Made by a program: the position numbers and the translations under genes. This document shows, piece after piece, positions 1-64,000 of a stretch of DNA of 64,000 nt. The stretch comes from a plasmid, in the sequence record NZ_CP090008.1; one strand, 5' to 3'. Position 1 is the first letter of the stretch; every line of letters starts with the position of its first letter. The notes under the pieces were generated by a model. The model did no database searches. It was given only the letters and a program-made list of their open reading frames with translations, and was not told where the DNA came from.

Positions 1-431
1 TTCCTCCGATTGAGATCCCGTTTGAATCTTCACTTTATTATGAAGTTGAGGAAATCAATCCTGGGTTATCGAAGTTAATAATTACCACAGAGCATGCAGA
101 AGCTTTTCAAGAGGCTGATATACACATGTTGGAAACTCGCTTAACTATGTTACAGCGAGCAAAAGAATGTGGAAATTTTACGACAAGTAATTTTCCGAGT
201 CGTTTTCCAAAGGTAGCAAGAGACGATTTAAGTCAGTTAGATCTTCTAGCTTGGGGAACAAAAGATATGCCAACATATCTTTTCTGTCTGATGGAATCAG
301 CATTAGACAGTTACAGGGGATTTTATTCTTTGAGAGACCTAATGGAGGATGCTAACGTTACCCTTCAGCAAGGTTATGAGAAAGCTGTTTACTGGTTCTA
401 TAGTGGAGTTAAAGGTCAATATGAATATTGA
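1..431 (+). CDS. hypothetical protein, 5' end outside window
   Basis: Frame of ORF 126..431 stays open back to nt 3 (PPIEIPFESSLYYEVEEINPGLSK...), so the gene starts upstream of the window; no recognisable domain. Confidence 0.5.
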   Translation, partial: PPIEIPFESSLYYEVEEINPGLSKLIITTEHAEAFQEADIHMLETRLTMLQRAKECGNFTTSNFPSRFPKVARDDLSQLDLLAWGTKDMPTYLFCLMESALDSYRGFYSLRDLMEDANVTLQQGYEKAVYWFYSGVKGQYEY

Positions 432-443
432 AGGAGAAAAACA

Positions 444-605
444 ATGACTAAACATCGTTATGTTGCGAAATTTAAACGTAAAGACGAAACAGTCTTTACG
501 AAAAGGTTTCTAGCTTCAGATTTGTTTCAAGCTGATGAGTATGCACTGCAGTATGCCACTAAGCGAGGTATTCTCTATCTCGACTTAGGGCCTGCAGAAG
601 AATAG
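444..605 (+). CDS. small hypothetical protein (53 aa, MTKHRYVAKFKRKDETVF...)
   Basis: AGGAG RBS 8 nt upstream of ATG; followed by hairpin terminator 612-645; a decayed copy (in-frame TGA) lies at ~3395-3480. Confidence 0.45.
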   Translation: MTKHRYVAKFKRKDETVFTKRFLASDLFQADEYALQYATKRGILYLDLGPAEE

Positions 606-611
606 AGAATT

Positions 612-645
612 AAGCTACGTATTTTATACGTGGCTTTTTCTTTTT
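612..645 (+). terminator. rho-independent terminator
   Basis: gctacgtat-ttt-atacgtggc hairpin followed by TTTTTCTTTTT. Confidence 0.5.
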
Positions 646-659
646 AAGGAGAAAACCAT

Positions 660-909
660 ATGCGTTATAATTTAAAAAGTGACAGAGATTTGGCTTTTGA
701 ACAGGCTCTTCTGAGATACAATATCCAAAAAAAGAGCTACTTAAGATTTCGAAAGAACAACTGTCATCGACACAAGAGACAACTCTAGAAGAGTTAGATG
801 AAATGTCCGAACTTGTTGAGCAACTTACAAAAGGGGAAGCAGTAGCAGATTTGGTTGCCTATGCTTTCCTAGATGATATAGCATTACATTGGGAATCTTT
901 ACAAAACTA
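660..909 (+). pseudogene. small ORF (MRYNLKSDRDLAFEQALLRY...) frameshifted at an A7 tract; A8 would give a clean ~83-aa ORF ending ...AYAFLDDIALHWESLQN
   Basis: As written, ATG at 660 with RBS AAGGAG reads 42 aa to TAG at 786-788. A +1 shift inside the poly-A run 731-737 continues without stops to TAA at 907-909. Second diverged/deleted copy at 3536-3700. Confidence 0.4.
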
Positions 910-941
910 AGCTAATGCTTACTGATAGTAGAAAACAGTAG

Positions 942-977
942 TGTAAAATAAGTTGTGTAAACACAAAATTATTGATA
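942..977. promoter_or_regulatory. inverted-repeat box (TGTAAAATAAgTTGTGTAAACACAAaaTTATTGATA) abutting a promoter-like TTGATA
   Basis: Perfect core palindrome TTGTGTAAACACAA inside longer imperfect IR; near-identical box recurs at 2024-2059; sits 60 bp upstream of CDS 1037. Confidence 0.5.
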
Positions 978-1036
978 GTATCCGATGATTTTAAGATATA
1001 GAGTAGTTAGAAATGAATTAAGGATGGTGGTTTAAA

Positions 1037-1993
1037 GTGGAAAAAGAAACGATTATATTTCAGCGTAATGAGTTTGATAATTATTATAGAAGTGTATTGA
1101 ATGGTGGTAAATATGTTGATCCTGATTGTAGAGAGGACATTGATACACCCTACTATAATTTTTTAACGGAATTTCTAAGAAAAAGAGAGAGTGAAAGTAA
1201 TTATAAAAATAAATATTCTTTTATTCCCCCTAAACTTGCTAAACTAACTAGTGACAGTGAGAAAAAGATAAAAGATAATGATAAATATAAAATTGTTGTG
1301 AAGCAAAATGACGAATTGCTGTTCAGACTTACTTCAGATCAATTTGGTTTTTCGGGAGGTGAATATGTATATCAGCAATCCGATGGTCATCTCAAGTATC
1401 CTTTAGCTAGAATTAATTATTTATCTAATAATGAATCTATTGATGAGAGAAAGAGGATTTTAAATAAACTAATTAATTATGTGAAAAATACAAGAACGCT
1501 TGGTGGATCTTTTATCTGGCCTACGCCTAAGAAAAGTGAAGGTTTTCGAAATAGCAAATATAATATGAGTCGTGGTGTAGGTTCTTATATAGAAGATCGA
1601 GTAGATTTAACTCTTTTAGAGATTAAACATGCACTAGATGGGGAATATCATAAATCTCAACATAAAGATGATATCCTATATACTCTTTATATTAAAAACA
1701 CAGATGGTATACGAACATGGTTGGACCATTTTGAGACATTTGAGAAATTTGTTGATTATTTTATGTTTAATAATTTTATTGAAAATGGAATGCCAATTAA
1801 CATATTGACAGGTAAGGCTATTTGTGAAGAAGAAGTAAAAAAATATAAAAATAAAACATGTCAGATCAAGAATCTCAAATTAAGTGAACTGTTAGAGATG
1901 ATTGAGAGATTAGAAAACATGATAATTAATAGAACATGTCTGATGGAAGAACATATAAAGGATTATATAGTAAAGAGATATAATATGGATTGA
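1037..1993 (+). CDS. hypothetical protein (318 aa), GTG start
   Basis: Long ORF, RBS AAGGATGGTGG; AT-rich; no domain recognised by eye. Confidence 0.55.
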   Translation: MEKETIIFQRNEFDNYYRSVLNGGKYVDPDCREDIDTPYYNFLTEFLRKRESESNYKNKYSFIPPKLAKLTSDSEKKIKDNDKYKIVVKQNDELLFRLTSDQFGFSGGEYVYQQSDGHLKYPLARINYLSNNESIDERKRILNKLINYVKNTRTLGGSFIWPTPKKSEGFRNSKYNMSRGVGSYIEDRVDLTLLEIKHALDGEYHKSQHKDDILYTLYIKNTDGIRTWLDHFETFEKFVDYFMFNNFIENGMPINILTGKAICEEEVKKYKNKTCQIKNLKLSELLEMIERLENMIINRTCLMEEHIKDYIVKRYNMD

Positions 1994-2023
1994 GCTCCCT
2001 TTATCTATAACAGAAATTGGTAG

Positions 2024-2059
2024 TGTCAATTAAGTTGTGTAAAGACAAAATAATTGACA
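2024..2059. promoter_or_regulatory. inverted-repeat box TGTCAATTAagttgtgtaaagacaaaaTAATTGACA (second copy of 942-977 motif)
   Basis: 9-bp perfect arms TGTCAATTA/TAATTGACA with 18-bp spacer containing TTGTGTAAAGACAA; immediately upstream of promoter 2068-2098. Confidence 0.5.
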
Positions 2060-2067
2060 GTATCTTG

Positions 2068-2098
2068 TTGGTTGAAAAGTCGTTACAAATGTGGTAAA
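2068..2098 (+). promoter_or_regulatory. sigma-A type promoter (TTGAAA-N17-TAAAAT with TG extension)
   Basis: ttgaaa agtcgttacaaatg tgg taaaat; drives Nudix-ASCH gene 2330. Confidence 0.45.
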
Positions 2099-2329
2099 AT
2101 TGCTACAGAACTGATAATAATGTATTCATGGGGATATATCACCATGATAATGGAACGTCGTGGAATATCAACATGACGTTTTAACGTAAGGGGGAAAACT
2201 CTTACGTTTTTTGTTTTGAAAGTCTGTTATAGTTAAATAGACAAAATGTCTTTAATAAAGAGTGCCCCTAACCCAAGATTAATGTGATGATATTTATGTG
2301 TTAAAAAATTAAGCTAGGAAGTTAAGAAT

Positions 2330-3259
2330 ATGGAAATCAAAAATCACTTTGGTGTATATGGTATTTGTTTTGAGAATGGGAAATTGCTATGCATTGAGAA
2401 AACGAGAGGACCTTATCAGCATCGTTTTGATTTACCGGGTGGTAGTCAAGAACTAGGTGAGGGACTGACAGAAACCCTCGAAAGAGAGGTTCTGGAAGAG
2501 ACGGGCTATACGCTTAGCCGTTATTCAAATCCTAGGATTTATGATGTAATGGTTCAAGAAGGTGGGCAAGACTTCGCAGTACATCACATCATGGCCTTTT
2601 ATGATATCGTACTCGATTTTGAGCGCTCTCAAAAATCCCTTCCTCAAGAGGTTCTTGACGGAAGCAATGATTCAGCAAATGCAATTTGGATTCCTTTCGA
2701 GCAGATTACCGAAGAGAATGCCTCACCCTTAGTATTGAAGGTGAAGGCAGAGTTAGTAGGAATTCCAGAATTACAAATGACAAGCTATAGAAATTGGAAG
2801 GTAAAAGAAGGAGAACAAATGAAACCTCAAGAAATGTGGAATGCCTACAAGCAAATTAACCCCTCGATCGGAGATGAAATCGATGCTTGGGCTTTTGGAG
2901 TAGAAGCCGATCTCTTGTCAGATTTGGTGTTAAAAGGTGAAAAGACGGCAACTGCATCAGCCTATGATCTTTATGCAGTTGATAACGACCCCCTGCCACA
3001 AGAAGGGACCTTTGATGTTATTTTAGACAGTCAAGATCAGGCTGTCTGCATTGTCGAAGTCACAAAGGTTTCTGTTCAGCCTTTCCATCAAGTGTCAGCC
3101 GACCATGCCTACAAGGAAGGTGAGGGTGATAAATCTCTGGCCTATTGGCGTCAGGTTCATGAGGAGGTTTTCACCGAGTGGATGAGCGATGCCGGACTGA
3201 CTTTTACACCTGACAGCAAGGTTGTTTTGGAAGAATTTCGCAAGGTTTATCCATTATAG
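2330..3259 (+). CDS. NUDIX hydrolase - ASCH domain fusion protein
   Basis: Nudix box GGSQELGEGLTETLEREVLEETGY in N-terminal half; C-terminal half resembles ASCH/YqfB-like fold (KQINPSIGDEIDAWAFG...LKGEKTATAS). Confidence 0.65.
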   Translation: MEIKNHFGVYGICFENGKLLCIEKTRGPYQHRFDLPGGSQELGEGLTETLEREVLEETGYTLSRYSNPRIYDVMVQEGGQDFAVHHIMAFYDIVLDFERSQKSLPQEVLDGSNDSANAIWIPFEQITEENASPLVLKVKAELVGIPELQMTSYRNWKVKEGEQMKPQEMWNAYKQINPSIGDEIDAWAFGVEADLLSDLVLKGEKTATASAYDLYAVDNDPLPQEGTFDVILDSQDQAVCIVEVTKVSVQPFHQVSADHAYKEGEGDKSLAYWRQVHEEVFTEWMSDAGLTFTPDSKVVLEEFRKVYPL

Positions 3260-3394
3260 AACACCCTCTCCTTCTTGGAGAGTTTTTTGATATGGATCTT
3301 ATTTTCCAAAAGGGTTAAAAAATGATGTAATGTAAGCGATATTATACAGAAGTACAGGAACAGTACGACCGCAAGGCTAAACAAAAAGGTCGGA

Positions 3395-3745
3395 AGTCTT
3401 GTTTGAAGTTGATGAACACGCCTGAGAGTATGATACTAAGCGAGATATTCTCTATCTCGTCTTAGGACCTGAAGTTCAGTAGAAAGTTAAGATACGTATT
3501 TAATACGTGGCTTTTTTAAAAGGGGATATACCAGATGCGTTTTAATTCTAAAAGTGACAGAGATTTGGCTTTTGAACATGCTCTTTTGAGGTACCATATC
3601 ATAAAAAAGAGCTACTTAAGTTTTCGAAATAACAGCTGTCATCGGCACAAGAGACAACTCTAGAAGAGTTGGATGATATAGCATTACATTGGGAATTTAT
3701 CCAAACCTAAGCGGATGTTTACTGATAGTAGAAAACAAATAGGCA
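3395..3745 (+). repeat. decayed direct repeat of 520-960 (small-ORF cassette copy 2, with internal deletion)
   Basis: Aligned by eye: ...aaaaggt..ttgtttgaag.tgatga...ctaagcgag.tattctctatctcg.cttagg.cctg...; ...acgtggcttttt...; atgcgtt.taat..aaaagtgacagagatttggcttttgaaca.gctctt...gatgatatagcattacattgggaat. Confidence 0.7.
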
Positions 3746-3778
3746 CTTAAAGTTTTTGAACTTTAAGTGCTTTTTTTG
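3743..3778 (+). terminator. rho-independent terminator
   Basis: gcacttaaagtt-tttga-aactttaagtgc perfect 12-bp stem + T7. Confidence 0.7.
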
Positions 3779-3835
3779 TTGCTTTTTGATATCTTTTACG
3801 AATAGATATATTGTAAAAAATAGGAGGTATATGAA

Positions 3836-4018
3836 ATGATGACTTATGATGAAGTAATGGAAGCGATAGAAAGAGGTTTTATCAAGGGCGATAAAATCAG
3901 TATTGTCCGACGAAATGGTAAAATCCATGATTATGTCTTGCCGGGAGAGAAATTAGAACCGGGAGAAATAGTGACGGAAGAGAATTTAGAAGCTGTCCTT
4001 GAAGAATTGAGTGAATAA
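3836..4018 (+). CDS. small hypothetical protein (60 aa)
   Basis: RBS AGGAGG 7 nt upstream; followed by very strong terminator. Confidence 0.55.
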   Translation: MMTYDEVMEAIERGFIKGDKISIVRRNGKIHDYVLPGEKLEPGEIVTEENLEAVLEELSE

Positions 4019-4083
4019 TATATGAGAATGTTTTATTTCGAAAATAGATTGTTTAATATTTAGTATAGTATGCTGTATTAATT

Positions 4084-4148
4084 GGTAAAACCTAAAGAGA
4101 GAATGGAATTATTTGGGCGCTGTATTCTCTTTAGGTTTTACCTTTTTG
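4084..4148 (+). terminator. rho-independent terminator (21-bp perfect stem)
   Basis: ggtaaaacctaaagagagaat...attctctttaggttttacc + TTTTT. Confidence 0.75.
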
Positions 4149-4608
4149 CTATAATTTTTATATAAAAAATAGGAGGTGTTGGTGAATGAAGTTAAATCTA
4201 GTAGTATGTTAAAAAAGAATGAAAATAGAACATGATATGACCTTTATTGATTATTTAAAATCATACTAACATCACTATTAAGTTTTTAGAAGGAACAGAG
4301 GAAGATTTATAAGGCCATAGTTAAGAGTGTAAGTGCTCTATCTACGGCGGTTTATATTTTGTGTACAATTGTGCTTAAATAGGCAGAAGTGTTATAATAA
4401 AGAAAATGTTTTAGTGAATTGAGGTTATAAGGATTTTTATACTTAGTCAGCATGTAATGTATTCTTTAAAGAGATTAAGTAATGAGACAATGCTTAGGTA
4501 GAAAGAAGATTATTACGCCAATACTAGAATGTTTTGTTTGAGCAATGGCTCAAAGGGGTAAACAGGAGCTGGAATCACTGTATTTTGATAGATTTAAGGA
4601 GTGATATT

Positions 4609-5991
4609 ATGGGGTGGACTAGTATTCCGAATTTTGGAGATAAATATGCCAAAGTTAGAGAAAGAACCCATTCATCTGGTGCAAAACTGATAGAAGTTTT
4701 ATACGGTGCTCGTGACAACAGGGGAAGACCCACATCTCCAGAAAGCAATTCTGATGGACACGGTCATTGGCTTGCCATAGAAATAGATGGAATATATCAG
4801 ATGTTATCATGGAGACATCCTATTCATGAAGGTGGTCAGCAAGAATATGGTCGTGGCCGAAGAAGCAATGCCCTCTCTGATTTGGAATCTGACATAATAG
4901 AAAAAGAAAAGATTTGTTCACAGGCTAAGAGTTTATCATTGTCAAATGATTGGAAAACCGCTGCACCTAAATTTAAGCAGTTATTTAATGAATGGAAAAA
5001 GGTTTACAATTGGGGAACGCCAAAAGAAAAACAACTATGGGAAGATTTTCAGGCCGCTAAAAAAACGTTCTATGAACGACGAGAGAGTAATCGTTCAAAA
5101 AATAAAGTTACCAAGCAAAGTATAATTTCGGAAGCTCGAACTTTATCAGCATCAACCGATTGGAAATCCACAGGGCAACAGTTTAAAAAACTTTTTGATA
5201 GATGGAAAGGCATAGGTTCTGCTGGAAAAGATGATGAAATTCTATGGATTGAGTTTAAATCTGCTCAACAAACATTTTATGATCGTCGTTCAAAATACTT
5301 CAGTGATTTAGATAAACAACGTGACAAAAACAGACAAATGAAACAAGCACTGATTTCAGAAGCAAGGAGCGTTTCTCAGTTTTCAACAGATTGGAAACGA
5401 ACTGGCGATAAACTCCATGAATTAATGGATAGGTGGAAAGAGATTGGAAGTGTTGGCAAGGAATATAATGATAGTCTTTGGAATGAATTTAATAGTATTC
5501 GACAGGATTTCTTCAATCGTAGACGTATTTATTATGAGGAACAAGACAGACTTTTCCAAGAAAATGCTAGCCGAAAAGGACAGATTGTACAAGAGGCTGC
5601 AAATATTGCCAGCAGCAGTGACTATTCTGTGCAGACTACAGAGCGCATGAAAGAACTTGATCGTGAATGGAGAAACATAGGCTCCGCTGGAAAGATAAAT
5701 GAGCACCAGCTTTGGAATCTATTTCAAAGTGCTAAAGATAGCTTTTGGTCCGGAAAACGCTTGTATAATGAGCGAAAACAACAGGAATGGCGAAGAAAAT
5801 TGTATGAAGCTATCAATCGTAAGAGAGATCAGATTTCAAATCTTGAACGGCAAATCAGTGAACTTCAATATAAAATGAGTAACATGAGAAATCAAGAGCA
5901 TATCAATAATATGTACCGGTGGATAGATGAAAAAAATTCCAAGATTAGAGAACTTGAAATAGCAATTCAAGACATGGAAAGCAAATTATAG
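4609..5991 (+). CDS. DUF349 repeat protein
   Basis: At least five ~70-aa repeats of DWK..x..F..L...WK.IG..G..E..LW..F..A...F..RR; probable start ATG 4609 (RBS GGAGTG) rather than 4534. Confidence 0.6.
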   Translation: MGWTSIPNFGDKYAKVRERTHSSGAKLIEVLYGARDNRGRPTSPESNSDGHGHWLAIEIDGIYQMLSWRHPIHEGGQQEYGRGRRSNALSDLESDIIEKEKICSQAKSLSLSNDWKTAAPKFKQLFNEWKKVYNWGTPKEKQLWEDFQAAKKTFYERRESNRSKNKVTKQSIISEARTLSASTDWKSTGQQFKKLFDRWKGIGSAGKDDEILWIEFKSAQQTFYDRRSKYFSDLDKQRDKNRQMKQALISEARSVSQFSTDWKRTGDKLHELMDRWKEIGSVGKEYNDSLWNEFNSIRQDFFNRRRIYYEEQDRLFQENASRKGQIVQEAANIASSSDYSVQTTERMKELDREWRNIGSAGKINEHQLWNLFQSAKDSFWSGKRLYNERKQQEWRRKLYEAINRKRDQISNLERQISELQYKMSNMRNQEHINNMYRWIDEKNSKIRELEIAIQDMESKL

Positions 5992-6738
5992 ATTGTGTTT
6001 CCAATATAATTGATGATTACCACGTCCTTGACCTGTTCGCGATTTTAACACATCCAGAATTTTTCATTCAACGAGAAGTTACAAATAGTCACTTTGATGA
6101 CGGTGTTTTAGGTATTTTCGAGTAATTTTTGGAACGTTATCCATTAGCTACGGAATGTTTTAATAAGATTTCTGATTATGTTCAAAAAACTATTAATGAT
6201 ACGATAGGAAAGTTTAGGATTGTTAAAACCCCATGGCATAATATAACTGTATATTGTCGACACGTATTGAGTGTATGAGTTTACTAGAAAAGATGAAACC
6301 GCAAGCTTAAAATAGAATCTGAGATGATCAATCAATTTTTCATCGGAGGCCACGAGGAATGCCAACAAAGAGATATGGTTTCTGAGGAACAATTGAACTT
6401 AGTAGGTTTAGTTCTAGCACTCTTAGTATTAACTGGGTTGTTAAGACAGAACTCTGACTTTATGATTGTTGTCGACTTATGCTTGTCGCAAACTCTTATT
6501 GAGATGTCTCGCAATAAAGCAGAAAAATTATTTGGTAGGCATTAATAGTAGTATAGACACCATTTTAGGATGGTGTTTTTTGTTTAGATTGTTTTTTATA
6601 AAGCAATTTGCTTTCCACTTAATCTGGTTGGCAGCATTTACGAAACCTGGTTGAAAAATATAAAAAAGTGAAATAAAGTGTCCTCTGAGCTTCGCATACA
6701 AGACCTGTTATGATATACTTATATCAAGGTTAAGGAAT

Positions 6739-6906
6739 GAGGTTTCTCCCCTCGACTTAACCCGACCATTGTTGTTGTAAGGTTAGACGAGATTTCTCCT
6801 CTCGCATCTAACATAATCTATTAAGTTCTATTAGTTATGAATCAGGGACCTCCCCCAAAGCATAACTATCCTTTCTGTTTTTAGTGTTATGAGGTTTCTC
6901 CCCTCG
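6739..6906. repeat. three copies of 16-bp motif GAG(G/A)TTTCTCC(C/T)CTCG in a 1.3-kb non-coding region
   Basis: Copies at 6739-6754, 6789-6804, 6891-6906; unequal spacing (50, 102 bp). Confidence 0.6.
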
Positions 6907-7166
6907 CTGTTCAACTAAAAATAGTCATTGTTTTTCTTCTCCAGAGAAATTTCTCTTGGGAAGAGAGGTAGTCCATTGAGGGCTGCCTCTTTTTTTGTTG
7001 TCAACGAAACTTATTTTGAATAGAAAAAACCATCGGAACAACAGGGGGTCCCAATGGTTACAACAACAATATTTTCAAAAAACAATGACGTTTCAAGAAA
7101 AAGAAGATATGGAGAAGAAGGAGAAAAGCAACCTCTCCATAAAATTCCCCGAAGGGAAAAACAATG

Positions 7167-7200
7167 ACTGTGTTTAGGAATACTCCTAAACACAGTTTTA
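7167..7200 (+). terminator. hairpin terminator
   Basis: actgtgtttagga-atac-tcctaaacacagt (13-bp perfect stem) + TTTT. Confidence 0.5.
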
Positions 7201-7274
7201 GTATAGCTTATTAAAGGGGTGATTTCAATGCTAGGAAACCAGATTAAGCTCAAAAGTCAACCTATGTCACTAGG

Positions 7275-8408
7275 TTGCGATACCTATATGATATAGCCTA
7301 TCATGGCTTCATGGTAGAATTTAAAGATTATGAAAATACACAAGGGCTCGAAGAGCTAGAAGGTTGGCGGTATTTTCCGATTAGAGCAGCAAATAGGATC
7401 AAGTCCTTCTGGGAGAGCAACAGCGTTCTCTCTTACTTGAGGCGACATCGGTTAAAACGAACGATGATCATTAGTTATGCATTACTGGGAACAATGGTAT
7501 GGACAGCTACATCTGCTTATTTCTCTCCAACCCGAGTTACTTACTTAGAGTCACAACTGCAGGCAACACAATCATTTGGTAATGGACTTGGAAGTATCAC
7601 CGCAACCTCTATGACTTACTCTTCGTCAAATGGCTTAGTCGTTATGGAATTGACAACATCAGATGCTACTAGTGCTATCAAAAAAGGGATTAATACTGAA
7701 AATCTTGATTGGCAGGTTTTCTTGCCAAGTAGTGTTAAGAATCCTGAAGCAGTGACCTTAGAAGTCATTCCGTTAACCGGAGATAAGGTGTATCTAGTCA
7801 TGCGTAATGTGCCTTCAGATTATACGCTCATGGTTATTCGTGCGACAAATAAGACACCGAACTCAAACAGTCTCAAGATTGACGTTCAAGAATACAATGA
7901 CTACTTATCATCAAGTTCTAATGACGCTTCGGTTTCTAAGCAGAATAAACAAAAAGATAAGGAAGGGAATAAGAACTACGTTGATTTCTTTGTAACTCCT
8001 CAAAATGAACTCTTCAAAAACAAATATGTCAAGAATTTATCTCGTGAGAAGTTTGCCCTCAATATTTTTGAAGAGGAGTTGAAATATCAAAAAGGTCAAC
8101 GAAAAGAACTCTTGGCTTCTGCAAAAACACTTGATGACAGTATTAAGGAAGATACTAAGACATTGGAGCAGTTGAAACGTGAGTCAGAATACTTGGTCGG
8201 TAACGAGTTAACCGGTAAGCAGAGTGATATGGAAGCTATCGAGAAAAGTATGGACTCTAAAGAGAAAGACGGAGCGAAAGCGCGTGAAAATGCTGCTTAT
8301 GTTCAGACAATCATTGAACAGATTGAAAAGAATATCAAAGCAGTTAAGAATGGTACCTACAAGTTTAATTCACCAGTACGATCAGTAAAACAAGATATTG
8401 GGAAATAA
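7275..8408 (+). CDS. conjugation-module membrane-anchored protein with C-terminal coiled coil
   Basis: TM segment (MIISYALLGTMVWTATSAYF) then extracellular domain and K/E-rich coiled coil; first gene of T4SS-like operon; true start may be internal. Confidence 0.45.
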   Translation: MRYLYDIAYHGFMVEFKDYENTQGLEELEGWRYFPIRAANRIKSFWESNSVLSYLRRHRLKRTMIISYALLGTMVWTATSAYFSPTRVTYLESQLQATQSFGNGLGSITATSMTYSSSNGLVVMELTTSDATSAIKKGINTENLDWQVFLPSSVKNPEAVTLEVIPLTGDKVYLVMRNVPSDYTLMVIRATNKTPNSNSLKIDVQEYNDYLSSSSNDASVSKQNKQKDKEGNKNYVDFFVTPQNELFKNKYVKNLSREKFALNIFEEELKYQKGQRKELLASAKTLDDSIKEDTKTLEQLKRESEYLVGNELTGKQSDMEAIEKSMDSKEKDGAKARENAAYVQTIIEQIEKNIKAVKNGTYKFNSPVRSVKQDIGK

Positions 8409-8443
8409 ATATAAAAAGGAAAGAAAGGACTTTATTAACGATT

Positions 8444-8842
8444 ATGACAATTGACGAACAACGCTATTTACTTAACCAGGACTGCCTATTGATGAAATAT
8501 CAACGAGGTAACGCTATGAATGAACCCCTTCAAATTTTTAGAGGGAAATGGGCAGACGGTTTAGAACGCCTACATCAAATCATTGATAAAGAAGTTGGTT
8601 GGAAGAACTTTCGTAGTTTTGTCTCAAGTAACGTACATCATGACTCTGAAACATCCATTGAGGTAGTTAAGACACACTTAAACCAATGCCGTATTGAATG
8701 TACGGACCTTTTGGATATTGATTTTGGAGAGAAAGGTTCTATTTGTATTCAGAGGGATCAAGTGGAGCTTTTGACTGAGAAATTCCGTTATTTCCTTTAT
8801 TTTGAAAGTAATATTCAACCAATGATGGATATTGACTTCTAG
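8444..8842 (+). CDS. hypothetical protein (132 aa), conjugation module
   Basis: Tightly packed in operon; overlaps next gene by 11 nt. Confidence 0.45.
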   Translation: MTIDEQRYLLNQDCLLMKYQRGNAMNEPLQIFRGKWADGLERLHQIIDKEVGWKNFRSFVSSNVHHDSETSIEVVKTHLNQCRIECTDLLDIDFGEKGSICIQRDQVELLTEKFRYFLYFESNIQPMMDIDF

Positions 8843-9254
8843 GAGGTACTGGATGAATCAAGAAGAAAATCAACAACAAGAGGGGAACTGGGGACTGCCT
8901 CGTGGTCTTTACACGCAGGTAAAGTACTACGGTGTTCCGGTAATGAAAGCCTTCATTATAGTAGGGAGTTTTGTTTTTCCACTACAATTCAGGGATATAT
9001 TTTTCCCTAGAGGGCAAGAGTTGAAGTTCCTAATCAATTTACTCTGTACAATGACTTTAACGATTTATTGGATGATCCCTTCTTCGTCTGGTGGAAATAA
9101 GTTCTGGGAATTTATTCATGCACACCGTCGGACAAAGAAACGTTATTATCCAATTGATAAGAACTGTTACCCAGAGTTGAGAGATGATGGCTCGAAAAAC
9201 CGTCGCTACTTAATGGATAAGGCTGCAGAACGTTTAGGAAGGAAGTATAAATAG
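8832..9254 (+). CDS. small membrane protein (140 aa), conjugation module
   Basis: Two hydrophobic helices; stop abuts start of ATPase gene. Confidence 0.45.
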   Translation: MTSRRYWMNQEENQQQEGNWGLPRGLYTQVKYYGVPVMKAFIIVGSFVFPLQFRDIFFPRGQELKFLINLLCTMTLTIYWMIPSSSGGNKFWEFIHAHRRTKKRYYPIDKNCYPELRDDGSKNRRYLMDKAAERLGRKYK

Positions 9255-11198
9255 ATGAAGGAGAGGACTAACCATAATCTTAGTAAGACTCCTTATATTG
9301 ACAAATACACAACAGACCTTACTGAGAAAATCAGACCCAAGCGTCAAGATTTTGTGGCTTGGGGTAGACAAGATGAAATCAGACAAGTCTTTATCTCACT
9401 GAATCGATTAGAAAAAAACTCTCCTGTACTAATTGGTGAAGCTGGTGTAGGTAAAACAGCTATTGTAGAAGGAATTTGTGCGGATATTCTTAACAAGAAA
9501 GCCCACGTCCCAACACGTTTCCAAGGTAAGCAGGTTAAGCAACTAGAATTATCTGCTATCCAAGGGAAAGAATTTGACCATACAGGTAAAGAGGTGAACA
9601 TCATTGCCAAAATGGACGGATTGATTAAAGAGTTTATGGCTCACAAAGATGAGTTTATCCTCTTTATTGATGAAGTGCATACCATTATGGGAACAGGTGT
9701 TGAGGGAAGTGCTCTTGACGTCGCTAATAGCTTGAAACCAGCCTTATCTCGTGGGGAAATCTATCTTATTTCAGCCACTACAGCTGATGAGTTTATGATT
9801 ATCGAACGAGACCCAGCGATGGAACGACGTCTGCAACCAGTTTACGTTGATGAACTGGACAAAGAGGCATCTATTTTGGTCTTGAAAAAACGTCGTCCCA
9901 AGTATAAACGAGAACTTGATATTGAGATTCCTACTGATGCCATTAAGGCAGCAGTAGAATTATCTATTCGTTATGTCACGGATAAAATGCTTCCGGATAA
10001 AGCTATTGATATTATTGATGAAGCTTCAGCGACTGCAAATATCGATGGGAAATCAGAGATTACCTTAAAAGATATTGCGAGTGTCATTCACCGTAAAAAA
10101 GGTATTCCTATGGAAAGTCTTCTACGCACGTCCTCAACACCAGTGGATTTTGCAGAAGGTATGCGTGCTGTTGTTAAGGGGCAAGACCATGTGATTCGAA
10201 CTATAGCACGCCTTATGTATAAAGGTATCCAGGGTGGGCAGAACAAGCGAAGACCTCTAGGAACTCTTCTTCTACTTGGAACAACAGGTACAGGTAAAAC
10301 TGAATTGGCGAAACAAGCAGCAAAACAACTGTTTGGTAGTGAAGAAGCGATGATTCGGCTGGATATGTCAGAATACATGACTGATAATGCTGTTGTTCGT
10401 CTTATAGGAAATGACGAGCGAAAAGGTGACTTAACGGAGAAAATTAAGAAGAATCCCTACTCGTTAGTACTATTGGACGAGTTAGAAAAGGCTCATCCAG
10501 ATGTATGGGCTTTATATTTGCAAATGCCTGATGACGGGCATTTGACTGATGGACGTGGACGAAAAATCAATTTTAAGAATACGTTTATCATTGCGACATC
10601 AAACGTGGGGCATAAGCGAATCAGAGATAAATATATCACCTCTGGTCAAACCTTTACAGAAATGAACAAGACTGACTATAAAGAGTTCATGAAGGATATG
10701 AGAGACGAGTTAATCAAAATCTTTAAGCGTCCTGAATTTATCAACCGTTGGAAAATTGAAGTGACTAATATCTTGACGAAACAAACCATTGATAAGATTG
10801 TCTATTCAAAAATGGCAGTACATGAGAGTACTTGGTTTAAAGAGCATCATATCCTTATTAATTATGAGGATGTTAAGGATGGTGACCAAATTATCGATGG
10901 CAAAAAATACTTCTATGAATATCTCAGTAGTGTCGGTGTTAGTCCAGAAGATGGAGCAAGGCCTTTAGAGAGAACTATTGATGAAGTGTTAACTGATGAA
11001 ATCTTTGAGCAATTGTATTTCCTTGGGCGAAAGCCAGAAGATTACTTTATGGTTGATGTGTCTTTATCTGGACATGCACCAGGAACGTTTGCGTATGGGA
11101 ACTCAGGTAGAAAGACAGTTCAAGATAGACGTCAGACACATATTACTGTCAAACGGATACCTCCAGAGGAGTATGGTAACTATTTGCTTACTTCTTAA
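9255..11198 (+). CDS. ClpA/ClpB-family double AAA+ ATPase lacking N-domain
   Basis: D1: RQDEIRQVFISLNRLEKNSPVLIGEAGVGKTAIVEGI (Clp D1 signature); D2: VKGQDHVIRTIARLMYKGIQGGQNKRRPLGTLLLLGTTGTGKTELAKQ...MIRLDMSEYM (Clp D2 signature); 647 aa, too short for N- and full M-domains. Confidence 0.75.
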   Translation: MKERTNHNLSKTPYIDKYTTDLTEKIRPKRQDFVAWGRQDEIRQVFISLNRLEKNSPVLIGEAGVGKTAIVEGICADILNKKAHVPTRFQGKQVKQLELSAIQGKEFDHTGKEVNIIAKMDGLIKEFMAHKDEFILFIDEVHTIMGTGVEGSALDVANSLKPALSRGEIYLISATTADEFMIIERDPAMERRLQPVYVDELDKEASILVLKKRRPKYKRELDIEIPTDAIKAAVELSIRYVTDKMLPDKAIDIIDEASATANIDGKSEITLKDIASVIHRKKGIPMESLLRTSSTPVDFAEGMRAVVKGQDHVIRTIARLMYKGIQGGQNKRRPLGTLLLLGTTGTGKTELAKQAAKQLFGSEEAMIRLDMSEYMTDNAVVRLIGNDERKGDLTEKIKKNPYSLVLLDELEKAHPDVWALYLQMPDDGHLTDGRGRKINFKNTFIIATSNVGHKRIRDKYITSGQTFTEMNKTDYKEFMKDMRDELIKIFKRPEFINRWKIEVTNILTKQTIDKIVYSKMAVHESTWFKEHHILINYEDVKDGDQIIDGKKYFYEYLSSVGVSPEDGARPLERTIDEVLTDEIFEQLYFLGRKPEDYFMVDVSLSGHAPGTFAYGNSGRKTVQDRRQTHITVKRIPPEEYGNYLLTS

Positions 11199-11200
11199 GG

Positions 11201-11240
11201 GGTGTCACTAGGTTGTGACTCGTAGATGGAATATTGTAGA
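11201..11240 (+). promoter_or_regulatory. promoter with conserved upstream element GGTGTCACTAGG abutting -35 (TTGTGA)
   Basis: One of four occurrences of GGTGTCACT(G/A)GGTT immediately 5' of a -35-like hexamer (see 16240, 49217, 53256). Confidence 0.45.
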
Positions 11241-11270
11241 CTACAGACATTAAAATTTAAGGAGGCTGTT

Positions 11271-11618
11271 TTGAAAGAAAACACATTTTTGAACAACGTG
11301 AAGACTAAGGCATCAACACTTGGAATGACTGCTTTGTTGACGTTAAACTCTGTATCACTTGCTTTTGCGGAGCAAACTGGAGGAAAAGCTGCTAACCCAG
11401 CTAATGAGGCAACAAATACGCTTAATGATGTTTCAGGTATGTTGCGACTTGTATTCCCGGGGATAGCAATAATATCTGGTTTAGTTGCATGTATCTTGAT
11501 GATGATGGGTGAAAAGAAACGAACGGAAGCCCTTGACCGACTCTTGTGGATTGCAATCGCACTAAGTGTTGGTTCGGCGCTTGTTTTGGTTGTTAATTAT
11601 CTTTGGCAACCCAAATAA
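11271..11618 (+). CDS. VirB2/PrgF-like small membrane (pilin-like) protein, TTG start
   Basis: RBS AAGGAGG 7 nt before TTG; signal peptide ...LTLNSVSLAFAEQ then two hydrophobic helices. Confidence 0.5.
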   Translation: MKENTFLNNVKTKASTLGMTALLTLNSVSLAFAEQTGGKAANPANEATNTLNDVSGMLRLVFPGIAIISGLVACILMMMGEKKRTEALDRLLWIAIALSVGSALVLVVNYLWQPK

Positions 11619-11638
11619 GTCTTTAAGAGGTATACTTT

Positions 11639-12853
11639 ATGGAAAAAGAATTACTTACCATAAAGGGGAATCGCAAGGTATTGTTTCCCGATGCCTTGTT
11701 TCTTTATATCGAGTGGAAAGGAAATGCAAATCCTAAAAAGAATGAAGAGTTAGCGGATATCATTGATGACTTAGATACTGAATATTTCCCTAGTAATAAA
11801 AAAGAAAGTATCGCTCAAAGTCTACCATTTCTAACTTTTAAACAAGCAGAATTACTTTTTCGAGAAATTAAAAAGCGTTATTCTGAATTTACCTTAAAAG
11901 GAATTGCCCTTGCTAGTCAACCGATGGAACAAAATGGTCGTGTGACACGACCAACTACGGGAGTCCCTAGTATTGAAGGACAACCTCAGATTACCCCTTT
12001 TGTTATTACGAAAGATTATAAGGAACTCGTTACCCCACTCATCGAAGAAGCACACCGTGATAAACGGTTTGAGAAAACAACATATGAAGGTATCTCCAAC
12101 TTTTTCAGTGGGCCTATGGGGTTACTTCCATGTTATGCTGAAAGTCTTGGATTGTCTCTAGTTGATATGCCACCCTATCCAAAACCTGGAACGATTGAAG
12201 GAGAACTTCCAAATCGTCTTATGTCGAATAAGGATAAGCATAAACAGTCAGTTGCTGGAGCCAAGAAACGGAAGGAGAAGACAGGCAGAGTGTATGAAGA
12301 TGAAGAAGTAGGACCACCAAGTAAGTTGTCATTGATTTTGGCTATTGGGTCTTGTACCTTGTCGGTGTTCTTATTGTTGATGCTAATGGTCTATAATAGT
12401 AATTTCACGCGCGTGAAGAAAGAACTTGTGGCCACAACAGATAAAGTTGAGCGTCTTACAATGATACAAGATCATGAACATGAGATTGATGTCATGGCTC
12501 GTTATTTCTTGTCATACTATTATTCAGGAGATAAGGATAAGCTTAAGGCTTACTTGGATAATAACGACGCTAAATTTACTAACCCAGAGGTAGCGACTGT
12601 TTCTAGCACAATGTTGGAGAAAGTTGAACTCGTTAAGAATGAGAAAGATACCTATGAGGTTACATACGTTGTTGGTACAACGGATGAGGCTCAAAAAACG
12701 ACAGTTCGTCGTGTTACTTTCAATGTTAAGAAAAAACCATCAGCTACTCAAGGTTGGGTAGTTACATCTGAACCGACAACAACAGCATTTGCAATTCCAA
12801 CATCTCCTTCTACTGAAACTTCAGCTGAAAACACTGAAAACAAGGAGGGATAA
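11639..12853 (+). CDS. VirB8/TcpC-like conjugation protein (single TM, NTF2-like C-terminal domain)
   Basis: Central TM LSLILAIGSCTLSVFLLLMLMVY; C-terminal region with pattern typical of TcpC/VirB8-like fold; position in operon. Confidence 0.45.
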   Translation: MEKELLTIKGNRKVLFPDALFLYIEWKGNANPKKNEELADIIDDLDTEYFPSNKKESIAQSLPFLTFKQAELLFREIKKRYSEFTLKGIALASQPMEQNGRVTRPTTGVPSIEGQPQITPFVITKDYKELVTPLIEEAHRDKRFEKTTYEGISNFFSGPMGLLPCYAESLGLSLVDMPPYPKPGTIEGELPNRLMSNKDKHKQSVAGAKKRKEKTGRVYEDEEVGPPSKLSLILAIGSCTLSVFLLLMLMVYNSNFTRVKKELVATTDKVERLTMIQDHEHEIDVMARYFLSYYYSGDKDKLKAYLDNNDAKFTNPEVATVSSTMLEKVELVKNEKDTYEVTYVVGTTDEAQKTTVRRVTFNVKKKPSATQGWVVTSEPTTTAFAIPTSPSTETSAENTENKEG

Positions 12854-12856
12854 CCT

Positions 12857-15100
12857 ATGGGTGCAGAAGCAACAATTGAGATTGAACAAGGGAAGGTCTG
12901 GCCATCCCTATCAGATATGATCTCTCAATCGAAAGATTGGCCTAATGAAGTTGGTTCTAAAGGTTGGGGAGGTGACAAAGATAAAGAGCTATTATTGGCA
13001 TCCTTTTATGCACAGTGGGACCAATACCTCCATCCAACAACTGGGGTATTTATAGCCTTTGGCTTTATTCCTGAGATGCTTTCAAAGGGTATCTATAGTT
13101 TTAGTTATGCGATTGAGAAGGTTTATCTCAACATGTTTAAGTTATTTGGGATGTTTGATTATATTAGTCAGTCGGATAGCTTTGTTGGTCAGGTTTATAA
13201 GTGGCTTCAAATCGTTGGGATTTCTTTATTTGTTTTGGTAACGCTCATTCGTCTTATAATGGCTATGGCAGGAGCACCTTTCAGGTACAGAGAATTCTTC
13301 AATCACATTATTTTGGTAACTTTTTCTGTAACTGCACTTCCGGTGTTCGCTTCAAAATTTGGTAGTGCTATAGCGAAGGATACCGTAGGACTAGCCTATT
13401 ATGACATAACTGGCAGTGGTCAGAGTGTTTCACTTTCTGTAACCCCATTTCGGGGTAATACGGTTGACCTCGAAATGCTGTATGCAATGGATTTTGATAC
13501 AGATAAGTTAGGCTATAATGAAGATACTCATTTTATAGCGGGGGATAAAAACTGGAATACCATTTCAGATGGTAATATTTGGTTCACCAATTTTACTGAA
13601 ACTTATGGCCCAACCAACAAAGCCATGTTGCAGTATTATTCTGGACGTGAAGGACGAGTATCCTCAATAACTAAGTTCGTAGGAGTGCGAGAAGACGGTT
13701 CGGTTGATTGGGGGCAACAAGTAAAAAATGGTATAGCCTTATCTAACCCAATAACTGCTCTTCTTCAAACTAGTAAAATATTTTTTACTGGTTGGAAAGA
13801 GGAATCTGAGTGGAAAGATAATCAGGCAAAATCACCTTACAATGGATTTTCTGATGTAATGAGATCTACGCTCAACACCATTCGTTATGCAGATGGCAAG
13901 ATTGCTTATGCACGAGTCACTACGTCAAAATCAGGTTATTTCCTTGGTTTTGATAATACTGCTTTCTTACCAACTTATGCTCGCTATAAAGTTGACTGGA
14001 TAGCACTGATAACTCAGCAAATCATTCTTTTACTCCTTCTCATCGGATTGCTAGTAACTACGGTACGAGTAATTTTCAAAACGCTTATAACAGTGATTAT
14101 CTCACCCCTAGTTTCTTACGCAGCAGTCGGAAATAGTATGAGAATCTTGGAGGTTTGGCAGGAAGTTATGACAGGAATTGCTGCCATCTGGTTCCAACTA
14201 CTATTCGTTAAAGTAGCTCAATGGTTCTTAATTACTTATAGTGAAGTGAAACTCAATCTAGGTTCTGGAGCACCTGATGTTGCTAAGAAAACTCTAGGTG
14301 GAAGTTTCTATGATGGACTAGATCCATTCCAACATGCGATTGCCACGATTGCCGTTTACCTAGGTGTTTACCTAGCGGTTTCCCAAGGCTCAAAAGTCTT
14401 GGAACGCTGGATAGGTATTGATACTAACCTTTCAAGTGGCACTAAGGCTGGAGTCGCTACAATGGCTGTTGGTGCTATGGCTGCTAGTAAAATGGGTGGT
14501 GGTGCTAGAAACTTCGCTGTTGGTAGGTATAATCCAAATACTGGCAGACGAAATCAAAGTGGATTTAACCGTCTCAGAAATAGTGTTAGTAGTGGAACCA
14601 AAGTTGGTGTAAAGGGACTTAAGACTGCTGGAAGTACAGTAGGTTCGACTGCTAACAATATCAGACGAGGAGCCTTAACTGCTGCTGGTGCTACTGCAGG
14701 TACTGTAGCTGGTACTTGGAATGCAATGGCTGATAGACGAGCTCATGGTCTTAAGTATAGAGAGATTGTTGGTCAGTCAATGAGTGCTGCTGGACGCAAT
14801 GTGTCTAAAGGAGTCAAAGAGACTGTTAAATCTGGTAAAGAAGTTGTTGGCAATGAATTCAAGAATGCTAGTCAAACAGTTAAGAGAGACTTCTCAAGTA
14901 GTTTCGGAGCAGGTTATACAAGTACTAGAGATAATGTTAGAGACAAAATCTTAAATAGTACTGGTGGAGCTGGAAGAATTACTCCAAAGGGAGATACTTC
15001 AAGCATTACTCCTCCGACTCAAAGTTTATCAAAGAAGAATAGGTTAGATAGCGACAGTCGATTACAGAAATTTGATGCTGGAGAAGATGGAGAATTGTAA
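12857..15100 (+). CDS. VirB6/TrbL-like polytopic conjugation channel protein (cf. Tn916 Orf15 / ConG / TcpH)
   Basis: 747 aa, multiple TM helices in first 550 aa, Gly/Ser/Thr-rich hydrophilic C-terminal tail. Confidence 0.6.
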   Translation: MGAEATIEIEQGKVWPSLSDMISQSKDWPNEVGSKGWGGDKDKELLLASFYAQWDQYLHPTTGVFIAFGFIPEMLSKGIYSFSYAIEKVYLNMFKLFGMFDYISQSDSFVGQVYKWLQIVGISLFVLVTLIRLIMAMAGAPFRYREFFNHIILVTFSVTALPVFASKFGSAIAKDTVGLAYYDITGSGQSVSLSVTPFRGNTVDLEMLYAMDFDTDKLGYNEDTHFIAGDKNWNTISDGNIWFTNFTETYGPTNKAMLQYYSGREGRVSSITKFVGVREDGSVDWGQQVKNGIALSNPITALLQTSKIFFTGWKEESEWKDNQAKSPYNGFSDVMRSTLNTIRYADGKIAYARVTTSKSGYFLGFDNTAFLPTYARYKVDWIALITQQIILLLLLIGLLVTTVRVIFKTLITVIISPLVSYAAVGNSMRILEVWQEVMTGIAAIWFQLLFVKVAQWFLITYSEVKLNLGSGAPDVAKKTLGGSFYDGLDPFQHAIATIAVYLGVYLAVSQGSKVLERWIGIDTNLSSGTKAGVATMAVGAMAASKMGGGARNFAVGRYNPNTGRRNQSGFNRLRNSVSSGTKVGVKGLKTAGSTVGSTANNIRRGALTAAGATAGTVAGTWNAMADRRAHGLKYREIVGQSMSAAGRNVSKGVKETVKSGKEVVGNEFKNASQTVKRDFSSSFGAGYTSTRDNVRDKILNSTGGAGRITPKGDTSSITPPTQSLSKKNRLDSDSRLQKFDAGEDGEL

Positions 15101-15249
15101 TAACGAGTTTACAAAGTTTCGCTACAGTCTTGTAAGTTAAGATTCTTAGTCTATGTTGAGTATTGTAATTGCTATCTTTGTTCGGAGTATCAGACGACTA
15201 CACTGTAAAGAAATGATAGAACGCCTATTCAGAACAGCCAAAAAATAAA

Positions 15250-15285
15250 AAGACAAACATCAAAAGAATGTTTGTCTTTACTTTA
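15250..15285. terminator. bidirectional hairpin terminator
   Basis: aagacaaacat-caaaagaa-atgtttgtctt, A-run upstream and T-rich downstream. Confidence 0.6.
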
Positions 15286-15453
15286 ATCCTGTATGAGAAA
15301 GGATGGCTTTGACTTATAAACACCAACAGGGATATATTACGTATGTTCGTATAGAATTAGTTTAAGAGGTAAGACAGTACTGAAAGGTAGTACAGTAACT
15401 CACACTTTAATCAGTATTCTGATAAATAATTCTTTTAACTTTCCTATTGATTC

Positions 15454-15642
15454 TTAGCCAATGTTTAATTCCTTTCGTTTGTTGGTGACATAAGTTTTTA
15501 AATCAATTACATCTTGAACAGTAGGCTCATAATTTTCAATCATTGAAGATCCGATAGCATACCAAACGGTATCAAAATCTGAATAATTATCAAAAGAAAT
15601 TCCTAAAATTGTTAATTCTTCTTCATTTACATCAAGAGTCAT
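15454..15642 (-). CDS. small acidic protein (62 aa)
   Basis: RBS AGAGAGGTG 5 nt upstream on minus strand; downstream of membrane protein 15742..16104(-). Confidence 0.45.
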   Translation of the reverse strand: MTLDVNEEELTILGISFDNYSDFDTVWYAIGSSMIENYEPTVQDVIDLKTYVTNKRKELNIG

Positions 15643-15741
15643 GGCACACCTCTCTTAGATTATAGACAAACTACTTTTTCAAAGGTGGTTTGTTTTTTAT
15701 TTTCTTAACATAATAGCATCGGCTGAATAGGTTTCCCCTCA

Positions 15742-16104
15742 TTATTTCTTTGCCATGAAGAATAAGAACAATGGATTGAAAAGGCTGATGATGAATAGAA
15801 TAATACCACAGATAATTAACAAACCAAATACTGGGAAAAAGAAACTAGAAACAGCACCTACTAGGATTCCTATTGAATGGATGATGCCATGGAGTGTCAT
15901 AAATAAACAAAATAGAGCAAATATTCCAGTTAGAGACAACGAAAATTTAAACCAAATTGTTTCAGCAGCCTCACTTATCGTAGAAAAAAGAAGTGTGAGA
16001 AAGAAACAAGCGATACCAATTAGTACTGAAAAAAGTAACCATTTTAACGAGGTCCAAGTGCTTATATAAAGTGAAAAATAAAAATCTTGTAAAAACTCTA
16101 GCAT
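15742..16104 (-). CDS. small polytopic membrane protein (120 aa)
   Basis: AGGAGG RBS 7 nt upstream on minus strand; 4 predicted TM helices; the overlapping plus-strand ORF 15755..16069 is low-complexity and rejected. Confidence 0.5.
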   Translation of the reverse strand: MLEFLQDFYFSLYISTWTSLKWLLFSVLIGIACFFLTLLFSTISEAAETIWFKFSLSLTGIFALFCLFMTLHGIIHSIGILVGAVSSFFFPVFGLLIICGIILFIISLFNPLFLFFMAKK

Positions 16105-16239
16105 CCTAAAACCTCCTAAAAAAAGATTATTGCGATTGTATTTATTTGATTGTAACAGTTTTTAAGTAGCTAGACAAGGACAGAGAGCACTAAATAGAAG
16201 TGATCAATCAAAATCATGGAGAAGTATGAGTAGCTAATA

Positions 16240-16281
16240 GGTGTCACTGGGTTACGAACGTCCCATACTGTTTTGTAGAAT
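16240..16281 (+). promoter_or_regulatory. promoter: GGTGTCACTGGG element + TTACGA -N18- TAGAAT
   Basis: Conserved element copy 2; ~35 bp upstream of CDS 16313. Confidence 0.5.
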
Positions 16282-16312
16282 AGGGAAGAATAATGTTTAT
16301 GGAGGAAATGAT

Positions 16313-17149
16313 ATGCCAGGTTTAATTGAAGAACCAGTATTGACAAAAAAAGAACTTAGAAAACGAAATAAAGAACTTAAGAAACAAAAAAAAGAAGAGG
16401 CACGTAAAAGTAAACAAGCTAAGAAGAAGGAAAAACAAACACAATATGAAAGTATCGACCTTGGTGAACGTGCCGGAGAGGAATTTGTGTATGTTCCACT
16501 TAATAAGAAGAAACGTAAAGATTTTTTAGACACTGTTGCGATAACTGATGTGAAGTCTATCCTATATGGCTATCCTAATCAACCGATACGATTAGCTAAT
16601 GGCTATTCAGGATATGTGCAGATTTTTGAGGTGTTTGGGCAAGATATTCAAGCGATGTCTAACGAAGAACAGGCAGCAATTAAAGTAGGATTCACTCTTT
16701 TTCTGTCTGGGACTGCCTTTGACATGATGATCCAGACAACAAAATTGCCAACAGATGTCTCAAGTCAATCTAACGAATTGCTACGTCTGCTAGATGAAGT
16801 CAAACAAGAACAGAACGCTCCAGAATTGATCATCAATGATGGTGATGACATTGATACCATTTCACGTAAAGAGAGACTTGTTTATCAACTTAGACAAAGA
16901 GAAGATATTTTGAAAACAAAATATCTCGTCCAACAAGTCATTGCGATCAATCAACAAAATATCGAGTTCTTTATTTGGGTGTTTGGAGATACTTTAGCTG
17001 AAATTGATTCCAATACCCGTACCACACTAACGATTGCCTCAAACCACGGATTTAGCCCAAAAGTTGTATCTGTCGAAAAGAAGGAAGAGCTATTGACTCA
17101 ATATTACAACTTTAATGATTCACTTAATGTTTCACTTAATCAGTACTAG
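16313..17149 (+). CDS. conjugation-module protein with Lys-rich N-terminus
   Basis: ATG at 16313 preceded by AGGAGG; the annotated 16241 start is just the translated promoter element; KKELRKRNKELKKQKKEEARKSKQAKKKEK. Confidence 0.5.
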   Translation: MPGLIEEPVLTKKELRKRNKELKKQKKEEARKSKQAKKKEKQTQYESIDLGERAGEEFVYVPLNKKKRKDFLDTVAITDVKSILYGYPNQPIRLANGYSGYVQIFEVFGQDIQAMSNEEQAAIKVGFTLFLSGTAFDMMIQTTKLPTDVSSQSNELLRLLDEVKQEQNAPELIINDGDDIDTISRKERLVYQLRQREDILKTKYLVQQVIAINQQNIEFFIWVFGDTLAEIDSNTRTTLTIASNHGFSPKVVSVEKKEELLTQYYNFNDSLNVSLNQY

Positions 17150-17160
17150 AAGGAGTTCAC

Positions 17161-19122
17161 ATGGATTTAAGTTCACGAAAAATCAAGAAATATATTCGAG
17201 AGGGTTATGACCTCAATCTTATTAGTAGGATTCAAAGTGATATTCCTGATTTCAAATATGATGATAGATATTGGAGACAAGCAAACGGTTATTATAAGAT
17301 TGCTCATGTTCCATATGACCGATACCCAGAACACGGTTTACCTGACTTCTGGATGAGTGATTTAATGCTCGTTGATAATGTTATCAGTTTTATGTCCTTA
17401 GAACATGCTGCAAATAGTGAAATGTCCGACCTAGCTTCAAAAGCTATTTCGAATATGTTAGCCACTCAAAATACAAAGGCTGCACAAGATGCCGATGATA
17501 AGATGCGTATCAGTTCTTTGTTAGACTATCGTGAAAAACTAGGTAACAACGTTCCTTCTAAAAAAATTCACACTCGCTTTTTATTAGCTGCAAACACATT
17601 GGAACAACTGGTAGAACGAGAAGCTGACCTCAAGCAACAGTTGAATCAGTATTCTATCTCTTCTTCAGATGGCATGCAAGACGTCGAATATCATACAGCC
17701 TTTATCCCAGCTTCTCGTTTGGAAGACACCCCACTACGTCGAAAAGGGCAAGCCGCATCCGTCTGGGATTTAGGTGCTGGCTATCCTTTTAATCATACGA
17801 ACTTAATGGATACCTATGGTGTTTACTTGGGAGAAACACGTACTGGTGGTGTGGTGAACTTTGACCTTTTGCATGAAGATAGGGAACGTAAAATTCCATC
17901 AATGCTGATTGCCGGAGCAGGAAACGGGAAGATGAAACTGTTAGGTAATTTGATTGATACCTATTTTGCTAAAGGCCATACCATTTTTAACATTGACCTT
18001 ACTGGTAACTTAAAAGAACTTACGGAACTTCAAGGTGGTCGATATGTTAAGATGTCTGGTACTAATAATCGAAATCATATTAACCTCATGCAAATTATTG
18101 CAACGGCTTCCTCTGCAGATGGAGAAACAACGGACCAGGTTCAATCTTTCTATGCCCACCGTAATAAATTACGTGCTTTAGCTCAAATTCTTGATTCAGG
18201 GTTAAAGAACTCTGACCTCAATAATTTGTCTTCTGCTTTAAACGACTTTTATGAAGACCGTAGTCTGTGGAACCGTAATGCAGAAGTCATGGACCAAGAA
18301 GACTTAACGATTACTAATGTTATTCCAGAAGATTATCCGATTCTATCTCATTGGGTAGAACGCTTAAACAAGCTTAAAGAGGACAAAATCGCAGAGGGAA
18401 ATAAAATTGATGCTGCAAGTTATGACCGTCTCTATAATGCTTTCTCTGGTCTCTTGGGGGATTATCGCTTCTTAAATGCGACCTCACAGTTTGAAGATTT
18501 CTCAAATGAACAAGTTGTGACCTTTGACCTCTCTGGGATTCAAGATACTAAACTTCTTAATATTCAGCTTTACCAAGTGTTATCTATCATTTCATCATAC
18601 GCTGTAGCAAATGGAAGAAGGGTCTCTGAGTATTTCCGTAGAGGGATTATCGGGGGAGATAAGAGCCAACGACCTCATAGCATTATTACCATTAACGGAG
18701 CACATAAGCTCTTCAATTATCGTTACTCAGAGTCTCTTAACTTTTTAAAGGATTTGATTGAGAATGTAAGTAGTAACTATTCCGCATTTATTATGGAAAT
18801 GAGTTCATTAGATAACATTCTCTTGAATGCAAACTCTACGGACGCAGTGGACTACGTTTTAGCGACACGCGCAATTTTCTCTATGATGACGTATCGTGTC
18901 TTTTCTCAATTAGGTGATTTGACTATCCCTCGTCTAGCAGATGCTTTACAAGGGGAAATGACCGAGAGTGAACTTTCGTCACTTAAATATTTAAGAGATG
19001 GTGATTTCTTCCTAAATATTGCTTCTGTCAAGAACTTAGTCTTCAACCATCAACTAGCGGATAATAGGTCTTATGGTAAGTATCCGTATGATGAACATGT
19101 TCGCTATGCATTCTTACCTTAG
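17161..19122 (+). CDS. VirB4/TrsE-like conjugative ATPase (divergent P-loop)
   Basis: 653 aa; P-loop-like IAGAGNGKMK, size and operon position of VirB4-family ATPase; Walker A ends in M not S/T. Confidence 0.4.
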   Translation: MDLSSRKIKKYIREGYDLNLISRIQSDIPDFKYDDRYWRQANGYYKIAHVPYDRYPEHGLPDFWMSDLMLVDNVISFMSLEHAANSEMSDLASKAISNMLATQNTKAAQDADDKMRISSLLDYREKLGNNVPSKKIHTRFLLAANTLEQLVEREADLKQQLNQYSISSSDGMQDVEYHTAFIPASRLEDTPLRRKGQAASVWDLGAGYPFNHTNLMDTYGVYLGETRTGGVVNFDLLHEDRERKIPSMLIAGAGNGKMKLLGNLIDTYFAKGHTIFNIDLTGNLKELTELQGGRYVKMSGTNNRNHINLMQIIATASSADGETTDQVQSFYAHRNKLRALAQILDSGLKNSDLNNLSSALNDFYEDRSLWNRNAEVMDQEDLTITNVIPEDYPILSHWVERLNKLKEDKIAEGNKIDAASYDRLYNAFSGLLGDYRFLNATSQFEDFSNEQVVTFDLSGIQDTKLLNIQLYQVLSIISSYAVANGRRVSEYFRRGIIGGDKSQRPHSIITINGAHKLFNYRYSESLNFLKDLIENVSSNYSAFIMEMSSLDNILLNANSTDAVDYVLATRAIFSMMTYRVFSQLGDLTIPRLADALQGEMTESELSSLKYLRDGDFFLNIASVKNLVFNHQLADNRSYGKYPYDEHVRYAFLP

Positions 19123-19145
19123 AAATGGTGAAAGGGGGAAATACA

Positions 19146-19451
19146 ATGAACCTACAGCAACCATATTCTGATGAGGCATTCCAACTACAAACTAAAATTC
19201 TGACAGAGGATAATCCGCATGATTTGGAAAGAATTGTAAATGATTACTTAGAGATCTTGGCTTACAAAAAGACCTGTCGTGTTGTTGATATTACTTATCA
19301 GATGCGAAAAACACATCTTTTAAGTAGTTTATGTGGCTTATTTGGAAGTCAGCAAGTGGATGAGTACTCAGCCATGATTATCTACCAAGAACCTGCTCGA
19401 TTTGAGTCGAGAATATTTGAATCGGAAGAAGAACCAGAGGAGGAAAATTAA
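19146..19451 (+). CDS. small hypothetical protein, conjugation module
   Basis: ATG 19146 with GGGGG RBS; acidic C-terminus. Confidence 0.4.
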   Translation: MNLQQPYSDEAFQLQTKILTEDNPHDLERIVNDYLEILAYKKTCRVVDITYQMRKTHLLSSLCGLFGSQQVDEYSAMIIYQEPARFESRIFESEEEPEEEN

Positions 19452-19454
19452 ATA

Positions 19455-20153
19455 ATGACCACACTAATGCAAATGTCACTATGGGTTAACAATATTGCTT
19501 ATGACATTAAGACACTACGTTTTTTTAGGATAGTCTCCTTTATTATCAGTTTAGTTCTTGGTTTGGTTGGTTTCTATAGCTATCTCATGCTCTATCAGAC
19601 ACTTTTATTCGCCTACGGTGTTCATTTTATGGCTATTGCCTATACACCATATGTGTTTTGTGCCTTGATTGTAGCCCTTTATCAGCTACTTACTGGTAAG
19701 AGACGTGAACGTATCAAGAAAGCAAAGCGTATCCTTATGTTTAGTCTTCTACCAATCTGTTTGATGAATACCTGGGGTTTTATCACACTAGTGACTTGGG
19801 GGCTTGCATGGGTTATGGTCAAACTAGAATATAACCATAGAAAACGAGCTGTTAAGATCGTATCATTTTTCTCAAAAGAATATTCACCTCTTTTTGAAAA
19901 GAGATTGGCTAATCGAAGTAACTATTATGCTTATCAATCTGCTTATCGTCTCCTAGACTTGATTCAGGTGTCAGCTTATGAAGAACTCTTTAAGGAAGAA
20001 GTGACAGAAAAAGATTATAAAGCCGGTCTCGTTGTTAAAGAGTTACACCGTACTTTCAGAATTAAAGGTGTACCTTTTTCTAAGGTAACTGTAACAGATA
20101 AACTCTATATTGCTCCACAAAAAATGCCAATTATTGGCTTAAGGAGGTTTTAA
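19455..20153 (+). CDS. membrane protein (232 aa), conjugation module
   Basis: 4 hydrophobic helices, operon-packed. Confidence 0.45.
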   Translation: MTTLMQMSLWVNNIAYDIKTLRFFRIVSFIISLVLGLVGFYSYLMLYQTLLFAYGVHFMAIAYTPYVFCALIVALYQLLTGKRRERIKKAKRILMFSLLPICLMNTWGFITLVTWGLAWVMVKLEYNHRKRAVKIVSFFSKEYSPLFEKRLANRSNYYAYQSAYRLLDLIQVSAYEELFKEEVTEKDYKAGLVVKELHRTFRIKGVPFSKVTVTDKLYIAPQKMPIIGLRRF

Positions 20154-20156
20154 TAT

Positions 20157-20579
20157 ATGGTATCTTATCGTTTTAAACGAGATGGTCAGTATATTCAACG
20201 TGAACTAGAACTAGATTCTCTTAATGGTTATCAAGACCAAGTCTATCCGGAAAGCCTCGAAGAGCAAGTAGATTATTCAGCGTTTTACGATACCTACTAT
20301 GACGGTTTTGGTGAGGACAGTATCTCACGTGAACAAGAGAAAAAACAAGGTCTCATTGCGCGTGGGAAAGAAAGGTTATCCAGTGTCAAGGAGGATGTGA
20401 CAGACTATTATAATTTGCAAGTGGAACGTCACAAAGACTATTACTCAGATGAAGATTCATTTTGGATGCGTAAGCAACAACAAAAACGAAATCGAAAATT
20501 CATTAAACAAAGTATCTTTCTTGCCCTAGGACTATTACTTGTATTTGGTTGGTACTGGCTAACCGCACTACTTCATTAA
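20157..20579 (+). CDS. hypothetical protein with C-terminal TM anchor
   Basis: Operon-packed; C-terminal IFLALGLLLVFGWYWLTALL. Confidence 0.4.
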   Translation: MVSYRFKRDGQYIQRELELDSLNGYQDQVYPESLEEQVDYSAFYDTYYDGFGEDSISREQEKKQGLIARGKERLSSVKEDVTDYYNLQVERHKDYYSDEDSFWMRKQQQKRNRKFIKQSIFLALGLLLVFGWYWLTALLH

Positions 20580-20596
20580 GGGGGTGACTAAGATAT

Positions 20597-22642
20597 TTGA
20601 AACGAATAGGTGATAAAGCTGCTCGTGTTCTTCTAACGATTTTTGGAGTGAAGACAACCATTATTATAGGAACTATTTTAACTTTTGCGGTTATCTTAAT
20701 TGCAATTATCACTGGTTTAATGGGGACGATTAGTACTTCCGGTGGGAAAGGTGGCAAGACTAACGCCCAATGTGTAACCTACCAAAAAGATGGCGATGAA
20801 GAAGACGATGATGGCTCTAAGCCTCAATCGACTTCTACTAAAACAGACTCAGCATCTGCAAGCGATTCTGATCCCTTTACGAAGGGGACAAAAGCCTATG
20901 AAAATGCCCACAAAGTCTTTATGGCCTTAGTGAATGCCGGACTGTCTGGGGAATCTGCTGCAGGTCCTGTTGGTTGGGCAAACTCTGAAGGGGGCTATGA
21001 CATCATTGGACGTGCCCAAGGACATTATGGTGGTGGTATCAATGACTCCATTTCTAAGGGAGCTGTTCCAACGACAGGTGGTACGTCTAACACACTTGGT
21101 GGTGGTGGAATCTTCCAGTTTGACCCCTTCACGAAATATGCACCTTTAAATAGTCCAGACTGGGAAGATGCTGATAAGATGGTTGCCTTTGTTATTGATG
21201 CAATCTCAAAAGGTGACTGGAACCCAGCCTATGACGAATCTGGCCATAACTGGTCATTCCAGGAGTTTGCTAAACAAACCAATATCGATGAAACTGCTAT
21301 GGCATGGAATGCCTACGAACGAGGTAATATGGCTTATGTCAGACCAGAGCAAAAGAAGGCGGATGCAAGGAAGTTTGCGGAAGTCTTCGAAGCAAGTAAA
21401 TATAAGTACGATGATGCCAAGTTCCAAAAGGCGTTTGGTGGTGGTGGAGCTTCTTCCAATAACTCCTCGTCAAGTAGTCAAAGTTCAGATGATGATAACG
21501 GTGACGACGATGAAGAAGATAGCGACAACGAAGACAATGATAACGATAGCAGTTCAAGTAGTTCATCAAGTGACTCTAGCAACAAGGATAGCAAAAAAGA
21601 CAGTGATAAAGACAAGAAGTCTATTGATACTGATAAGGCTATCAAGTGGTATAAGGATAAGCTAGGGAAGGTCAAGTATTCTCGTGATGCTCGTACTGGG
21701 CCAGATAGCTATGACCATTCATCTGCTCTATACTATGCCCTTGTTGACGGTGGTGCTAAAGAATCTGGTTCTCCAGTAGATACCGATTCAGAACACGATT
21801 GGTTGAAAGATAATGGTTATGAGTTAGTGTATGAGGGTGCCTGGTTGTCTAAAGATGATGTTCAAAACCGTGAAAAAGGAGATGTCATTATCTGGGGTAC
21901 GAAAGGTAGTAGCTCTGGAGATAAAGGACAGACCATGCTTGTTGAGGATAAGGAAAATATTATCCAATGTTCCCCATCGACAGACGGGATTGCTGAGAAC
22001 AATTATGGTCAATATCGAGACCGTATTACTATGGACTACGGAAAAGTCTATGTCTATCGTCCAAAAGAGTCAAAAGACAAGAAGGGTAAGGATGATGACA
22101 AGGAAGAAGTAGATGCAGATACGTGTGGTGATAGCGATAGTAGTAATCTCAATACTGATACAGGTCAGCCCCTTGATGTCCCTTATACCATTACCCAACT
22201 TTTCGGTGCATCAGCTAATGCTGGCGGTCCAAATGCAGGTTCAGGGCACACAGGAATGGACCTTGCAGCACCAGAAGGCTCTCCAATTTCTGCCGTAACA
22301 GACGGTGAAGTAGTAGAGGTCAATGAAGAGGCGATGAATATCGATGGTAACCACGTGATGCACACTCTTCCAGATGGCACTATTATATATTATGGACATA
22401 TGCGTGATGTTCCTCTTGTTAAGAAAGGTGATAAGGTCAAAAAAGGACAACTTATCGGGTATGTCGGACAAACGGGTGCAGCTACTGGACCACATATTCA
22501 CTTTGAACGTCGAAAAACGAAAGTCTTCCAGTATGGTGATTTCTTGAGTCCAGCATCAATTATTTTAGGAGATACCCAACCACAAGTTGGAATGGTGATT
22601 GATCCTAAGACACAAAAAGGTGGAGCACCATCTAAAGAATAA
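20597..22642 (+). CDS. membrane-anchored peptidoglycan hydrolase (CHAP/Amidase_5-like domain + Peptidase M23 domain), TTG start
   Basis: N-terminal TM; central KYSRDARTGPDSYDHSSALYYAL (Amidase_5/CHAP-like motif); C-terminal M23 motifs GHTGMDLAAPEG...HMRDV...GPHIHFE; Asp/Ser-rich linkers. Confidence 0.7.
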   Translation: MKRIGDKAARVLLTIFGVKTTIIIGTILTFAVILIAIITGLMGTISTSGGKGGKTNAQCVTYQKDGDEEDDDGSKPQSTSTKTDSASASDSDPFTKGTKAYENAHKVFMALVNAGLSGESAAGPVGWANSEGGYDIIGRAQGHYGGGINDSISKGAVPTTGGTSNTLGGGGIFQFDPFTKYAPLNSPDWEDADKMVAFVIDAISKGDWNPAYDESGHNWSFQEFAKQTNIDETAMAWNAYERGNMAYVRPEQKKADARKFAEVFEASKYKYDDAKFQKAFGGGGASSNNSSSSSQSSDDDNGDDDEEDSDNEDNDNDSSSSSSSSDSSNKDSKKDSDKDKKSIDTDKAIKWYKDKLGKVKYSRDARTGPDSYDHSSALYYALVDGGAKESGSPVDTDSEHDWLKDNGYELVYEGAWLSKDDVQNREKGDVIIWGTKGSSSGDKGQTMLVEDKENIIQCSPSTDGIAENNYGQYRDRITMDYGKVYVYRPKESKDKKGKDDDKEEVDADTCGDSDSSNLNTDTGQPLDVPYTITQLFGASANAGGPNAGSGHTGMDLAAPEGSPISAVTDGEVVEVNEEAMNIDGNHVMHTLPDGTIIYYGHMRDVPLVKKGDKVKKGQLIGYVGQTGAATGPHIHFERRKTKVFQYGDFLSPASIILGDTQPQVGMVIDPKTQKGGAPSKE

Positions 22643-22812
22643 ATCAAGAAGGAGAAAAAATGAAAACAAAAATCAATCAAAAAAGCATGTTTTTAACTTC
22701 CATCTATTTGGAATCAATGGTAGGTTTTCACCAAGCTATCTACCACTAATTGACCTAACTGTTAGTGAAAACAAGGCAAAATAATACATAAATATAATTA
22801 TGTATATACTAA

Positions 22813-22840
22813 AAAGGAGTCTGAATAGAGCTCCTTTTTA
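22813..22840 (+). terminator. hairpin terminator after hydrolase gene
   Basis: aaaaggag-tctgaatagag-ctcctttt. Confidence 0.45.
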
Positions 22841-22929
22841 GTCGCTTAATTTTTAACTTTCAAGTTATGAGTAGGTAGTTAAATTAAGTTATTATGAAAA
22901 GTTATAATAGGAGTAGAAAAAGTGCATAA

Positions 22930-23739
22930 TTGATTTCAATAAGGAGGGACTTAGATTTGCCTAATAATAGTTACGAAGATTTTTTATATGATGAGGATCA
23001 ACGGCTCCATAGTGTATATGAAGTTCAAAAAGAATATGAACAGAATAATGGTGATATTTCAAAGTATCGTGATAAAATGTTGTGTCCTGAATGTAAAAGA
23101 GCGAAATTACGTTTTACACATAAAACATCAGAAAGAAGAGCATTTTTATCAACTTTTCCAACCTCAAACCATGAAAAAGGTTGTTCATATAATTATGACC
23201 TAGCTTCAAATAGGGCGGTTAAGCAATTTGTAGCAACATTAACAGATGAACAAGTACATGATAGGCTTGAAGCAATGTTAAATACCTTGTTGCCTAGGTA
23301 TAGAAGAGACAATGAAAATGCAGTAAATGCTGAACAAGAGAATCCATTCGTAATAGATATAGGAGCAAGAAACCATCAGCTTAACCGAAGAGCAATATCA
23401 AGAAAGTCTATGAATCGTTGGTTTGATAAAGCGGATGAAAACAACATATTCCTATTTTATGGTAAGGTAAGGTTATCAGTTGAAGAGACAAAAACCAAGA
23501 AGGGGAAACGGTATAGATTAATTGTGAAGACCAAGAGAGGAGTGGAATGGATCCAAAAGACCAGAATTTTTAGAGGGATGGCTAAAGATGCTATCGATGA
23601 GAATACAACGTATGACCTTGCTGTTATGGGACACCTTGAATTTTATAATATCCTTCCACAAATTGTCACAGAATCATGGACTTCGATTTTGTATAGAGAG
23701 GCAAGGAGAAAAGAAGAAACAATAAAGTATATTCTTTAA
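22930..23739 (+). CDS. hypothetical protein with Cys/His zinc-finger-like motif (CPECK...H...C)
   Basis: 269 aa; LCPECKRAKLRFTHKTSERRAFLSTFPTSNHEKGC; precedes nuclease gene. Confidence 0.5.
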   Translation: MISIRRDLDLPNNSYEDFLYDEDQRLHSVYEVQKEYEQNNGDISKYRDKMLCPECKRAKLRFTHKTSERRAFLSTFPTSNHEKGCSYNYDLASNRAVKQFVATLTDEQVHDRLEAMLNTLLPRYRRDNENAVNAEQENPFVIDIGARNHQLNRRAISRKSMNRWFDKADENNIFLFYGKVRLSVEETKTKKGKRYRLIVKTKRGVEWIQKTRIFRGMAKDAIDENTTYDLAVMGHLEFYNILPQIVTESWTSILYREARRKEETIKYIL

Positions 23740-23861
23740 AAGGTGTACTTTATTTTAGGGGTGAATAATGTATATTTTAGTTCTATATTTATCTGCTTAA
23801 ATCATGTAAAAGCCGTGTTATAATTTAGAAAAGGAAAATTATACTTTTAGGAGGACAACAT

Positions 23862-25667
23862 ATGAGCAGTCGTGACAAATACACAGTAGAGTTAAAACCT
23901 TCAGCATTAGATATTAAACAAACTTACTCTGACTACCCTGAATTGAAGAATTTGCTAGAAAATTCTTCATATGATGATGGAGGTTTCTTCATTCTGAATA
24001 ACAATAAGATGTTTGATGATGATAAACGGCCTAGTATTTGTCAGCATAAAATTATTTTGGACGAAATACAAAATATTGAAATTAAAACAATAAAGGTATT
24101 GTTGTCTAAACGGTTTAATAAAAACAAAGATAATTTTGAAGCTTCCGAGACTCATAAGGATAAAAAAGGGAAGTATTTAGAGTGGACAACTAAACCTGAT
24201 AATGTCTATGGCAAACAACACATAAAAATTGATTGTTCAGTGTTTCCCAGTGAGGATATTTTTAATCGAGGACATCTAATAGCAGATTCAATTATTGATT
24301 ATTGTGACGAATTTGATTACCGTAAACGGGAAGACTTCGTTATGATCACTAATTGGTGTAATCGAGCCAATACTAATCACAAAACTAGAAAAGCTTGTGG
24401 TATGTTCTATTTTGAGAATGTTATACTTAATACATTAGAAAAAGGAATTGATGTTGAATATAGAGTTACGCCAATCTTTAAAAAGAATTCAGAAGGTGCA
24501 AAACAAGAATTTGAATACCTTCCTAGAGGCGTTATTTTAGAAGCTAAAACGCTAAATAAAGAAGCGTTTGAAGTAGAAGATGATTATGTTATCATGAATG
24601 AATTTAATGTCTTTATCCCAAATGCTCAAAATGGTTTAGACATCAATTATAAAACAGGTTCAATAAAAGCCACTTCATCTTTAACTGAAGCAAATGCAAG
24701 CCCTGCAGACCACATTAAAAAATTACCTGAACATATTATAAAGGACGCATTATCAACTATTGCAACATATCCTAAAGTAGCAGAACAAGCTAATCTATCA
24801 AGAATAGCAGCAGCTACAAGCGTGTTGAAAAATAAAGAAATTACACAACTTCTAAAGAAAATAGATAGTGTGATAGAACAATCAGGTTTGAAGCGGTTTT
24901 CAGAACAGAATAAGGAACTTTTCAAAAGTCTAAATAAAACGTCACAAATCATTAGCACGTTAGGCCAAAGTATTGCCACAGACTACCTCGTAGAATTAAG
25001 AAGACAGTTTTCAAATTTATCTGAGGTAGTAAAAGATGCTCTTACTCCATACACGGAAGAAGAGAGAAAGAGTATAATCGATAAAGTAGAAATTTTTGCT
25101 GATAAAGGCTGGGTTATCTTCTTCCAAAACAGAGCAGTCGTTAATCAGCTTTTGTTAGACGATACTGAAGACATTGAGGTGGAGTGGTTAGATAATCTTA
25201 AAGAGATTATTTCAGATACATCTAACATAGAGTATTTAGCGAGATCACAGTGTTTTTCTTATCATCTAATCCAGTCAATGGCAATGAGTTATTCAGAACA
25301 AAACTACTACGCAGCCTACACGCTTGCTTCATTAGCTATTGATGGTGCACTTAATAGATTAGCAGAGCCATTATCTAGTGAGGTGGATAAAGTGACAGCA
25401 GTTGGACACAAAGCGATAAGAAAAATTGATGAGCAAATAAGTCCTGGAGAAAAAACAGTTTTTGACTACGGCCTTTTGCATTGGTGTTATAACTTTTTTG
25501 CCGATACCCAACGATTTACTATTAATTATCCAAACAGACACATGATTGGACACGGACGTTGGGATGACGAGATTTCAGAAGAAGAGTTTTTAAAACTATT
25601 TAATGTGTTACTTTATCTTGAGGAGAATTTTGATTATTGGGCAGGAATTATTGATGAAAATTGTTAA
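23862..25667 (+). CDS. cytoplasmic protein with DNA/RNA non-specific (beta-beta-alpha-Me) endonuclease-like domain + 380-aa unknown C-terminal region
   Basis: FNRGHLIADS (DRGH-type catalytic motif) followed by ENVILNTLEKGIDVEYRVTPIF resembling the Serratia-nuclease ...RKLIDRADISSVYTVTGPLY segment; no signal peptide. Confidence 0.5.
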   Translation: MSSRDKYTVELKPSALDIKQTYSDYPELKNLLENSSYDDGGFFILNNNKMFDDDKRPSICQHKIILDEIQNIEIKTIKVLLSKRFNKNKDNFEASETHKDKKGKYLEWTTKPDNVYGKQHIKIDCSVFPSEDIFNRGHLIADSIIDYCDEFDYRKREDFVMITNWCNRANTNHKTRKACGMFYFENVILNTLEKGIDVEYRVTPIFKKNSEGAKQEFEYLPRGVILEAKTLNKEAFEVEDDYVIMNEFNVFIPNAQNGLDINYKTGSIKATSSLTEANASPADHIKKLPEHIIKDALSTIATYPKVAEQANLSRIAAATSVLKNKEITQLLKKIDSVIEQSGLKRFSEQNKELFKSLNKTSQIISTLGQSIATDYLVELRRQFSNLSEVVKDALTPYTEEERKSIIDKVEIFADKGWVIFFQNRAVVNQLLLDDTEDIEVEWLDNLKEIISDTSNIEYLARSQCFSYHLIQSMAMSYSEQNYYAAYTLASLAIDGALNRLAEPLSSEVDKVTAVGHKAIRKIDEQISPGEKTVFDYGLLHWCYNFFADTQRFTINYPNRHMIGHGRWDDEISEEEFLKLFNVLLYLEENFDYWAGIIDENC

Positions 25668-25796
25668 CTTTTAGCAAATACCATTTTGAAGAGCTGACCT
25701 CAGTTTAACGAGACTGTAAAAGCACTACACATGATTTAATGCTAAGTAAATAGAAGCCATTATAAGAAAGGTTACATATGACTACAGAACAACACA

Positions 25797-26063
25797 ATGG
25801 GGAATGGTCAAGATTGGGTGCGAACAGCGGCAAGCCTCGGTGGAGAAACAGGGTCAACCCCAAAAGCAGGTGCTATTATCTCTTTTGTGGGTGGTGGTCA
25901 TGGCTCAGATGTAGGATGCGAACATGTGAGTTTTGTCGAAAAAGTTTATCCAGATGGGTCATTCCTTATTTCAGAAACGAATGTCAATGACAATCCCAAT
26001 TACACTTTCCGTAAATTATCAGGACCAGATAGTACCATGAGTTTTGCCTATACGAGGAAATAA
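25797..26063 (+). pseudogene. 3' fragment of a CHAP-domain gene
   Basis: GAIISFVGGGHGSDVGCEHVSFVEKVYPDGSFLISETNVNDNPNYTFRKL is a CHAP C-terminal half (His region) with no N-terminal Cys part; last 130 bp duplicated at 27098-27228. Confidence 0.6.
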
Positions 26064-26099
26064 TTTGAGCTAGTTTTTATATCTCAATTGACGTAAAAG

Positions 26100-26128
26100 T
26101 TGACAAAGTCAAGGAAAGTTTATATAAT
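26100..26128 (+). promoter_or_regulatory. consensus sigma-A promoter TTGACA-N17-TATAAT
   Basis: ttgaca aagtcaaggaaagttta tataat. Confidence 0.7.
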
Positions 26129-26134
26129 GAATAT

Positions 26135-26332
26135 GTAAATAAGAGATTACTAACTTGTGGGCTAGTGGATATGGTCTGCACCCGCCTGTGGGCTCCGCAA
26201 GCAGCGTAGACTGTTTGTTGAGAAAAAGAATAGCAGGACTGCCTACCCTTGAGGAATAGATAGGGCATATCTAGCGTGAGGTGAAACTCAATACGTGGAA
26301 GAGAAGGAAGCACGTGCTTCCTTCTCTTTTTT
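26135..26332 (+). ncRNA. candidate ~200-nt structured RNA / cis-regulatory leader of gene 26347
   Basis: Consensus promoter; GC-rich (relative to surroundings) body with repeated CYTGTGGGCT; ends in perfect terminator GGAAGAGAAGGAAGCACGTGCTTCCTTCTCTTTTTT whose 3' side overlaps the RBS of the next gene. Confidence 0.4.
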
Positions 26333-26346
26333 AGGAGAAAATTCAA

Positions 26347-26982
26347 ATGACATATACTTTGGAATGGCTAAAGACATTTGATGGTGAGATTGATATTTTA
26401 AACATTGAGATGTCTTGTTTAGCCAATACGATTGAGAAATATGTTTCTCAGTACAAGTACGTTTATCAGACAAATATGGAGGCCTATCCAGAAATAATTC
26501 TTTCTGTCCCAAATTCCTCTATCCCACATTTATTAGGGCTATCGAGGGAACATCATGTCAATTTACCGACAAATAACGCTGGAAGCATTTTTGAAGGCTT
26601 GAAAGATGACTGGACATTGGAACGTCTCAATGGAGCGGACAATGGTTGGTTTAATGAAAATAAATTTAAAATAGTTGGAACCCTATTGCTCTATCAAATG
26701 TTACATGGAATAGAATGTAAATTCTATACGACGGAAGGTATTTTGAATAGACAGTCAGGAAAACGTTTTAGAAGAGATAATATTTACTTTGTAGTTTTTA
26801 AATTGAGTAATGGAATTCATTATACGGTTGAATTATCACATGAGCGAGGAAATCAATATTTCCCACGAAGTCTAAAAATTAATGATTCATCTATTACAAA
26901 TTGTAGAGAGATTGAACTAACACTGATTGATAAGAAACGTATTAAGAGCTCTAAAGTCCGAAAAGTTAGTTGGTTCTCTTAG
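26347..26982 (+). CDS. hypothetical protein (211 aa)
   Basis: RBS AGGAG embedded in terminator tail; no domain recognised. Confidence 0.55.
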   Translation: MTYTLEWLKTFDGEIDILNIEMSCLANTIEKYVSQYKYVYQTNMEAYPEIILSVPNSSIPHLLGLSREHHVNLPTNNAGSIFEGLKDDWTLERLNGADNGWFNENKFKIVGTLLLYQMLHGIECKFYTTEGILNRQSGKRFRRDNIYFVVFKLSNGIHYTVELSHERGNQYFPRSLKINDSSITNCREIELTLIDKKRIKSSKVRKVSWFS

Positions 26983-27097
26983 AGGAAAAATATGATTGTA
27001 AGATACTGTGCTTACGATACACTATGACAGTCATCCACTAATTGGTGGGTAGCTTTTTCTTTGTCCTTCTTTGATGTGATACCAAGATTAAGCTGTC

Positions 27098-27228
27098 TTT
27101 GTGGAAAAAGTTTATTCAGATGGGTCATTCCTTATTTCAGAAACGAATGTCAATGGCAATCCCAACTATACTTTTAGTAAGCTATCAGGACCAGACAGTA
27201 TCATGAGTTTTGCCTATACGATAAAATA
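27098..27228 (+). repeat. second copy (~90% identical) of CHAP 3' end 25935-26063
   Basis: gt(c/g)gaaaaagtttat(c/t)cagatgggtcattccttatttcagaaacgaatgtcaatg...tttgcctatacg. Confidence 0.7.
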
Positions 27229-27311
27229 AAAAGAATAAGCTAACAAAATGTATCATTGTTAACTTATTCTTTTTATTATTCCTTTACATGGTAGAAGATG
27301 TTGAATGAGCG

Positions 27312-27707
27312 TTAGCATTTGTTTGAAAAGTCTAAGGTACTTACTAAACTAATAATTTCATCAAGGATTTCTGAGAAGGAGATACCTGTTGTATAATTAT
27401 ATTTCTTTGAATAATTTTCCCATTGTTGCTGCTGAGTAATGTCAGACTTGAATGTTCTTAGAAGTTGGATGATGTTGTTAAAATTGAGTTCAGTTTCACG
27501 ATAGGAGAAGGTTCTTTCACAAGCTATCTTTAATTGTTCAAAATCAATGTCATCTTTCTTTAACTTGGAGAGGATATAGACACCGTAAAAATCCTTGTTG
27601 CGACTATTCAAGAAAATTCTTGAGTAAATGGTTTGTAATTTTTCAGCTAAAGATGAAAATACGCTTCCTAAAGTTGTAGAAGGGATGAAGAGGTAGAGGG
27701 AACTCAT
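27312..27707 (-). CDS. hypothetical protein, last gene of GntR-ABC operon
   Basis: 4-nt overlap with upstream permease gene. Confidence 0.45.
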   Translation of the reverse strand: MSSLYLFIPSTTLGSVFSSLAEKLQTIYSRIFLNSRNKDFYGVYILSKLKKDDIDFEQLKIACERTFSYRETELNFNNIIQLLRTFKSDITQQQQWENYSKKYNYTTGISFSEILDEIISLVSTLDFSNKC

Positions 27708-28174
27708 TTTTTTAGGAGCTGCCCAAAGTTGCTCGTAATCAGTAGGAAATCTTTTAAGTCTACGTTAAATGCGGCTATAATAGCAATCGAAGTCAGTACT
27801 ACGAGACTAGAAATCGTATTTAAAATAAAGGCTACAAAAAGTTTCGATAAGATTATTTGGTGGGCAGAACCTGGGAGTGTATTGGTTAGATAACCTTCTC
27901 TCCCAAAGACAGTCTTTGCAAAGCGTCTAATAATAAGGACTATTGTCGCTATATAAATGGCTCCCCATACAATAATAGTGGCAAAACACATCAGTGTGAA
28001 GAAAGCAAAAAAGAGTAGACTAGGTTCTTCGTTACTGTGTTCAAAGGTGAACATTAATTTGTGAAGCATTAAGCCCAAGGGAATAGAGAGTAGGATGGCA
28101 ATACCATAGATGCCAAAATACCACTTGCGGACTGATTGTAATTCAGACTTAACTAAATTCCAAAACATGCTCAT
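27704..28174 (-). CDS. ABC transporter permease-like membrane protein
   Basis: 4 TM helices; follows ABC ATPase. Confidence 0.5.
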   Translation of the reverse strand: MSMFWNLVKSELQSVRKWYFGIYGIAILLSIPLGLMLHKLMFTFEHSNEEPSLLFFAFFTLMCFATIIVWGAIYIATIVLIIRRFAKTVFGREGYLTNTLPGSAHQIILSKLFVAFILNTISSLVVLTSIAIIAAFNVDLKDFLLITSNFGQLLKK

Positions 28175-28275
28175 ACCTCCTAATTGTGGAACATCTCTCT
28201 GAAGAGCTTGTCAATAGACTTGCCATGGGCTTGACGGATATTATCGGCATCTCCTTGAAGTTCAATCTGACCGTA

Positions 28276-28878
28276 TTATAAGAAGACAACTTCATCTAGG
28301 ACAGATTCAATATCTGCAATCAAATGAGTTGAAATAATAACAGAAGCATCTTCAGAGTATTGGTTGATGATAGTTTTAAGGATATAGTCACGTGATGCAG
28401 GATCGACCCCGCCAATAGGTTCATCAAGGAGATAGAGTTTAGCCTCACGACTCATAACCAAAATCAACTGAACTTTTTCTTTGTTACCTTTTGAAAGGTC
28501 TTTAAGGCGCAAATCAGGCTGGAGCTTTAGATCCTCCAAGAGATGTAAGGCAAGAGGATAGCGGAAGTCAGCGTAAAAATCTTGGAAGAAATCCAAGTAG
28601 TACTGGATTGTCTTACTTTCATCTAAATAGGTTGTGTCAGGCAAATAAGCCACTTGCGCCTTAGTGATAGGTGATGGCTGAAATCCATTAATGGTCACTA
28701 AGCCAGAAGTCGGTTGAAGGAGACCGTTCAAAATTTTGATTAGAGTTGTTTTCCCACTACCGTTTGGACCTAAAAGGCCAACAATTTTTCCTGACGGGAT
28801 GGACATGGTCACATCTCTAAGGGCTGGAACACCATTATAAGTTTTGGTGAGATTTGTTAAAGTTACAATATCAGTCAT
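28276..28878 (-). CDS. ABC transporter ATP-binding protein
   Basis: Walker A GPNGSGKTT, signature/Walker B LLDEP; start taken at MTDIVTL (28878). Confidence 0.75.
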   Translation of the reverse strand: MTDIVTLTNLTKTYNGVPALRDVTMSIPSGKIVGLLGPNGSGKTTLIKILNGLLQPTSGLVTINGFQPSPITKAQVAYLPDTTYLDESKTIQYYLDFFQDFYADFRYPLALHLLEDLKLQPDLRLKDLSKGNKEKVQLILVMSREAKLYLLDEPIGGVDPASRDYILKTIINQYSEDASVIISTHLIADIESVLDEVVFL

Positions 28879-28882
28879 CAGT

Positions 28883-29287
28883 CTATAACTCCTTTCCTGT
28901 TTGTTCAATGTAGTCGGTGATAATGGTTTTAATTTTAGGTGAACTAAAGCCAATAGTCATCATTTCAGTGACAAAGTTTTTTATAAGGTTTTGAGCAATT
29001 TCGTGTCGTTTTTGATCAATGAGTTTCTCATCTTCAGTAACGAAGCGACCAGACGTACGAGCAGAATAGACCAAACCCTCTTTTTCAAGTTCTTGGAAGG
29101 CTCTTTGCACAGTGTTTGGATTGACACCGGCTTCCTGAGCGAGTTCCCGAACGGGTAAGAGTTGTTGCCCTATGCTTAATTCTTTGGAAGCAATTTTAAG
29201 TTTGACACGATAGGCGATTTGAAGATAAATGGGTGATTTTTCATCAAATGTCCAAGCCATAAGAGACTCCTTTCTAGGAAATATCAT
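28883..29287 (-). CDS. GntR-family transcriptional regulator (YtrA-like)
   Basis: HTH: LPVRELAQEAGVNPNTVQRAFQELEKEGLV. Confidence 0.75.
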   Translation of the reverse strand: MIFPRKESLMAWTFDEKSPIYLQIAYRVKLKIASKELSIGQQLLPVRELAQEAGVNPNTVQRAFQELEKEGLVYSARTSGRFVTEDEKLIDQKRHEIAQNLIKNFVTEMMTIGFSSPKIKTIITDYIEQTGKEL

Positions 29288-29500
29288 TACATTATTTTTG
29301 TACTATAGTAATGACACAAATAAAAAATATAATTTGCAAGTAAAAATCTATATTTTCTTTAATTTCTTTGGCTTTTCCCTAACTTATATTCTTATTTTTG
29401 GTACAATAGGGGCAAGTATATTCGACCTGAAGGGGGATTATTTTGAATATTTTAGCAACAGAAATCGGAATAAGGAAATTGATACAATAGTATACAAAGA

Positions 29501-29534
29501 AAGCCTTGGAAACAGCTGTTTCCAAGGCTTTTTA
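29501..29534. terminator. hairpin aagccttggaaa-cagctg-tttccaaggctt + TTTT
   Basis: Perfect 12-bp stem; a related hairpin (cccttggaaacttttgttccaagg) recurs at 32314-32336. Confidence 0.5.
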
Positions 29535-29869
29535 GCTGTCATTAGCTACACGGACAAGGTCGTTGGTGATGATGCGTTTTTATGGAGATACCCTTGATTT
29601 GTAAATCGTTAAATTGTATGTTATCAATGGTAATTCCTATAAATATAATTAAGTAATAATGGATGAAATCACTTAGAGTCATTGATTTCAATCGTATTAA
29701 GAGGCTGTACATATAAAAATGCAGCTACTTTCATAAAGTTTCACATAGACCTTATAGGTAAAATGAAACAATTATATATCGATTAAGTTTAGAATGGTTA
29801 TCCAGTTATTCTCCTATTTGACAACTAATCTAAAAAATGTCATAATTGGTTTTATATTAGGAGGTATAA

Positions 29870-30337
29870 ATGGCAGAAAATATAAAAAACTGGGTTAATG
29901 TGTGTGTAGTAAAAAACAATAAAATTCTTTTACTTAATAGACAACATGATGATTTTCCTGGATGGATTCCTCCAGGTGGGAAAGTAGAGTTTCCTGAAAG
30001 TTTCTTTGAAGCTGCTATTCGAGAATTAAAAGAGGAGACTGGTCTAACTGCTTTAAATTTAAAATTAAAAGGTATTTCTGGATTTACCAATACTATTGGT
30101 AACGAAAGGTTCGTATACTACGATTTTTTGTGTACAAATTTTTCTGGAGATATTCGTGCTTCTAGAGAAGGAGAACCTAAATGGTGGAATTTAGAAGATA
30201 TTGAAGAAATATCTATGCAAGAAGAAATTAAAAATAGGTTGCCCCTTTACTTACGTGAAGGAAGTTTTGAAAGTATTAATTACTGGGATGAGTCAAAAAA
30301 ATGTATTAGCCATAATAAAACAATTTTGTTTGATTAA
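29870..30337 (+). CDS. NUDIX hydrolase (MutT-like)
   Basis: Nudix box GGKVEFPESFFEAAIRELKEETGL. Confidence 0.75.
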   Translation: MAENIKNWVNVCVVKNNKILLLNRQHDDFPGWIPPGGKVEFPESFFEAAIRELKEETGLTALNLKLKGISGFTNTIGNERFVYYDFLCTNFSGDIRASREGEPKWWNLEDIEEISMQEEIKNRLPLYLREGSFESINYWDESKKCISHNKTILFD

Positions 30338-30463
30338 ACTTTTTTGATTTGTATAAATAAATATTCTACATCTAGCTATTCAGCTAGGGGTTATTAGCAC
30401 GAATTGAATAAACTATTCGCTACTATATCTCCTATCTTAAATTCATTTATTACTTAAAATTTT

Positions 30464-30995
30464 GGCTCTATAATTTCTGTAGTAGGTAAAACCACTGTAG
30501 GAATTATGGAGTCTATGTTTTTGTAGAAAAAAAGCCCCATAAGACCTATAATGAAAAAGTGGCCAAACCCTCATTAGAAAGAATCTTATGGAACAATTAA
30601 ATTTTATCACAAACATACTTGGAATTAATGACAAAAATATTTTTATCTTAGATTATCTTGATGCTGGAACGCATAAAGAAGTCATTGCTAAGCTCGATTA
30701 TCCTGCCTCTAAATGTCTCAACTGTCAAGGACAAATGGCTAAATATGACTTTCAAAAAGAATCCAAAATCCCCTACCTCGAATGTGCTGGCTACAAGACT
30801 CTCATTCGATTGAGAAAACGCCGTTTCCGCTGTAAAGACTGTGGAAAACATACTAAGATTAGTAGTGAAGAAATCTCCGATGGGAGAGAGTACTCACTAC
30901 TTTTTCTTTATGTTAAAGTAGTGGTGTCTTGTAAAGTCGTAGGGCTCTATGGCGCTAGACGTCGCTTGACAAACTGGCAAGACACCTTGTTTTAG
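30464..30995 (+). mobile_element. ISL3-family IS left end + truncated transposase (N-terminal 90 aa only)
   Basis: GGCTCTATAATTTCTGTAGTAGGTAAAAC terminal repeat; ORF 30588 N-terminus MEQLNFITNILGI...CLNCQGQMAKYDFQKESKIPYLECAGYKTLIRLRKRRFRCKDCGK is the ISL3 zinc-finger N-domain, then frame decays. Confidence 0.7.
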
Positions 30996-31091
30996 GTGGA
31001 GTTTGATCAAAGTATGTGGGACGCTAAACGTCGCGTATTGAAAATATAATCACTAAAACATGGAATTATTCAAGACAAAAGAGGTAATGTC

Positions 31092-32015
31092 ATGCGTGCA
31101 GTATTTGGAATTGATGTAAGTAAAACAAGCTCTGAGGTGGCCATTTTAGTCAACAGTAAGAAGATTAATGGCTACACCATACTCAATGATGCCATTGGGT
31201 TCAATCGCCTGTTGGGCGACTTGAAAACTGTTCATAAACCAACTTACGTGCAGGAAGAAGTTTATCAACACCTGCGTGATTTAAGCCGTTTCTATCAAAA
31301 TATGACAGAAGATCTTGTTCAAACTAAAAACTGTCTGCACAAGGTCCTACAAGTCACCTTTCCTGAATTGGAAAATCTATTATCCACCCCTACTGGAGAG
31401 CAATATTGGAACTTAGTGATGGCTTTTCCATGCAAAGAGTTTATATTAAGCTTATCTCAAAGTAACTTGTGTGAGATTATCCGTCAATCTACCTCCAAAC
31501 GCATCTCTGAAAAGCGTATTGCTTACCTGACTGATAAACTTATAAAACTTGCTAAACAATCTCTTTGTGCGGTCAAGAAAACCTCTCCAATGCTTGAAGA
31601 GGTTCGTTACTATGCTCAAGAATTGCTTCGTCTTTCTGAACGCAGACAAGTTGTCTTAAACGACATGGTAGCTCTAGCTCAGCCTTTACCAGAATATGAC
31701 ATCTTACGGTCAATTCCTGACATCGCAGAAATCACAGCGACATCTATCATTGGCGAATTGGAAGATATTCGTCGCTTTCAGTCTACCAATCAAATCAACG
31801 CTTTTATTGGCATTGACCTGAGACACTATGAATCTGGGAACTTTCTCGCCAAGGAACACATCACTAAACGAGGTAATCCCTATGTCAGAAAAATCTTGTT
31901 CAAGTGCATTCACAACATCGCTTCAGCTAGTCATACCAATCCTTGTCATATCCCAGATTTCTATGAGAAATGTATTACCTCATTACGCATAACAAACTTT
32001 ACGATTACTCTTTGA
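31092..32015 (+). mobile_element. IS110-family transposase (possibly C-terminally truncated, 307 aa)
   Basis: MRAVFGIDVSK N-terminus and DEDD-type N-domain typical of IS110; shorter than usual ~400 aa. Confidence 0.65.
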
Positions 32016-32253
32016 CCCAAAATCGATAAGGTTGTCTATGCCGTATTATTGTAGCACCTTGTTTCAAACAAATACCAGATGAGGTGTTTTTTAGCATGCC
32101 CTTTTATGGATCAAAAAGTGTTAAAAATAAGACAGTAACCTCAGAATAGCTACTGTCTTATCTCTTTTTTTACTTAAAGCCTTGATAGACTTGACAAATG
32201 GTAGAAAAGAGTCGTTTTTCTTTGTGAAACATAGGGAACACCTCACAACTCTT

Positions 32254-32289
32254 CTTATCTCTATTCTTATCTCTATTCTTATCTCTATT
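32254..32289. repeat. 12-bp tandem repeat x3 (CTTATCTCTATT)
   Basis: Direct reading. Confidence 0.8.
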
Positions 32290-32542
32290 ATACGACTTTA
32301 CACAAAGAAAAGCCCTTGGAAACTTTTGTTCCAAGGACTTTGTCTTCAATCTGAGGCCTTGATGATCAATGCTTTTTATATTGCTCAAAAGTCATTCAAC
32401 TTTTATAAGCAAATAATATACTCCACTTATTGTGAGAGTGTGCATGAATATTTAAAGGATTAGAATGTGACATATGTGGGACTTGTTTTGAAATTAATAA
32501 AATATGATAATTAATACAAGATAACTGAAGGAAGAAAAAATA

Positions 32543-32773
32543 ATGAATGGGATAGGTTATATACTTAGGAGGTTACGGAAAGAAAAAGGGATTACACAGA
32601 GAGTTATCTATACAAATCTTTGTAGTCGAAAGCAACTTTCTAGGATAGAAAATAATACATCTTTCCCATCAGTATATCTTTTATATCATATTTGCCAAAG
32701 ATTAGAAGTGACAATAGATGAAGTTATCAAATTAACATTAGAAGGAGAAAGTAATGGCAATCAGCACAAGTGA
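32543..32773 (+). CDS. short XRE/Rgg-like HTH transcriptional regulator (76 aa)
   Basis: ILRRLRKEKGITQRVIYTNLCSRKQLSRIENNTSFPSVYLLYHICQRLEV; overlaps start of QueA-like gene. Confidence 0.6.
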   Translation: MNGIGYILRRLRKEKGITQRVIYTNLCSRKQLSRIENNTSFPSVYLLYHICQRLEVTIDEVIKLTLEGESNGNQHK

Positions 32774-33800
32774 ATTAAAGTATGAATTACCGGTCGAATT
32801 AGCTGCTCGACAACCTATAGAACTGACATCGAGTAGAAGGGATGGAACTAGATTAATAGTAGGTTTTAAAAACTCTCAAAAAATCATTGATGATGTTTTT
32901 ACAAATTTTACTAACTATATAAATTCAGGAGACTTACTTATTTTAAATAATAGTAAAACAATTTCACCAATTTTTTATGCATATTCCGATAAATATGGAG
33001 AGGTGAAATTTCATATTAAGACTAAGACTGATTTAGGATATGTATCATATATCAGAATTAGAGAAGATTTAAAAGATAAAATTATTGGTGAGAACTTTAT
33101 TGTAACTGATGAAATAGAAGTATCTGTAAATAAACGAACTGAAGGCGATGAATTTTTGTGTAGTTTTAATTGTTCTGAAGAGGATTTGTATAACTATTTA
33201 TTAATTAATGGTGAGGCAGTGAAATCAATTTATACAAAGAAAAAATGGTCAATTGATTATTATCAAAATGAAGTTGCAAATAAATTAGGATCTTTTGAAA
33301 ACCCAGCAGCGAGTCGGCACTTTACTAATAAAATGTTAAATATTTTACGTGAAAAAGGGGTAAGAATCGCGTATATTACTTTAAATTGTGCTTCGGTTGA
33401 TACAAAAATTTTTGAGGATATTATAGAGAAACATGTTGTTTTTAAGGAATACTATGAGATCCCCGAAGAAACAGTAAGATTAATTCAAGAAACAAAATTA
33501 AACGGTAATAAGGTGTTTGCGGTTGGAACTACAGTTATTAGGACTTTAGAAAGCTGTAATTATGATAATTTCAGAATTACTTCCCCTTTAAAAAATTATA
33601 CTGATTTATATATTCATCCTGGACATAATTTTAAAGTAACAGATGCTTTAATTACAAATTTTCATGGATCAATGACTAGTAGACTTGCTCTTTCTGCAGC
33701 TGCAATTGGTGTGGATAATATTATGAATTTATACAAACATGCAATCGAAGAAAAATATTTATTTTATGAGTTTGGGGATGCGAATTTATTATTCATGTAG
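32754..33800 (+). CDS. QueA-like S-adenosylmethionine:ribosyltransferase-isomerase paralog
   Basis: Collinear with QueA: YELPVELAARQP..., GDLLILNNSKTI, VGTTVIRTLES (QueA VGTTSTRTLE), ITNFHGSMTSRLALSAA, YKHAIEEKYLFYEFGDANLLF (QueA YxHAxEExYRFFSFGDAMLI). Confidence 0.75.
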   Translation: MAISTSELKYELPVELAARQPIELTSSRRDGTRLIVGFKNSQKIIDDVFTNFTNYINSGDLLILNNSKTISPIFYAYSDKYGEVKFHIKTKTDLGYVSYIRIREDLKDKIIGENFIVTDEIEVSVNKRTEGDEFLCSFNCSEEDLYNYLLINGEAVKSIYTKKKWSIDYYQNEVANKLGSFENPAASRHFTNKMLNILREKGVRIAYITLNCASVDTKIFEDIIEKHVVFKEYYEIPEETVRLIQETKLNGNKVFAVGTTVIRTLESCNYDNFRITSPLKNYTDLYIHPGHNFKVTDALITNFHGSMTSRLALSAAAIGVDNIMNLYKHAIEEKYLFYEFGDANLLFM

Positions 33801-33831
33801 TTTAGTAAATAACTAGAAAGGGGGTGATGAT

Positions 33832-33906
33832 ATGAAGAAGTTGACATTGAAAGAACTGGTTGATAAAAATAATGATTTGCTCTCACGTTGCACAATCAAT
33901 AAATAA
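33832..33906 (+). CDS. candidate 24-aa precursor peptide MKKLTLKELVDKNNDLLSRCTINK
   Basis: Strong RBS AAAGGGGGTG 6 nt upstream; located between QueA-like and PqqD-like genes. Confidence 0.4.
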   Translation: MKKLTLKELVDKNNDLLSRCTINK

Positions 33907-33972
33907 TTAACCACGGAAAAATCCAATGAAGAATGATATTATTTCTTCATTGGAGTTTATTTTGGAGGGCTT

Positions 33973-34239
33973 ATGCTTTATAAAGTTAATCGAGACGTAG
34001 AAATAACAGAAGAAAATGGATATCAAGTTATTCATAGATATTCAGATGATTCGTATTTTTCCTTAGAAAATGATACTTTGTTTATTTTATTGAGTTATAA
34101 TGGTTTAAATAAATTGCAAGATATTGCAAAAAGCTTTGCAAAATATAAAGGAATTTCTAATAACAAAGCTTTAGAATACGTAGAACAAATCCAAAAATAT
34201 TTAGTTTCAGAAGGAATAATTGTCATAGATGAGAACTAA
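33973..34239 (+). CDS. PqqD-like (RiPP recognition element) protein
   Basis: 88 aa; ...FSLENDTLFILLSYNGLNKLQDIAKSFAKYKGISNNKALEYVEQIQKYLVSEGIIV matches PqqD pattern. Confidence 0.55.
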   Translation: MLYKVNRDVEITEENGYQVIHRYSDDSYFSLENDTLFILLSYNGLNKLQDIAKSFAKYKGISNNKALEYVEQIQKYLVSEGIIVIDEN

Positions 34240-35095
34240 ATCTAAGTTATTTAATAATATAGCAGAAGATAATATAGACTCCCTTTATGTACAATTGTGT
34301 AATTTAATATATAAAAATGGTAAAGTTGTAATTTCGAGAGGCATGGAGGTAAAAGAATTAATTGGGGTTAACTTAATTTTAACTAATCCCAAAAGACGCT
34401 TTTTAGAAAATGCCAACAGAAAATTAAAACTATACTACGCTATTGGAGAATTCATATGGTATATGAGGGGGAGTAATAGTTTAGAGGAAATTCAGTATTA
34501 TGCCCCTAGCATGTCACAGTTTTCTGATGATGGTTCTATTCTTCAAGGAGCTTATGGACCTAAGATTGTAACTCAAATCGATAAATTGATTACACTGCTA
34601 AGACATGACAAGGGGACTCGTAGGGCAGTTTTACCTATTTATTCTGCGAGTGAATTAGGTAAAGATAGTAAAGATATCCCATGCACACTCACATTAGAGT
34701 TTTTGATTCGAGCTAATAAGCTTCATCTCATTGTCAATATGAGATCAAACGACATATTTTTGGGGCTTCCGTATGATATTTTTTCTTTCACAATGATTCA
34801 GGAATACATTGCAAATAAGATAGGTCTAAATTTAGGATATTATTATCATAATATCGGAAGCTTACATGTCTATAAGAAACATTTTGATAGAATAAAAGAA
34901 ATATCAACTATGAATATACATAAAACATCAGAATTCAATAACTCAAATTTAATCTTTAAAAATTTAAGTGATTTGTTAAACATTGAAAAATCAATTAGAA
35001 ACGGAAGTCCATACAATATGAGCAAGGAATTACTTAATAATTCGGATTTCAATAGAATAAAGATTGAACTAGAGAAATATAAGGATAGTAGGTGA
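34229..35095 (+). CDS. thymidylate synthase-fold pyrimidine-nucleotide hydroxymethylase/methylase-like enzyme
   Basis: LKLYYAIGEFIWYMRGS (ThyA WKGVLEELLWFLKGS), RRAVLPIYSASELGKDSKDIPCTLTLEFLIRANKLHLIVNMRSNDIFLGLPYDIFSFTMIQEYIA (ThyA RRIIMSAWNP...PPCHALCQFYV...[25 protein letters not shown]); catalytic Cys retained. Confidence 0.7.
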   Translation: MRTKSKLFNNIAEDNIDSLYVQLCNLIYKNGKVVISRGMEVKELIGVNLILTNPKRRFLENANRKLKLYYAIGEFIWYMRGSNSLEEIQYYAPSMSQFSDDGSILQGAYGPKIVTQIDKLITLLRHDKGTRRAVLPIYSASELGKDSKDIPCTLTLEFLIRANKLHLIVNMRSNDIFLGLPYDIFSFTMIQEYIANKIGLNLGYYYHNIGSLHVYKKHFDRIKEISTMNIHKTSEFNNSNLIFKNLSDLLNIEKSIRNGSPYNMSKELLNNSDFNRIKIELEKYKDSR

Positions 35096-35098
35096 GAA

Positions 35099-35683
35099 AT
35101 GTCTATCGGAAAACTAATCTATATATGTGGAATTGATGGTTCTGGGAAAACAACATTAGCCAAGAATCTTTCTAATCATTTTGGTGATAAATCAATATTT
35201 TTGCCATTAAATAATTCAAAAAGATTCATTAATGAAATTGATAGTTTCTGTAAAGAGTATAATACAGACAGGTGGAGTATATTTTCAGAATATTTTAGGG
35301 GAAATATTTGGGCGTTAGAGCTAGTTTATTTTTGTGAAAATATTTTAAAACCCGCTCTAAAAAAGTACGAATATGTATTCATCGATAGATATTATATATG
35401 TAATGCTATATATTCTAATTTATTAGTCACTAATAAGTTGGTTAATAGACTGCATGAATTACTGATTAAACCAGACATGGTTTTTTATATCAATATTAAT
35501 CCAGAGATCGCTTTTGAAAGAATTTTAAAAAGGAATGAGCAAAAAACGCCGAAAGAAAGTTTGGACAATTTAAAATTAGCTTCTGATTTATATTCAAGAT
35601 ATCTTGAAGATAAAAGTTATTATGAATTAGACGGAGAGAAGTCAGAGAATCAAATTTTAAAGTCTGTATTACAAATTATTTAG
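35099..35683 (+). CDS. dTMP-kinase-like P-loop nucleotide kinase
   Basis: LIYICGIDGSGKTTLAKNL (Tmk Walker A GIDGxGKTT); 194 aa. Confidence 0.65.
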   Translation: MSIGKLIYICGIDGSGKTTLAKNLSNHFGDKSIFLPLNNSKRFINEIDSFCKEYNTDRWSIFSEYFRGNIWALELVYFCENILKPALKKYEYVFIDRYYICNAIYSNLLVTNKLVNRLHELLIKPDMVFYININPEIAFERILKRNEQKTPKESLDNLKLASDLYSRYLEDKSYYELDGEKSENQILKSVLQII

Positions 35684-35699
35684 AATTTAGGATTAAGAT

Positions 35700-36689
35700 A
35701 TGAAATTTGAAACAGTACTAGATTTTTATATATACTATTTGGAAATCCTTCTGAAAAGGGAAAAAAATCATACTAAAGTTGTCCCATTTTCGGAGATAGC
35801 TAATAAAGTCGAGGTTTTCAACAATAGTATTGAGATTGTTCAAGGAACTCATAGTAATATGCTATTTAGTAGATCTGAATTTAATTATAATGTAGTGCAT
35901 ATGCTATATTCTTTGAGTGGGAGAACAGATTCATATATATTAAAAAAATATAAAAGTTCATATTGGCGATATTCGAATGAGGGATTTTATGTCAATACAA
36001 TTGGGGAGCGGTTATATACTTTATATGGTAATCAAATTAAACGTTGTGTAAATTTTTTAAAAGAAAATATTTATACGTCAGATGCCGTTTGTTTTATGAA
36101 ATCTTTTGAAAATGAAAATATTGAATGTACTCTAAATCTTCATTTTTATTATAGAGATAATCGATTAAATTTGGAGTTATCATATAAAGGTTCTAGTTTA
36201 TTAGAGTATACTAACTCCGATCTATTTATTTATTCTTCTTTACTTTCATTAATGAGCCATTGGTTAGATGTGGAACCTGGAAGTTTATTTTTAAAATGTC
36301 ACTCGATTTTTATTTCAGAAAATGATCTAGAAAGAGCTAAGAAACTATTAGAAATTGGTAAATCGTTGAGAAATATTGGTATTTCAATGAATCATAGGTT
36401 TTCATCCAGTATTGAAACTTATCGTTCAGAATTTTCTGAAGCTATCAATAGAATAATTGCTTGGGATACTGTTGATATTACTCAGAGAGTTTCTGAGGAA
36501 TTAGAGTATATAAAAAAGTATTTTACTCCATATATTCAAGACTTGTTACTTATTCTTTTAGCGGATAGATTTCATCAAACTGATAGTGATTATAAAATAG
36601 TATTGAGTCAGCTCTCAGATAGGTCAATTGGGAAATTTAAGGAAACAATTGATAAAATACAATTTAATAAATTATTAGAGGTAATTTAA
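35700..36689 (+). CDS. second thymidylate synthase-fold paralog
   Basis: SDAVCFMKSFENENIECTLNLHFYYRDNRLNLELSYKGSSLLEYTNSDLFIYSSLLSLMSHWLDVEPGSLFLKCHSIFI aligns to ThyA C-terminal half incl. catalytic Cys position. Confidence 0.55.
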   Translation: MKFETVLDFYIYYLEILLKREKNHTKVVPFSEIANKVEVFNNSIEIVQGTHSNMLFSRSEFNYNVVHMLYSLSGRTDSYILKKYKSSYWRYSNEGFYVNTIGERLYTLYGNQIKRCVNFLKENIYTSDAVCFMKSFENENIECTLNLHFYYRDNRLNLELSYKGSSLLEYTNSDLFIYSSLLSLMSHWLDVEPGSLFLKCHSIFISENDLERAKKLLEIGKSLRNIGISMNHRFSSSIETYRSEFSEAINRIIAWDTVDITQRVSEELEYIKKYFTPYIQDLLLILLADRFHQTDSDYKIVLSQLSDRSIGKFKETIDKIQFNKLLEVI

Positions 36690-36691
36690 AT

Positions 36692-36952
36692 TTGATAATT
36701 AAAAAGAGTCTTGCTGCTATACAACGTTCAGTATCAGGAAATGAATTTTTGTTAAATTTACTTACTGATAGGACTTTTCTCCTTAATGAAGTTTCTCTCT
36801 ATATTTGGAGTAATCTTGGAGAATGTAGTACTGAGGAAATAGCTGCAAATTTATCTAAAATGTATAATGAAAAAACCGAGATAATTCAAAATGATGTAGA
36901 TGAAGTTATTAATATTTTACAGGAAGAAGGGTTAATTGAAATTCTGAATTAA
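36692..36952 (+). CDS. PqqD-family RiPP recognition element protein (TTG start)
   Basis: LLNEVSLYIWSNLGECSTEEIAANLSKMYNEKTEIIQNDVDEVINILQEEGLIE = classic PqqD pattern. Confidence 0.65.
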   Translation: MIIKKSLAAIQRSVSGNEFLLNLLTDRTFLLNEVSLYIWSNLGECSTEEIAANLSKMYNEKTEIIQNDVDEVINILQEEGLIEILN

Positions 36953-36970
36953 GAGAGGTGGAGGATATTA

Positions 36971-37657
36971 ATGGCTGAAATTATTTATAGTATGATTGCT
37001 AATGAGATTTCAGAGCAATTGTCAGAGGATAATATTGTAATTTGGAAATCTGAGATGGATGGACTGGGGACCTCATTATCTGATATCGATGCATATTGTA
37101 TCTGCAAGGAAGAAAAAGTAATAAAAAGCTTTGTATATGAAGGGACACCGGTTGATATTGAATATGTGACTTCGGAAAGGCTAAAAGCTAAAATTAATAA
37201 AATTTATCAATACACTAATCATGGTGATATTTATAAAGGATTAGATGAAGATTTGAAATTATTTTACAGATTACAAAGAGGAGAGAAATCAGCTAAATTT
37301 TCATTGATTGGAGTTGAAGTTCCCACACTTGAGGAAATTTCTAAGATTGCAGCACAATATTATTATGAATTATTTTTAGGTCTGTATGAAGATGCTTATA
37401 AAATGTACCATGGGAAAAATAAATTAGATTCTTTTGTCCTTTCCCTAGAGACATTACAAATGTCTATTGCAACTTATTTAGCTAGGGTAGGGAAACCACA
37501 ATTTAAGAAAAAATGGCTATTTAAATATTTTAATATAGTAGCTAACAATTCCCTATATAAAGATTTAATTACACAATTAGAATCAACACAGGAATATGAT
37601 TTAATGGAATTCACAGAGAGTATACTAGTCAATTCAAAAAAGCTTCTAGAAATTTAG
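36971..37657 (+). CDS. Pol-beta superfamily nucleotidyltransferase
   Basis: MDGLGTSLSDIDAYCI (G[SG]x9-13Dx[DE] motif). Confidence 0.55.
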   Translation: MAEIIYSMIANEISEQLSEDNIVIWKSEMDGLGTSLSDIDAYCICKEEKVIKSFVYEGTPVDIEYVTSERLKAKINKIYQYTNHGDIYKGLDEDLKLFYRLQRGEKSAKFSLIGVEVPTLEEISKIAAQYYYELFLGLYEDAYKMYHGKNKLDSFVLSLETLQMSIATYLARVGKPQFKKKWLFKYFNIVANNSLYKDLITQLESTQEYDLMEFTESILVNSKKLLEI

Positions 37658-37857
37658 TATATTGAAAGGAGGTGAGATTATGGTCTATAAAAAACCTATT
37701 GTTGAAGATATTAAATTAAGTGCCTCTGCATTACTTGTATAATATCTTAGTATAAGTCGGAGAGTTGAACAGAATAATTATGTAGTTAATATGACTAACA
37801 GGAAGTATTACTACAAAAAATTCTGTTCAACTTTCCATTTTTTATAGAGTAATAAAA

Positions 37858-38664
37858 ATGAGCAAAATTAGGTATATCATAATAAAGATACTATTACATC
37901 AATTTTACGGAATCAAAAATATAAAATTAATAAATTGTGTTAAAAATATGAATAAAGTTTATATTTTTGAAGATATCAACAAAAAGGTCAAAATGGTTTT
38001 AAAAGTAGAATCTGAAAGAAGAATTAATTCGATCAAGTACCAACATATATTTTCCAATTATGGGATATCGCCAAAAATAATTAAAACTAGAACAGGAAGA
38101 CAGTATATAAAGATTTATAGATTGGTAATATTTGTACAAGAGTATGTAACATCTAGTAAAAGAAAGGTCACTTCAACAGAGATTGTGGGATTTTTAAAAT
38201 ATTTTTACGGAAAAATGGATGAAATAAGAGAATATTTACCCGAAGTTTTGACTACTTATCCATTATATAAGCAAGGCGCATTAAGTAAATGGTTTTATGT
38301 AGTCCATGGTGATTTACGTCCACAAAATATTATCATTACCAGGGATAGTTTTAGCGTGATTGATTTTGAGTATTTAAGTCTAGGAATTCGAGAAACTGAA
38401 ATTCTCAAGTTAATTATAATAATTTGTAAATATCAAAGTAATTTGATTGAATCGCTATATTCTAAATTCTTAGAATCAGACGTAATAGAAATGCATATAG
38501 AGGAGGCGATAAGGGTTCTTTTGTATGATCTTCTTAAATCAAATTTTCCTGAAAAGGTCAAGAATAATATTCCAAAGAATTATTTTTTAGAAATAACTTC
38601 TGAAAGGGAGGCATTAATAAACTTTTGCCATACATATTTAAAAAGAAAGGAATCCCAAAAATGA
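37858..38664 (+). CDS. APH/choline-kinase-like phosphotransferase
   Basis: FYVVHGDLRPQNIIITRDSFSVIDFEY (HGDxxxxN ... IDFE catalytic/Mg motifs). Confidence 0.6.
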   Translation: MSKIRYIIIKILLHQFYGIKNIKLINCVKNMNKVYIFEDINKKVKMVLKVESERRINSIKYQHIFSNYGISPKIIKTRTGRQYIKIYRLVIFVQEYVTSSKRKVTSTEIVGFLKYFYGKMDEIREYLPEVLTTYPLYKQGALSKWFYVVHGDLRPQNIIITRDSFSVIDFEYLSLGIRETEILKLIIIICKYQSNLIESLYSKFLESDVIEMHIEEAIRVLLYDLLKSNFPEKVKNNIPKNYFLEITSEREALINFCHTYLKRKESQK

Positions 38665-39710
38665 TTTCAACTGAGATTGAGAAAAAATATCTACTTACAA
38701 AAGAAGAATTTCTATCCTTTAGTAGAGATTTTTTTAAAAGTGCAAAAATTCAAGAACAAACTAATTATTATTTTGATAGTTTAGATTTTTCACTATTAAA
38801 GAGAGGAATGACTCTTAGAATTCGAGAAAAATATGATAAATATATTTTAACATTAAAGAAAAAGAAATCAGTCAAAATAATTGTAGAATCGGAAGAAATT
38901 AATTTCGTAATTACACCGCAAGACTTTCAAGAGGCAATCTTAACTGGAGAATTTCCCCAAAATGTAAAGAAAGAACTAGACTCATTAATTCCCGAAAAGA
39001 AAATTTTTTATCTAGGTTTTCTAAAAACTAAAAGATATGTAATCGAAAAAAATTCTTTGATATATTGTTTAGATAAAAATAATTATTTTGGAAAGGAGGA
39101 TTTTGAATTAGAAATTGAAGGAACAGAGAAAGGACTAAAAGAAATTGAAATTGATATTTCCAAGAGCAAATCTAATAATGTTGGAAAATATGCTAGATTT
39201 ATTGATGAATTATTGAAAGGAAACGGTAATTATCTGATTAAAACTCAAGTGTCTGCAATTATTCTTAATAAAAGTAGCGATAAAGTTTGTCTTATTAAGA
39301 AGGATATTCCAACCTCAAGTATACATAATATGTGGCTTCCACCCGGTGGACATATCGATTTTGGAGAAAATTTAATAGATGCTGTCAAAAGAGAGGTCTA
39401 TGAAGAGACAGGGTTAGAAGTTACGGTTTCAAAATTATCTAGCATTGTATCGTTTCATCAAAAAAAGGCAGAGCAAGCTATTTGTTTCTTTTATGTCGCA
39501 GAATCCCAAAATATTAATGAAATAAATGTCACTGAGCCAGGCATTGAATGCAGGTGGTTTAATTTAAAAGATATACTAAGTGGAGATGATATAAATATGA
39601 CATCCTATCATAAGCTTATAATATCCGACTTGCAAGATAACAGGATTTTATATTTGAATTTAAAAAAATCTGATAATCAATATAATATTGAAAATATAGT
39701 TCATATTTAA
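38661..39710 (+). CDS. CYTH (triphosphate tunnel) - NUDIX fusion protein
   Basis: N-terminus MISTEIEKKYLL (CYTH EIE[RK]KFL start); C-terminal Nudix box GGHIDFGENLIDAVKREVYEETGL; ATGA overlap with kinase gene. Confidence 0.6.
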   Translation: MISTEIEKKYLLTKEEFLSFSRDFFKSAKIQEQTNYYFDSLDFSLLKRGMTLRIREKYDKYILTLKKKKSVKIIVESEEINFVITPQDFQEAILTGEFPQNVKKELDSLIPEKKIFYLGFLKTKRYVIEKNSLIYCLDKNNYFGKEDFELEIEGTEKGLKEIEIDISKSKSNNVGKYARFIDELLKGNGNYLIKTQVSAIILNKSSDKVCLIKKDIPTSSIHNMWLPPGGHIDFGENLIDAVKREVYEETGLEVTVSKLSSIVSFHQKKAEQAICFFYVAESQNINEINVTEPGIECRWFNLKDILSGDDINMTSYHKLIISDLQDNRILYLNLKKSDNQYNIENIVHI

Positions 39711-39894
39711 AAGATTAAAACTAGTTATATATAAAATCTAGGTATAACTGTTCCACTGAATTCCATAGATATAATTAGCTTCTTAAATGTAGGGCTATTT
39801 TATAGCTTGAATATACAATATAAGTGCACAATAAAAACTCATAAGATTTTCTAGTAAAATAGAATTGAACGAACTAGTTACGAAAGGAAATCTT

Positions 39895-40881
39895 ATGAGC
39901 TACCATCATTTTACTATAGATGAACGTGAAAGCATTCTCGTTTACCGTACGCATGACCTAAATTTTTCTCAAATTGCTAAATCACTTCATCGTCATTAGT
40001 CTAGCAGTAGTGGTGAGTGGCAACGACATCTTAAAGAAGGAAGCTATTCTCCAAGTCATGCATAGGAATCTTATCATATGGCTAAATCACACTGTGGGCG
40101 GAAACGTATGCTTGAAATAGATCACAATTTAAGCAATACCGTCAAACATCTATTTCTCGATTACCAATGGTCTCCCGAAGAAATAGAAGGTCGGTTGCGA
40201 TTAGAGTATGGAAAAACTGTTATTAGTTATCAAACAATCTATAGAGCCATTTACAGAGGGCATTTTGATGATAACTCACTATCTCATGGTGCTCGTGGTG
40301 TCATTCGAAAGCTCCGTCATCGTGGTAAAACACGTCATACAAAAGGTTATGTCGAAAATAGAGGGAAAATCTCTATATCTCATACAATTCACGAAAGACT
40401 AGAAGATGCTAATAACCGAACTAGAATAGGAGATTGGGAAGCCGATACTGTTGCAGGTAAAACTAGAAAAGCTTGTTTAGTGACTCTAACTGACCGTTAT
40501 TCTCGTTTTCTAAAAATCCAGAAGGTAGCTGTCAAGAAAAGCAAGTTGGTAATAGAAGCTATGGTAAAAATGTTAGAGCCCTTGACGAAGCATACAATAA
40601 CTCCTGATAGAGGGAAAGAATTCACGTATCATCAGAAATTGAGCGATCAATTGAACATTGAAGTCTATTTTCCTGACCCTCATGCTCCATGGCAACGAGG
40701 AACCAATGAGAACACGAAAGGATTACTTTGAGAGTATTTTCCAAAGGGTAGTGATCTAACATTGGTTGATGATCAGACTATTCAGCTGTGGGAGAACAAA
40801 CTTAATAATAGGCCACGAAAATGTCTTAACTGGAAAACACCTTATGAAGTATTCTATGGGGAAAGTATGCACTTAATTTGA
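39895..40881 (+). pseudogene. IS30-family transposase, disrupted by stop codons/frameshift
   Basis: MSYHHFTIDERESILVYR...(stop)...RIGDWEADTVAGK...TPDRGKEF...HAPWQRGTNENTKGLL(stop)EYFPKG; reading frame broken at least twice. Confidence 0.7.
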
Positions 40882-40953
40882 CAATTCAAGAGTAAAATAA
40901 ATTTAGAAGACATATTTTTATTTGATTTAAGTTATTTGATTTAAGGAGGCGAA

Positions 40954-41745
40954 ATGCTACTAGCTGTAATAAGAAGAAACTGGCAGATGTATAAAAGATA
41001 TTTTCCAGTAACATTGTTTTTTAATAGGGGTTTGGATGCTGGTTTTACTCTATTAGGTTTGTGGTTAATAGCGAATTTTTTATTCGCAAATAACATTAAA
41101 GTTGGTAATGCTATAGAGTACTCAGATTACTTCAGTTATGCTGCAGTAGGATTGGTTTATTATAATGCATCAATTGCTATTCTGATGAATGTAGGGAGAG
41201 CATTAATAACAGAAGTTAGAGAAGGCACTCTTGAAAGTACATTAGTATCTCCTTTTAACATTGTCTATTATTACTTAGGAATCTTTTTAGAGCAGTTTGT
41301 AAGGACCTTTTTGGAATTTCTATTTTCTTATATAATTGCTATTTTGCTCGGTGCAGATTTACAACAAATTACATTACTGATTTTATTGCTTGGCTTCTTA
41401 TATGTTTCGATTTGCTCTTTTTCGATGGGGGTATTCCTATCAAATATAATGTTGTGGTTTAGGGATACATTCATTAGTCAAAATACAATTTTTCTGATAA
41501 TCTTCTTGGTCTCAGGCATTACCTTTCCAATAGAATTATTGCCAAAATTTTTAAGGGTGATTAGTAATTTTATACCGTTAACATATTCTATTAAGGCAAT
41601 AAGAACCTTATATTTGGAAACCCAGACGAGTATGATCAATCTTAGCTTTATACAAGGTTTACTACTTTCAATATTATACTTCTTGATAGGGATTCTGGTA
41701 TATAATAAGGTTGAGAAAAAAATTGTAAGTGATGTTTCATATTAA
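40954..41745 (+). CDS. ABC-2 type exporter permease
   Basis: 263 aa, 6 TM helices. Confidence 0.6.
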   Translation: MLLAVIRRNWQMYKRYFPVTLFFNRGLDAGFTLLGLWLIANFLFANNIKVGNAIEYSDYFSYAAVGLVYYNASIAILMNVGRALITEVREGTLESTLVSPFNIVYYYLGIFLEQFVRTFLEFLFSYIIAILLGADLQQITLLILLLGFLYVSICSFSMGVFLSNIMLWFRDTFISQNTIFLIIFLVSGITFPIELLPKFLRVISNFIPLTYSIKAIRTLYLETQTSMINLSFIQGLLLSILYFLIGILVYNKVEKKIVSDVSY

Positions 41746-41763
41746 GTGAAGGAGAGAAATAAA

Positions 41764-42744
41764 ATGTATGAAGTATTCAATATTTCAAAAGATTATGTAA
41801 CAAAAAAGAGAATAGGATTGTTTAAACATAAAAAAGAAGTTAAAAAAGCTATACAAGATGTAAATTTATCAGTCCCTAGAGGTAAAATTATTGGTGTTTT
41901 AGGAGAAAATGGTGCAGGGAAAACAACTTTAATAAAGATGATGACAACACTTCTATCAAGTGATACTGGAAAAATTTTGATAGATGGAGTTGACATTAAT
42001 CAAAATGTAAAAAATACTCGAAAAAGGATCAACATCATTAGTGGAGGAGAAAAAAATCTCTATTGGAGATTGACTGCAGTTGAAAATTTACTCTATTTTG
42101 CTTCTCTGTACGGTCTTCCAAAGAAAGAGGCATTACCTAAGATAGATAATTTATTGAATGAATTAGGGCTTTGGGAAAGTAAGGATACTCCTGTAGAAAA
42201 ATTTTCAAAGGGAATGAAGCAACGCTTACAAATTGCTAAAGGACTAATCAATGATCCAGAATATTTATTTCTTGATGAACCTACACTAGGTCTAGATGTC
42301 AGTATTGCTTACGAGTTGAGAAAAAAATTAAAAGAGATAGCGGCTAAGCGGAATACAGGAATTTTGTTAACAACTCACTACATGGCTGAAGCAGATGAAT
42401 TATGTGATTATATTTATTTTTTAAAACATGGTAAAGTAATTGTGTCAGGTACCAAAACACAGGTTTTTGAACAATTACAGATGACACCAGAGCTTCATGT
42501 CATCCTTTCAGATAGGGATGATGAAAATTCTTCAAAGCTGGCTCAAGTTAGTCGTTTATTTCCATGTATAATTTTGGAAAAATTTGGTAGTAGTATATTG
42601 TTGAAATTCTCTCTTTCAGAATATAATGTGCAGGATATAATAAAAAGCCTATATAATAATCAAATTGAAATTAAGGAAATAAGATATAATGAGCCTACTC
42701 TTGAAAATGTTATTCTAAATTTAGGAGGAAAGAGCTTAAAATGA
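41764..42744 (+). CDS. ABC transporter ATP-binding protein
   Basis: Walker A GENGAGKTT, LSGG-like KFSKGMKQRL, Walker B LFLDEP. Confidence 0.75.
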   Translation: MYEVFNISKDYVTKKRIGLFKHKKEVKKAIQDVNLSVPRGKIIGVLGENGAGKTTLIKMMTTLLSSDTGKILIDGVDINQNVKNTRKRINIISGGEKNLYWRLTAVENLLYFASLYGLPKKEALPKIDNLLNELGLWESKDTPVEKFSKGMKQRLQIAKGLINDPEYLFLDEPTLGLDVSIAYELRKKLKEIAAKRNTGILLTTHYMAEADELCDYIYFLKHGKVIVSGTKTQVFEQLQMTPELHVILSDRDDENSSKLAQVSRLFPCIILEKFGSSILLKFSLSEYNVQDIIKSLYNNQIEIKEIRYNEPTLENVILNLGGKSLK

Positions 42745-43535
42745 ATTCGATAATAGTTAGTACTTTTAAGAGTGAATTTAGAAGAACATTTTTAAATGAC
42801 AGTATTAATAAATTTTATTTTTTTTCAATGATACTTTGGCCAATTATTTCTCTAATTCAAATTTTTTACAATATGCAAGCCTTTCCAATTACGGATATAC
42901 AAATAGCATCTCTAAGATATGAAGACCAATTAATTTATTTTATATTTATTGGTTATTGTGTTTACATCATTTTTTCAAATGCTGTTCAGAGTGCATGGAG
43001 GCTTGGTGGAGAACGATATCAAGGAACTCTTAGTCAAATTTTTATTGCTCCAATTAAAAAAAATCTATGGCTTTATGCACGTACCTTATCACTTATTTTA
43101 AGTAATTCATGGTTTTTTATCACTATTTTTATTATTGGAAATTTTGTCTATTCTGATGCTTATGAATATATTCTTGCGTCCACTTTTATTTTAGTTGTTG
43201 CATCCTGGATTTGGGCAAGTTTCTTAGGTAGTATTTGTATCAGTTTGAGAGATGCAACGGTAGTTTATGTATTATTGGAGAGCTCTCAAAATACTTTTAG
43301 TGGTGCTAAAGTTCCATTATCAAAATCACCTCGATTAATAAAAGTTATAGGGAGTTTATTTCCCATTAGCTACACAATTATTTATCTAAGAGATATACTT
43401 CTTTATAAAGAGATTATAAGTATAAGTGCTATTTGGTGCTTATGCATAAATATCTTTGTTATTTTATTAACGAAGATAGTGTTAGAAGTTGGAGAAAGAC
43501 ACATGAAAAAAGTGGGCAGTTTTGATTTATTTTGA
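42741..43535 (+). CDS. ABC-2 type exporter permease (second)
   Basis: 264 aa, 6 TM helices, ATGA overlap with ATPase gene. Confidence 0.6.
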   Translation: MNSIIVSTFKSEFRRTFLNDSINKFYFFSMILWPIISLIQIFYNMQAFPITDIQIASLRYEDQLIYFIFIGYCVYIIFSNAVQSAWRLGGERYQGTLSQIFIAPIKKNLWLYARTLSLILSNSWFFITIFIIGNFVYSDAYEYILASTFILVVASWIWASFLGSICISLRDATVVYVLLESSQNTFSGAKVPLSKSPRLIKVIGSLFPISYTIIYLRDILLYKEIISISAIWCLCINIFVILLTKIVLEVGERHMKKVGSFDLF

Positions 43536-43789
43536 ATCGTGCTTAACTAGCTATTTAAATTTAGAGTAATTATTTCATTTAATTTATATTTTATCAATAA
43601 TAAAGGGGTAGTACTAAGGAAAAATTATATAGAGAGTTAGCTGAATCCTCTTCGAAACTCAGTGAAAAATAGTTCAATTATTGTTTCGTCAGATCAACAC
43701 GATTTAATCATTTGATACAATGCTCATATCTTTCAATACTCAATTGTTTTTACAACTTTTGGATGTTTAATTTATACAGTCTACGATTT

Positions 43790-43988
43790 CTACCATATTT
43801 TCAACCTTGCAATCAAGTGCAATACATATTTTCAATAAAATATCAGTAGTGATATTTTCCCCTTTTCCTAATTTTGCTAGAGAAGAGGAGCTAATCCCTA
43901 CTTCTTGCCGGAGCTTTGTTTTGATTCAACCTTTATCAATGAGAAGTTTCCATAATTTATTATAACTAAACTTCATCTGAGTTTTTTC
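43790..43988 (-). pseudogene. XRE-family HTH protein with in-frame TGA
   Basis: rc reads MKFSYNKLWKLLIDKG(stop)IKTKLRQEVGISSSSLAKLGKGENITTDILLKICIALDCKVENMVEIVD. Confidence 0.55.
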
Positions 43989-44588
43989 CTTTGTTCCATG
44001 AAATACCGTAGAGTTCATTTCCGTTACTAGAGAGTCTCAGTACAGTATTTTCTGACAAGAGATGATTAGCTTCTGGATAATACGAGATAGCTTTATCAAA
44101 GGATAAAAAGACTTGTTTGTTCAATGATTTTGATTGGTCATATAGCTTCAACAGGGCTTCGGTTGCTTGGTAACTAATATTACTTAAGAGTAATGAATCA
44201 TGGGCAAGTGCTGGAAGATTAGTTAGATAGAGTATTGCTAAATCGTACAATATCATTCCTTTGAACTTAGTTCCTGTACCGTCGTCGTCAGGGGTATAGA
44301 AGGAATAGCTATTATAGGTTCTGAGGATAATTTGAGGAGCTTTGCGAATATCTGGATAAAGGAAATCATTGAATTCTCGCATTTTAGCATTGATTTTTCC
44401 TTCTAGCTCTATTAGAATGTGATCCAACGCTACTGTATTTTCAAAACTAATATATTCTGTTGGGTTTTCAATCCCATAAACAGATTGCAGTAGGTCTAGC
44501 CAAAAAGACTGGCTCTCTTGTCTTTCTCTACCACGGTTTTCCCAACGCTTAATAAAAGCCTTGGCTTGTTTTTTTCTGTTCTCTAGTG
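43966..44588 (-). pseudogene. N-terminal fragment of an MmeI-like (Type IIL/IIG) restriction enzyme or related PD-(D/E)xK protein; frameshift in A7 tract
   Basis: rc: ATG AAC ACT AGA GAA CAG AAAAAAA then, in the +1 frame, QAKAFIKRWENRGRERQESQSFWLDLLQSVYGIENP... (cf. MmeI N-terminus ...KRWEDASDENSQAKPFLIDFFEVFGI as I recall it); ORF stops after ~207 aa. Confidence 0.35.
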
Positions 44589-44706
44589 TTCATTACTACT
44601 AATTCTTTCTAAATAGACTCGGTGTCATTGTACCATATATTTCTACTGTATTTTAGTAGGTATTATCTACATTAACTAACTGTCAAGTGACTAGATATAA
44701 CTTGGG

Positions 44707-44745
44707 GGGTGTCACACCCCCTAAGTCTCTTTTTTAAAACATAGA
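44707..44745. terminator. GC-rich palindrome GGGGGGTGTCACACCCCC + T-run
   Basis: Perfect palindrome followed by taagtctctttttt. Confidence 0.55.
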
Positions 44746-44764
44746 AAGGTGCTATACTAAGTCC

Positions 44765-45355
44765 ATGAAAAAAGATTCTAAGTACATTATTACTTTGGTG
44801 GTCATTTTCCTCGCTCTTGGAGTCATGTTTTTGGTCTCTGCCTTAATGAAGAAAAATGAACCGAAGAAAAAAATAACACCCCCTAGCACCGAACAGGTGA
44901 TTGAAGATTCATCCTCGGAAGACATTCTAAAAGAAGATAAGTATGAGAGATGGCGTAAAGAGGCACTTGCGACCTTAGAAACACAAACACCTGCAGATGA
45001 TGCTGACACGCAAACTGTAAAGAATGCTTTGAAAGAAATGTGTTCTTATGTTGAGACTGTTCAGAACGTAACCGATGTTAAGCCAGATTATCAAAATCAC
45101 TTAACTATTACTAGCACTAAGATGCAGTATGAGCTTGTAGCGAAATTCATGCTAGGTTATAAGTACTCTGATGCTAAAACGCAAGTATTTAAAGCTAAAG
45201 CGGACAATGTTCGTCAGTTTGTCCTTGAGGTTGCTAACCCAGATGGTGCAAAACTCTATTTCTGTGGGAATTACGTTATGGGAACAACTCAAATAGAAGT
45301 AACATCAGTTCATGGAGTAGCTGAAGCTGATCATGCTGAACATGGACATGATTAA
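44765..45355 (+). CDS. membrane-anchored hypothetical protein
   Basis: N-terminal TM; His-rich C-terminus HAEHGHD. Confidence 0.5.
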   Translation: MKKDSKYIITLVVIFLALGVMFLVSALMKKNEPKKKITPPSTEQVIEDSSSEDILKEDKYERWRKEALATLETQTPADDADTQTVKNALKEMCSYVETVQNVTDVKPDYQNHLTITSTKMQYELVAKFMLGYKYSDAKTQVFKAKADNVRQFVLEVANPDGAKLYFCGNYVMGTTQIEVTSVHGVAEADHAEHGHD

Positions 45356-45559
45356 ACGTAGTCAATCCGTCTTACATATCTTGTTTAGCTTCATCAAGAG
45401 ATGGAGCTTTTCTTTATCTATTCAACTCTAATAGGAATTTTTGTCCCTGTGTAAGTGCATATCTTCTTAATCCTTGATATAATAGTGCCATAGCACAGGG
45501 ATTAAAGAATTGGTGATAATAAGAGAATAGGATTAAAGAACGATTGGAGATGAGGAGTC

Positions 45560-46132
45560 ATGGAAAAAGAAACAAAGCGTCTTTTAAGGAAGTTGGTCAG
45601 ATTATTTGACGGACAGACTAAGGAATATCTTTTAAAATATACTGATGATGTTGCTGAGTTAAATATTGAAGAACAAAATAAACTAGCTCAAGAGTTACCG
45701 GCTAGACACTTAAGTGCTGAAATTTTAAGTGATATTCAACGAATTAAAAACGGTGAAGAACCACGTTTCTTTACTAAGGATGGACAATATAAGGGACTAT
45801 GTGTTGAAGAATACAACCAGCGTGACTTTATGACTCGTCAGCAACGTTACGTTCTAAGTTGGGCGTTTGGAATGCTACTCTTTTTGGCAGTCTTTACAAT
45901 TGTATCTTGGAACTTTGTTCCCAACGTTATCCAAAAAATGGAAACTAGTACATCACTATTGAACTATACTGAGAACTATGGCACTCGTCCTGAACAGGTC
46001 TTTGCAATGGTTGTATGTGGTGTTTTATTGATATTACTTTCGGTAGTTGTTTCACTAGTATGTTTGAAGAGGTATCGTAAAAATACTGAAGAACCTATCA
46101 ATGTTGTATTAACCGATGATTTGAGATTATAA
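45560..46132 (+). CDS. hypothetical protein with two TM helices
   Basis: Followed by palindromic terminator aagcttaagctt. Confidence 0.5.
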   Translation: MEKETKRLLRKLVRLFDGQTKEYLLKYTDDVAELNIEEQNKLAQELPARHLSAEILSDIQRIKNGEEPRFFTKDGQYKGLCVEEYNQRDFMTRQQRYVLSWAFGMLLFLAVFTIVSWNFVPNVIQKMETSTSLLNYTENYGTRPEQVFAMVVCGVLLILLSVVVSLVCLKRYRKNTEEPINVVLTDDLRL

Positions 46133-46566
46133 AAGCTGAAGCTTAAGCTTTGGCTTTTTTGGTGTTTTTAAACTTGATCGCTACATGTTACTGGGAAAAT
46201 GTAGAGTGTCATAATGGGACTTTACGGTACTTGATATTTCCTAATTAAATAAATATATAGCCAGATCATTTTCAATGTTACATAATAAAAAGATAAAAGT
46301 ACATGTAACTCGCACTTTATTATTAATTTGTTTGTACATGATTGAATACAGGAACAGGTGCATTGTTAATGCGCTTGTTTTATATATCTATATTGATAAA
46401 ATATAATCATGAGATAAATAAAAAACTAAGGGAACAGAATTCAGTATCATTTTGATTTAATAGTCTTTCTGTTTTATCTAGTAAAATAGATATTTGGTTT
46501 AGCTAGATAAAGTAATCAAGGACTTTTAGTATAATGTGACGAATTCGGAAATGAAAGGAAAAAGTA

Positions 46567-46791
46567 ATGTTTGATAAGTTAGATTATAGTATGAAGATGA
46601 TGGCTCGAGAAATTGAAGGCCTAGAATTTGTTGAAGGAAAATACCTTCTGGATCCTAATGACCCTAAAGCTTTCAATTCGATGGAGGAAATTGAGCTTTA
46701 TAAGGAATTGGCGAAGAAGTCAGCTATTGAGTTTCTTAAGGAAGAACCAGAATATTCTTCAAATCCATTTGAAGAGCTTATGAAAGATTGA
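46567..46791 (+). CDS. small acidic hypothetical protein
   Basis: RBS AAAGGAAAAAG; 74 aa. Confidence 0.4.
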   Translation: MFDKLDYSMKMMAREIEGLEFVEGKYLLDPNDPKAFNSMEEIELYKELAKKSAIEFLKEEPEYSSNPFEELMKD

Positions 46792-46903
46792 GGAGAAGTA
46801 GCATAGCCTATGGTTCCGTTACTAGAACTTCAATACAATTTATTGATAACAAATGGCAATTCACCATAGTTAATTATAGTTGTTAGTACTTGGGAGGTAA
46901 AAA

Positions 46904-47662
46904 ATGACTTCAGTAACAAACCTAATAAAGGTAGTGAAACAGCCTAGAGGTGGTTACATACCATTGAAGCAGTTTTCAGCGATTACCTTAGATGACGGAA
47001 AAACCTTGAATTCAGATGAGTCTGTATCGCCTGGACTTGTTGGTCTGGCTGTAGACTATCTAACACGTTTGATGAATGGTGCTCAGCCCAAAGAAGCGTT
47101 TAAGATTTCTTTAAATGGAGCGTATCTGGTTGGTGAATTTGATAAGGCTATTTCACTATTAGACCAAATTGTTGGACTAGATAATCAATCAATTGCTGCT
47201 GCATGTATTCTGGTGGGTTATGATGTTGCTTTTAGAGCAGGGCCTGCTCGTTTTATGACAGTTGATACTATTCACGCTGATGAAGCCACGATTGAAAATA
47301 TTCGTATCATGGTACAGCGAAGTCTACACTTCTTTGAAATCTATGGGCCAATCACTTTAGATGGATTTACATTCGACTCTGCATATACGGACACAATCAC
47401 ATCAGGTGATGGAGATTACTTAACCAAGGATACTCTCTGGGATTTCAAGGTCATAAAATCAAAACCAAATAAGGACTATACGCTGCAGGTTCTTATATAC
47501 TATTTAATGGGGATTCGTTCCAATCAACCAGAGTTCTTGAGTATATCAAAGCTGGGTTTCTTTAATCCACGACAAAATGTAGTTTATCAGACAGCCATAG
47601 CTGATATTCCTAAGGAAGTTATTGAGATTGTTGAAAAAAATGTTATTGGCTATCCAGACTAG
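46904..47662 (+). CDS. PD-(D/E)xK nuclease-like hypothetical protein
   Basis: GDGDYLTKDTLWDFKVIK (D...D-x-K arrangement); RBS GGGAGG. Confidence 0.4.
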   Translation: MTSVTNLIKVVKQPRGGYIPLKQFSAITLDDGKTLNSDESVSPGLVGLAVDYLTRLMNGAQPKEAFKISLNGAYLVGEFDKAISLLDQIVGLDNQSIAAACILVGYDVAFRAGPARFMTVDTIHADEATIENIRIMVQRSLHFFEIYGPITLDGFTFDSAYTDTITSGDGDYLTKDTLWDFKVIKSKPNKDYTLQVLIYYLMGIRSNQPEFLSISKLGFFNPRQNVVYQTAIADIPKEVIEIVEKNVIGYPD

Positions 47663-47687
47663 ATAGTCTGGATTTTGGAGGTTCAAC

Positions 47688-47804
47688 ATGGAAATAGATC
47701 GTTACTGTAATAGTTGTCTAGGATACTATTCGTATGATATTGATGAAACAGATAATTACGAAAAGTGTCGTTGGTGTGGCTCAGAAGATACTGAAGAAGC
47801 CTGA
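47688..47804 (+). CDS. 38-aa zinc-ribbon peptide (CNSC...CRWC)
   Basis: MEIDRYCNSCLGYYSYDIDETDNYEKCRWCGSEDTEEA; RBS GGAGG 7 nt upstream. Confidence 0.4.
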   Translation: MEIDRYCNSCLGYYSYDIDETDNYEKCRWCGSEDTEEA

Positions 47805-47907
47805 GGTTAAAGGTATCCCAATGCTATTTTCTCTCTTTGTTTTCATACACTCTTGATGCTTATTTGGAAGAGAGAGCTTTCAACACTAAATTTATCGCTT
47901 CATAGTA

Positions 47908-47965
47908 GGCTCTATAATTTCTGTAGTAGGTAAAACTACTGTAGAGATTATGGAGCTATTTTCTA
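47908..47965. mobile_element. solo ISL3-family terminal repeat remnant
   Basis: GGCTCTATAATTTCTGTAGTAGGTAAAACTACTGTAGAGATTATGGAG nearly identical to 30464-30515. Confidence 0.6.
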
Positions 47966-48616
47966 TTTTTGGGGAACAAATTACCAAAAAGCAGTTATCG
48001 AAAGAACATTAACTATATCTTTCCCTGAATACCAGTAGGAACAGACTACAAATATTACTTAAGTAGGAGATGGAAGGTTTACAACGACAGGACGAGACCT
48101 TACCCCGTAATTGGAAATTTATATTAAAGGATAGTGCAAGCGTACTTGATGGAGTGTTAGAAGAGAATGAGGCGAGGAAGCTTATTAATTTGCAAACTAA
48201 AAGCACTGTCACTTCGTACTTAGTGCCAGCAGAATAATTATTAAATAAACACCTCGCCCCAAGAATAGTGCCTAACTTCAAGTGATGAGAACTGCTGGTC
48301 AGGGGTCTGGACGAGATATAGCTTATCACTATCGTGAAACAAATCAAAGAAGCTGTGTACTGCAACAACTAGAGGAGCAGGTACAACACCGCCCTGTATC
48401 TTTAACTTTTGAATCACTGAGGGCTTTATTAAAGACAAGAAAAAGGAATTTATCAAGTAAACCTTGAAGTTGATAAAGCAACGTCTAAAAAATAGTTCAT
48501 TTTAAATGACTTTTGAAAATTTAGGGCTCTCTGCGCTTGCTCTTATAATTTCCTCTGTGCTACACTAATCTTAGTTTAAGAAAAGACGATTCAAATATCT
48601 ATGAAAGGAGAAAAAT

Positions 48617-49147
48617 ATGAACACACCTCGTATTAACCGATTTTTAGGTGAATGGTTGGACAGACAGACTAGCCCAGACTTTTTTAAAAAAGGTTTGATT
48701 CTTCTGAATGCATATGACTTTCTCGACAGTAAGGCGGATGCCATTCCTGGTCTCATCGCTCATAAAAAAAGCCCTCTACGTCGGCAATTAGATGAAGCTC
48801 TCGCTAGTCGTGGGTACTGTTATCTTAAGCCTATTAAAGTCAATGCTCAAAACTCCATTGAAGTAGAGAAGTACTATCGATTTGAAGCTACACCTAAAGG
48901 TTCCAATGAACCTATTACTTACTATGGTCTAGGTGCGTACTTTATTTACCGTGCTATATTCAATAATGAATTCGACATTGATTCTGGCTTTCAATATGAT
49001 GACGAAGAACTCTTTTATGAAGACATTGGATTTGATGCTCTATTCCATAATAAACCTGTTTTTCTATTAGGAAATACGCCCTCTGATGATATAGAGGTAT
49101 CTTGGCAGGATGTTGGGATCTCAATCCGTAGACGGGCCTTTAATTAG
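48617..49147 (+). CDS. hypothetical protein (176 aa)
   Basis: RBS AAAGGAG; terminator agagca-gt-atgctct + T7 at 49186. Confidence 0.5.
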   Translation: MNTPRINRFLGEWLDRQTSPDFFKKGLILLNAYDFLDSKADAIPGLIAHKKSPLRRQLDEALASRGYCYLKPIKVNAQNSIEVEKYYRFEATPKGSNEPITYYGLGAYFIYRAIFNNEFDIDSGFQYDDEELFYEDIGFDALFHNKPVFLLGNTPSDDIEVSWQDVGISIRRRAFN

Positions 49148-49216
49148 TTAGACATCGAATACAATCCACGAATAGATTACATAAGAGCAGTATGCTCTTT
49201 TTTTGTGTTTTCATAG

Positions 49217-49257
49217 GGTGTCACTGGGTTTGAGTCAGGGATGACTTTTGCTATTAT
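49217..49257 (+). promoter_or_regulatory. promoter: GGTGTCACTGGG element + TTTGAG -N17- TATTAT
   Basis: Conserved element copy 3. Confidence 0.5.
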
Positions 49258-49294
49258 CTGATTGTAATTTTTTTAGAAAGGAAATTGCTTATTT

Positions 49295-50605
49295 ATGGAT
49301 AAAAACAAACGTTCAATGATCCTAAAATCTGGAGCTTTTTTAACAGCCCTTGTAGCAACAGGTTTGGTTAATAATGGGGTATCAGCAGACGAAACTGCCG
49401 CACCAACTGGACCAACAGATAATGCTACTGTTGCGACTGGACACTCCGATACACTTCTTCCTCCCGCTTCATCAACACCAGCGACACCCGGTACCAATAC
49501 TACAGATGTCCCAACTGCTGAAGCACCTAAAGTTGACACTCCAAAAAATGAAGGTGTAACAACTGAGACACCTAAAGTAACTGACGGTTCTACTGGTACA
49601 GGTGTAGCTACACCTACGACTTCTGAAAATGCAAATACAACTGCTGAAACGTCTACAGTTACCTCTGAAGGAAGTGAAGGAAACTCTACTTCTGATACAA
49701 CTTCAACTGCATCAGAAACACCTACCCCTTCAGAGCACACAGTAACTGAAACTCCTACTAAGCCTAACGCTACGGATACTGCTAATACTAACCATAATAG
49801 TGAAAATAACACTAGCAGTAGCAGTGAAAGTTCAACAAATCCTGTTAATGATAAAGGGTCAACTGTTGCCACACCAACTCCAGCACCAACTGAAGGGAAT
49901 AACGCTTCAAGTTCTGAAGCACCTAGTGGCTCATCAACTTCAGCTGAATCTTCTTCAACAAGTTCAGAAACACCAAAAGTATCTGATGGAACATCTGGAA
50001 CAGGTGTAAGTTTGCCAAGTAGCGAAGGAACAACATCTTCTGAGAAATCATCAACCTCTCCAGAACTATCTGAAACTGCTATAAATACACCTCATATTCT
50101 TGACGGAACTAATGGAACTGGTGTCTCTACGCCATCTGAACATAAATCAGACAATCGTACAGAAGTAGCTTCAACTTCAGCAGCATCTTCAAACAAAGTA
50201 GTTGAGTCTCCTAAAACTGAAGAAACTCCTAAAGTTAGCGACACGAATGTTCAAGAAGCACCTAAACCAGGGGACGTTTCTCCTTCAACAAAACAAGTTG
50301 TACTTAATGTGACTCCTAGTCAACCAGTCGTCACAAATACTGGTTATAAAGTTGTCTCAACAAACAATAGTGATCTTATCGTACAAAACTTCGATGGTTC
50401 TGTAGCCTCAGTTCCAGCTTCACAGGCAGGAGGAGCAGTGAATGAGGATGGAACTGTCTCTGTTAAGACCGAGGCAGGAGAAATGGTAACACTTCCTGAA
50501 ACAGGGGAAGCTGGAACAAAACTCGTTACCTTTGGATTCTTGATTTTGGCAGCACTTGGTCTTCAACGTACAGCTGTAAAACAAGATAAATGGTACTCAA
50601 ACTAA
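49295..50605 (+). CDS. Ser/Thr-rich LPXTG cell-wall-anchored surface protein (PrgC-like)
   Basis: Signal peptide; low-complexity T/S/E repeats; LPETGEAGTKL + hydrophobic anchor + basic tail. Confidence 0.7.
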   Translation: MDKNKRSMILKSGAFLTALVATGLVNNGVSADETAAPTGPTDNATVATGHSDTLLPPASSTPATPGTNTTDVPTAEAPKVDTPKNEGVTTETPKVTDGSTGTGVATPTTSENANTTAETSTVTSEGSEGNSTSDTTSTASETPTPSEHTVTETPTKPNATDTANTNHNSENNTSSSSESSTNPVNDKGSTVATPTPAPTEGNNASSSEAPSGSSTSAESSSTSSETPKVSDGTSGTGVSLPSSEGTTSSEKSSTSPELSETAINTPHILDGTNGTGVSTPSEHKSDNRTEVASTSAASSNKVVESPKTEETPKVSDTNVQEAPKPGDVSPSTKQVVLNVTPSQPVVTNTGYKVVSTNNSDLIVQNFDGSVASVPASQAGGAVNEDGTVSVKTEAGEMVTLPETGEAGTKLVTFGFLILAALGLQRTAVKQDKWYSN

Positions 50606-50623
50606 GAAAGGTGATTATTTTAA

Positions 50624-53164
50624 ATGTTTAAAGACTCAAATAACACGAAAGGACATGGCTCTATTCGTAAGAATAAGGTCTATGGAGCAGTAGGTGTACT
50701 TGCACTCGGTGCTGCAGCAATCGTTGGAGGAACTTCTCAAGCATCCGCAGATGAAGTAACTGAAGCTCCTGTAAATTCAGAACCAGTTGCGACCTCACAA
50801 GCAAACGCAGACAGCCTTATGTCACAAGCTACAGCTGTTGCGACTTCAGATGTCTCTACTCCAACAACCATAGCGACTGCAACAAACACTACTGATTCAC
50901 AACCTACTGAAACAGTAGCAGAAGTAGCTACTACACAACCAGTAAGTACTAATGATAATAATGCTTACGCTGAAAAGGCTAATACATCTACTGAAGCTGA
51001 AAAGGTAACTATCGACAACACAGCTGTCACAGATGCAGTTGCTACTGCAAAAGACAGTGGGGTTAAAGTAACACAAGATGCTACGCAAGACAAAGGGACA
51101 CCAACCACAAGTGAAGACCTCGCAACAAAGCAAGCTGAAATCAAGGCCGACCAAAATGAACAAGTAGCTACAATCAAACAAGCTACCCAGGACGCATCTG
51201 GACGCCAATCAGCCTATGATGCAGCTGACAAAGCTCACGACACACTTGAAACTCAAGTAGACAAAGCGGTTAAAGATAGTAATGGACTTATTAAAGCTGA
51301 AGCTACTGAAATCTCAAGTGGGGATGGTAAAAATGTAGGTGATTACAACACCTATACTGAACAGGTTAACAAGCAGATTGCTTCGAACAAAGAAACCATC
51401 GACAAATTTAACAAAGATTATGCTGCTATGAAGGATAATGCTAACGTTAATGTTGATGGACGTGTGACAACACAAAATGTTGATCAATTGACTTACGGGA
51501 ACTCTGTTCAAAATGGTAGTGTTAATCCAGACGGCACCTTCTCATTCACGCACGATATGAATGACTCAGCTAATGATAGCTTGGGTGTTTTGGGTACAGG
51601 TACCCTTAATGGTAAGGTTAATTTCACGTCTGCTGCTAACGGAGACGGTTCGACAACCGTAACACTTAATAGTCTCGATTTGTGGAACTATGCTTATACA
51701 AGTAACCGTCTGAATACTGGTGTTAACCAAAATCTTAACTACCACGTTTACACAGACGGAGAAGAAATCTACTCAGTAAACCATGATGGTAACTCAAGCT
51801 TTGCGGAAGATATCAATCGTAGTATTGCACTTAACAAGTCCTATGTCTTGAAACCAGGCGAAACTACTGGTATTATCCCAATTCTTAACATCGATGATAA
51901 TTGGATTATCAATACTCATGGTCAGTTAAGTCTCGATTTCACTAATCCAAACACTGTACCATCAGCTACAGTTAAAAAGGTTAATGAACCTGTTAAACCA
52001 GAAATTCCATCAGCAAGTTATCATGACTACAGTATGAATTATCAACCAACTGTAACTAAGACTGTCCTCAACAGCGACGGTGAAAATGTTAATGGTAAGA
52101 TGATTCCTAAAAATGATGAACATACCTATGTTTTGAATAACGGAAACATCTTTGCCAATGCAAAGGTTGGCGATACTGTGACAACTCGTGATCCACTTGA
52201 ATTCGGAGAAGTTCCAAATATCGAAGCCAACAAGACTGAAAATGAGGCTAAAGGTTGGAACGTTGATTATGATGAGGCTTCTAAGACTTACACATTTACA
52301 GCCAAATATGATGGGAAAACTCTTGAAGCACCTACAATCAAGTTCGTAGCAACGGACGATAACGGTTTCTACGATAATACTTATAAAGCTGGTCGTAACG
52401 GTTACGAAACCTTCTCTGATACTGTCACTAACAAGACGCCAACAGCTCCTAAGCCACATAAGTCTGTTACAGACTCAAAAGGAAATGACATCGATGGCCA
52501 AACGACATCTGATGATAAAGTCAACTTCCATTTGACAACTGACTATAGTCCATATAAAGACATGGCCGCTTCTAAGAAAGCTCTCGAATTTGCACTTCTC
52601 GATGACGTGCAAGATGGTGCCTTCACTGTAGATGAAGATGCTATTACTATTCGCGATAGCAATAACAAAGATGTCAAAGAACTCTTTGATATGTATCACG
52701 TACTTTCGGATGAAGGACGTACTGATGCCATCAACAAGATCCTAGAAAAATCTGGTCTTAATCCAACTGGTGAGTTCTATCTCTGGGTAGCCAAAAATCC
52801 AGTTGATTATTACCAAAACTACATTCTTAAGAACAATAATGTAACAGTTAATCTCCCTGCTACATTGAAAGTCCCTGCAGGTACTACTGTAGAAAATGAT
52901 TTCTATCAGATTGATTTTGGTAATGCCTATAAATCAAATCTTGTTTCATTCGATACACCACCAGCAGCACCAGTAGGAGAGTCTGGCGGACCTACTTCTA
53001 CCCCAGTAACTCCAGTAGAAGAAGTGCCTGTCCAACAACAAGCTATTAAGGTTCTTCCTAATACTGGTGAAAAATCAACTTCAGCGTTTGCTGCAGTAGG
53101 AGCAGTTATTCTAGCTACTACACTAGGTATGCTTGGTTTCTCAAAACGTAGTAAAGAATGCTAA
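50624..53164 (+). CDS. antigen I/II-family (PrgB/aggregation-substance-like) LPXTG adhesin
   Basis: Signal peptide; C-terminal region LFDMYHVLSDEGRTDAINKILEKSGLNPTGEFYLWVAKNPVDYYQNYI...DFYQIDFGNAYKSN matches AgI/II C-terminal domain (LEMRHVLS...SPVGEFYMWVAKDP...YQIDFGNGYY); LPNTGE anchor. Confidence 0.65.
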   Translation: MFKDSNNTKGHGSIRKNKVYGAVGVLALGAAAIVGGTSQASADEVTEAPVNSEPVATSQANADSLMSQATAVATSDVSTPTTIATATNTTDSQPTETVAEVATTQPVSTNDNNAYAEKANTSTEAEKVTIDNTAVTDAVATAKDSGVKVTQDATQDKGTPTTSEDLATKQAEIKADQNEQVATIKQATQDASGRQSAYDAADKAHDTLETQVDKAVKDSNGLIKAEATEISSGDGKNVGDYNTYTEQVNKQIASNKETIDKFNKDYAAMKDNANVNVDGRVTTQNVDQLTYGNSVQNGSVNPDGTFSFTHDMNDSANDSLGVLGTGTLNGKVNFTSAANGDGSTTVTLNSLDLWNYAYTSNRLNTGVNQNLNYHVYTDGEEIYSVNHDGNSSFAEDINRSIALNKSYVLKPGETTGIIPILNIDDNWIINTHGQLSLDFTNPNTVPSATVKKVNEPVKPEIPSASYHDYSMNYQPTVTKTVLNSDGENVNGKMIPKNDEHTYVLNNGNIFANAKVGDTVTTRDPLEFGEVPNIEANKTENEAKGWNVDYDEASKTYTFTAKYDGKTLEAPTIKFVATDDNGFYDNTYKAGRNGYETFSDTVTNKTPTAPKPHKSVTDSKGNDIDGQTTSDDKVNFHLTTDYSPYKDMAASKKALEFALLDDVQDGAFTVDEDAITIRDSNNKDVKELFDMYHVLSDEGRTDAINKILEKSGLNPTGEFYLWVAKNPVDYYQNYILKNNNVTVNLPATLKVPAGTTVENDFYQIDFGNAYKSNLVSFDTPPAAPVGESGGPTSTPVTPVEEVPVQQQAIKVLPNTGEKSTSAFAAVGAVILATTLGMLGFSKRSKEC

Positions 53165-53255
53165 GATACCACCCACTTCTTAAAAAATCCTTTTCCCTAT
53201 TCTAAATTCATAATTCCCTAAAAGCACAGCTCACAAGAGTTGTGCTTTTTTAAGA

Positions 53256-53296
53256 GGTGTCACTGGGTTACAAATAGATATTTGTTTTCCTATAAT
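53256..53296 (+). promoter_or_regulatory. promoter: GGTGTCACTGGG element + TTACAA -N17- TATAAT
   Basis: Conserved element copy 4, directly after terminator 53222-53252. Confidence 0.55.
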
Positions 53297-53412
53297 AAAG
53301 AAGTACTTTAAAACAAACTAGGAAGGAAGTTATTGCTTATATGAGAACTGATAATTTATATAATTATGAACTTATGAAATCAAGACCATATAGGTAGAAA
53401 GAAGGTATCTAT

Positions 53413-54066
53413 TTGAAAAATAATAAATTAATGTTCATGTTGCTGATGAAATGGTTTGCTGAAAGTATTTATTTCCTTGAAATCATATTTATAATAGCCA
53501 CTTCAGTTCTGTTATTAGCAAACAATATTTTCAATGTTTCAACAAAGACGATTCATATTGTCGCCCTGGTGTTACTAGTGTTTTATGTATGTATTGGTTT
53601 GTTATTAGCTAACCGAAAAAATAAATTTACGATGTCAGTTAATTACTTTAAATTGATAGGAGCACTAGCTTATATCGTCCTGATCACCACTCTAAAAGGT
53701 ATTGTGTTTGATATTTTGACACATCCACTGGTTACCTTAGAGATTGCACTTCCATATTTTTTAGCTATTGGCTTACGAAATTTCAGTAAGAGCCAGATAA
53801 CAAAAATCATTTTTGATGACCGTCATAACGCAAATATCAGAGGACGATTTGATTCTGTAGAAAATATAAAGGATTCTATGCGTACATCTATAGCTAGTAG
53901 CATTACTCCTGAATTTAATGGACTTATGGAAATCAGAGATGAAAAATTTAGGCAAGACACAAAGGGTAATGTAGCTGGAATGTTCAAGGTCTTGCTAAAA
54001 TCCGGATTTCTTGGGTTTAAACATATCCCATTGACTAAAGTAACACTGACATTTAACTTAGAATAA
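53413..54066 (+). CDS. polytopic membrane protein
   Basis: 217 aa, 4-5 TM helices. Confidence 0.45.
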   Translation: MKNNKLMFMLLMKWFAESIYFLEIIFIIATSVLLLANNIFNVSTKTIHIVALVLLVFYVCIGLLLANRKNKFTMSVNYFKLIGALAYIVLITTLKGIVFDILTHPLVTLEIALPYFLAIGLRNFSKSQITKIIFDDRHNANIRGRFDSVENIKDSMRTSIASSITPEFNGLMEIRDEKFRQDTKGNVAGMFKVLLKSGFLGFKHIPLTKVTLTFNLE

Positions 54067-54078
54067 GAGGTAATCACG

Positions 54079-54648
54079 ATGAAGAAAAATATTTTAACAA
54101 CGGAACAAGCAAGTTTTTTGAAGCAGTACAATTTCTCTCTATACCAGGAACGTTTTGAGGTACTATGTAAAGCTCAAAAAGCTGAAAAGGATGGGCATCT
54201 AAATTTTGCCTCGGACGATGAATATAAAACATTTATTGATGCTGTAATGACTGGAGAATGGTCTGAAGAACTCTTTATGATCAACCTATCAAATCCTATT
54301 GGATGTGAACATTTCCTTGCAGCACGAGAAGATGACAATGGCGGAATAATTTGGGATGTCGTCGATTATAGTGAGGGAGACCGCTTCACTAAAGAACAAA
54401 TCCAGACGATTGTTCCAGAGGCATATCGATATAGTGCCTTTATGGTCTCTGAGATTGCTGCAGACAAAGACTGGGGTCCAGAAGCTCAACACCAACGACT
54501 TGAACAAGCTAAAAAGCAAGCCCAAGAACATGAAAAGCCTATCGAGAACTTTCCAAAACCTCGTGTAATCACAGAAGAAGAAAGACATGATGACTATACA
54601 CAAAGTTCTATCAGAACAGTAGCAGCAACCTTGAGACCTGCACAATAA
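54079..54648 (+). CDS. hypothetical protein (189 aa)
   Basis: RBS AGAGGT; two hairpin terminators at 54703-54760. Confidence 0.5.
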   Translation: MKKNILTTEQASFLKQYNFSLYQERFEVLCKAQKAEKDGHLNFASDDEYKTFIDAVMTGEWSEELFMINLSNPIGCEHFLAAREDDNGGIIWDVVDYSEGDRFTKEQIQTIVPEAYRYSAFMVSEIAADKDWGPEAQHQRLEQAKKQAQEHEKPIENFPKPRVITEEERHDDYTQSSIRTVAATLRPAQ

Positions 54649-55257
54649 TCATAGGACTAGCTAAGGATAGCATATAGTGATGCTAAGTGTGAATATAAAA
54701 AAAGACCAACATCATTTTTGATGTTGGTCTTCATTCTGAGCTGGACTGAGGTCCGGCTTTTTTTGATGAGTTTAAGTATTTTGTGTGAATATTATGAGCT
54801 TCTTTTCTAAAAGTTTGGAGTTACTTTATAAAATGATATTGAGTTTGTGTGTCGTATTTATGTATTGTGAAATAAATTGTGTTGATAATTTCTTTTATGG
54901 AGAGTATTTTTCAATTTTTAGGGAAAATTATACCGTTATTTAAAAAAATTTTAAAGAGTAGAATTATTTGGATGCTTTTAAGAAAAATTAAATTAGAAAT
55001 CATGATGAATATGTGAAGGTTTAGCTTTCTGCGTCCTCAAAAAATTAAAGGAAAATAAAACGAGCATATATTGGCATTTTCACTGCAATTGTAATGATTT
55101 TACGCTTTTTTAAATTGTGTAAAAACAGTTGTTTTTTAATTATCAATCTAATCTTAATAATAATTAAATGATAATAATAGTTCTAAAATATATTGAAAAA
55201 CCTTATTTTAAAAGAATTTATTAACTCGAAATAATGATTTAAATTTTCAAAAAATAC

Positions 55258-55286
55258 TTGACACCCTTAAATTTCGGGAGTAAAAT
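55258..55286 (+). promoter_or_regulatory. promoter TTGACA-N17-TAAAAT
   Basis: ttgaca cccttaaatttcgggag taaaat. Confidence 0.6.
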
Positions 55287-55325
55287 TCTAATAGTTGTAA
55301 ATAATTATTCATCCAGGGTTAATTT

Positions 55326-55373
55326 CGCGCCAGCCTACGCGGGCGCGAATACGGGGTTAAACCCCGGAACCCC
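55326..55373 (+). promoter_or_regulatory. two GC-rich hairpins in 5'UTR of prgA-like gene
   Basis: cgcgcc-agcctacgcg-ggcgcg and cggggtt-a-aaccccg in otherwise ~20% GC DNA. Confidence 0.45.
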
Positions 55374-55417
55374 TTATTATTTTTGAAAACAAATTATTTT
55401 ATTGAGGGATAACACTT

Positions 55418-58192
55418 ATGAAAGAAACAAACAACAAAATGAAATTTATCGCTGGTACTGCTGCAATTGTAGCTGCGGCTTGTGCAACAGGTGTTGTAAA
55501 TGCTGATGAAGTAACAGTAACTACACCAGACACAAATGCTGTATCTGAAACACAAGCTCAATCAACCGTTACTGAACAACAAGTATCAGATGCAAAACAA
55601 AATATGGAAAAAGCTGAAACAGCCGCTGTTATTCAAGAATCAGCAACTGGTTTGGCTCAAAATCAAGTAAATGACGCTCAAAATCAAGTGAATGCTGCTC
55701 AAAGTCAAGTGACTGACGCACAAGCAACAGCAGCACAAGCGACACCTGAAGCCATCGCTCAAGCTACTAATGCGATCACAACAGCTGACAGTCACGTACC
55801 TGTTGCAGAAAAGGCAGTAACTGAAGCACAAGCTACCGCTACAAACGCTCAAACGGCTGTGACAAACCAAAAAGCTGTTGTATCAGACGCTCAAGCGGCT
55901 GCAGATAAGTCACAAGCTAAAAGTGACGCTGCTCAAGCAAAAGTAGATGCTCTTGCAAAAGAATCGACAGATGTATCAACAGCTCAAGATAATGTAACAG
56001 TGGCAGAAGCAACTGTAGTACGAGCTAAATCAGATGTGAAAACAGCTGAAACAAACCTTGAAACAGCTAAAAAGGCAGATTCAAAACTTGACCAAGCAAT
56101 TTCAGATGCAAACGGTTCCGTATCAACAGCTGAACAAGGTGTTAAAGATGCAAAACAAACTGTAACAGCCAAAGAAACTGTCGTAAGTCAAGCACAAGCA
56201 GCCTTTGACCAAGCAAAAGCGGCTGCAGATACTGTCAAACCATTAGCGACATGGGAATCAAAAGTTAATATTCCAGAAGAATACTTGAATGCATTGAAGA
56301 AATGGGTGAATGCTAAAGGTGCTGACCGCACGCAAGCAGCTAAAGACGCTCTTGCAATTTATAACGCGCTTCCAATCACAACAGATTCCAACATCATTAA
56401 CCAATATACTAAAATCGTACATGTTTATGATGGTGATATCCATTACGACGCAAACGATAATGGGATTTGTAATTACTTTTATCCAGACACAATTAAAGTA
56501 TATGATGATACTAAATATGATGTCGAAAATCTCCCAGAAAACGTGAACAATATTGTAAACCAATATTTTATAGATCAAGTTAATGCCTTTCGTCATGCAC
56601 TAGGTCTACCCGATGCAACACTTAACACTTTAATGATGGATGTTGCAAAAGCACGCGCAGTGAAATACAACGCATTACGTGATAACACTAATGACTTTGG
56701 TCCTGACCTCTCATTTTGGCTTTCAACACAAGCAGAAGTCAATCCCGAATTGAAGAACTTGCTTGTTATAGAAAACTTAACAAATCAACCTCACTTCAAA
56801 CCGTTCTCAGGTGATTTGGCATACAAACGATCTCATTATGCAACATTAAGCGAAATTCTAGAGGGTGTTCGTGAAGCTGTATTTTTATTCACAGTGGATG
56901 ATGGGACAAATTATTATGGTCATACAGCTAGTTTGACGGACTACGACCAACAAGGTATTTCAATGTACCTACAAGACAACAGTAATTCGTTTATTGAAGT
57001 TCCAGCAGAATTCAATGTTGTAAACGCAATGTCAAGATTGAGTGACGCTCAATTTAACCAAGACTTTGCAGGTGGTCATGTATATGATGTATTGTTAGCA
57101 GGTCGAGCAAACTTTGAGCCAAGTGTAGATGCATACAATAAAGTAGTATTGAAACAAACAACTGCAGGTGTTGCGTTGAAAGCTGCTCAAGAAGATGTTA
57201 CCGTAGCTAAAACAGCAGTCACAACGGCTCAAAAGGCTGTCGATGACGCAAAAGCAAAAGTAGCAGAGCTTGAATCACGTGAACGTCAAACACCAAAAGC
57301 AGAAGCTGAATTGAGTGCTGCTCAAGCTAAGTTGACAGAAGCTGAAGGTAAACTTGCAGTGGCTAAAGTTGTGCTTGCATCCGTAACAGCTGAAGAAGCA
57401 ACTAAAGCCCAAGCGCTTGCACAAGCAAAAGCAGATGCTAAAGTTGCAAAAGAAAAATCTGATGATGCAATGGTTGCACTTGCAACTGAACAAGCTAAAT
57501 TGGCAGAACTTAAATCAGTAGCTGAAAAAGCAAATAACGATGTTGTTAATGCTCAAAAAGCTCTTGACGACGCAAAATTGGCTGTAGAAGCTGCAAAAGC
57601 TCATAAAACTGAATTAGAAAATGCGCAAGCTAACCTTGCAGCCGCTCAAGTTAACCTTGCAGCCGCTCAAGTTAAACTTGTCAACGCTCAAGCTAAACTT
57701 GCCGCTGAACAAGCTAAACTTACAGACGCTCGTAGCAAATATGCATCAGCTAAATCAGAATATGAAACCGTGTTGACTAAATATGAAGTTCAAAAAGCGT
57801 TAGATGATGCTAAAAAAGGTAATATTGTGACACCTGATACTAAACCTGAAACTGGTAAAACTGACAATTCTAAGCCAGAAAATAAAGAAGTTGAGCCAGA
57901 AACTGACGTTGTAAAACCAAATCAAGGTGCAAAAGCTAAATATGACGATGTTGTGGCACCGAAAGTGGTAAGCAGTCAAGGCGAAGCAGCACCAGTATCA
58001 GTATCTAAATTCAACAAGACACAAGAACAAACAGTCAACACTGTAGCAGAAGCTACCGCAGTAGCTGTTAAAGCCGGACATCGTCACACACTTCCAGAAA
58101 CAGGTGATAATGATGGTGTTATTGCAAGTGTTGCAGGTATTGGTCTTCTTGGCCTTCTTGGATTTGTTGGTCGCAAACGTAAGGAAAACTAA
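55418..58192 (+). CDS. PrgA/Sec10-like surface exclusion protein (LPXTG, Ala-rich coiled coil)
   Basis: Signal peptide; long AQAKL... heptad repeats flanking a globular domain; LPETGDNDG + anchor + RKRKEN. Confidence 0.65.
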   Translation: MKETNNKMKFIAGTAAIVAAACATGVVNADEVTVTTPDTNAVSETQAQSTVTEQQVSDAKQNMEKAETAAVIQESATGLAQNQVNDAQNQVNAAQSQVTDAQATAAQATPEAIAQATNAITTADSHVPVAEKAVTEAQATATNAQTAVTNQKAVVSDAQAAADKSQAKSDAAQAKVDALAKESTDVSTAQDNVTVAEATVVRAKSDVKTAETNLETAKKADSKLDQAISDANGSVSTAEQGVKDAKQTVTAKETVVSQAQAAFDQAKAAADTVKPLATWESKVNIPEEYLNALKKWVNAKGADRTQAAKDALAIYNALPITTDSNIINQYTKIVHVYDGDIHYDANDNGICNYFYPDTIKVYDDTKYDVENLPENVNNIVNQYFIDQVNAFRHALGLPDATLNTLMMDVAKARAVKYNALRDNTNDFGPDLSFWLSTQAEVNPELKNLLVIENLTNQPHFKPFSGDLAYKRSHYATLSEILEGVREAVFLFTVDDGTNYYGHTASLTDYDQQGISMYLQDNSNSFIEVPAEFNVVNAMSRLSDAQFNQDFAGGHVYDVLLAGRANFEPSVDAYNKVVLKQTTAGVALKAAQEDVTVAKTAVTTAQKAVDDAKAKVAELESRERQTPKAEAELSAAQAKLTEAEGKLAVAKVVLASVTAEEATKAQALAQAKADAKVAKEKSDDAMVALATEQAKLAELKSVAEKANNDVVNAQKALDDAKLAVEAAKAHKTELENAQANLAAAQVNLAAAQVKLVNAQAKLAAEQAKLTDARSKYASAKSEYETVLTKYEVQKALDDAKKGNIVTPDTKPETGKTDNSKPENKEVEPETDVVKPNQGAKAKYDDVVAPKVVSSQGEAAPVSVSKFNKTQEQTVNTVAEATAVAVKAGHRHTLPETGDNDGVIASVAGIGLLGLLGFVGRKRKEN

Positions 58193-58672
58193 TCAATTGA
58201 TTAGGGGCAAAGCATAAGGGTTGTAGAACGACGAGATTATAAACTTTCTTGAGCAAGCGAGTGATGGTTCGATAGCCGTAAATAAAGTGATTTTCCATAC
58301 AGAGTTGTTCGATTTTATCTGCTATTTCATCTCTTTTCTGAGAATTCTTATACTCCTGTTTCCAGCGGTAAAAGGTTGAGCGTTTGACACCGAAACACTC
58401 TAAAATGATTGATACAGGACACGTTTTCTTATACTCTTCCACTAGCTTGATAAGACTTACTTTGTAGATTCTCTTACCAAGCTCTGATACTTTTTTAGTA
58501 ATTCTACCTGCAAACGTAACTGTTCTACTTCGGATAACTGTTTCATCCCTTTACCATAGGTATATTGTTTCCCCACAGGTTGGTGGAAACGGTACAATTC
58601 ATCATTCTGAGGATAGCATATAGTGATGCTATCCTTTTTGTATTGAATCATATACCACGCGCAACACTTCAC
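58119..58672 (-). mobile_element. IS3-family remnant (OrfA + 5' part of OrfB)
   Basis: 58457..58672(-) has OrfA leucine-zipper end LSEVEQLRLQVELLKK; 58119..58442(-) resembles OrfB N-terminus; overlaps 3' end of prgA-like gene, so truncated. Confidence 0.55.
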
Positions 58673-58818
58673 TTCACAACTCTAGTAATTTTCTTGAATA
58701 ATAATCAAAAGACTACTTTAAAATATGAGAATGTTTAAGTATAATAAAAACAGAATACTTAATAGGAAGTCCCCGTTAGCTATTTGGGGTAATGAACACT
58801 TGGTTTTTGGAGATTAAA

Positions 58819-59997
58819 ATGAAATCTGATTTTATGAAAAGAATTAATACAAGGAAAAGTGCCATAATTTCTCTTATCGCACTATTTTGTTTCGGTATAG
58901 GGTACTATGTACTTGCAATTTCACCACATCAAAGAGCGGTACAGTCATTTAATGAAGTAACAGCCAAAATTCAAAAAGAAAACCGTAGCTTAGAGGAAAC
59001 AATCAAAGTATCTAAGAAACTACTTAGTTGTAAAGATAAACCCTTAGACGAAAAGCTGACGGTTGAGTTAAAAAACGAAGTCTCAACTGCTGAAAAGAAG
59101 AAACAAGTAATTCCTAAAATTAAAAAGAAAACAAGCGACATCAATAAACAAGTTAAATCACTAAAAAAACCAATTAACTACACAACAGAGATAAAAGAAC
59201 TTCAAGATAAAAACCAGAAGTATTCAACAAGTGTTAAGCAGTTAAAACAAATTACAAATCCTTCCAATACATTTGTGGAAAGTCGTCTTAAGGAAATTGA
59301 TACGATTTCAGATGTTCAGTCAGCCACAGAAGATAATGATCCAAACCAAGGCTTAAACAAACAAGGAAGTTATACGGCAGCAGTTTATTTCTCTGACAAT
59401 GAAGTGACTAATCCAGTTGCTGGTGCTGATTTAGTAGCAAAAGGTACGGATGCAGGGGGATGCGTAGAGGTTTATAAAACGGTAGAAGATGCCAAAAAAC
59501 GAAATGACTATTTAAGTGCTTTCGATGGCCTTCCAACTGTCATTAACCCTGGTTCACACTATGTTTATGGAACGGTTGTTATTCGTGTCGCAGCATCATT
59601 AACGGCATCACAACAAAATGCTTTGACGCAAAAGATATATGAGAAGTTAATTGAGATTAAAGATGATAGCACAAGCAAAAACTCCTCAAAAACGGAAATC
59701 CCATCCTCTACGAAACCATCATCATCTAGTTCAAGCTCTACTCAAGCAACTGTTAGTGAATCAGCTCAGAGTAACACCAAAACGGTAGCTGGAAGTGCCC
59801 CAACAACACCTGCACAACAACAAGATCCTGGAGTTACCGAATCATCAAAAGAAACGATGTTGAATCCTGAATATCATAGCCATATTGATGAAAATGGTTA
59901 TAATTCACTCTTGGGTGCCTATGTCCTAGATAATAACAATGGGGGAAACAACTCTAATACTACTACCGAGTCGTCAGCAACAGAAAGTTCTGAATAA
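58819..59997 (+). CDS. membrane-anchored Ser/Gln-rich extracellular protein
   Basis: N-terminal TM AIISLIALFCFGIGYYVLAI; C-terminal S/T-rich low complexity. Confidence 0.5.
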   Translation: MKSDFMKRINTRKSAIISLIALFCFGIGYYVLAISPHQRAVQSFNEVTAKIQKENRSLEETIKVSKKLLSCKDKPLDEKLTVELKNEVSTAEKKKQVIPKIKKKTSDINKQVKSLKKPINYTTEIKELQDKNQKYSTSVKQLKQITNPSNTFVESRLKEIDTISDVQSATEDNDPNQGLNKQGSYTAAVYFSDNEVTNPVAGADLVAKGTDAGGCVEVYKTVEDAKKRNDYLSAFDGLPTVINPGSHYVYGTVVIRVAASLTASQQNALTQKIYEKLIEIKDDSTSKNSSKTEIPSSTKPSSSSSSSTQATVSESAQSNTKTVAGSAPTTPAQQQDPGVTESSKETMLNPEYHSHIDENGYNSLLGAYVLDNNNGGNNSNTTTESSATESSE

Positions 59998-60173
59998 GTT
60001 GCTTATAACTCTATACTCTATTTTAAAAAGAATTAGAAGACTACTGAAAACGCCAATTGCAGCTATTGGTGTTTTTTTACTATCAAAGCTATTGGCAACA
60101 CTGTATCACTTGAAAACCTCACCAAAATAGTCTATACTTTTGTTAGCTTATAAACTAACAAAAGAGGTGGCAC

Positions 60174-61589
60174 ATGGGATATTTTGATTATTCAAGAGAG
60201 CCAAGAAGCGATATCGCTTTTATCGATATGAAGTCTTTTTATGCTAGCGTCGAATGTGTTGAGAGAGGACTACATCCTTTAAAGACTTCTTTATGTGTTA
60301 TGAGTAGAGCTGATAACTCTGCAGGTCTTATCCTTGCTTCTTCACCGATATTTAAGAAAGTGTTTGGAAAATCAAATGTTGGAAGAGCATACGACCTCCC
60401 TTTTGATGTTCAAACAAGAAGGTTCTCGTATTACAATGCCAAGAGACAAGGACTGAGAACAGATCCAGAATACGTGCGATTCATTGAAGATTGGGCAAAA
60501 GTGACTTTCATCGTTCCTCCCAGAATGGACGAATATATCTCAGTTAATATGGAAATTCAAGGCATTTTTCAAAACTATGGTAGTCCTAACGATATTTACC
60601 CTTATTCTATAGACGAGGGTTTTATTGACCTGTCTAGTTCTCTTAATTACTTCGTGCCAGAAAAACAGTTGTCACGAAAACAAAAACTCGACCTTATTTC
60701 TGCGAGGATCCAGAGAGACATCTGGAGACAAACTGGCATCTATTCAACCGTTGGTATGTCCAACGCTAACCCCTTACTTGCTAAACTTGCCCTTGATAAT
60801 GAAGCAAAGAAAACACCAACCATGAGAGCTAATTGGTCTTATGAGGACGTGGAGCAGAAGGTATGGTCTATTCCAAACATGACAGATTTCTGGGGTATCG
60901 GTAAAAGAATGGAGAAACGCTTCAACACGTTAGGTATCTACTCAATCAAAGACTTGGCAAATGCTAACCCAGATATCTTGAAGAAAGAATTAGGAGTAAC
61001 TGGTCTTCGATTATGGTTTCATGCTAATGGTATTGATGAAAGTAACGTTCATAAACCCTATAAACCAAAATCAAAAGGTCTAGGCAACTCCCAGGTTCTT
61101 CCTAGAGACTATTTTAGACAACGAGATATTGAAATTGTCCTTAGAGAGATGGCCGAGCAAGTTGCTATCCGACTGAGAAAGATAGGCAAGAAAGCGACTG
61201 TTGTTTCAATACACCTTGGCTACTCTAAGCATGAGAACAAGCGTTCTATCAATACCCAAATGAAAATTGAACCAACGAATAACACCGACATGCTGACAAA
61301 CTATGTGTTGAAGTTATTCCATAATAAATACACTTCAGGAGCAATCCGAAGTGTAGCGGTTAATTATTCTGGGTTTGTAGATGAATCTTTTGGATTAATC
61401 TCACTATTCGATGATGTCGAACAAATTGAAAAAGAAGAAAGGCTTCAGACAGCAATAGATTCTATCAGAGACCAATTTGGCTTTACCTCTCTACTAAAAG
61501 CTAATGCACTGGATAGTGCATCGAGGAGTATTGCCAGAAGTAGGCTCATCGGAGGACATTCTGCTGGAGGATTGGATGGTTTAAAATGA
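60174..61589 (+). CDS. Y-family DNA polymerase (UmuC/UvrX-like)
   Basis: IAFIDMKSFYASVE N-terminus (UmuC: ...D.N.FYAS.E), SIDE catalytic region, 471 aa. Confidence 0.75.
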   Translation: MGYFDYSREPRSDIAFIDMKSFYASVECVERGLHPLKTSLCVMSRADNSAGLILASSPIFKKVFGKSNVGRAYDLPFDVQTRRFSYYNAKRQGLRTDPEYVRFIEDWAKVTFIVPPRMDEYISVNMEIQGIFQNYGSPNDIYPYSIDEGFIDLSSSLNYFVPEKQLSRKQKLDLISARIQRDIWRQTGIYSTVGMSNANPLLAKLALDNEAKKTPTMRANWSYEDVEQKVWSIPNMTDFWGIGKRMEKRFNTLGIYSIKDLANANPDILKKELGVTGLRLWFHANGIDESNVHKPYKPKSKGLGNSQVLPRDYFRQRDIEIVLREMAEQVAIRLRKIGKKATVVSIHLGYSKHENKRSINTQMKIEPTNNTDMLTNYVLKLFHNKYTSGAIRSVAVNYSGFVDESFGLISLFDDVEQIEKEERLQTAIDSIRDQFGFTSLLKANALDSASRSIARSRLIGGHSAGGLDGLK

Positions 61590-61945
61590 TTGATCGTTCT
61601 TATTTACCATTTCAAGCAGCAAGAGAATATCAGGACCCTGGGATGCAGAAGTGGATGGGGTTCTTTCTGTCCGAGCATACCTCATCATTACATGCTGCTA
61701 AAAATCGTGTTGACTTCTCAACAGACCTAAGTAAGCCTCAGAAACTCTTATTACTTTCTCAACTCTATGCCAACCAACTTAAAGGGCAGTTCACTATCAA
61801 ACATAGAGATAGAAAAGTTACTTTATTCGGCGAAGTGAGAGAACTGTCTCATAAGGAAATATCAATAAAGACTAGTGAAGGGTATAGATTAGTCCAACTC
61901 GACAATATTCTTCAAATTCAGCTTTTGGAAAATCACATATACTAA
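61586..61945 (+). CDS. YolD-like protein (UmuD functional analogue)
   Basis: 119 aa, ATGA overlap with polymerase gene, typical YolD size and position; terminator 61949-61979. Confidence 0.6.
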   Translation: MIDRSYLPFQAAREYQDPGMQKWMGFFLSEHTSSLHAAKNRVDFSTDLSKPQKLLLLSQLYANQLKGQFTIKHRDRKVTLFGEVRELSHKEISIKTSEGYRLVQLDNILQIQLLENHIY

Positions 61946-62010
61946 AAAAGCAACAACCTATATTTGTGGTTGTTGCTTTTAACCATGAACAATAATTTAT
62001 TCATTTTTCT

Positions 62011-62172
62011 CCATTTCGGCTAATGCGGATAAGACACCATCCTCATAGCCTTCTTCACGACCTTCTTTAAAGCCTTCATCATGGCCTTTAATACATCCAG
62101 CATTATATCCTTCTTCGTAACCTTCTTCATAGCCTTGAGTATAGCCTTCTAAGTATTTGTTATTTTCTGGCA
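62011..62172 (-). CDS. small EGY-repeat protein (53 aa)
   Basis: rc: MPENNKYLEGYTQGYEEGYEEGYNAGCIKGHDEGFKEGREEGYEDGVLSALAEMEKNE; below ORF-track cutoff. Confidence 0.35.
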
Positions 62173-62264
62173 TTGTTCTTTTTTCCTTTGTTTTTGTATA
62201 CAGAATTGTATTTTATCTGTACACTATTAGTTTATACCATTTGGCTCTCTAAAAAGGAGCATTA

Positions 62265-62654
62265 TTACATTGATATTGTTTCGTTTCTAATAGGTTGACT
62301 AAAATCAACCGTAATGATGTTATCATCTTTATCAAGAATAACATCAGGATCTTTATCTGCCTCATTCAATAGGTTTTCAGCATATTCCTTTGCTTTAGTT
62401 TGCTTGGTGGCTTCAAATTCCTTATTACTTTTAAATTTATTCCATAAAACTTTAGCTAATGTTTTTGTAACATAGGCACCACTACAAATGATTGCACACA
62501 TTTTCACGGCATCTTTACGACCATCATCGTAACCATCATCGTAAATTTTCTCAATTAATTTTTCTGGACCACCATGAATACTTGCTATCTTAGCTAATGC
62601 TCCATAATCCCATTCCTCATCAATTTCTTTGAACTCTTTTTTAATTTCATTCAT
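62265..62654 (-). CDS. hypothetical protein (129 aa)
   Basis: Shares DDGYDDG motif with the small EGY protein. Confidence 0.45.
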   Translation of the reverse strand: MNEIKKEFKEIDEEWDYGALAKIASIHGGPEKLIEKIYDDGYDDGRKDAVKMCAIICSGAYVTKTLAKVLWNKFKSNKEFEATKQTKAKEYAENLLNEADKDPDVILDKDDNIITVDFSQPIRNETISM

Positions 62655-62714
62655 TGTTTATTTCTCCTTTATCTTTGTTAAGTATAGTATAAAGGAAATT
62701 ATTTATGTTGTCGT

Positions 62715-63593
62715 TCACAGTTTGTGAACTTTTTTTACAGTTTCTAGGAAGTGTATAGCATATGGGTTATTAATCCTAGCCAAGTCATAAATTAATTTAT
62801 AACCAATCAATTGATTAGTTGCAAAGTCCTCATCATTATCGACTAAGTCACAAATATACCTTAAAACAAAAAAGTAATCAGCAACCTTACTGTATTTTTG
62901 AGTTTCCTTTAGTAATTCAATATTAGGTAAAAAAAACTCATTAATTGCTTTCTTAAATAGAGGTGTTTTTATCTCATTATCATTGATGTTGGGTAAAACA
63001 ACATCCGTAATCAGAGCTTTTATATCCTTTTTATTTTTATTTTTGTTCGATTTAAAATCTTTCATTTGGTTACTAAATTTATCACTAAAAGTAGTAGAAT
63101 AACGAAGAAGCTTGAGGCTCAAGACATTTACTAGAATAACTAAAAATGTATCACTATTTTCTTTATATTCAGTTAATGCCTTACCGTAAGTATCTGCAAT
63201 AAAATCAATATCAACTGTTTCTTTTTCTTCAAGAGAACCAAAAAGTAATTTTTCATGTTCCTTATAAGCTTTAAGATATTCTGGACAGTAGGTGTCATCT
63301 AATTCATATACAGGGAAAATTTTTATCATTTCCTGCAAAATTCTATCTGGATTGTTTATAAATGCAACTAAATCAGGAGAAGTATTAGAAAAATCTACTG
63401 ACAATAAAGAATCTACTGTAACCCCATAGCGCTTAGCAATACTCTTGAGTATCTCATCATCATTTGGTTTTCGAGTACCACTCTCATACTGAGAAATTGT
63501 ACTGTTTCCCACGTGTAATGCTTCTGCCAAACTTTCCTGTGTTTCTCCGAAAGACGATCTTAATAATTTTAAATTACTTGCAAAATAGTCCAT
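62715..63593 (-). CDS. XRE-family HTH regulator with large C-terminal domain (ICE/prophage repressor-like)
   Basis: LAEALHVGNSTISQYESGTRKPNDDEILKSIAKRYGV. Confidence 0.65.
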   Translation of the reverse strand: MDYFASNLKLLRSSFGETQESLAEALHVGNSTISQYESGTRKPNDDEILKSIAKRYGVTVDSLLSVDFSNTSPDLVAFINNPDRILQEMIKIFPVYELDDTYCPEYLKAYKEHEKLLFGSLEEKETVDIDFIADTYGKALTEYKENSDTFLVILVNVLSLKLLRYSTTFSDKFSNQMKDFKSNKNKNKKDIKALITDVVLPNINDNEIKTPLFKKAINEFFLPNIELLKETQKYSKVADYFFVLRYICDLVDNDEDFATNQLIGYKLIYDLARINNPYAIHFLETVKKVHKL

Positions 63594-63689
63594 AATCTAA
63601 ATCTCCATTTTCTTCCTATTAGAATTGCTACAATATGATATGTACATTACAATATGCATCGTGTATAGCAATATTGAAGTGACAATCAA

Positions 63690-64000
63690 TTACAAGTCAC
63701 TTAGTGCTTCCTTAGTTGTCTCTGCAGCTACGTGTGCATATACCTCTACCATTGCAGTCCCCTTGTGTCCCAATTGTTGAGAGACTAGGAGGCTGTCTTT
63801 TGTTTGCTCATATAGACGTGTCGCAAGTGTGTGTCGCAGTTTGTGAGGAGTAGTGGGTTTACCATAGGCGGTAGATAGCTTCTTCACCAAAAGCTCGACA
63901 GAACGTGTTCCAAGCCTTGCAGGCACTTTATTTTGAGTCGTTAAGAAGAATGCTTTATCTGAATCACTTGCTGAGTAACGTCCCTTCCTAATTTCTAAAT
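63690..64000 (-). CDS. tyrosine site-specific integrase/recombinase, C-terminal part (N-terminus beyond window)
   Basis: HKLRHTLAT ... LGHKGTAMVEVYAHV (R-H-R-Y catalytic residues). Confidence 0.7.
   Translation of the reverse strand, partial: LEIRKGRYSASDSDKAFFLTTQNKVPARLGTRSVELLVKKLSTAYGKPTTPHKLRHTLATRLYEQTKDSLLVSQQLGHKGTAMVEVYAHVAAETTKEALSDL

Follow-up and report, generated by a model that had tools for sequence, protein, structure and literature searches.

PqqD proteins serve the PQQ and mycofactocin pathways. In the PQQ operon, a very short peptide of 20-30 aa is encoded together with an RRE of the PqqD family that is itself small and stand-alone. The same arrangement was found in the locus described here, which lies in a 64,000-nucleotide stretch of plasmid DNA (NZ_CP090008.1), hereafter the window; the genes, small ORFs and hairpins discussed are on its plus strand. 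The locus contains a candidate precursor peptide gene, which we named pepA, and two RRE genes, RRE1 and PqqD2. In contrast to the PQQ system, radical-SAM PqqE, PqqB and PqqC are absent, no peptide of the locus matched the PqqA HMM, and the conserved core residue is Cys, whereas it is Glu or Tyr in PqqA. The locus falls outside the PqqA/PQQ family.

Two other peptide systems offer partial parallels. The B1 proteins of lasso peptide pathways (e.g., TbiB1, 6jx3_B) are the best structural matches to RRE1, with TM scores of 0.83-0.85 to leader-bound structures, but share only about 10% sequence identity with it. The transglutaminase-like B2 protease and the Asn-synthetase-like cyclase that accompany B1 in lasso clusters were detected in no protein of the locus, nor is the lasso motif Y-x-x-P-x-L...T present in the pepA leader, which sets the locus apart from lasso peptides. 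Microcin C (MccA/MccB) is a ribosomal peptide-nucleotide, and a nucleotide link may likewise exist here. The two systems share a tiny peptide gene with a strong Shine-Dalgarno (SD) site and a terminator-like hairpin after it, an RRE-like domain that recognises the peptide, or probably does so here (MccB is among the weaker fold matches of RRE1), and export or immunity genes. They differ in that a ThiF-like MccB is missing here, pepA ends in Lys and MccA in Asn, and the nucleotide enzymes are of the thymidylate synthase (TS)-fold, kinase and Pol-beta nucleotidyltransferase types. We did not class the locus as microcin C-like. Nor did it qualify as a class V lanthipeptide cluster, in which an APH-like kinase works with a HopA1-type lyase and a cyclase and one core holds Ser/Thr plus Cys: of these enzymes the locus has the APH-like kinase, whereas neither lyase nor cyclase families turned up in the searches, and the pepA core contains only one or two Ser/Thr residues.

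The enzymes of the locus have relatives in RNA and nucleotide metabolism. One is a full-length match, with the same fold, to QueA, the tRNA preQ1-34 SAM ribosyltransferase-isomerase, but it is followed by a small peptide gene and an RRE gene, and its substrate is presumably not tRNA. Another, TS1, is closest to MilA of the mildiomycin pathway; its catalytic Cys is retained, and a dNMP kinase accompanies it. In phage hydroxymethyl-pyrimidine pathways, a hydroxymethylase is likewise paired with a dNMP kinase. The locus differs from MilA and from the phage modules in that TS1 sits in a peptide/RRE cluster and is accompanied by a far more divergent second TS-like protein, TS2, which has no solved relative by sequence.

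Gene content of the cluster and its relatives

The first operon gene (32543-32773) encodes an XRE-type HTH regulator of 76 aa (Pfam HTH_19/HTH_3), which is conserved in the related clusters L003 and L012. Its 3' end overlaps the start of the QueA paralog (32754-33800), a protein with the SAM ribosyltransferase-isomerase fold (PF02547, E 1e-73; PDB 1vky, E 3e-51). A canonical QueA is expected to exceed the NCBIfam equivalog cut-off of 324 bits and to be the sole copy in its genome. The paralog scored 225 bits, below that cut-off, and the S. mitis genomes with the cluster carry a QueA copy at 77% identity to it in addition to a second QueA at 29%; it does not behave as a canonical QueA. An RRE gene lies directly 3' of the QueA paralog in six of the seven closest representatives examined. 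In two S. mitis genomes, RRE-family matches were confined to this cluster and none stood beside the housekeeping QueA.

Downstream of RRE1, TS1 (34229-35095) has a thymidylate-synthase fold closest to the CMP 5-hydroxymethylase MilA; it matched PDB 5b6d at E 4e-37 with the catalytic Cys aligned, and the position for pyrimidine specificity is Asp. It is followed by a dNMP/dTMP-kinase-like kinase (35099-35683; PF02223, E 2e-22) and by TS2 (35700-36689), which is very divergent and has an extra C-terminal region. TS2 reached PF00303 right at the cut-off (24.3 bits) and matched no PDB sequence, and its catalytic Cys is retained in all six orthologs. After the PqqD2 gene comes a Pol-beta-type nucleotidyltransferase (36971-37657). 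It had no Pfam match by sequence, and the type was assigned from an ESM Atlas feature score of 0.95 to NTP_transf_2/Polbeta clusters; in one cluster of structural neighbours, 32% of the members carry a PqqD domain, and the ortholog in L009 gave weak Polbeta/NTP_transf_2 matches. Further downstream are an APH/protein-kinase-like phosphotransferase (37858-38664; PF01636), conserved in all related clusters, and a CYTH-NUDIX fusion (38625-39710; PF01928, PF00293) that combines a triphosphate tunnel with a nucleoside-diphosphate-X hydrolase. Three genes at 40954-43535, encoding an ABC-2 permease, an ABC ATPase and a second ABC-2 permease by Pfam, may provide export or self-protection. In the window an IS30 copy (~39796-40901) lies between these three genes and the other cluster genes; in L003 the genes are contiguous. 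This IS30 copy was the sole match when the window was compared with a plasmid collection. Neither a recognisable leader peptidase nor a double-glycine or other known cleavage motif was found in the window cluster.

The combination of a QueA-like enzyme, PqqD and a peptide with a Cys core was also present in cluster types without TS genes. Among these, L013/L014 and L018 encode TldD/PmbA proteases and L015 an HFCD flavoprotein. Rce1-like genes were found in L009 and L012. The cluster is carried on ICE-like DNA, and its hosts are oral and food streptococci and Gemella. A defence-system reading of the cluster was dropped; PADLOC models gave generic kinase and NUDIX matches only. A literature search with coverage mainly outside subscription journals found nothing relevant that linked RiPP, RRE or PqqD to enzymes like QueA or TS, and QueA-family enzymes are not known to act on peptides. 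We regard the cluster as a candidate new RiPP class.

The pepA gene and the hairpin that follows it

The initial annotation had placed two small ORFs between the QueA paralog and the first PqqD-like gene, and the positions and translations it gave for both agree with the sequence. ORF1, here pepA, runs from an ATG at 33832 to a TAA ending at 33906 and encodes 24 aa. It starts 31 nt after the QueA paralog and ends 66 nt before RRE1. The sequence 5' of it, AGAAAGGGGGTGAT (33815-33828), pairs with the 16S 3' end over 14 nt, including one G-U pair, and the G-run is spaced 7 nt from the ATG. The energy of this SD/anti-SD duplex was -21.9 kcal/mol. ORF1 had been said to have the strongest ribosome-binding site in the cluster; in fact, among all 2185 window ATGs its SD is without equal. 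The next-best SD in the cluster in the same ATG comparison was -13.9 kcal/mol, and the best among the 35 long ORFs of the window was -15.9 kcal/mol. A blind scan of the window for ORFs of 12-70 aa with a strong SD put pepA and a second small ORF, pepB, at the top by a wide margin over all others. None of 2000 shuffles of the 172-nt intergenic region contained an ORF of at least 20 aa with an SD as strong as that of pepA, and the count was likewise 0 for three of four homologous spacers. The equivalent SD sites in L003, L009 and L012 ranged from -21.5 to -22.9 kcal/mol. These signals indicate that pepA is very probably a real, translated gene. Four possible RNA/metatranscriptome runs gave a few low-depth contigs, two of the runs being probably DNA, and were uninformative on expression.

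Conservation of the small ORF in related clusters had been proposed as a check, and we ran it. A pepA-type ORF was found at the equivalent position, between the QueA paralog and the RRE gene, in every related cluster recovered. With the window this makes five lineages, and the QueA paralogs beside the ORF share 45-77% identity. Gene callers had independently called the versions in L008 and L012. The peptide is 24 aa long in the window and in S. mitis/Gemella, 28 aa in L009, 30 aa in L012 and 33 aa in L008. Comparing the window with L003, the closest lineage, we counted five synonymous and no non-synonymous changes in codons 1-10 and five non-synonymous changes in codons 18-23; the stop codon and length were unchanged, and frame 0 preserved more identities than the other frames. 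In L005 the start is GTG, still a start codon. Homopolymer indels disrupt pepA in L007 and are probably assembly errors.

Residues 1-17 of pepA form the conserved N-terminal part; the C-terminal part is variable, with an invariant Cys20 and the C-terminal Lys24. In an alignment of six peptides, Met1 and the Cys were the only invariant residues, and a Lys stood 2-4 positions beyond the Cys in all six, giving a common C-terminal motif (S/A)-x-C-x(1-3)-K. Across clusters at 45% identity the leader could not be aligned with confidence. The leader/core pattern rests on few sequences because there are five independent lineages, two of them mutually close; L001 (97% identical to the window) and L002-L007 (mutually near-identical) contribute little independent information. 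The suggestion of a leader plus short core beside an RRE suits ORF1, whose neighbour is RRE-folded, and the internal Cys that had been named as a possible modification site is kept in the homologs. pepA has these features of a RiPP precursor: a short ORF, co-oriented with and adjoining modifying-enzyme genes; an RRE in the cluster (RRE1 by fold, PqqD2 by Pfam); and, over few lineages, gene conservation, a leader under purifying selection and a conserved modifiable core residue. No match to the Pfam and NCBIfam precursor-peptide families was obtained with 10 peptides at E up to 10. We consider pepA to be probably the substrate peptide bound by an RRE, and the balance tips slightly in favour of the Cys as the modified residue.

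The region between pepA and RRE1 contains a predicted hairpin (33922-33954) with a 12-bp stem, a 9-nt loop and a T-rich tail (33955-33963). Its energy was -19.8 kcal/mol (z -4.1), and none of 200 shuffles was equally stable. Hairpins of unrelated sequence occupy the same place after the pepA homologs in L003, L008, L009 and L012, and a compensatory change from G-C to A-U separates the window from L003. A simple terminator scan did not flag this hairpin because its loop is 9 nt, so a terminator function is our interpretation; the structure may act as a partial terminator or stabilise the transcript.

ORF2 (33926-34000) spans this hairpin, the RRE1 SD and the first 28 nt of RRE1. As initially described, its ribosome-binding site is weak (-3.5 kcal/mol) and it overlaps the start of the gene at 33973; the two ORFs do not overlap each other and lie 19 nt apart. 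A 24-codon frame that opens with ATG and adjoins an RRE gene had made ORF2 a candidate second precursor, but this is extremely unlikely. Besides having a poor SD, ORF2 is shortened in L002-L006, the clusters of the S. mitis type, where 9 codons are left; it has no counterpart in L008, L009 and L012, and L001, at 97% identity, shows a non-synonymous change in it. The arms and loop of the conserved hairpin take up the first 29 nt of ORF2 (33926-33954), and RRE1 coding sequence, read in a different frame, makes up the last 28 nt. To judge from the sequence, ORF2 is a chance frame across an RNA hairpin and not a gene. Neither the hairpin beneath ORF2 nor the strong-SD small ORF at 37680-37742 had figured in the initial annotation.

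The two RREs and the second peptide gene

RRE1 (33973-34239, 88 aa) is by predicted fold a divergent PqqD-like leader-peptide-binding protein. It matched nothing in Pfam or NCBIfam. The AF2 model (pLDDT 78.6) had leader-bound lasso B1 proteins (6jx3_B, TM 0.85; 5v1v) and PqqD (5sxy) as its top Foldseek matches, and BLASTP found the PF05402 PqqD of L013 at E 2e-4. The gene beside RRE1 is TS1 in the window and L003 and TS2 in the other lineages, which make up most related clusters. Since this neighbour varies by lineage, adjacency is silent on which enzyme uses RRE1. We infer that pepA is the peptide partner of RRE1. The second RRE, PqqD2 (36692-36952), is a canonical PqqD-family member (PF05402, E 2e-11).

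A second conserved small peptide gene, pepB (37680-37742, 20 aa), follows the PqqD2-nucleotidyltransferase pair. Its SD (37664-37675) had an energy of -21.5 kcal/mol, which ranks second among the small-ORF SDs of the window, a scan separate from the ATG comparison above. Homologs were found at the same position in L001, L003, L009 and L012, and L008 has a weaker candidate. A long, terminator-like hairpin with a T-run follows (37759-37840; -36 kcal/mol, z -6.3) and has an equivalent in L009. With pepB as a second conserved peptide gene, the cluster therefore comprises two peptides and two RREs. It had been implied that one peptide served both PqqD-like proteins. This is probably wrong, and pepB is the likelier partner of the protein encoded at 36692, presumably together with the nucleotidyltransferase. 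pepB and the peptides of L013, L015 and L018 share an N-terminal K-x-P-x-(I/L/V), which we take to resemble PqqA leaders and regard as a lead.

Alternative roles of pepA and a proposed pathway

Most likely, the pepA peptide is the substrate of an undescribed pathway for peptide modification whose enzymes are paralogs of those that modify tRNA and nucleotides. We weighed this against three other roles. pepA could be a scaffold peptide, in the manner of PqqA, MftA of mycofactocin and the pearlin scaffolds. The Cys and/or Lys, one or two residues at the C-terminus, would then pass into a small molecule, which in this locus would be a metabolite of the modified cytidine nucleoside or nucleotide type; the remainder of the peptide would be discarded or recycled. 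In favour of this, pepA is very short with core conservation limited to the Cys and Lys, most cluster enzymes belong to nucleotide metabolism (the MilA-like TS1, the kinases and NUDIX), PqqD proteins work in such pathways, and relatives encode TldD/PmbA or Rce1-like proteases. The window cluster, however, has no protease, and the residues flanking the core Cys vary freely, as in exported RiPPs; the ABC-2 export genes and the bacteriocin-like layout are compatible with both readings. We judge a scaffold role unlikely.

Much less likely still is a regulatory role, in which pepA would be an upstream ORF whose translation, together with the hairpin, sets read-through into the RRE and enzyme genes by attenuation. 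A T-tailed hairpin 16 nt past the stop codon and just 5' of the next SD, in an ORF-hairpin layout common to all lineages, would fit such a role. RNA folding predicted this single hairpin and no alternative anti-terminator overlapping pepA, however, and selection acts on the amino-acid sequence, with the Cys kept across otherwise unalignable peptides. Two RREs require peptide ligands, for which pepA and pepB are the only candidates, and so extreme an SD is what structural genes typically have. At pepB, after the last biosynthetic gene, the layout recurs, and there the hairpin resembles a full terminator with its long, stable stem and T-run. Equally improbable is that pepA encodes a small protein unrelated to the RREs, for example one that confers immunity, serves as a signal or partners the regulator. 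Streptococci do encode numerous small signalling peptides, but even in distant clusters pepA is strictly linked to genes for a QueA-like enzyme and an RRE, which argues against such a role, as does its lack of a hydrophobic or secretion-type sequence. No Rgg- or ComR-type regulator is nearby, the adjacent regulator being the XRE HTH protein. The SHP/XIP type of signalling peptide was rejected on the same two counts, the missing Rgg/ComR regulator and the non-hydrophobic sequence.

For pepA as a RiPP-type substrate, we propose the following pathway. The N-terminal ~17 residues would serve as the leader and be bound by RRE1, which would offer the short core (S/A)-x-C-x(1-3)-K to the surrounding enzymes, the QueA paralog first. 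In the chemistry that we prefer, the QueA-like enzyme would use SAM to alkylate the invariant Cys with a SAM-derived ribosyl/cyclopentyl unit, a peptide nucleophile replacing the preQ1 amine of QueA chemistry; the Lys amine would be a less likely target. A cytidine nucleotide modified at C5 would be produced and attached by the MilA-like TS1, TS2, the two kinases (dNMP and APH-like) and the PqqD2-nucleotidyltransferase pair, with pepB as the peptide of the PqqD2 branch. The CYTH-NUDIX fusion and the ABC-2 transporter would provide self-protection and export. The hairpin after pepA, as a leaky terminator or stabiliser, would keep pepA mRNA in excess over enzyme mRNA.

The explanation as a whole, that pepA is a highly translated precursor gene of a RiPP-type pathway with the mechanism included, seems reasonably likely to us. 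Its parts carry different weights. Each chemical step is derived from enzyme family, and QueA-type ribosyl transfer onto a peptide is a tentative proposal that we hold to be somewhat less probable than its opposite. The joint claim is a little more doubtful again: that a new RiPP class is defined by QueA-like enzymes working with PqqD-type RREs, that the SAM ribosyl unit, which normally goes into queuosine on tRNA, is placed onto the core Cys, and that in the present cluster the TS-fold enzymes, the kinases and an RRE-dependent nucleotidyltransferase then join pepA and/or pepB to a C5-modified cytidine nucleotide. The product may be antimicrobial, and a role of the cluster in competition within oral and food communities is plausible.

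A 24-residue peptide with one invariant Cys and a small stand-alone RRE make these proposals directly testable. For genome mining, a strong-SD small ORF with a hairpin after it marks unannotated precursor genes. If the joint claim is true, recruited paralogs of tRNA- and nucleotide-modification enzymes would by themselves make the product, a hybrid of ribosomal peptide and nucleoside. If pepA is the substrate, the QueA and thymidylate synthase folds, not previously known to be tied to peptide modification, would join RiPP enzymology, and the cluster would open another way to conjugates of peptide and nucleotide, which are so far known mainly from microcin C.

A small gene behind an unusually strong Shine-Dalgarno site

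Both small ORFs that the initial annotation placed between the QueA paralog and the first PqqD-like gene are present (33832-33906 and 33926-34000). The word "overlapping" used for them is inaccurate because they lie 19 nt apart. The first, pepA, codes for a peptide of 24 residues (ATG 33832, TAA 33906). It is preceded by AGAAAGGGGGTGAT (33815-33828), whose 14 nt are complementary to the 3' end of 16S rRNA; 7 nt separate its G-run from the start codon. The computed energy of this Shine-Dalgarno (SD) duplex was -21.9 kcal/mol, compared with -2.4 to -13.9 kcal/mol for the remaining cluster genes, in agreement with the earlier view that this is the strongest ribosome-binding site of the cluster. 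The best value among the 35 long ORFs of the window was -15.9 kcal/mol, and that of pepA was unmatched among 2185 ATGs. Shuffling the 172-nt spacer yielded an ORF of at least 20 aa with an SD as strong in 0 of 2000 shuffles. When the whole window was scanned for strong-SD ORFs of 12-70 aa, pepA and a second gene, pepB, stood far ahead of two others.

ORF2 (33926-34000) was rejected as a gene. Its weak SD (-3.5 kcal/mol) and its overlap with the start of the 88-aa PqqD-like gene, whose ATG (33973) lies within it, were as first described. The proposal that it encodes a second peptide was not borne out: the frame ends after 9 codons in S. mitis-type loci, no counterpart was found in the related loci L008, L009 and L012, and a non-synonymous change is already present in the 97%-identical contig L001. 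Its 5' part coincides with a 12-bp hairpin (33922-33954; -19.8 kcal/mol, z -4.1) with a T-rich tail behind it. Every pepA homolog likewise has a stable hairpin on its 3' side, of unrelated sequence; that of L008 is followed by a six-T run, and the stem shows a compensatory G-C to A-U change between the window and the S. mitis-type locus L003. A simple terminator scan of 33922-33954 flagged no terminator. Lantibiotic and microcin C operons usually have a leaky hairpin behind the structural gene, and by analogy this hairpin would allow partial transcription read-through past pepA.

Conservation of pepA and its RRE neighbor

The 88-aa protein encoded next to pepA (RRE1, 33973-34239) had no match in Pfam or NCBIfam. 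Its AlphaFold model (pLDDT 78.6) shows three strands followed by three helices, the layout of a RiPP recognition element (RRE). The top PDB matches of the model were the leader-bound lasso B1 proteins 6jx3_B (TM 0.85) and 5v1v, and the PqqD structure 5sxy was also among the best. In addition, BLASTP ties RRE1 to a PF05402 protein of L013, encoded after the QueA paralog of that locus. By predicted fold, the pepA neighbor is an RRE.

Relatives of RRE1 were very few among 5.8 billion proteins. Scans with RRE1 recovered two groups of loci: L001, a single near-identical metagenome contig, and L002-L007, a second lineage from Streptococcus mitis, one Gemella MAG, and two metagenomes, whose cluster proteins are 43-77% identical to those of the window. 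A 24-codon ORF with an equally long SD occupies the pepA position in this second lineage. Between the window and the second lineage, codons 1-10 of pepA carry 5 synonymous and 0 non-synonymous changes. Codons 18-23 carry 5 non-synonymous changes, and Cys20 between them is unchanged, as are Lys24, the position of the stop and hence the peptide length. The start is GTG, not ATG, in one S. mitis strain (L005, about 7055), and homopolymer indels, probably a long-read assembly artefact, break the frame in L007 (about 5850).

When the QueA paralog was used as query in an exhaustive HMMER search, a set of closer relatives (45% and 38-40% identity) stood apart above ordinary QueA, and their contigs carry the same gene set. 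At 474 and 807 aa, two QueA-family representatives, P0015 and P0026, are far longer; their QueA domain is C-terminal, and they are possible fusions. All three 45%-identity lineages have a strong-SD small ORF between the QueA paralog and the RRE gene, encoding 33 aa (L008), 28 aa (L009-L011) or 30 aa (L012); two of these had already been annotated independently by gene callers. Only Met1 and a Cys are invariant in the six-peptide alignment, where the local motif is (S/A)-x-C with a Lys 2-4 residues on. The initial annotation would have abandoned the first ORF had it lacked conservation in related clusters; this is not the case, because a strong-SD small ORF with a Cys recurs in related lineages.

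Cluster enzymes, a second peptide and a possible pathway

Besides an XRE-type HTH regulator, the cluster encodes a QueA paralog with a full-length QueA fold that scores under the equivalog cut-offs; S. mitis carriers have an additional QueA of 29% identity. Of the two thymidylate-synthase-like proteins, TS1 is nearest to the CMP 5-hydroxymethylase MilA (E 4e-37) with the catalytic Cys aligned, and TS2 is very divergent and retains the catalytic Cys. TS2 of L001 (2628-3616; 97%-identical metagenome contig) was called in two pieces of 209 and 130 aa, a split due either to a frameshift in this copy or to faulty assembly. In both TS families, Asp takes the place of the uracil-specifying Asn of ThyA. 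We take the meaning of this Asp from dCMP hydroxymethylases, and by that analogy it points to cytosine nucleotides as substrates. The remaining products are a dNMP-kinase-like protein, PqqD2 (PF05402, 36692-36952), a Pol-beta-type nucleotidyltransferase (assigned via ESM Atlas, score 0.95), an APH-like kinase, a CYTH-NUDIX fusion and an ABC-2 transporter. Of the members of one ESM Atlas cluster structurally similar to the nucleotidyltransferase, 32% have a PqqD domain. In the more distant clusters, the genes run QueA paralog, pepA, RRE1, TS2, APH, TS1, kinase, PqqD2 and nucleotidyltransferase.

The 20-codon pepB (37680-37742, plus strand) lies between the nucleotidyltransferase and APH-like kinase genes. 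Among the small ORFs of the window, its SD (37664-37675; 12-nt perfect, -21.5 kcal/mol) ranks second, and the gene is followed by a long hairpin that resembles a terminator (about 37759-37840). pepB is kept in L001, L003, L009 and L012, with a weaker candidate in L008; its N-terminus is conserved, with K-K-P-I-V in close lineages. With pepB beside pepA, the cluster therefore holds two peptides and two RREs. By position and N-terminal motif type, RRE1 would go with pepA and PqqD2 with pepB; the nucleotidyltransferase is probably a further partner of pepB.

We propose that RRE1 would bind the N-terminal part of pepA, and that the QueA paralog would alkylate Cys20, or a Lys amine, with a ribosyl-derived unit of SAM. 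TS1 and the kinases could make an activated 5-hydroxymethyl-cytidine nucleotide, which TS2 and/or the PqqD2-nucleotidyltransferase pair might attach to pepA or pepB. CYTH-NUDIX would clear stray modified nucleotides, and the ABC-2 system may serve product export or producer protection. Alternatively, pepA may be a scaffold peptide, the final product being a small molecule. We rate pepA as a RiPP-precursor-like candidate, as it shows the generic precursor features open to computational testing. It falls outside the PqqA, lasso peptide, microcin C and class V lanthipeptide families because the enzymes that define each are absent from the cluster. We found no literature that connects RREs with QueA-like or TS-like enzymes, within an incomplete coverage that leaves novelty unproven, and the enzymology appears undescribed.

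ICE-like surroundings and the wider family

The cluster is rare. Of 401 genomes in a sample of the order around S. mitis, the query genome alone had a TS2 homolog. Among the sequencing runs with DNA of the window are runs of isolates and of food-fermentation metagenomes. The surroundings are ICE-like (7275-25667 and 50624-53164), with a ClpB-like AAA protein (9255-11198), a TraG-type P-loop ATPase (17161-19122), a CHAP/M23/lysozyme cell-wall hydrolase (20597-22642) and an LPXTG antigen I/II-type adhesin (50624-53164). The HTH gene is preceded, at a distance of about 500 nt, by an IS110-family transposase gene (31092-32015, plus strand). An IS30-family element (about 39796-40901; rve ORF 40078-40731), 94-96% identical to copies on Streptococcus plasmids, splits the CYTH-NUDIX gene from the ABC transporter genes beyond it; in L003 the CYTH-NUDIX and transporter genes are contiguous. 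Together, IS110 and IS30 suggest that the cluster is mobile cargo, and the IS30 insertion may have uncoupled export from biosynthesis in the window strain.

The combination of QueA-like enzyme, PqqD and small peptide was also found in other gene settings. An elaborate relative (L015, 772-13029) has two TS-like genes, a kinase and APH, together with an ATP-grasp enzyme, carrier protein, HFCD flavoprotein, dCMP deaminase, NTP_transf_5, Orn/DAP decarboxylase and acyl-CoA dehydrogenase; its 29-aa peptide (10483-10572) has a C-terminal Cys. Minimal clusters lack any TS-like gene; in L013 (2458-4150) and L014, TldD/PmbA accompanies the QueA paralog, PqqD and Cys-core peptide. The minimal cluster of L018 (430-1972) is on a 49% GC contig that also carries UDP-glucose dehydrogenase, glycosyltransferase, PIG-L, an MFS transporter and TldD/PmbA. 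A Cys lies within a short C-terminal core in all peptides of these wider-family clusters. The RRE gene is directly 3' of the QueA paralog in 6 of the 7 closest representatives, and in S. mitis RRE-family matches occur only in the cluster, none beside the housekeeping QueA. Because RREs adjoin the QueA paralogs and the peptides share the core Cys, what stays constant is the module of QueA-like enzyme and RRE, with Cys as the candidate nucleophile throughout. The minimal clusters suggest the peptide itself as the substrate of the QueA-like enzyme.

Follow-up and report, generated by a model that had tools for sequence, protein, structure and literature searches.

Background

The cytosine enzymes MilA, BcmA, and T4 CH carry Asp where thymidylate synthase (TS) has Asn, MilA has Lys133 and Ala176 at the sugar-specificity positions, and in TS-family dimers two Arg residues are shared across subunits (PMC5175136). 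In lasso peptide pathways, B1 RRE proteins bind a YxxPxL motif (PMC10368454), and pseudomycoidin is a precedent for a RiPP tailored by a kinase and a nucleotidyltransferase (PMC8498205).

A sequence-only reading of a plasmid stretch (the window, 64,000 nucleotides of NZ_CP090008.1) had noted two TS-like genes bracketing a thymidylate kinase-like gene, likened them to phage pathways of pyrimidine hypermodification, and preferred a small molecule or peptide conjugate to DNA modification as the product. That observation is partly confirmed: the ORFs, their motifs, the RRE proteins, and the exporter stand, whereas an N-terminal extension and a residue-level TS signature claimed for the second paralog do not.

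Cluster composition and distribution

Both TS-like genes (ThyA1, 288 aa; ThyA2, 329 aa) and the kinase (194 aa) are real plus-strand ORFs with the motifs quoted for them, DIPCT (nucleophile Cys152), NIECT (nucleophile Cys143), and GIDGSGKTT, respectively (Table 1). The trio is embedded in a cluster of about 13 genes carried by at least seven lineages, namely, Streptococcus salivarius, S. mitis/Gemella, Lactobacillus iners, a Geobacillus plasmid, and three uncultured lineages. The cluster further contains a QueA paralog, an ANT(4')-like nucleotidyltransferase, an APH-like kinase, CYTH/NUDIX hydrolases, two PqqD-type proteins and ABC-2 genes (the RRE proteins and exporter noticed earlier), and two conserved small peptides, pepA and pepB, absent from the sequence-only reading. 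ThyA1, the Tmk-like kinase, and ThyA2 are thereby members of a conserved, undescribed cluster of S. salivarius and other Bacillota, of which full-text literature searches found no description.

Table 1. Features of the cluster and its insertions in the window.
Feature	Coordinates	Strand	Basis
Stand-alone NUDIX hydrolase	29870..30337	+	Pfam NUDIX 1e-16
ISL3 fragment	30588-30995	+	Pfam Zn_ribbon_ISL3 marks on identical contigs
IS110-family transposase	31092-32015	+	Pfam DEDD_Tnp_IS110/Transposase_20 marks on identical contigs
XRE-family HTH regulator	32543..32773	+	Pfam HTH_19 8e-9, HTH_3 1e-7
QueA paralog, SAM ribosyltransferase-isomerase fold	32754..33800	+	Pfam Queuosine_synth 1e-73
pepA, candidate precursor, 24 aa, MKKLTLKELVDKNNDLLSRCTINK	33832..33906	+	RBS, synteny
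RRE1, PqqD-like peptide-binding protein, 88 aa	33973..34239	+	hhalign vs cluster PqqD family
ThyA1, predicted MilA/phage-type pyrimidine C5-hydroxymethylase	34229..35095	+	Pfam TS (Thymidylat_synt) 1e-29
Tmk-like dNMP kinase	35099..35683	+	Pfam Thymidylate_kin 2e-22
ThyA2, remodelled TS/MilA-fold protein	35700..36689	+	AF2, Foldseek vs MilA
RRE2, PqqD-family peptide-binding protein	36692..36952	+	Pfam PqqD 2.4e-11
ANT(4')/kanamycin-nucleotidyltransferase-like enzyme	36971..37657	+	AF2 and Foldseek
pepB, conserved peptide, 20 aa, MVYKKPIVEDIKLSASALLV	37680..37742	+	YxxPx[ILV] motif, RBS, synteny
APH-fold (protein-kinase-like) kinase	37858..38664	+	Pfam APH 1.3e-5, 25.5 bits vs 23.2 cut-off
CYTH-NUDIX fusion	38661..39710	+	Pfam CYTH 3e-21, NUDIX 2e-15; start from gene calls on identical contigs
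IS30-family element	39865..40880	+	Pfam rve/HTH_38 on identical contigs
ABC-2 exporter or immunity transporter: permease, ATPase, permease	40954..43535	+	Pfam ABC2_membrane 3e-15, ABC_tran 2e-32, ABC2_membrane_3 2e-4

The bracketing of the kinase by the paralogs exists here but is local, as five other lineages have the order RRE1-ThyA2-APH-ThyA1-Tmk. Every cluster has ThyA1 together with Tmk, the two adjoining or standing near each other; RRE1/ThyA2 and PqqD/NTase are adjoining or overlapping gene pairs in most lineages. The APH-fold kinase is kept in all clusters, mostly between ThyA2 and ThyA1, NUDIX or MazG is present in every cluster, and the QueA paralog occurs in every full cluster, with pepA directly downstream in every lineage. 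CYTH and NUDIX, fused in the window into a triphosphate-tunnel domain plus a Nudix pyrophosphohydrolase with an intact Nudix box, are separate genes in loci L014, L019, and Geobacillus, and L. iners has a MazG gene. The HTH regulator gene overlaps with its end the start of the QueA-like gene, and a short HTH gene also precedes the cluster in L011, L014, and L022. The three ABC-2 genes lie within the cluster in L011, L014, L020, L021, and Geobacillus; Besides these exporter genes the cluster includes a CPBP protease gene, which the streptococcal versions lack. Variant clusters additionally encode a carrier protein, an ATP-grasp enzyme, a PLP decarboxylase, and an acyl-CoA dehydrogenase. No cluster version contains a DNA glycosyltransferase, polymerase, nuclease, or phage structural gene or other phage genes, and a PADLOC search of the locus gave no system match.

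In the non-peptide cluster L029, ThyA1-APH-Tmk occur without peptides or RREs, accompanied by an adenylating enzyme, a carrier protein, and glycosyltransferases. This speaks against a peptide reading to the extent that a peptide product does not follow from the nucleotide module as such.

The cluster is horizontally mobile. Its GC content is about 28%, compared with 35–40% in the flanks, IS elements border and split it in S. salivarius, and one copy resides on a conjugative Geobacillus plasmid. The ISL3 fragment and the IS110-family transposase (30588..32015) are insertions without a functional part in the cluster, and they cut off the stand-alone NUDIX gene of S. salivarius. The latter is a cluster member, 45% identical to the NUDIX at the end of the L021 cluster and 80% identical to the one beside the HTH gene in S. 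mitis L011. The IS30-family element, frameshifted in this window and intact (338 aa) in L003, is inserted between the biosynthetic and exporter genes of S. salivarius; the S. mitis cluster (L011) lacks it, and the ABC genes come straight after. Given these IS30 and IS110/ISL3 separations and the missing CPBP protease, expression of the S. salivarius locus may be poor, a point against the pathway proposed below. Nearby lie DUF2326 and an AbiEii fragment, genes of the defence type.

Thymidylate-synthase-fold proteins and the kinase

ThyA1 scores far below the housekeeping ThyA cut-off (81.7 vs 327 bits), and ThyA2 only just reaches the Pfam TS cut-off, its 24.3 bits being exactly that value. ThyA1 matches the phage hydroxymethylase families (phrog_5131, 2e-55) and MilA CMP hydroxymethylase, its closest solved relative (4e-37), better than housekeeping ThyA. 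It keeps Arg37, Glu74, Arg131, Arg132, Cys152, Arg172, Ser173, Asp175, Asp183, His213, and Tyr215, and, according to these residues, appears to be a complete MilA/phage-type pyrimidine hydroxymethylase. By the rules established for MilA (PMC5175136), Asp183, at the position of Asp in MilA, BcmA, and T4 CH and of Asn in TS, predicts cytosine, and Arg131 together with Ser173 agrees with the deoxy-specific state. The predicted substrate is hence dCMP, an assignment that hangs on three or four residues carried over from MilA, T4 CH, and TS.

ThyA2 is only 19% identical to ThyA1. Its AF2 model (pLDDT 88.8, pTM 0.90) matches MilA over the full length (Foldseek E 5e-15, TMq 0.72, ~340 columns), so that, as modelled, its TS fold is real. 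The attribution of a TS fold to both ORFs is thus correct, whereas the residue-level "fold signature" is lost in ThyA2. The supposed N-terminal extension of ~100 aa does not exist: ThyA2 aligns with ThyA1 and MilA from residue 1, and the extension was apparent because the Pfam profile does not recognise the strongly diverged N-terminal part. A long C-terminal tail does exist; it corresponds to the helical C-terminal domain common to MilA and phrog_5131 and is no addition.

The active-site comparison separates the paralogs: ThyA1 keeps the MilA-type residues and the cytosine Asp, and ThyA2 lacks the phosphate- and sugar-binding ones. In ThyA2 the catalytic Glu is replaced by His67, the phosphate-binding Arg positions by Glu32, Ser127, Asp128, and Lys163, Ser-x-Asp by Gly164/Ser166, and His/Tyr by Phe204/Ser206. 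Equivalents of Arg21, Arg126', Arg127', His207, and Tyr209 are missing from the whole subfamily; those of Glu, Arg166, and Asp169 are kept in the wider subfamily and gone in S. salivarius and S. mitis, and because of this additional loss streptococcal ThyA2 may be non-catalytic. Cys143 and the cytosine-reading Asp174 are invariant across the subfamily. The subfamily is rare, with three clusters in a word-indexed search and 18 representatives at E<=1e-10 among 1.84 billion proteins, and ThyA2 is under purifying selection (dN/dS 0.17).

The P-loop of the Tmk-like kinase was rightly called exact, as a solved thymidylate kinase carries the very same GIDGSGKTT. The protein also has a DRY motif, scores slightly below the TIGR00041 cut-off (81.3 vs 83.25 bits), and has 2plr as the closest solved relative (2e-12). 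On these matches it is classified as a divergent dTMP-kinase paralog. The phage logic of a hydroxymethylase plus a dNMP kinase applies to ThyA1 and the Tmk-like kinase but does not extend to ThyA2: the two TS-fold proteins are not equivalent hydroxymethylases, since ThyA2 lacks the nucleotide-phosphate and sugar-binding residues.

Peptides, RRE proteins, and nucleotidyltransferase

The two peptide genes keep their place in the cluster and a strong RBS in six to seven lineages, and each is next to a PqqD-type protein gene. pepA (RBS GGGGGTGA) lies between QueA and RRE1, and the Cys near its C-terminus is invariant in the family. Syntenic ORFs with [LFM]-[SA]-x-C are found in S. mitis, L014, L020, L021, L. 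iners, and Geobacillus, the last having a YxxPxL leader followed by three [VA]F[SA]KCR repeats; dN/dS is 0.14 (vs S. mitis). pepB has a strong RBS (AAAGGAGGTGA) and dN/dS 0.19, and in its syntenic orthologs from six lineages the distance from Pro to the C-terminus is always exactly 14 residues. In 1.09 Mb of fetched DNA, the pepB pattern with an RBS occurs at this position only; two chance matches have no RBS. The pepA Cys is the only obvious conserved modification site in the peptides. Two further observations count against a peptide reading: the L. iners locus has no recognisable pepB, and pepB orthologs share no invariant nucleophile.

RRE1 has no Pfam match and no BLASTP match to the cluster PqqD gene, but profile–profile comparison (hhalign) aligns it with the cluster PqqD family over 75 columns (95.5% probability, E 1.5e-8), and its Geobacillus ortholog is annotated as "PqqD family protein." RRE2, with weak NCBIfam lasso_PqqD matches, is always immediately upstream of the nucleotidyltransferase gene. 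The product of the latter has no Pfam or PDB match by sequence; its AF2 model (pLDDT 88, pTM 0.84) shows a Pol-beta NTase domain and a helical domain, and Foldseek retrieves 3c18 (NTase-like), ANT(4') 6un8/1kny, LinB, and AadA (E 1e-5 to 1e-3, TM ~0.5). Asp38-x-Asp40, Asp62, and Glu64 are invariant, and weak Polbeta/NTP_transf_2 marks appear in the L021 ortholog. This model supports the NTase fold.

Proposed pathway and alternatives

The explanation we consider probable, with some reserve, is a RiPP-like mobile cluster in which the trio is the nucleotide-supply core and a hydroxymethyl-dC nucleotide is used on two small peptides destined for export. From the observed folds, residue patterns, synteny, peptides, and purifying selection we infer all the catalytic steps and what kind of product results; the nucleotide route is read from family membership and residue signatures. 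NUDIX, CYTH-NUDIX, or MazG pyrophosphatases would convert dCTP to dCMP, ThyA1 would hydroxymethylate dCMP at C5, like T4 gp42 and MilA on their own substrates, the Tmk-like kinase would yield the diphosphate, and host NDK the triphosphate. The APH-fold kinase may work on the nucleotide, perhaps activating the 5-CH2OH group. RRE2 would bind pepB via YxxPx[ILV] and hand it to the adjoining nucleotidyltransferase; similarly, RRE1 would bind Cys-bearing pepA and hand it to ThyA2. The latter probably has as its target a cytosine moiety presented in a non-canonical way, possibly linked to a peptide, since it keeps Cys and Asp but has lost recognition of the free 5'-phosphate and sugar. The QueA paralog may attach a SAM-derived ribosyl or cyclopentyl unit, and the CPBP protease (not in streptococci) and the ABC-2 transporter would serve product processing and export or immunity.

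ThyA2 could alternatively be a non-catalytic pseudoenzyme, a structural partner or peptide-docking scaffold such as a heterodimer partner of ThyA1 or an RRE platform. The replacement in streptococci of the general base Glu, all four phosphate-binding Arg, the Asp169 equivalent, His, and Tyr, and the bare detection by Pfam agree with this. Yet the nucleophilic Cys and the cytosine-reading Asp persist although subfamily members are only 23–28% identical, in most of them Glu, Arg, and Asp are still there, in a MilA-like R-A-x-D motif, and dN/dS is low. Moreover, in a heterodimer Ser127/Asp128 would replace two cross-subunit Arg in the ThyA1 site, likely crippling ThyA1, as judged from TS and MilA structures (PMC5175136). 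We regard such a role as rather unlikely.

Instead, the product of the whole cluster might be a small molecule comparable to mildiomycin or bacimethrin, a nucleoside or pyrimidine antimetabolite, with the peptides as disposable scaffolds (PQQ, mycofactocin, pearlin-type) or regulators. MilA, the closest characterised relative of ThyA1, comes from a nucleoside-antibiotic pathway, L029 has the ThyA1-APH-Tmk trio without peptides, L029 and the variant clusters bring the further enzymes listed above, and pepB is nearly all leader, without a variable core; but the locus has no MilB/BcmB-type N-glycosidase (Pfam, NCBIfam), three repeated Cys cores as in the Geobacillus precursor are typical where the peptide itself is the product, and bacteriocin loci typically have genes for a CPBP protease and an ABC-2 transporter, which makes this improbable in our view. 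We give least credence, and very little, to nucleotide modification or depletion for DNA modification or anti-phage defence (partial 5-hm-dC in host DNA, or dCTP depletion), with the PqqD-like proteins being generic winged-helix proteins. The combination of pyrophosphatase, hydroxymethylase, and dNMP kinase does copy T4 and other phages, the cluster is mobile and neighbours AbiEii and DUF2326, and the Tmk and NUDIX domains have weak PADLOC matches (PDC-M51B 3e-14; PDC-S07 7e-11). However, PADLOC matches none of the TS-fold proteins, QueA-like protein, RREs, or NTase, the DNA-acting and phage genes are missing, and such a role would leave unexplained the exporter, the CPBP protease, the triplicated peptide core, and the two peptides, which are conserved, have an RBS, and are under purifying selection. 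Several findings strengthen the earlier view that the product is a peptide conjugate or small molecule rather than modified DNA: the two peptide genes next to PqqD-type proteins, the triplicated Geobacillus core, the CPBP proteases, the ABC-2 exporters, and the lack of phage genes and PADLOC systems. The earlier interpretation is partly supported overall: the idea of a phage-like pathway holds, with the catalytic steps and product still predicted.

Comparison with known systems

ThyA1 shares with MilA and T4 gp42 the fold, the C-terminal helical domain, Cys, Glu, the Arg set, His/Tyr, and the cytosine-specifying Asp. It looks deoxy-specific, like T4 gp42, because Arg and Ser replace Lys133 and Ala176 of MilA. 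ThyA2 shares with MilA the entire fold but not the phosphate/sugar-binding residues. In contrast to T4 gp42, ThyA1 is chromosomal or plasmid-borne in a peptide cluster, and that cluster has no MilB-type glycosidase.

NUDIX/MazG pyrophosphatases are the equivalent of T4 dCTPase. Like phage hypermodification (T4 hm-dC; ViI, M6, and SPO1 hm-dU derivatives), the cluster combines an NTP pyrophosphatase, a TS-fold hydroxymethylase, a dNMP kinase, and a further kinase that could activate the hydroxymethyl group, the latter having an APH fold rather than the P-loop fold of phage 5-HMUDK. The phage context, DNA-acting transferases, and polymerase are all missing; instead, RRE proteins, precursor-like peptides, and an exporter go with the nucleotide pathway.

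The paralog resembles QueA (tRNA preQ1-34 SAM ribosyltransferase-isomerase) in conserved C-terminal catalytic motifs and full-length alignment (T. maritima 1vky, 3e-51), but it is under both NCBIfam equivalog cut-offs (225.5 vs 324 and 215.4 vs 267.45) and sits in a mobile low-GC cluster upstream of pepA. Its acceptor is, we infer, unlikely to be tRNA.

With lasso-type RRE-dependent RiPPs having discrete B1/PqqD proteins (paeninodin, pseudomycoidin) the cluster shares stand-alone PqqD-type RREs, an ABC exporter, a YxxPxL-type leader (pepB, Geobacillus pepA), and a kinase plus nucleotidyltransferase. It has no lasso cyclase or B2 protease, and its kinase has the APH fold as opposed to the HPr-kinase-like fold of lasso tailoring. 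Unlike in lasso pathways, the class-defining enzymes would be the TS-fold proteins, the Tmk paralog, and the QueA paralog, none of which a full-text literature search found for any RiPP class and which, to our knowledge, occur in none. Similarly to microcin C-type peptide–nucleotide antibiotics, a very short ribosomal peptide of conserved length is possibly joined to a nucleotide and exported; the ThiF/MccB-type adenylyltransferase is missing, the candidate transferase being Pol-beta/ANT-like, and the cluster would use a specially made pyrimidine nucleotide, two peptides, and two RREs. A new RiPP-like pathway using a hydroxymethyl-dC nucleotide, its chemistry predicted, is the best reading of these likenesses and differences.

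Cluster-Associated Thymidylate Synthase Homolog ThyA1 and Its Partner Kinase

The ORFs of ThyA1, the Tmk-like kinase and ThyA2 are tightly packed on the plus strand, and the motifs that a sequence-only reading had quoted for them are all present (see the table of cluster features).

Features of the cluster in the window
Feature	Coordinates	Strand	Length	Remarks
NUDIX gene	29870–30337			45–80% identity to cluster-associated NUDIX genes elsewhere
pepA	33832–33906		24 aa	Between the QueA gene and RRE1; strong RBS
ThyA1	34229–35095	+	288 aa	Motif DIPCT (Cys152)
Tmk-like kinase	35099–35683	+	194 aa	P-loop GIDGSGKTT
ThyA2	35700–36689	+	329 aa	Motif NIECT (Cys143)
PqqD protein (RRE2)	36692–36952			PF05402, 2.4e-11
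pepB	37680–37742		20 aa	After the nucleotidyltransferase gene; RBS
IS30-family element	39865–40880			Between CYTH-NUDIX and ABC genes

ThyA1 scores 103.8 bits against the Pfam family PF00303 (Thymidylat_synt; cut-off 24.3, E 1e-29), whereas all housekeeping ThyA equivalogs in NCBIfam give scores far below their cut-offs (at best 81.7 bits vs. 327). Scores against phage hydroxymethylase families are much higher than those against housekeeping ThyA (phrog_5131, 2e-55), the best solved relative is the CMP 5-hydroxymethylase MilA (4e-37), and pyrimidine hydroxymethylases of phages, the ViI-like ones among them, share 31–43% identity with ThyA1. The catalytic set is complete, comprising the nucleophile Cys152, the general base Glu74, the sugar contacts His213 and Tyr215, and four phosphate-binding arginines (Arg37, Arg131, Arg132, and Arg172), all of them invariant across the cluster-associated ThyA1 family. 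A metagenome scan with the alignment of this family yielded mostly stand-alone or phage-like hydroxymethylases.

The specificity of ThyA1 was read from its alignment with MilA against published structure–function rules (PMC5175136). MilA, BcmA, and T4 dCMP hydroxymethylase carry Asp at the base-specificity position, where TS has Asn; at the sugar-selectivity positions MilA has Lys133 and Ala176, and its A176S/K133R mutant switches to dCMP (PMC5175136). Asn at the position of Escherichia coli Asn177 was taken as the mark of the uracil type (housekeeping ThyA), and Asp at this position as that of cytosine hydroxymethylases, whose sugar positions hold Arg and Ser in the deoxy-specific state and Lys and Ala in the ribo-specific one. 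In ThyA1, the base-specificity residue is Asp183, aligned with Asp186 of MilA and with Asn of the TS structure 6auj, and the ribose/deoxyribose selectivity positions carry Arg131 and Ser173, that is, the deoxy-specific state. Since Asp183, Arg131, and Ser173 are also invariant in the cluster-associated family, ThyA1 is best predicted to be a dCMP hydroxymethylase. The comparison of cytosine- and uracil-specific residues, suggested as a check in the sequence-only reading, points to the cytosine type at the base-reading position of both paralogs (Asp183 in ThyA1, Asp174 in ThyA2).

The kinase is predicted to be a divergent member of the dTMP-kinase family, a paralog residing within a mobile cluster. 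Its P-loop recurs unchanged in a solved thymidylate kinase, and the DRY motif (IDRYY) is also present. The protein scores 80 bits against PF02223 (cut-off 27, E 2e-22) and 81.3 bits, slightly below the cut-off of 83.25, against TIGR00041; the best solved relative is 2plr (2e-12). Tmk is found together with ThyA1 at every related locus, a constant pairing as would be expected of a hydroxymethylase and its cognate dNMP kinase. The phage-like logic proposed earlier for the three genes fits ThyA1 and Tmk, but does not extend to ThyA2, which is not a second ordinary hydroxymethylase.

Remodelled Active Site of ThyA2

The Pfam score of ThyA2, 24.3 bits, lies exactly at the cut-off, and its identity to ThyA1 is 19%. 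Structure prediction gave a confident TS/MilA fold: the AF2 model (20-sequence alignment, pLDDT 88.8, pTM 0.90) superposes in Foldseek on MilA over the full length (E 5e-15, TMq 0.72, ~340 columns), better than on any thymidylate synthase. Because the superposition covers ~340 columns, the N-terminal extension of ~100 aa ascribed to ThyA2 in the sequence-only reading does not exist, and ThyA2 aligns with ThyA1 from residue 1; the long C-terminal tail is real and corresponds to the MilA-type helical domain. The same reading had assigned the catalytic-Cys region and the fold signature to ThyA2, and while Cys143 and the fold are indeed there, the Glu, the four Arg, and the His/Tyr pair are replaced.

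Residues of ThyA2 at functional positions of E. coli TS (E. coli numbering, in part from PMC5175136)
E. coli TS	ThyA2	State
Cys146 (nucleophile)	Cys143	Kept
Asn177 position (base-reading)	Asp174	Kept
Glu58	His67	
Arg21	Glu32	
Arg126' / Arg127'	Ser127 / Asp128	
Arg166-Ser167-x-Asp169	Lys163-Gly164-x-Ser166	
His207 / Tyr209	Phe204 / Ser206	

An exhaustive HMMER search among 1.84 billion proteins produced 18 representatives of a small ThyA2-like subfamily (E ≤ 1e-10), which is visible only by such a search, a word-indexed one returning only 3 clusters. Throughout the subfamily, the Cys and the base-reading Asp are invariant, the Glu and an R-A-x-D motif (with Ala as in MilA) are mostly retained, and the equivalents of Arg21, Arg126', Arg127', His, and Tyr are generally missing, ThyA2 of the window being the most degenerate member. 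Given this pattern of retention and loss, the base-activating half of the active site appears to be conserved and the sugar-phosphate half remodelled. ThyA2 is therefore not an ordinary hydroxymethylase like ThyA1. Decay of the gene is ruled out by full-length ORFs and by a dN/dS of 0.17 against S. mitis, indicating purifying selection.

RRE Proteins, Nucleotidyltransferase, and QueA Paralog

RRE1 has no Pfam match, and BLASTP against the PqqD gene gave nothing; by hhalign profile–profile comparison it is PqqD-like (95.5% probability, E 1.5e-8). The RRE/PqqD-type leader-binding protein expected of a RiPP cluster is present, as shown by PF05402 in one case and by hhalign for RRE1. In five lineages the RRE1 and ThyA2 genes are adjacent and overlap, and the genes of the PqqD protein and of the 228-aa protein encoded next to it overlap or abut in all lineages.

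Comparison of the 228-aa protein and its family profile with Pfam and PDB sequences gave only noise. Its AF2 model (pLDDT 88) matches 3c18, 6un8, 1kny, LinB, and AadA in Foldseek (E 1e-5 to 1e-3, TM ~0.5), and Asp38-x-Asp40 (DxD), Asp62, and Glu64 are invariant in the family. The modelled structure is of the two-domain type of ANT(4')/kanamycin nucleotidyltransferases, with the Pol-beta nucleotidyltransferase fold, the DxD metal motif, and the C-terminal helical domain that define them. The QueA paralog can be aligned with solved QueA over its entire length (3e-51), the fold and motifs being conserved, and scores below both equivalog cut-offs (225.5 vs. 324 and 215.4 vs. 267.45).

Candidate Precursor Peptides

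Two small ORFs, pepA and pepB, were missing from the gene list of the sequence-only reading. Conserved, syntenic, and preceded by an RBS, they are candidate precursor peptides. Both evolve under purifying selection (dN/dS 0.14 and 0.19, respectively). In the single RefSeq record inspected (Geobacillus pGeo12a) they are unannotated; some are called by metagenome gene callers.

Peptides encoded at the cluster and related loci
Locus	pepA	pepB
Window	MKKLTLKELVDKNNDLLSRCTINK	MVYKKPIVEDIKLSASALLV
S. mitis	MKKLTLKELVNKASDLLACCNATK	MAYKKPIVKDIKLSASTILR
L014 (uncultured/unnamed lineage)	...LVFSSCGSK	MKKYKKPSIKVLRINAACLVT
L020 (uncultured/unnamed lineage)	...VAFSKCGEMVS	MNKYVSPELKALKISAAKLVA
L021 (uncultured/unnamed lineage)	...VIFSNCSKLGL	MKVFIKPMINPVKMSSAMVIL
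L. iners	...EMSDCNKILCV	
Geobacillus	MVYTTPKLLIVGNLEEMSLFIQSSEGVFSKCRSDMAFAKCRADLAFSKCRG	MKKYEKPQVIVIKMPTAIVEI

The length of pepA varies from 21 to 51 aa over the loci, and the common feature is [LFM]-[SA]-x-Cys close to the C-terminus, with the Cys invariant. The Geobacillus peptide (51 aa, 8402–8557 of the pGeo12a locus) has a YxxPxL-type leader followed by three tandem [VA]F[SA]KCR core repeats, which points to a multi-core precursor architecture. In contrast to this variation in length, pepB is 20–21 aa long. Every listed sequence has a YxxPxL-type motif, [YF]xxPx[ILV], and the stretch from its Pro to the C-terminus always counts exactly 14 residues, the last being V, R, T, A, L, or I. 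If the register published for such leaders is applied to pepB, essentially only the C-terminal residue would fall outside the “leader.” In six frames of 1.09 Mb of DNA, the pepB pattern with an RBS is restricted to the syntenic cluster position, and no RBS precedes either of the two chance matches. The idea that pepB is a streptococcal SHP/Rgg-type pheromone was rejected: the regulator in most lineages is an XRE protein of 73–95 aa, not Rgg, and pepB tracks the PqqD–nucleotidyltransferase pair outside streptococci, Geobacillus included.

Distribution and Organization of the Cluster

The GC content of the 32–40 kb stretch is 27–30% vs. 35–41% in the flanks; an IS110/ISL3 pair lies upstream of the cluster and an IS30 element is inserted downstream. 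The exact proteins of the window occur in genomes of Streptococcus salivarius and S. intermedius and in hundreds of metagenome contigs, annotated there only as “thymidylate synthase,” “hypothetical protein,” or “S-adenosylmethionine:tRNA ribosyltransferase-isomerase.” Homologous loci were found in S. mitis, a Gemella MAG, Lactobacillus iners, three uncultured or unnamed lineages (L014, L019/L020, and L021/L022), and on the conjugative plasmid pGeo12a of Geobacillus thermodenitrificans T12, with synteny across at least seven lineages.

According to HMMs built from the cluster proteins, the loci share an XRE-type regulator, the QueA paralog, RRE1, ThyA2, the APH-fold kinase, ThyA1, Tmk, the PqqD protein, a protein of 220–257 aa, CYTH, one or two NUDIX proteins, and the ABC-2 transporter. 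A CPBP intramembrane protease is encoded in the clusters outside streptococci and is absent from the S. salivarius copy in the window. The common gene order is QueA–RRE1–ThyA2–APH–ThyA1–Tmk–PqqD–NTase; the arrangement described from the sequence, with tandem TS paralogs bracketing a kinase, holds for the window but arose by rearrangement in streptococci. CYTH-NUDIX is directly followed by the ABC genes in S. mitis, and thus IS30 of the window is an insertion. It is frameshifted in the window (a 217-aa ORF and fragments) and intact (328–338 aa) at the otherwise identical loci L002 and L003. By its similarity to cluster-associated genes, the NUDIX gene upstream belongs to the cluster, though IS elements now separate the two: in the window copy, IS110/ISL3 sit between it and the regulator, and IS30 precedes the exporter genes. 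The clusters of S. mitis OMI892 (L011) and of pGeo12a are uninterrupted.

Several loci depart from this organization. A larger variant on metagenome contigs (L015/L016) has ThyA1, Tmk, QueA, PqqD, and ThyA2-like genes and additionally encodes NTP_transf_5, an Orn/DAP decarboxylase, an acyl-CoA dehydrogenase, a carrier protein, and an ATP-grasp enzyme, with neither pepA nor pepB found within the examined part of the contigs; a PLP-dependent decarboxylase (DAP/ornithine-type) is also encoded in the pGeo12a cluster (L103). The L. iners loci (L017/L018), with Fic and type II Cas9 genes a few kb away, have a MazG gene in place of NUDIX and an ABC ATPase fragment only; CYTH, NUDIX, and a recognisable pepB were not detected in them, and this cluster may be partly degenerate. 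In the streptococcal-type cluster of L024 (BNJS01001384.1), QueA, ThyA2, Tmk, APH, and CYTH are split into several fragments, reflecting either pseudogenisation or a low-quality assembly. Finally, on a human-gut metagenome contig (L029, 5694–14539), ThyA1-like, APH-like, and Tmk-like genes stand together in a different cluster with a short-chain dehydrogenase, an AMP-binding enzyme, a carrier protein, a double alpha/beta-hydrolase, and two GT2 glycosyltransferases. Genes for RREs or peptides are absent from it, and other natural-product pathways thus also appear to draw on the hydroxymethyl-pyrimidine module.

A perfect 12-bp tandem repeat, TTCTTATCTCTA (3.2 copies, 32252–32289), lies in the intergenic region that separates the IS110 transposase from the HTH regulator of the window, adjoined by two terminator-like hairpins (~32123–32341); promoter and terminator scans performed no better than shuffled controls. 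Defence- or toxin-type genes surround the cluster (25797–29287 and 43966–44427): a CHAP-domain ORF, a 211-aa protein named “Barnase-EndoU-ColicinE5/D-RelE like nuclease” in UniRef, a truncated AbiEii toxin gene (131 aa) with an upstream 156-aa partner, a GntR regulator and an ABC ATPase, and, on the far side, a DUF2326 gene.

Discussion

The folds, the conserved residues, the synteny, the two peptide families, the selection acting on them, and the mobility of the cluster are established in this analysis. Taking all this into account, the cluster probably encodes a RiPP-like pathway fed by a hydroxymethyl-dC nucleotide made for this use, any specific linkage being much less likely than this general statement. 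NUDIX, CYTH, or MazG enzymes would convert dCTP to dCMP, as T4 gp56 does, ThyA1 would produce 5-hydroxymethyl-dCMP, and Tmk and then host NDK would raise it to the diphosphate and triphosphate. The nucleotide may also be the substrate of the APH-fold kinase, which accompanies ThyA1 and Tmk even in the peptide-less cluster of L029. The PqqD protein would hand pepB to the ANT-like nucleotidyltransferase, and RRE1 would hand pepA to ThyA2, whose substrate, since Cys and Asp are retained and the phosphate and sugar contacts lost, could be cytosine in a non-canonical, possibly peptide-linked, context. The QueA paralog might add a SAM-derived unit, and the CPBP protease and the ABC-2 transporter would take part in maturation and export of the product or in self-protection of the producer. 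A kinase and a nucleotidyltransferase tailoring a ribosomal peptide have a precedent in pseudomycoidin (PMC8498205).

A bolder and distinctly tentative version of this pathway is a new class of ribosomal natural product, peptides bearing a covalently attached, purpose-made 5-hydroxymethyl-(deoxy)cytidine nucleotide. ThyA2 would be a repurposed TS-fold enzyme guided by RRE1. The APH-like kinase would activate the CH2OH group, the Cys of ThyA2 would regenerate a 5-methylene pyrimidine intermediate, and the invariant Cys of pepA would trap it, yielding a peptide-S-CH2-cytosine thioether; the PqqD-guided ANT-like enzyme would attach that nucleotide, or another, to pepB, and the QueA paralog could contribute a queuosine-like cyclopentyl unit.

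Independently of the nature of the product, ThyA2 might be a non-catalytic scaffold, which is plausible for the streptococcal proteins, where the loss of residues goes further than in other members of the subfamily; invariance of the Cys and Asp speaks against such a role, and we regard this role as a minority possibility. As for the product itself, the kinship with MilA, the context of L029, and the nearly core-less pepB would also suit a small-molecule nucleoside antimetabolite with the peptides as scaffolds, but such a product fits the triplicated Cys core less well, the cluster has no glycosidase, and we consider it unlikely. Even less probable is DNA modification or anti-phage nucleotide depletion: while phage-like logic and a defence-rich neighbourhood agree with it, the peptides, RREs, exporter, and protease would be left unexplained. 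PADLOC-DB 2.0 has no match for ThyA1, ThyA2, the QueA-like protein, the RREs, or the nucleotidyltransferase, and only generic ones for Tmk, NUDIX, and HTH; with no system-level match, a known anti-phage defence system was excluded.

If the RiPP-like model is right, a mobile pathway of human mouth, gut, and vagina bacteria (S. salivarius, S. mitis, Gemella, and L. iners) puts the phage recipe for hydroxymethyl-cytosine nucleotides to peptide natural-product chemistry. Thymidylate-synthase-fold, Tmk-like, and QueA-like enzymes would then join the known RiPP enzyme repertoire, and ThyA2 would be a natural case of a TS-fold protein re-tooled toward a non-mononucleotide substrate; covalent nucleotide–peptide products of the kind outlined would involve the first TS-fold and the first QueA-fold enzymes in peptide modification. 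Commensals that already serve as probiotics may in this way yield a new peptide-nucleotide molecule, either an antimicrobial or a signal. The cluster is hidden in databases because its genes are labelled “thymidylate synthase,” “QueA,” and “hypothetical protein,” annotations that the present analysis corrects.

Comparison With Known Systems

Lasso and microcin C-like clusters were rejected because their defining enzymes are absent. Neither the window nor the homologous clusters contain the Asn-synthetase-like lasso cyclase (C) or the transglutaminase-like leader peptidase (B2), and no ThiF-family domain is encoded in the cluster, whereas microcin C requires a ThiF/MccB-type adenylyltransferase working on the C-terminal Asn of the peptide, and the C-termini of pepB vary. 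A phage DNA hypermodification module was dismissed as well, the contexts being bacterial chromosomes or a conjugative plasmid, not phage; the clusters examined encode no DNA-level transferases or glycosyltransferases of the phage hypermodification type.

A full-text search of openly accessible literature gave no description of the cluster, and none of the papers covered mentions both “QueA” and “PqqD.” The combination of two TS-fold proteins (one remodelled), Tmk and QueA paralogs, an ANT-like transferase, two RREs, and two peptides is unmatched by any RiPP class, nucleoside-antibiotic pathway, peptide-nucleotide antibiotic, or defence system found in this search. The cluster has RRE-guided logic in common with known RiPPs, and pyrimidine hydroxymethylation logic in common with phages and MilA. 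Each component comes from a known superfamily and the cluster is of the RRE-dependent peptide natural-product type, but its nucleotide-based enzyme set is unprecedented, and its chemistry stands a real chance of being categorically new.
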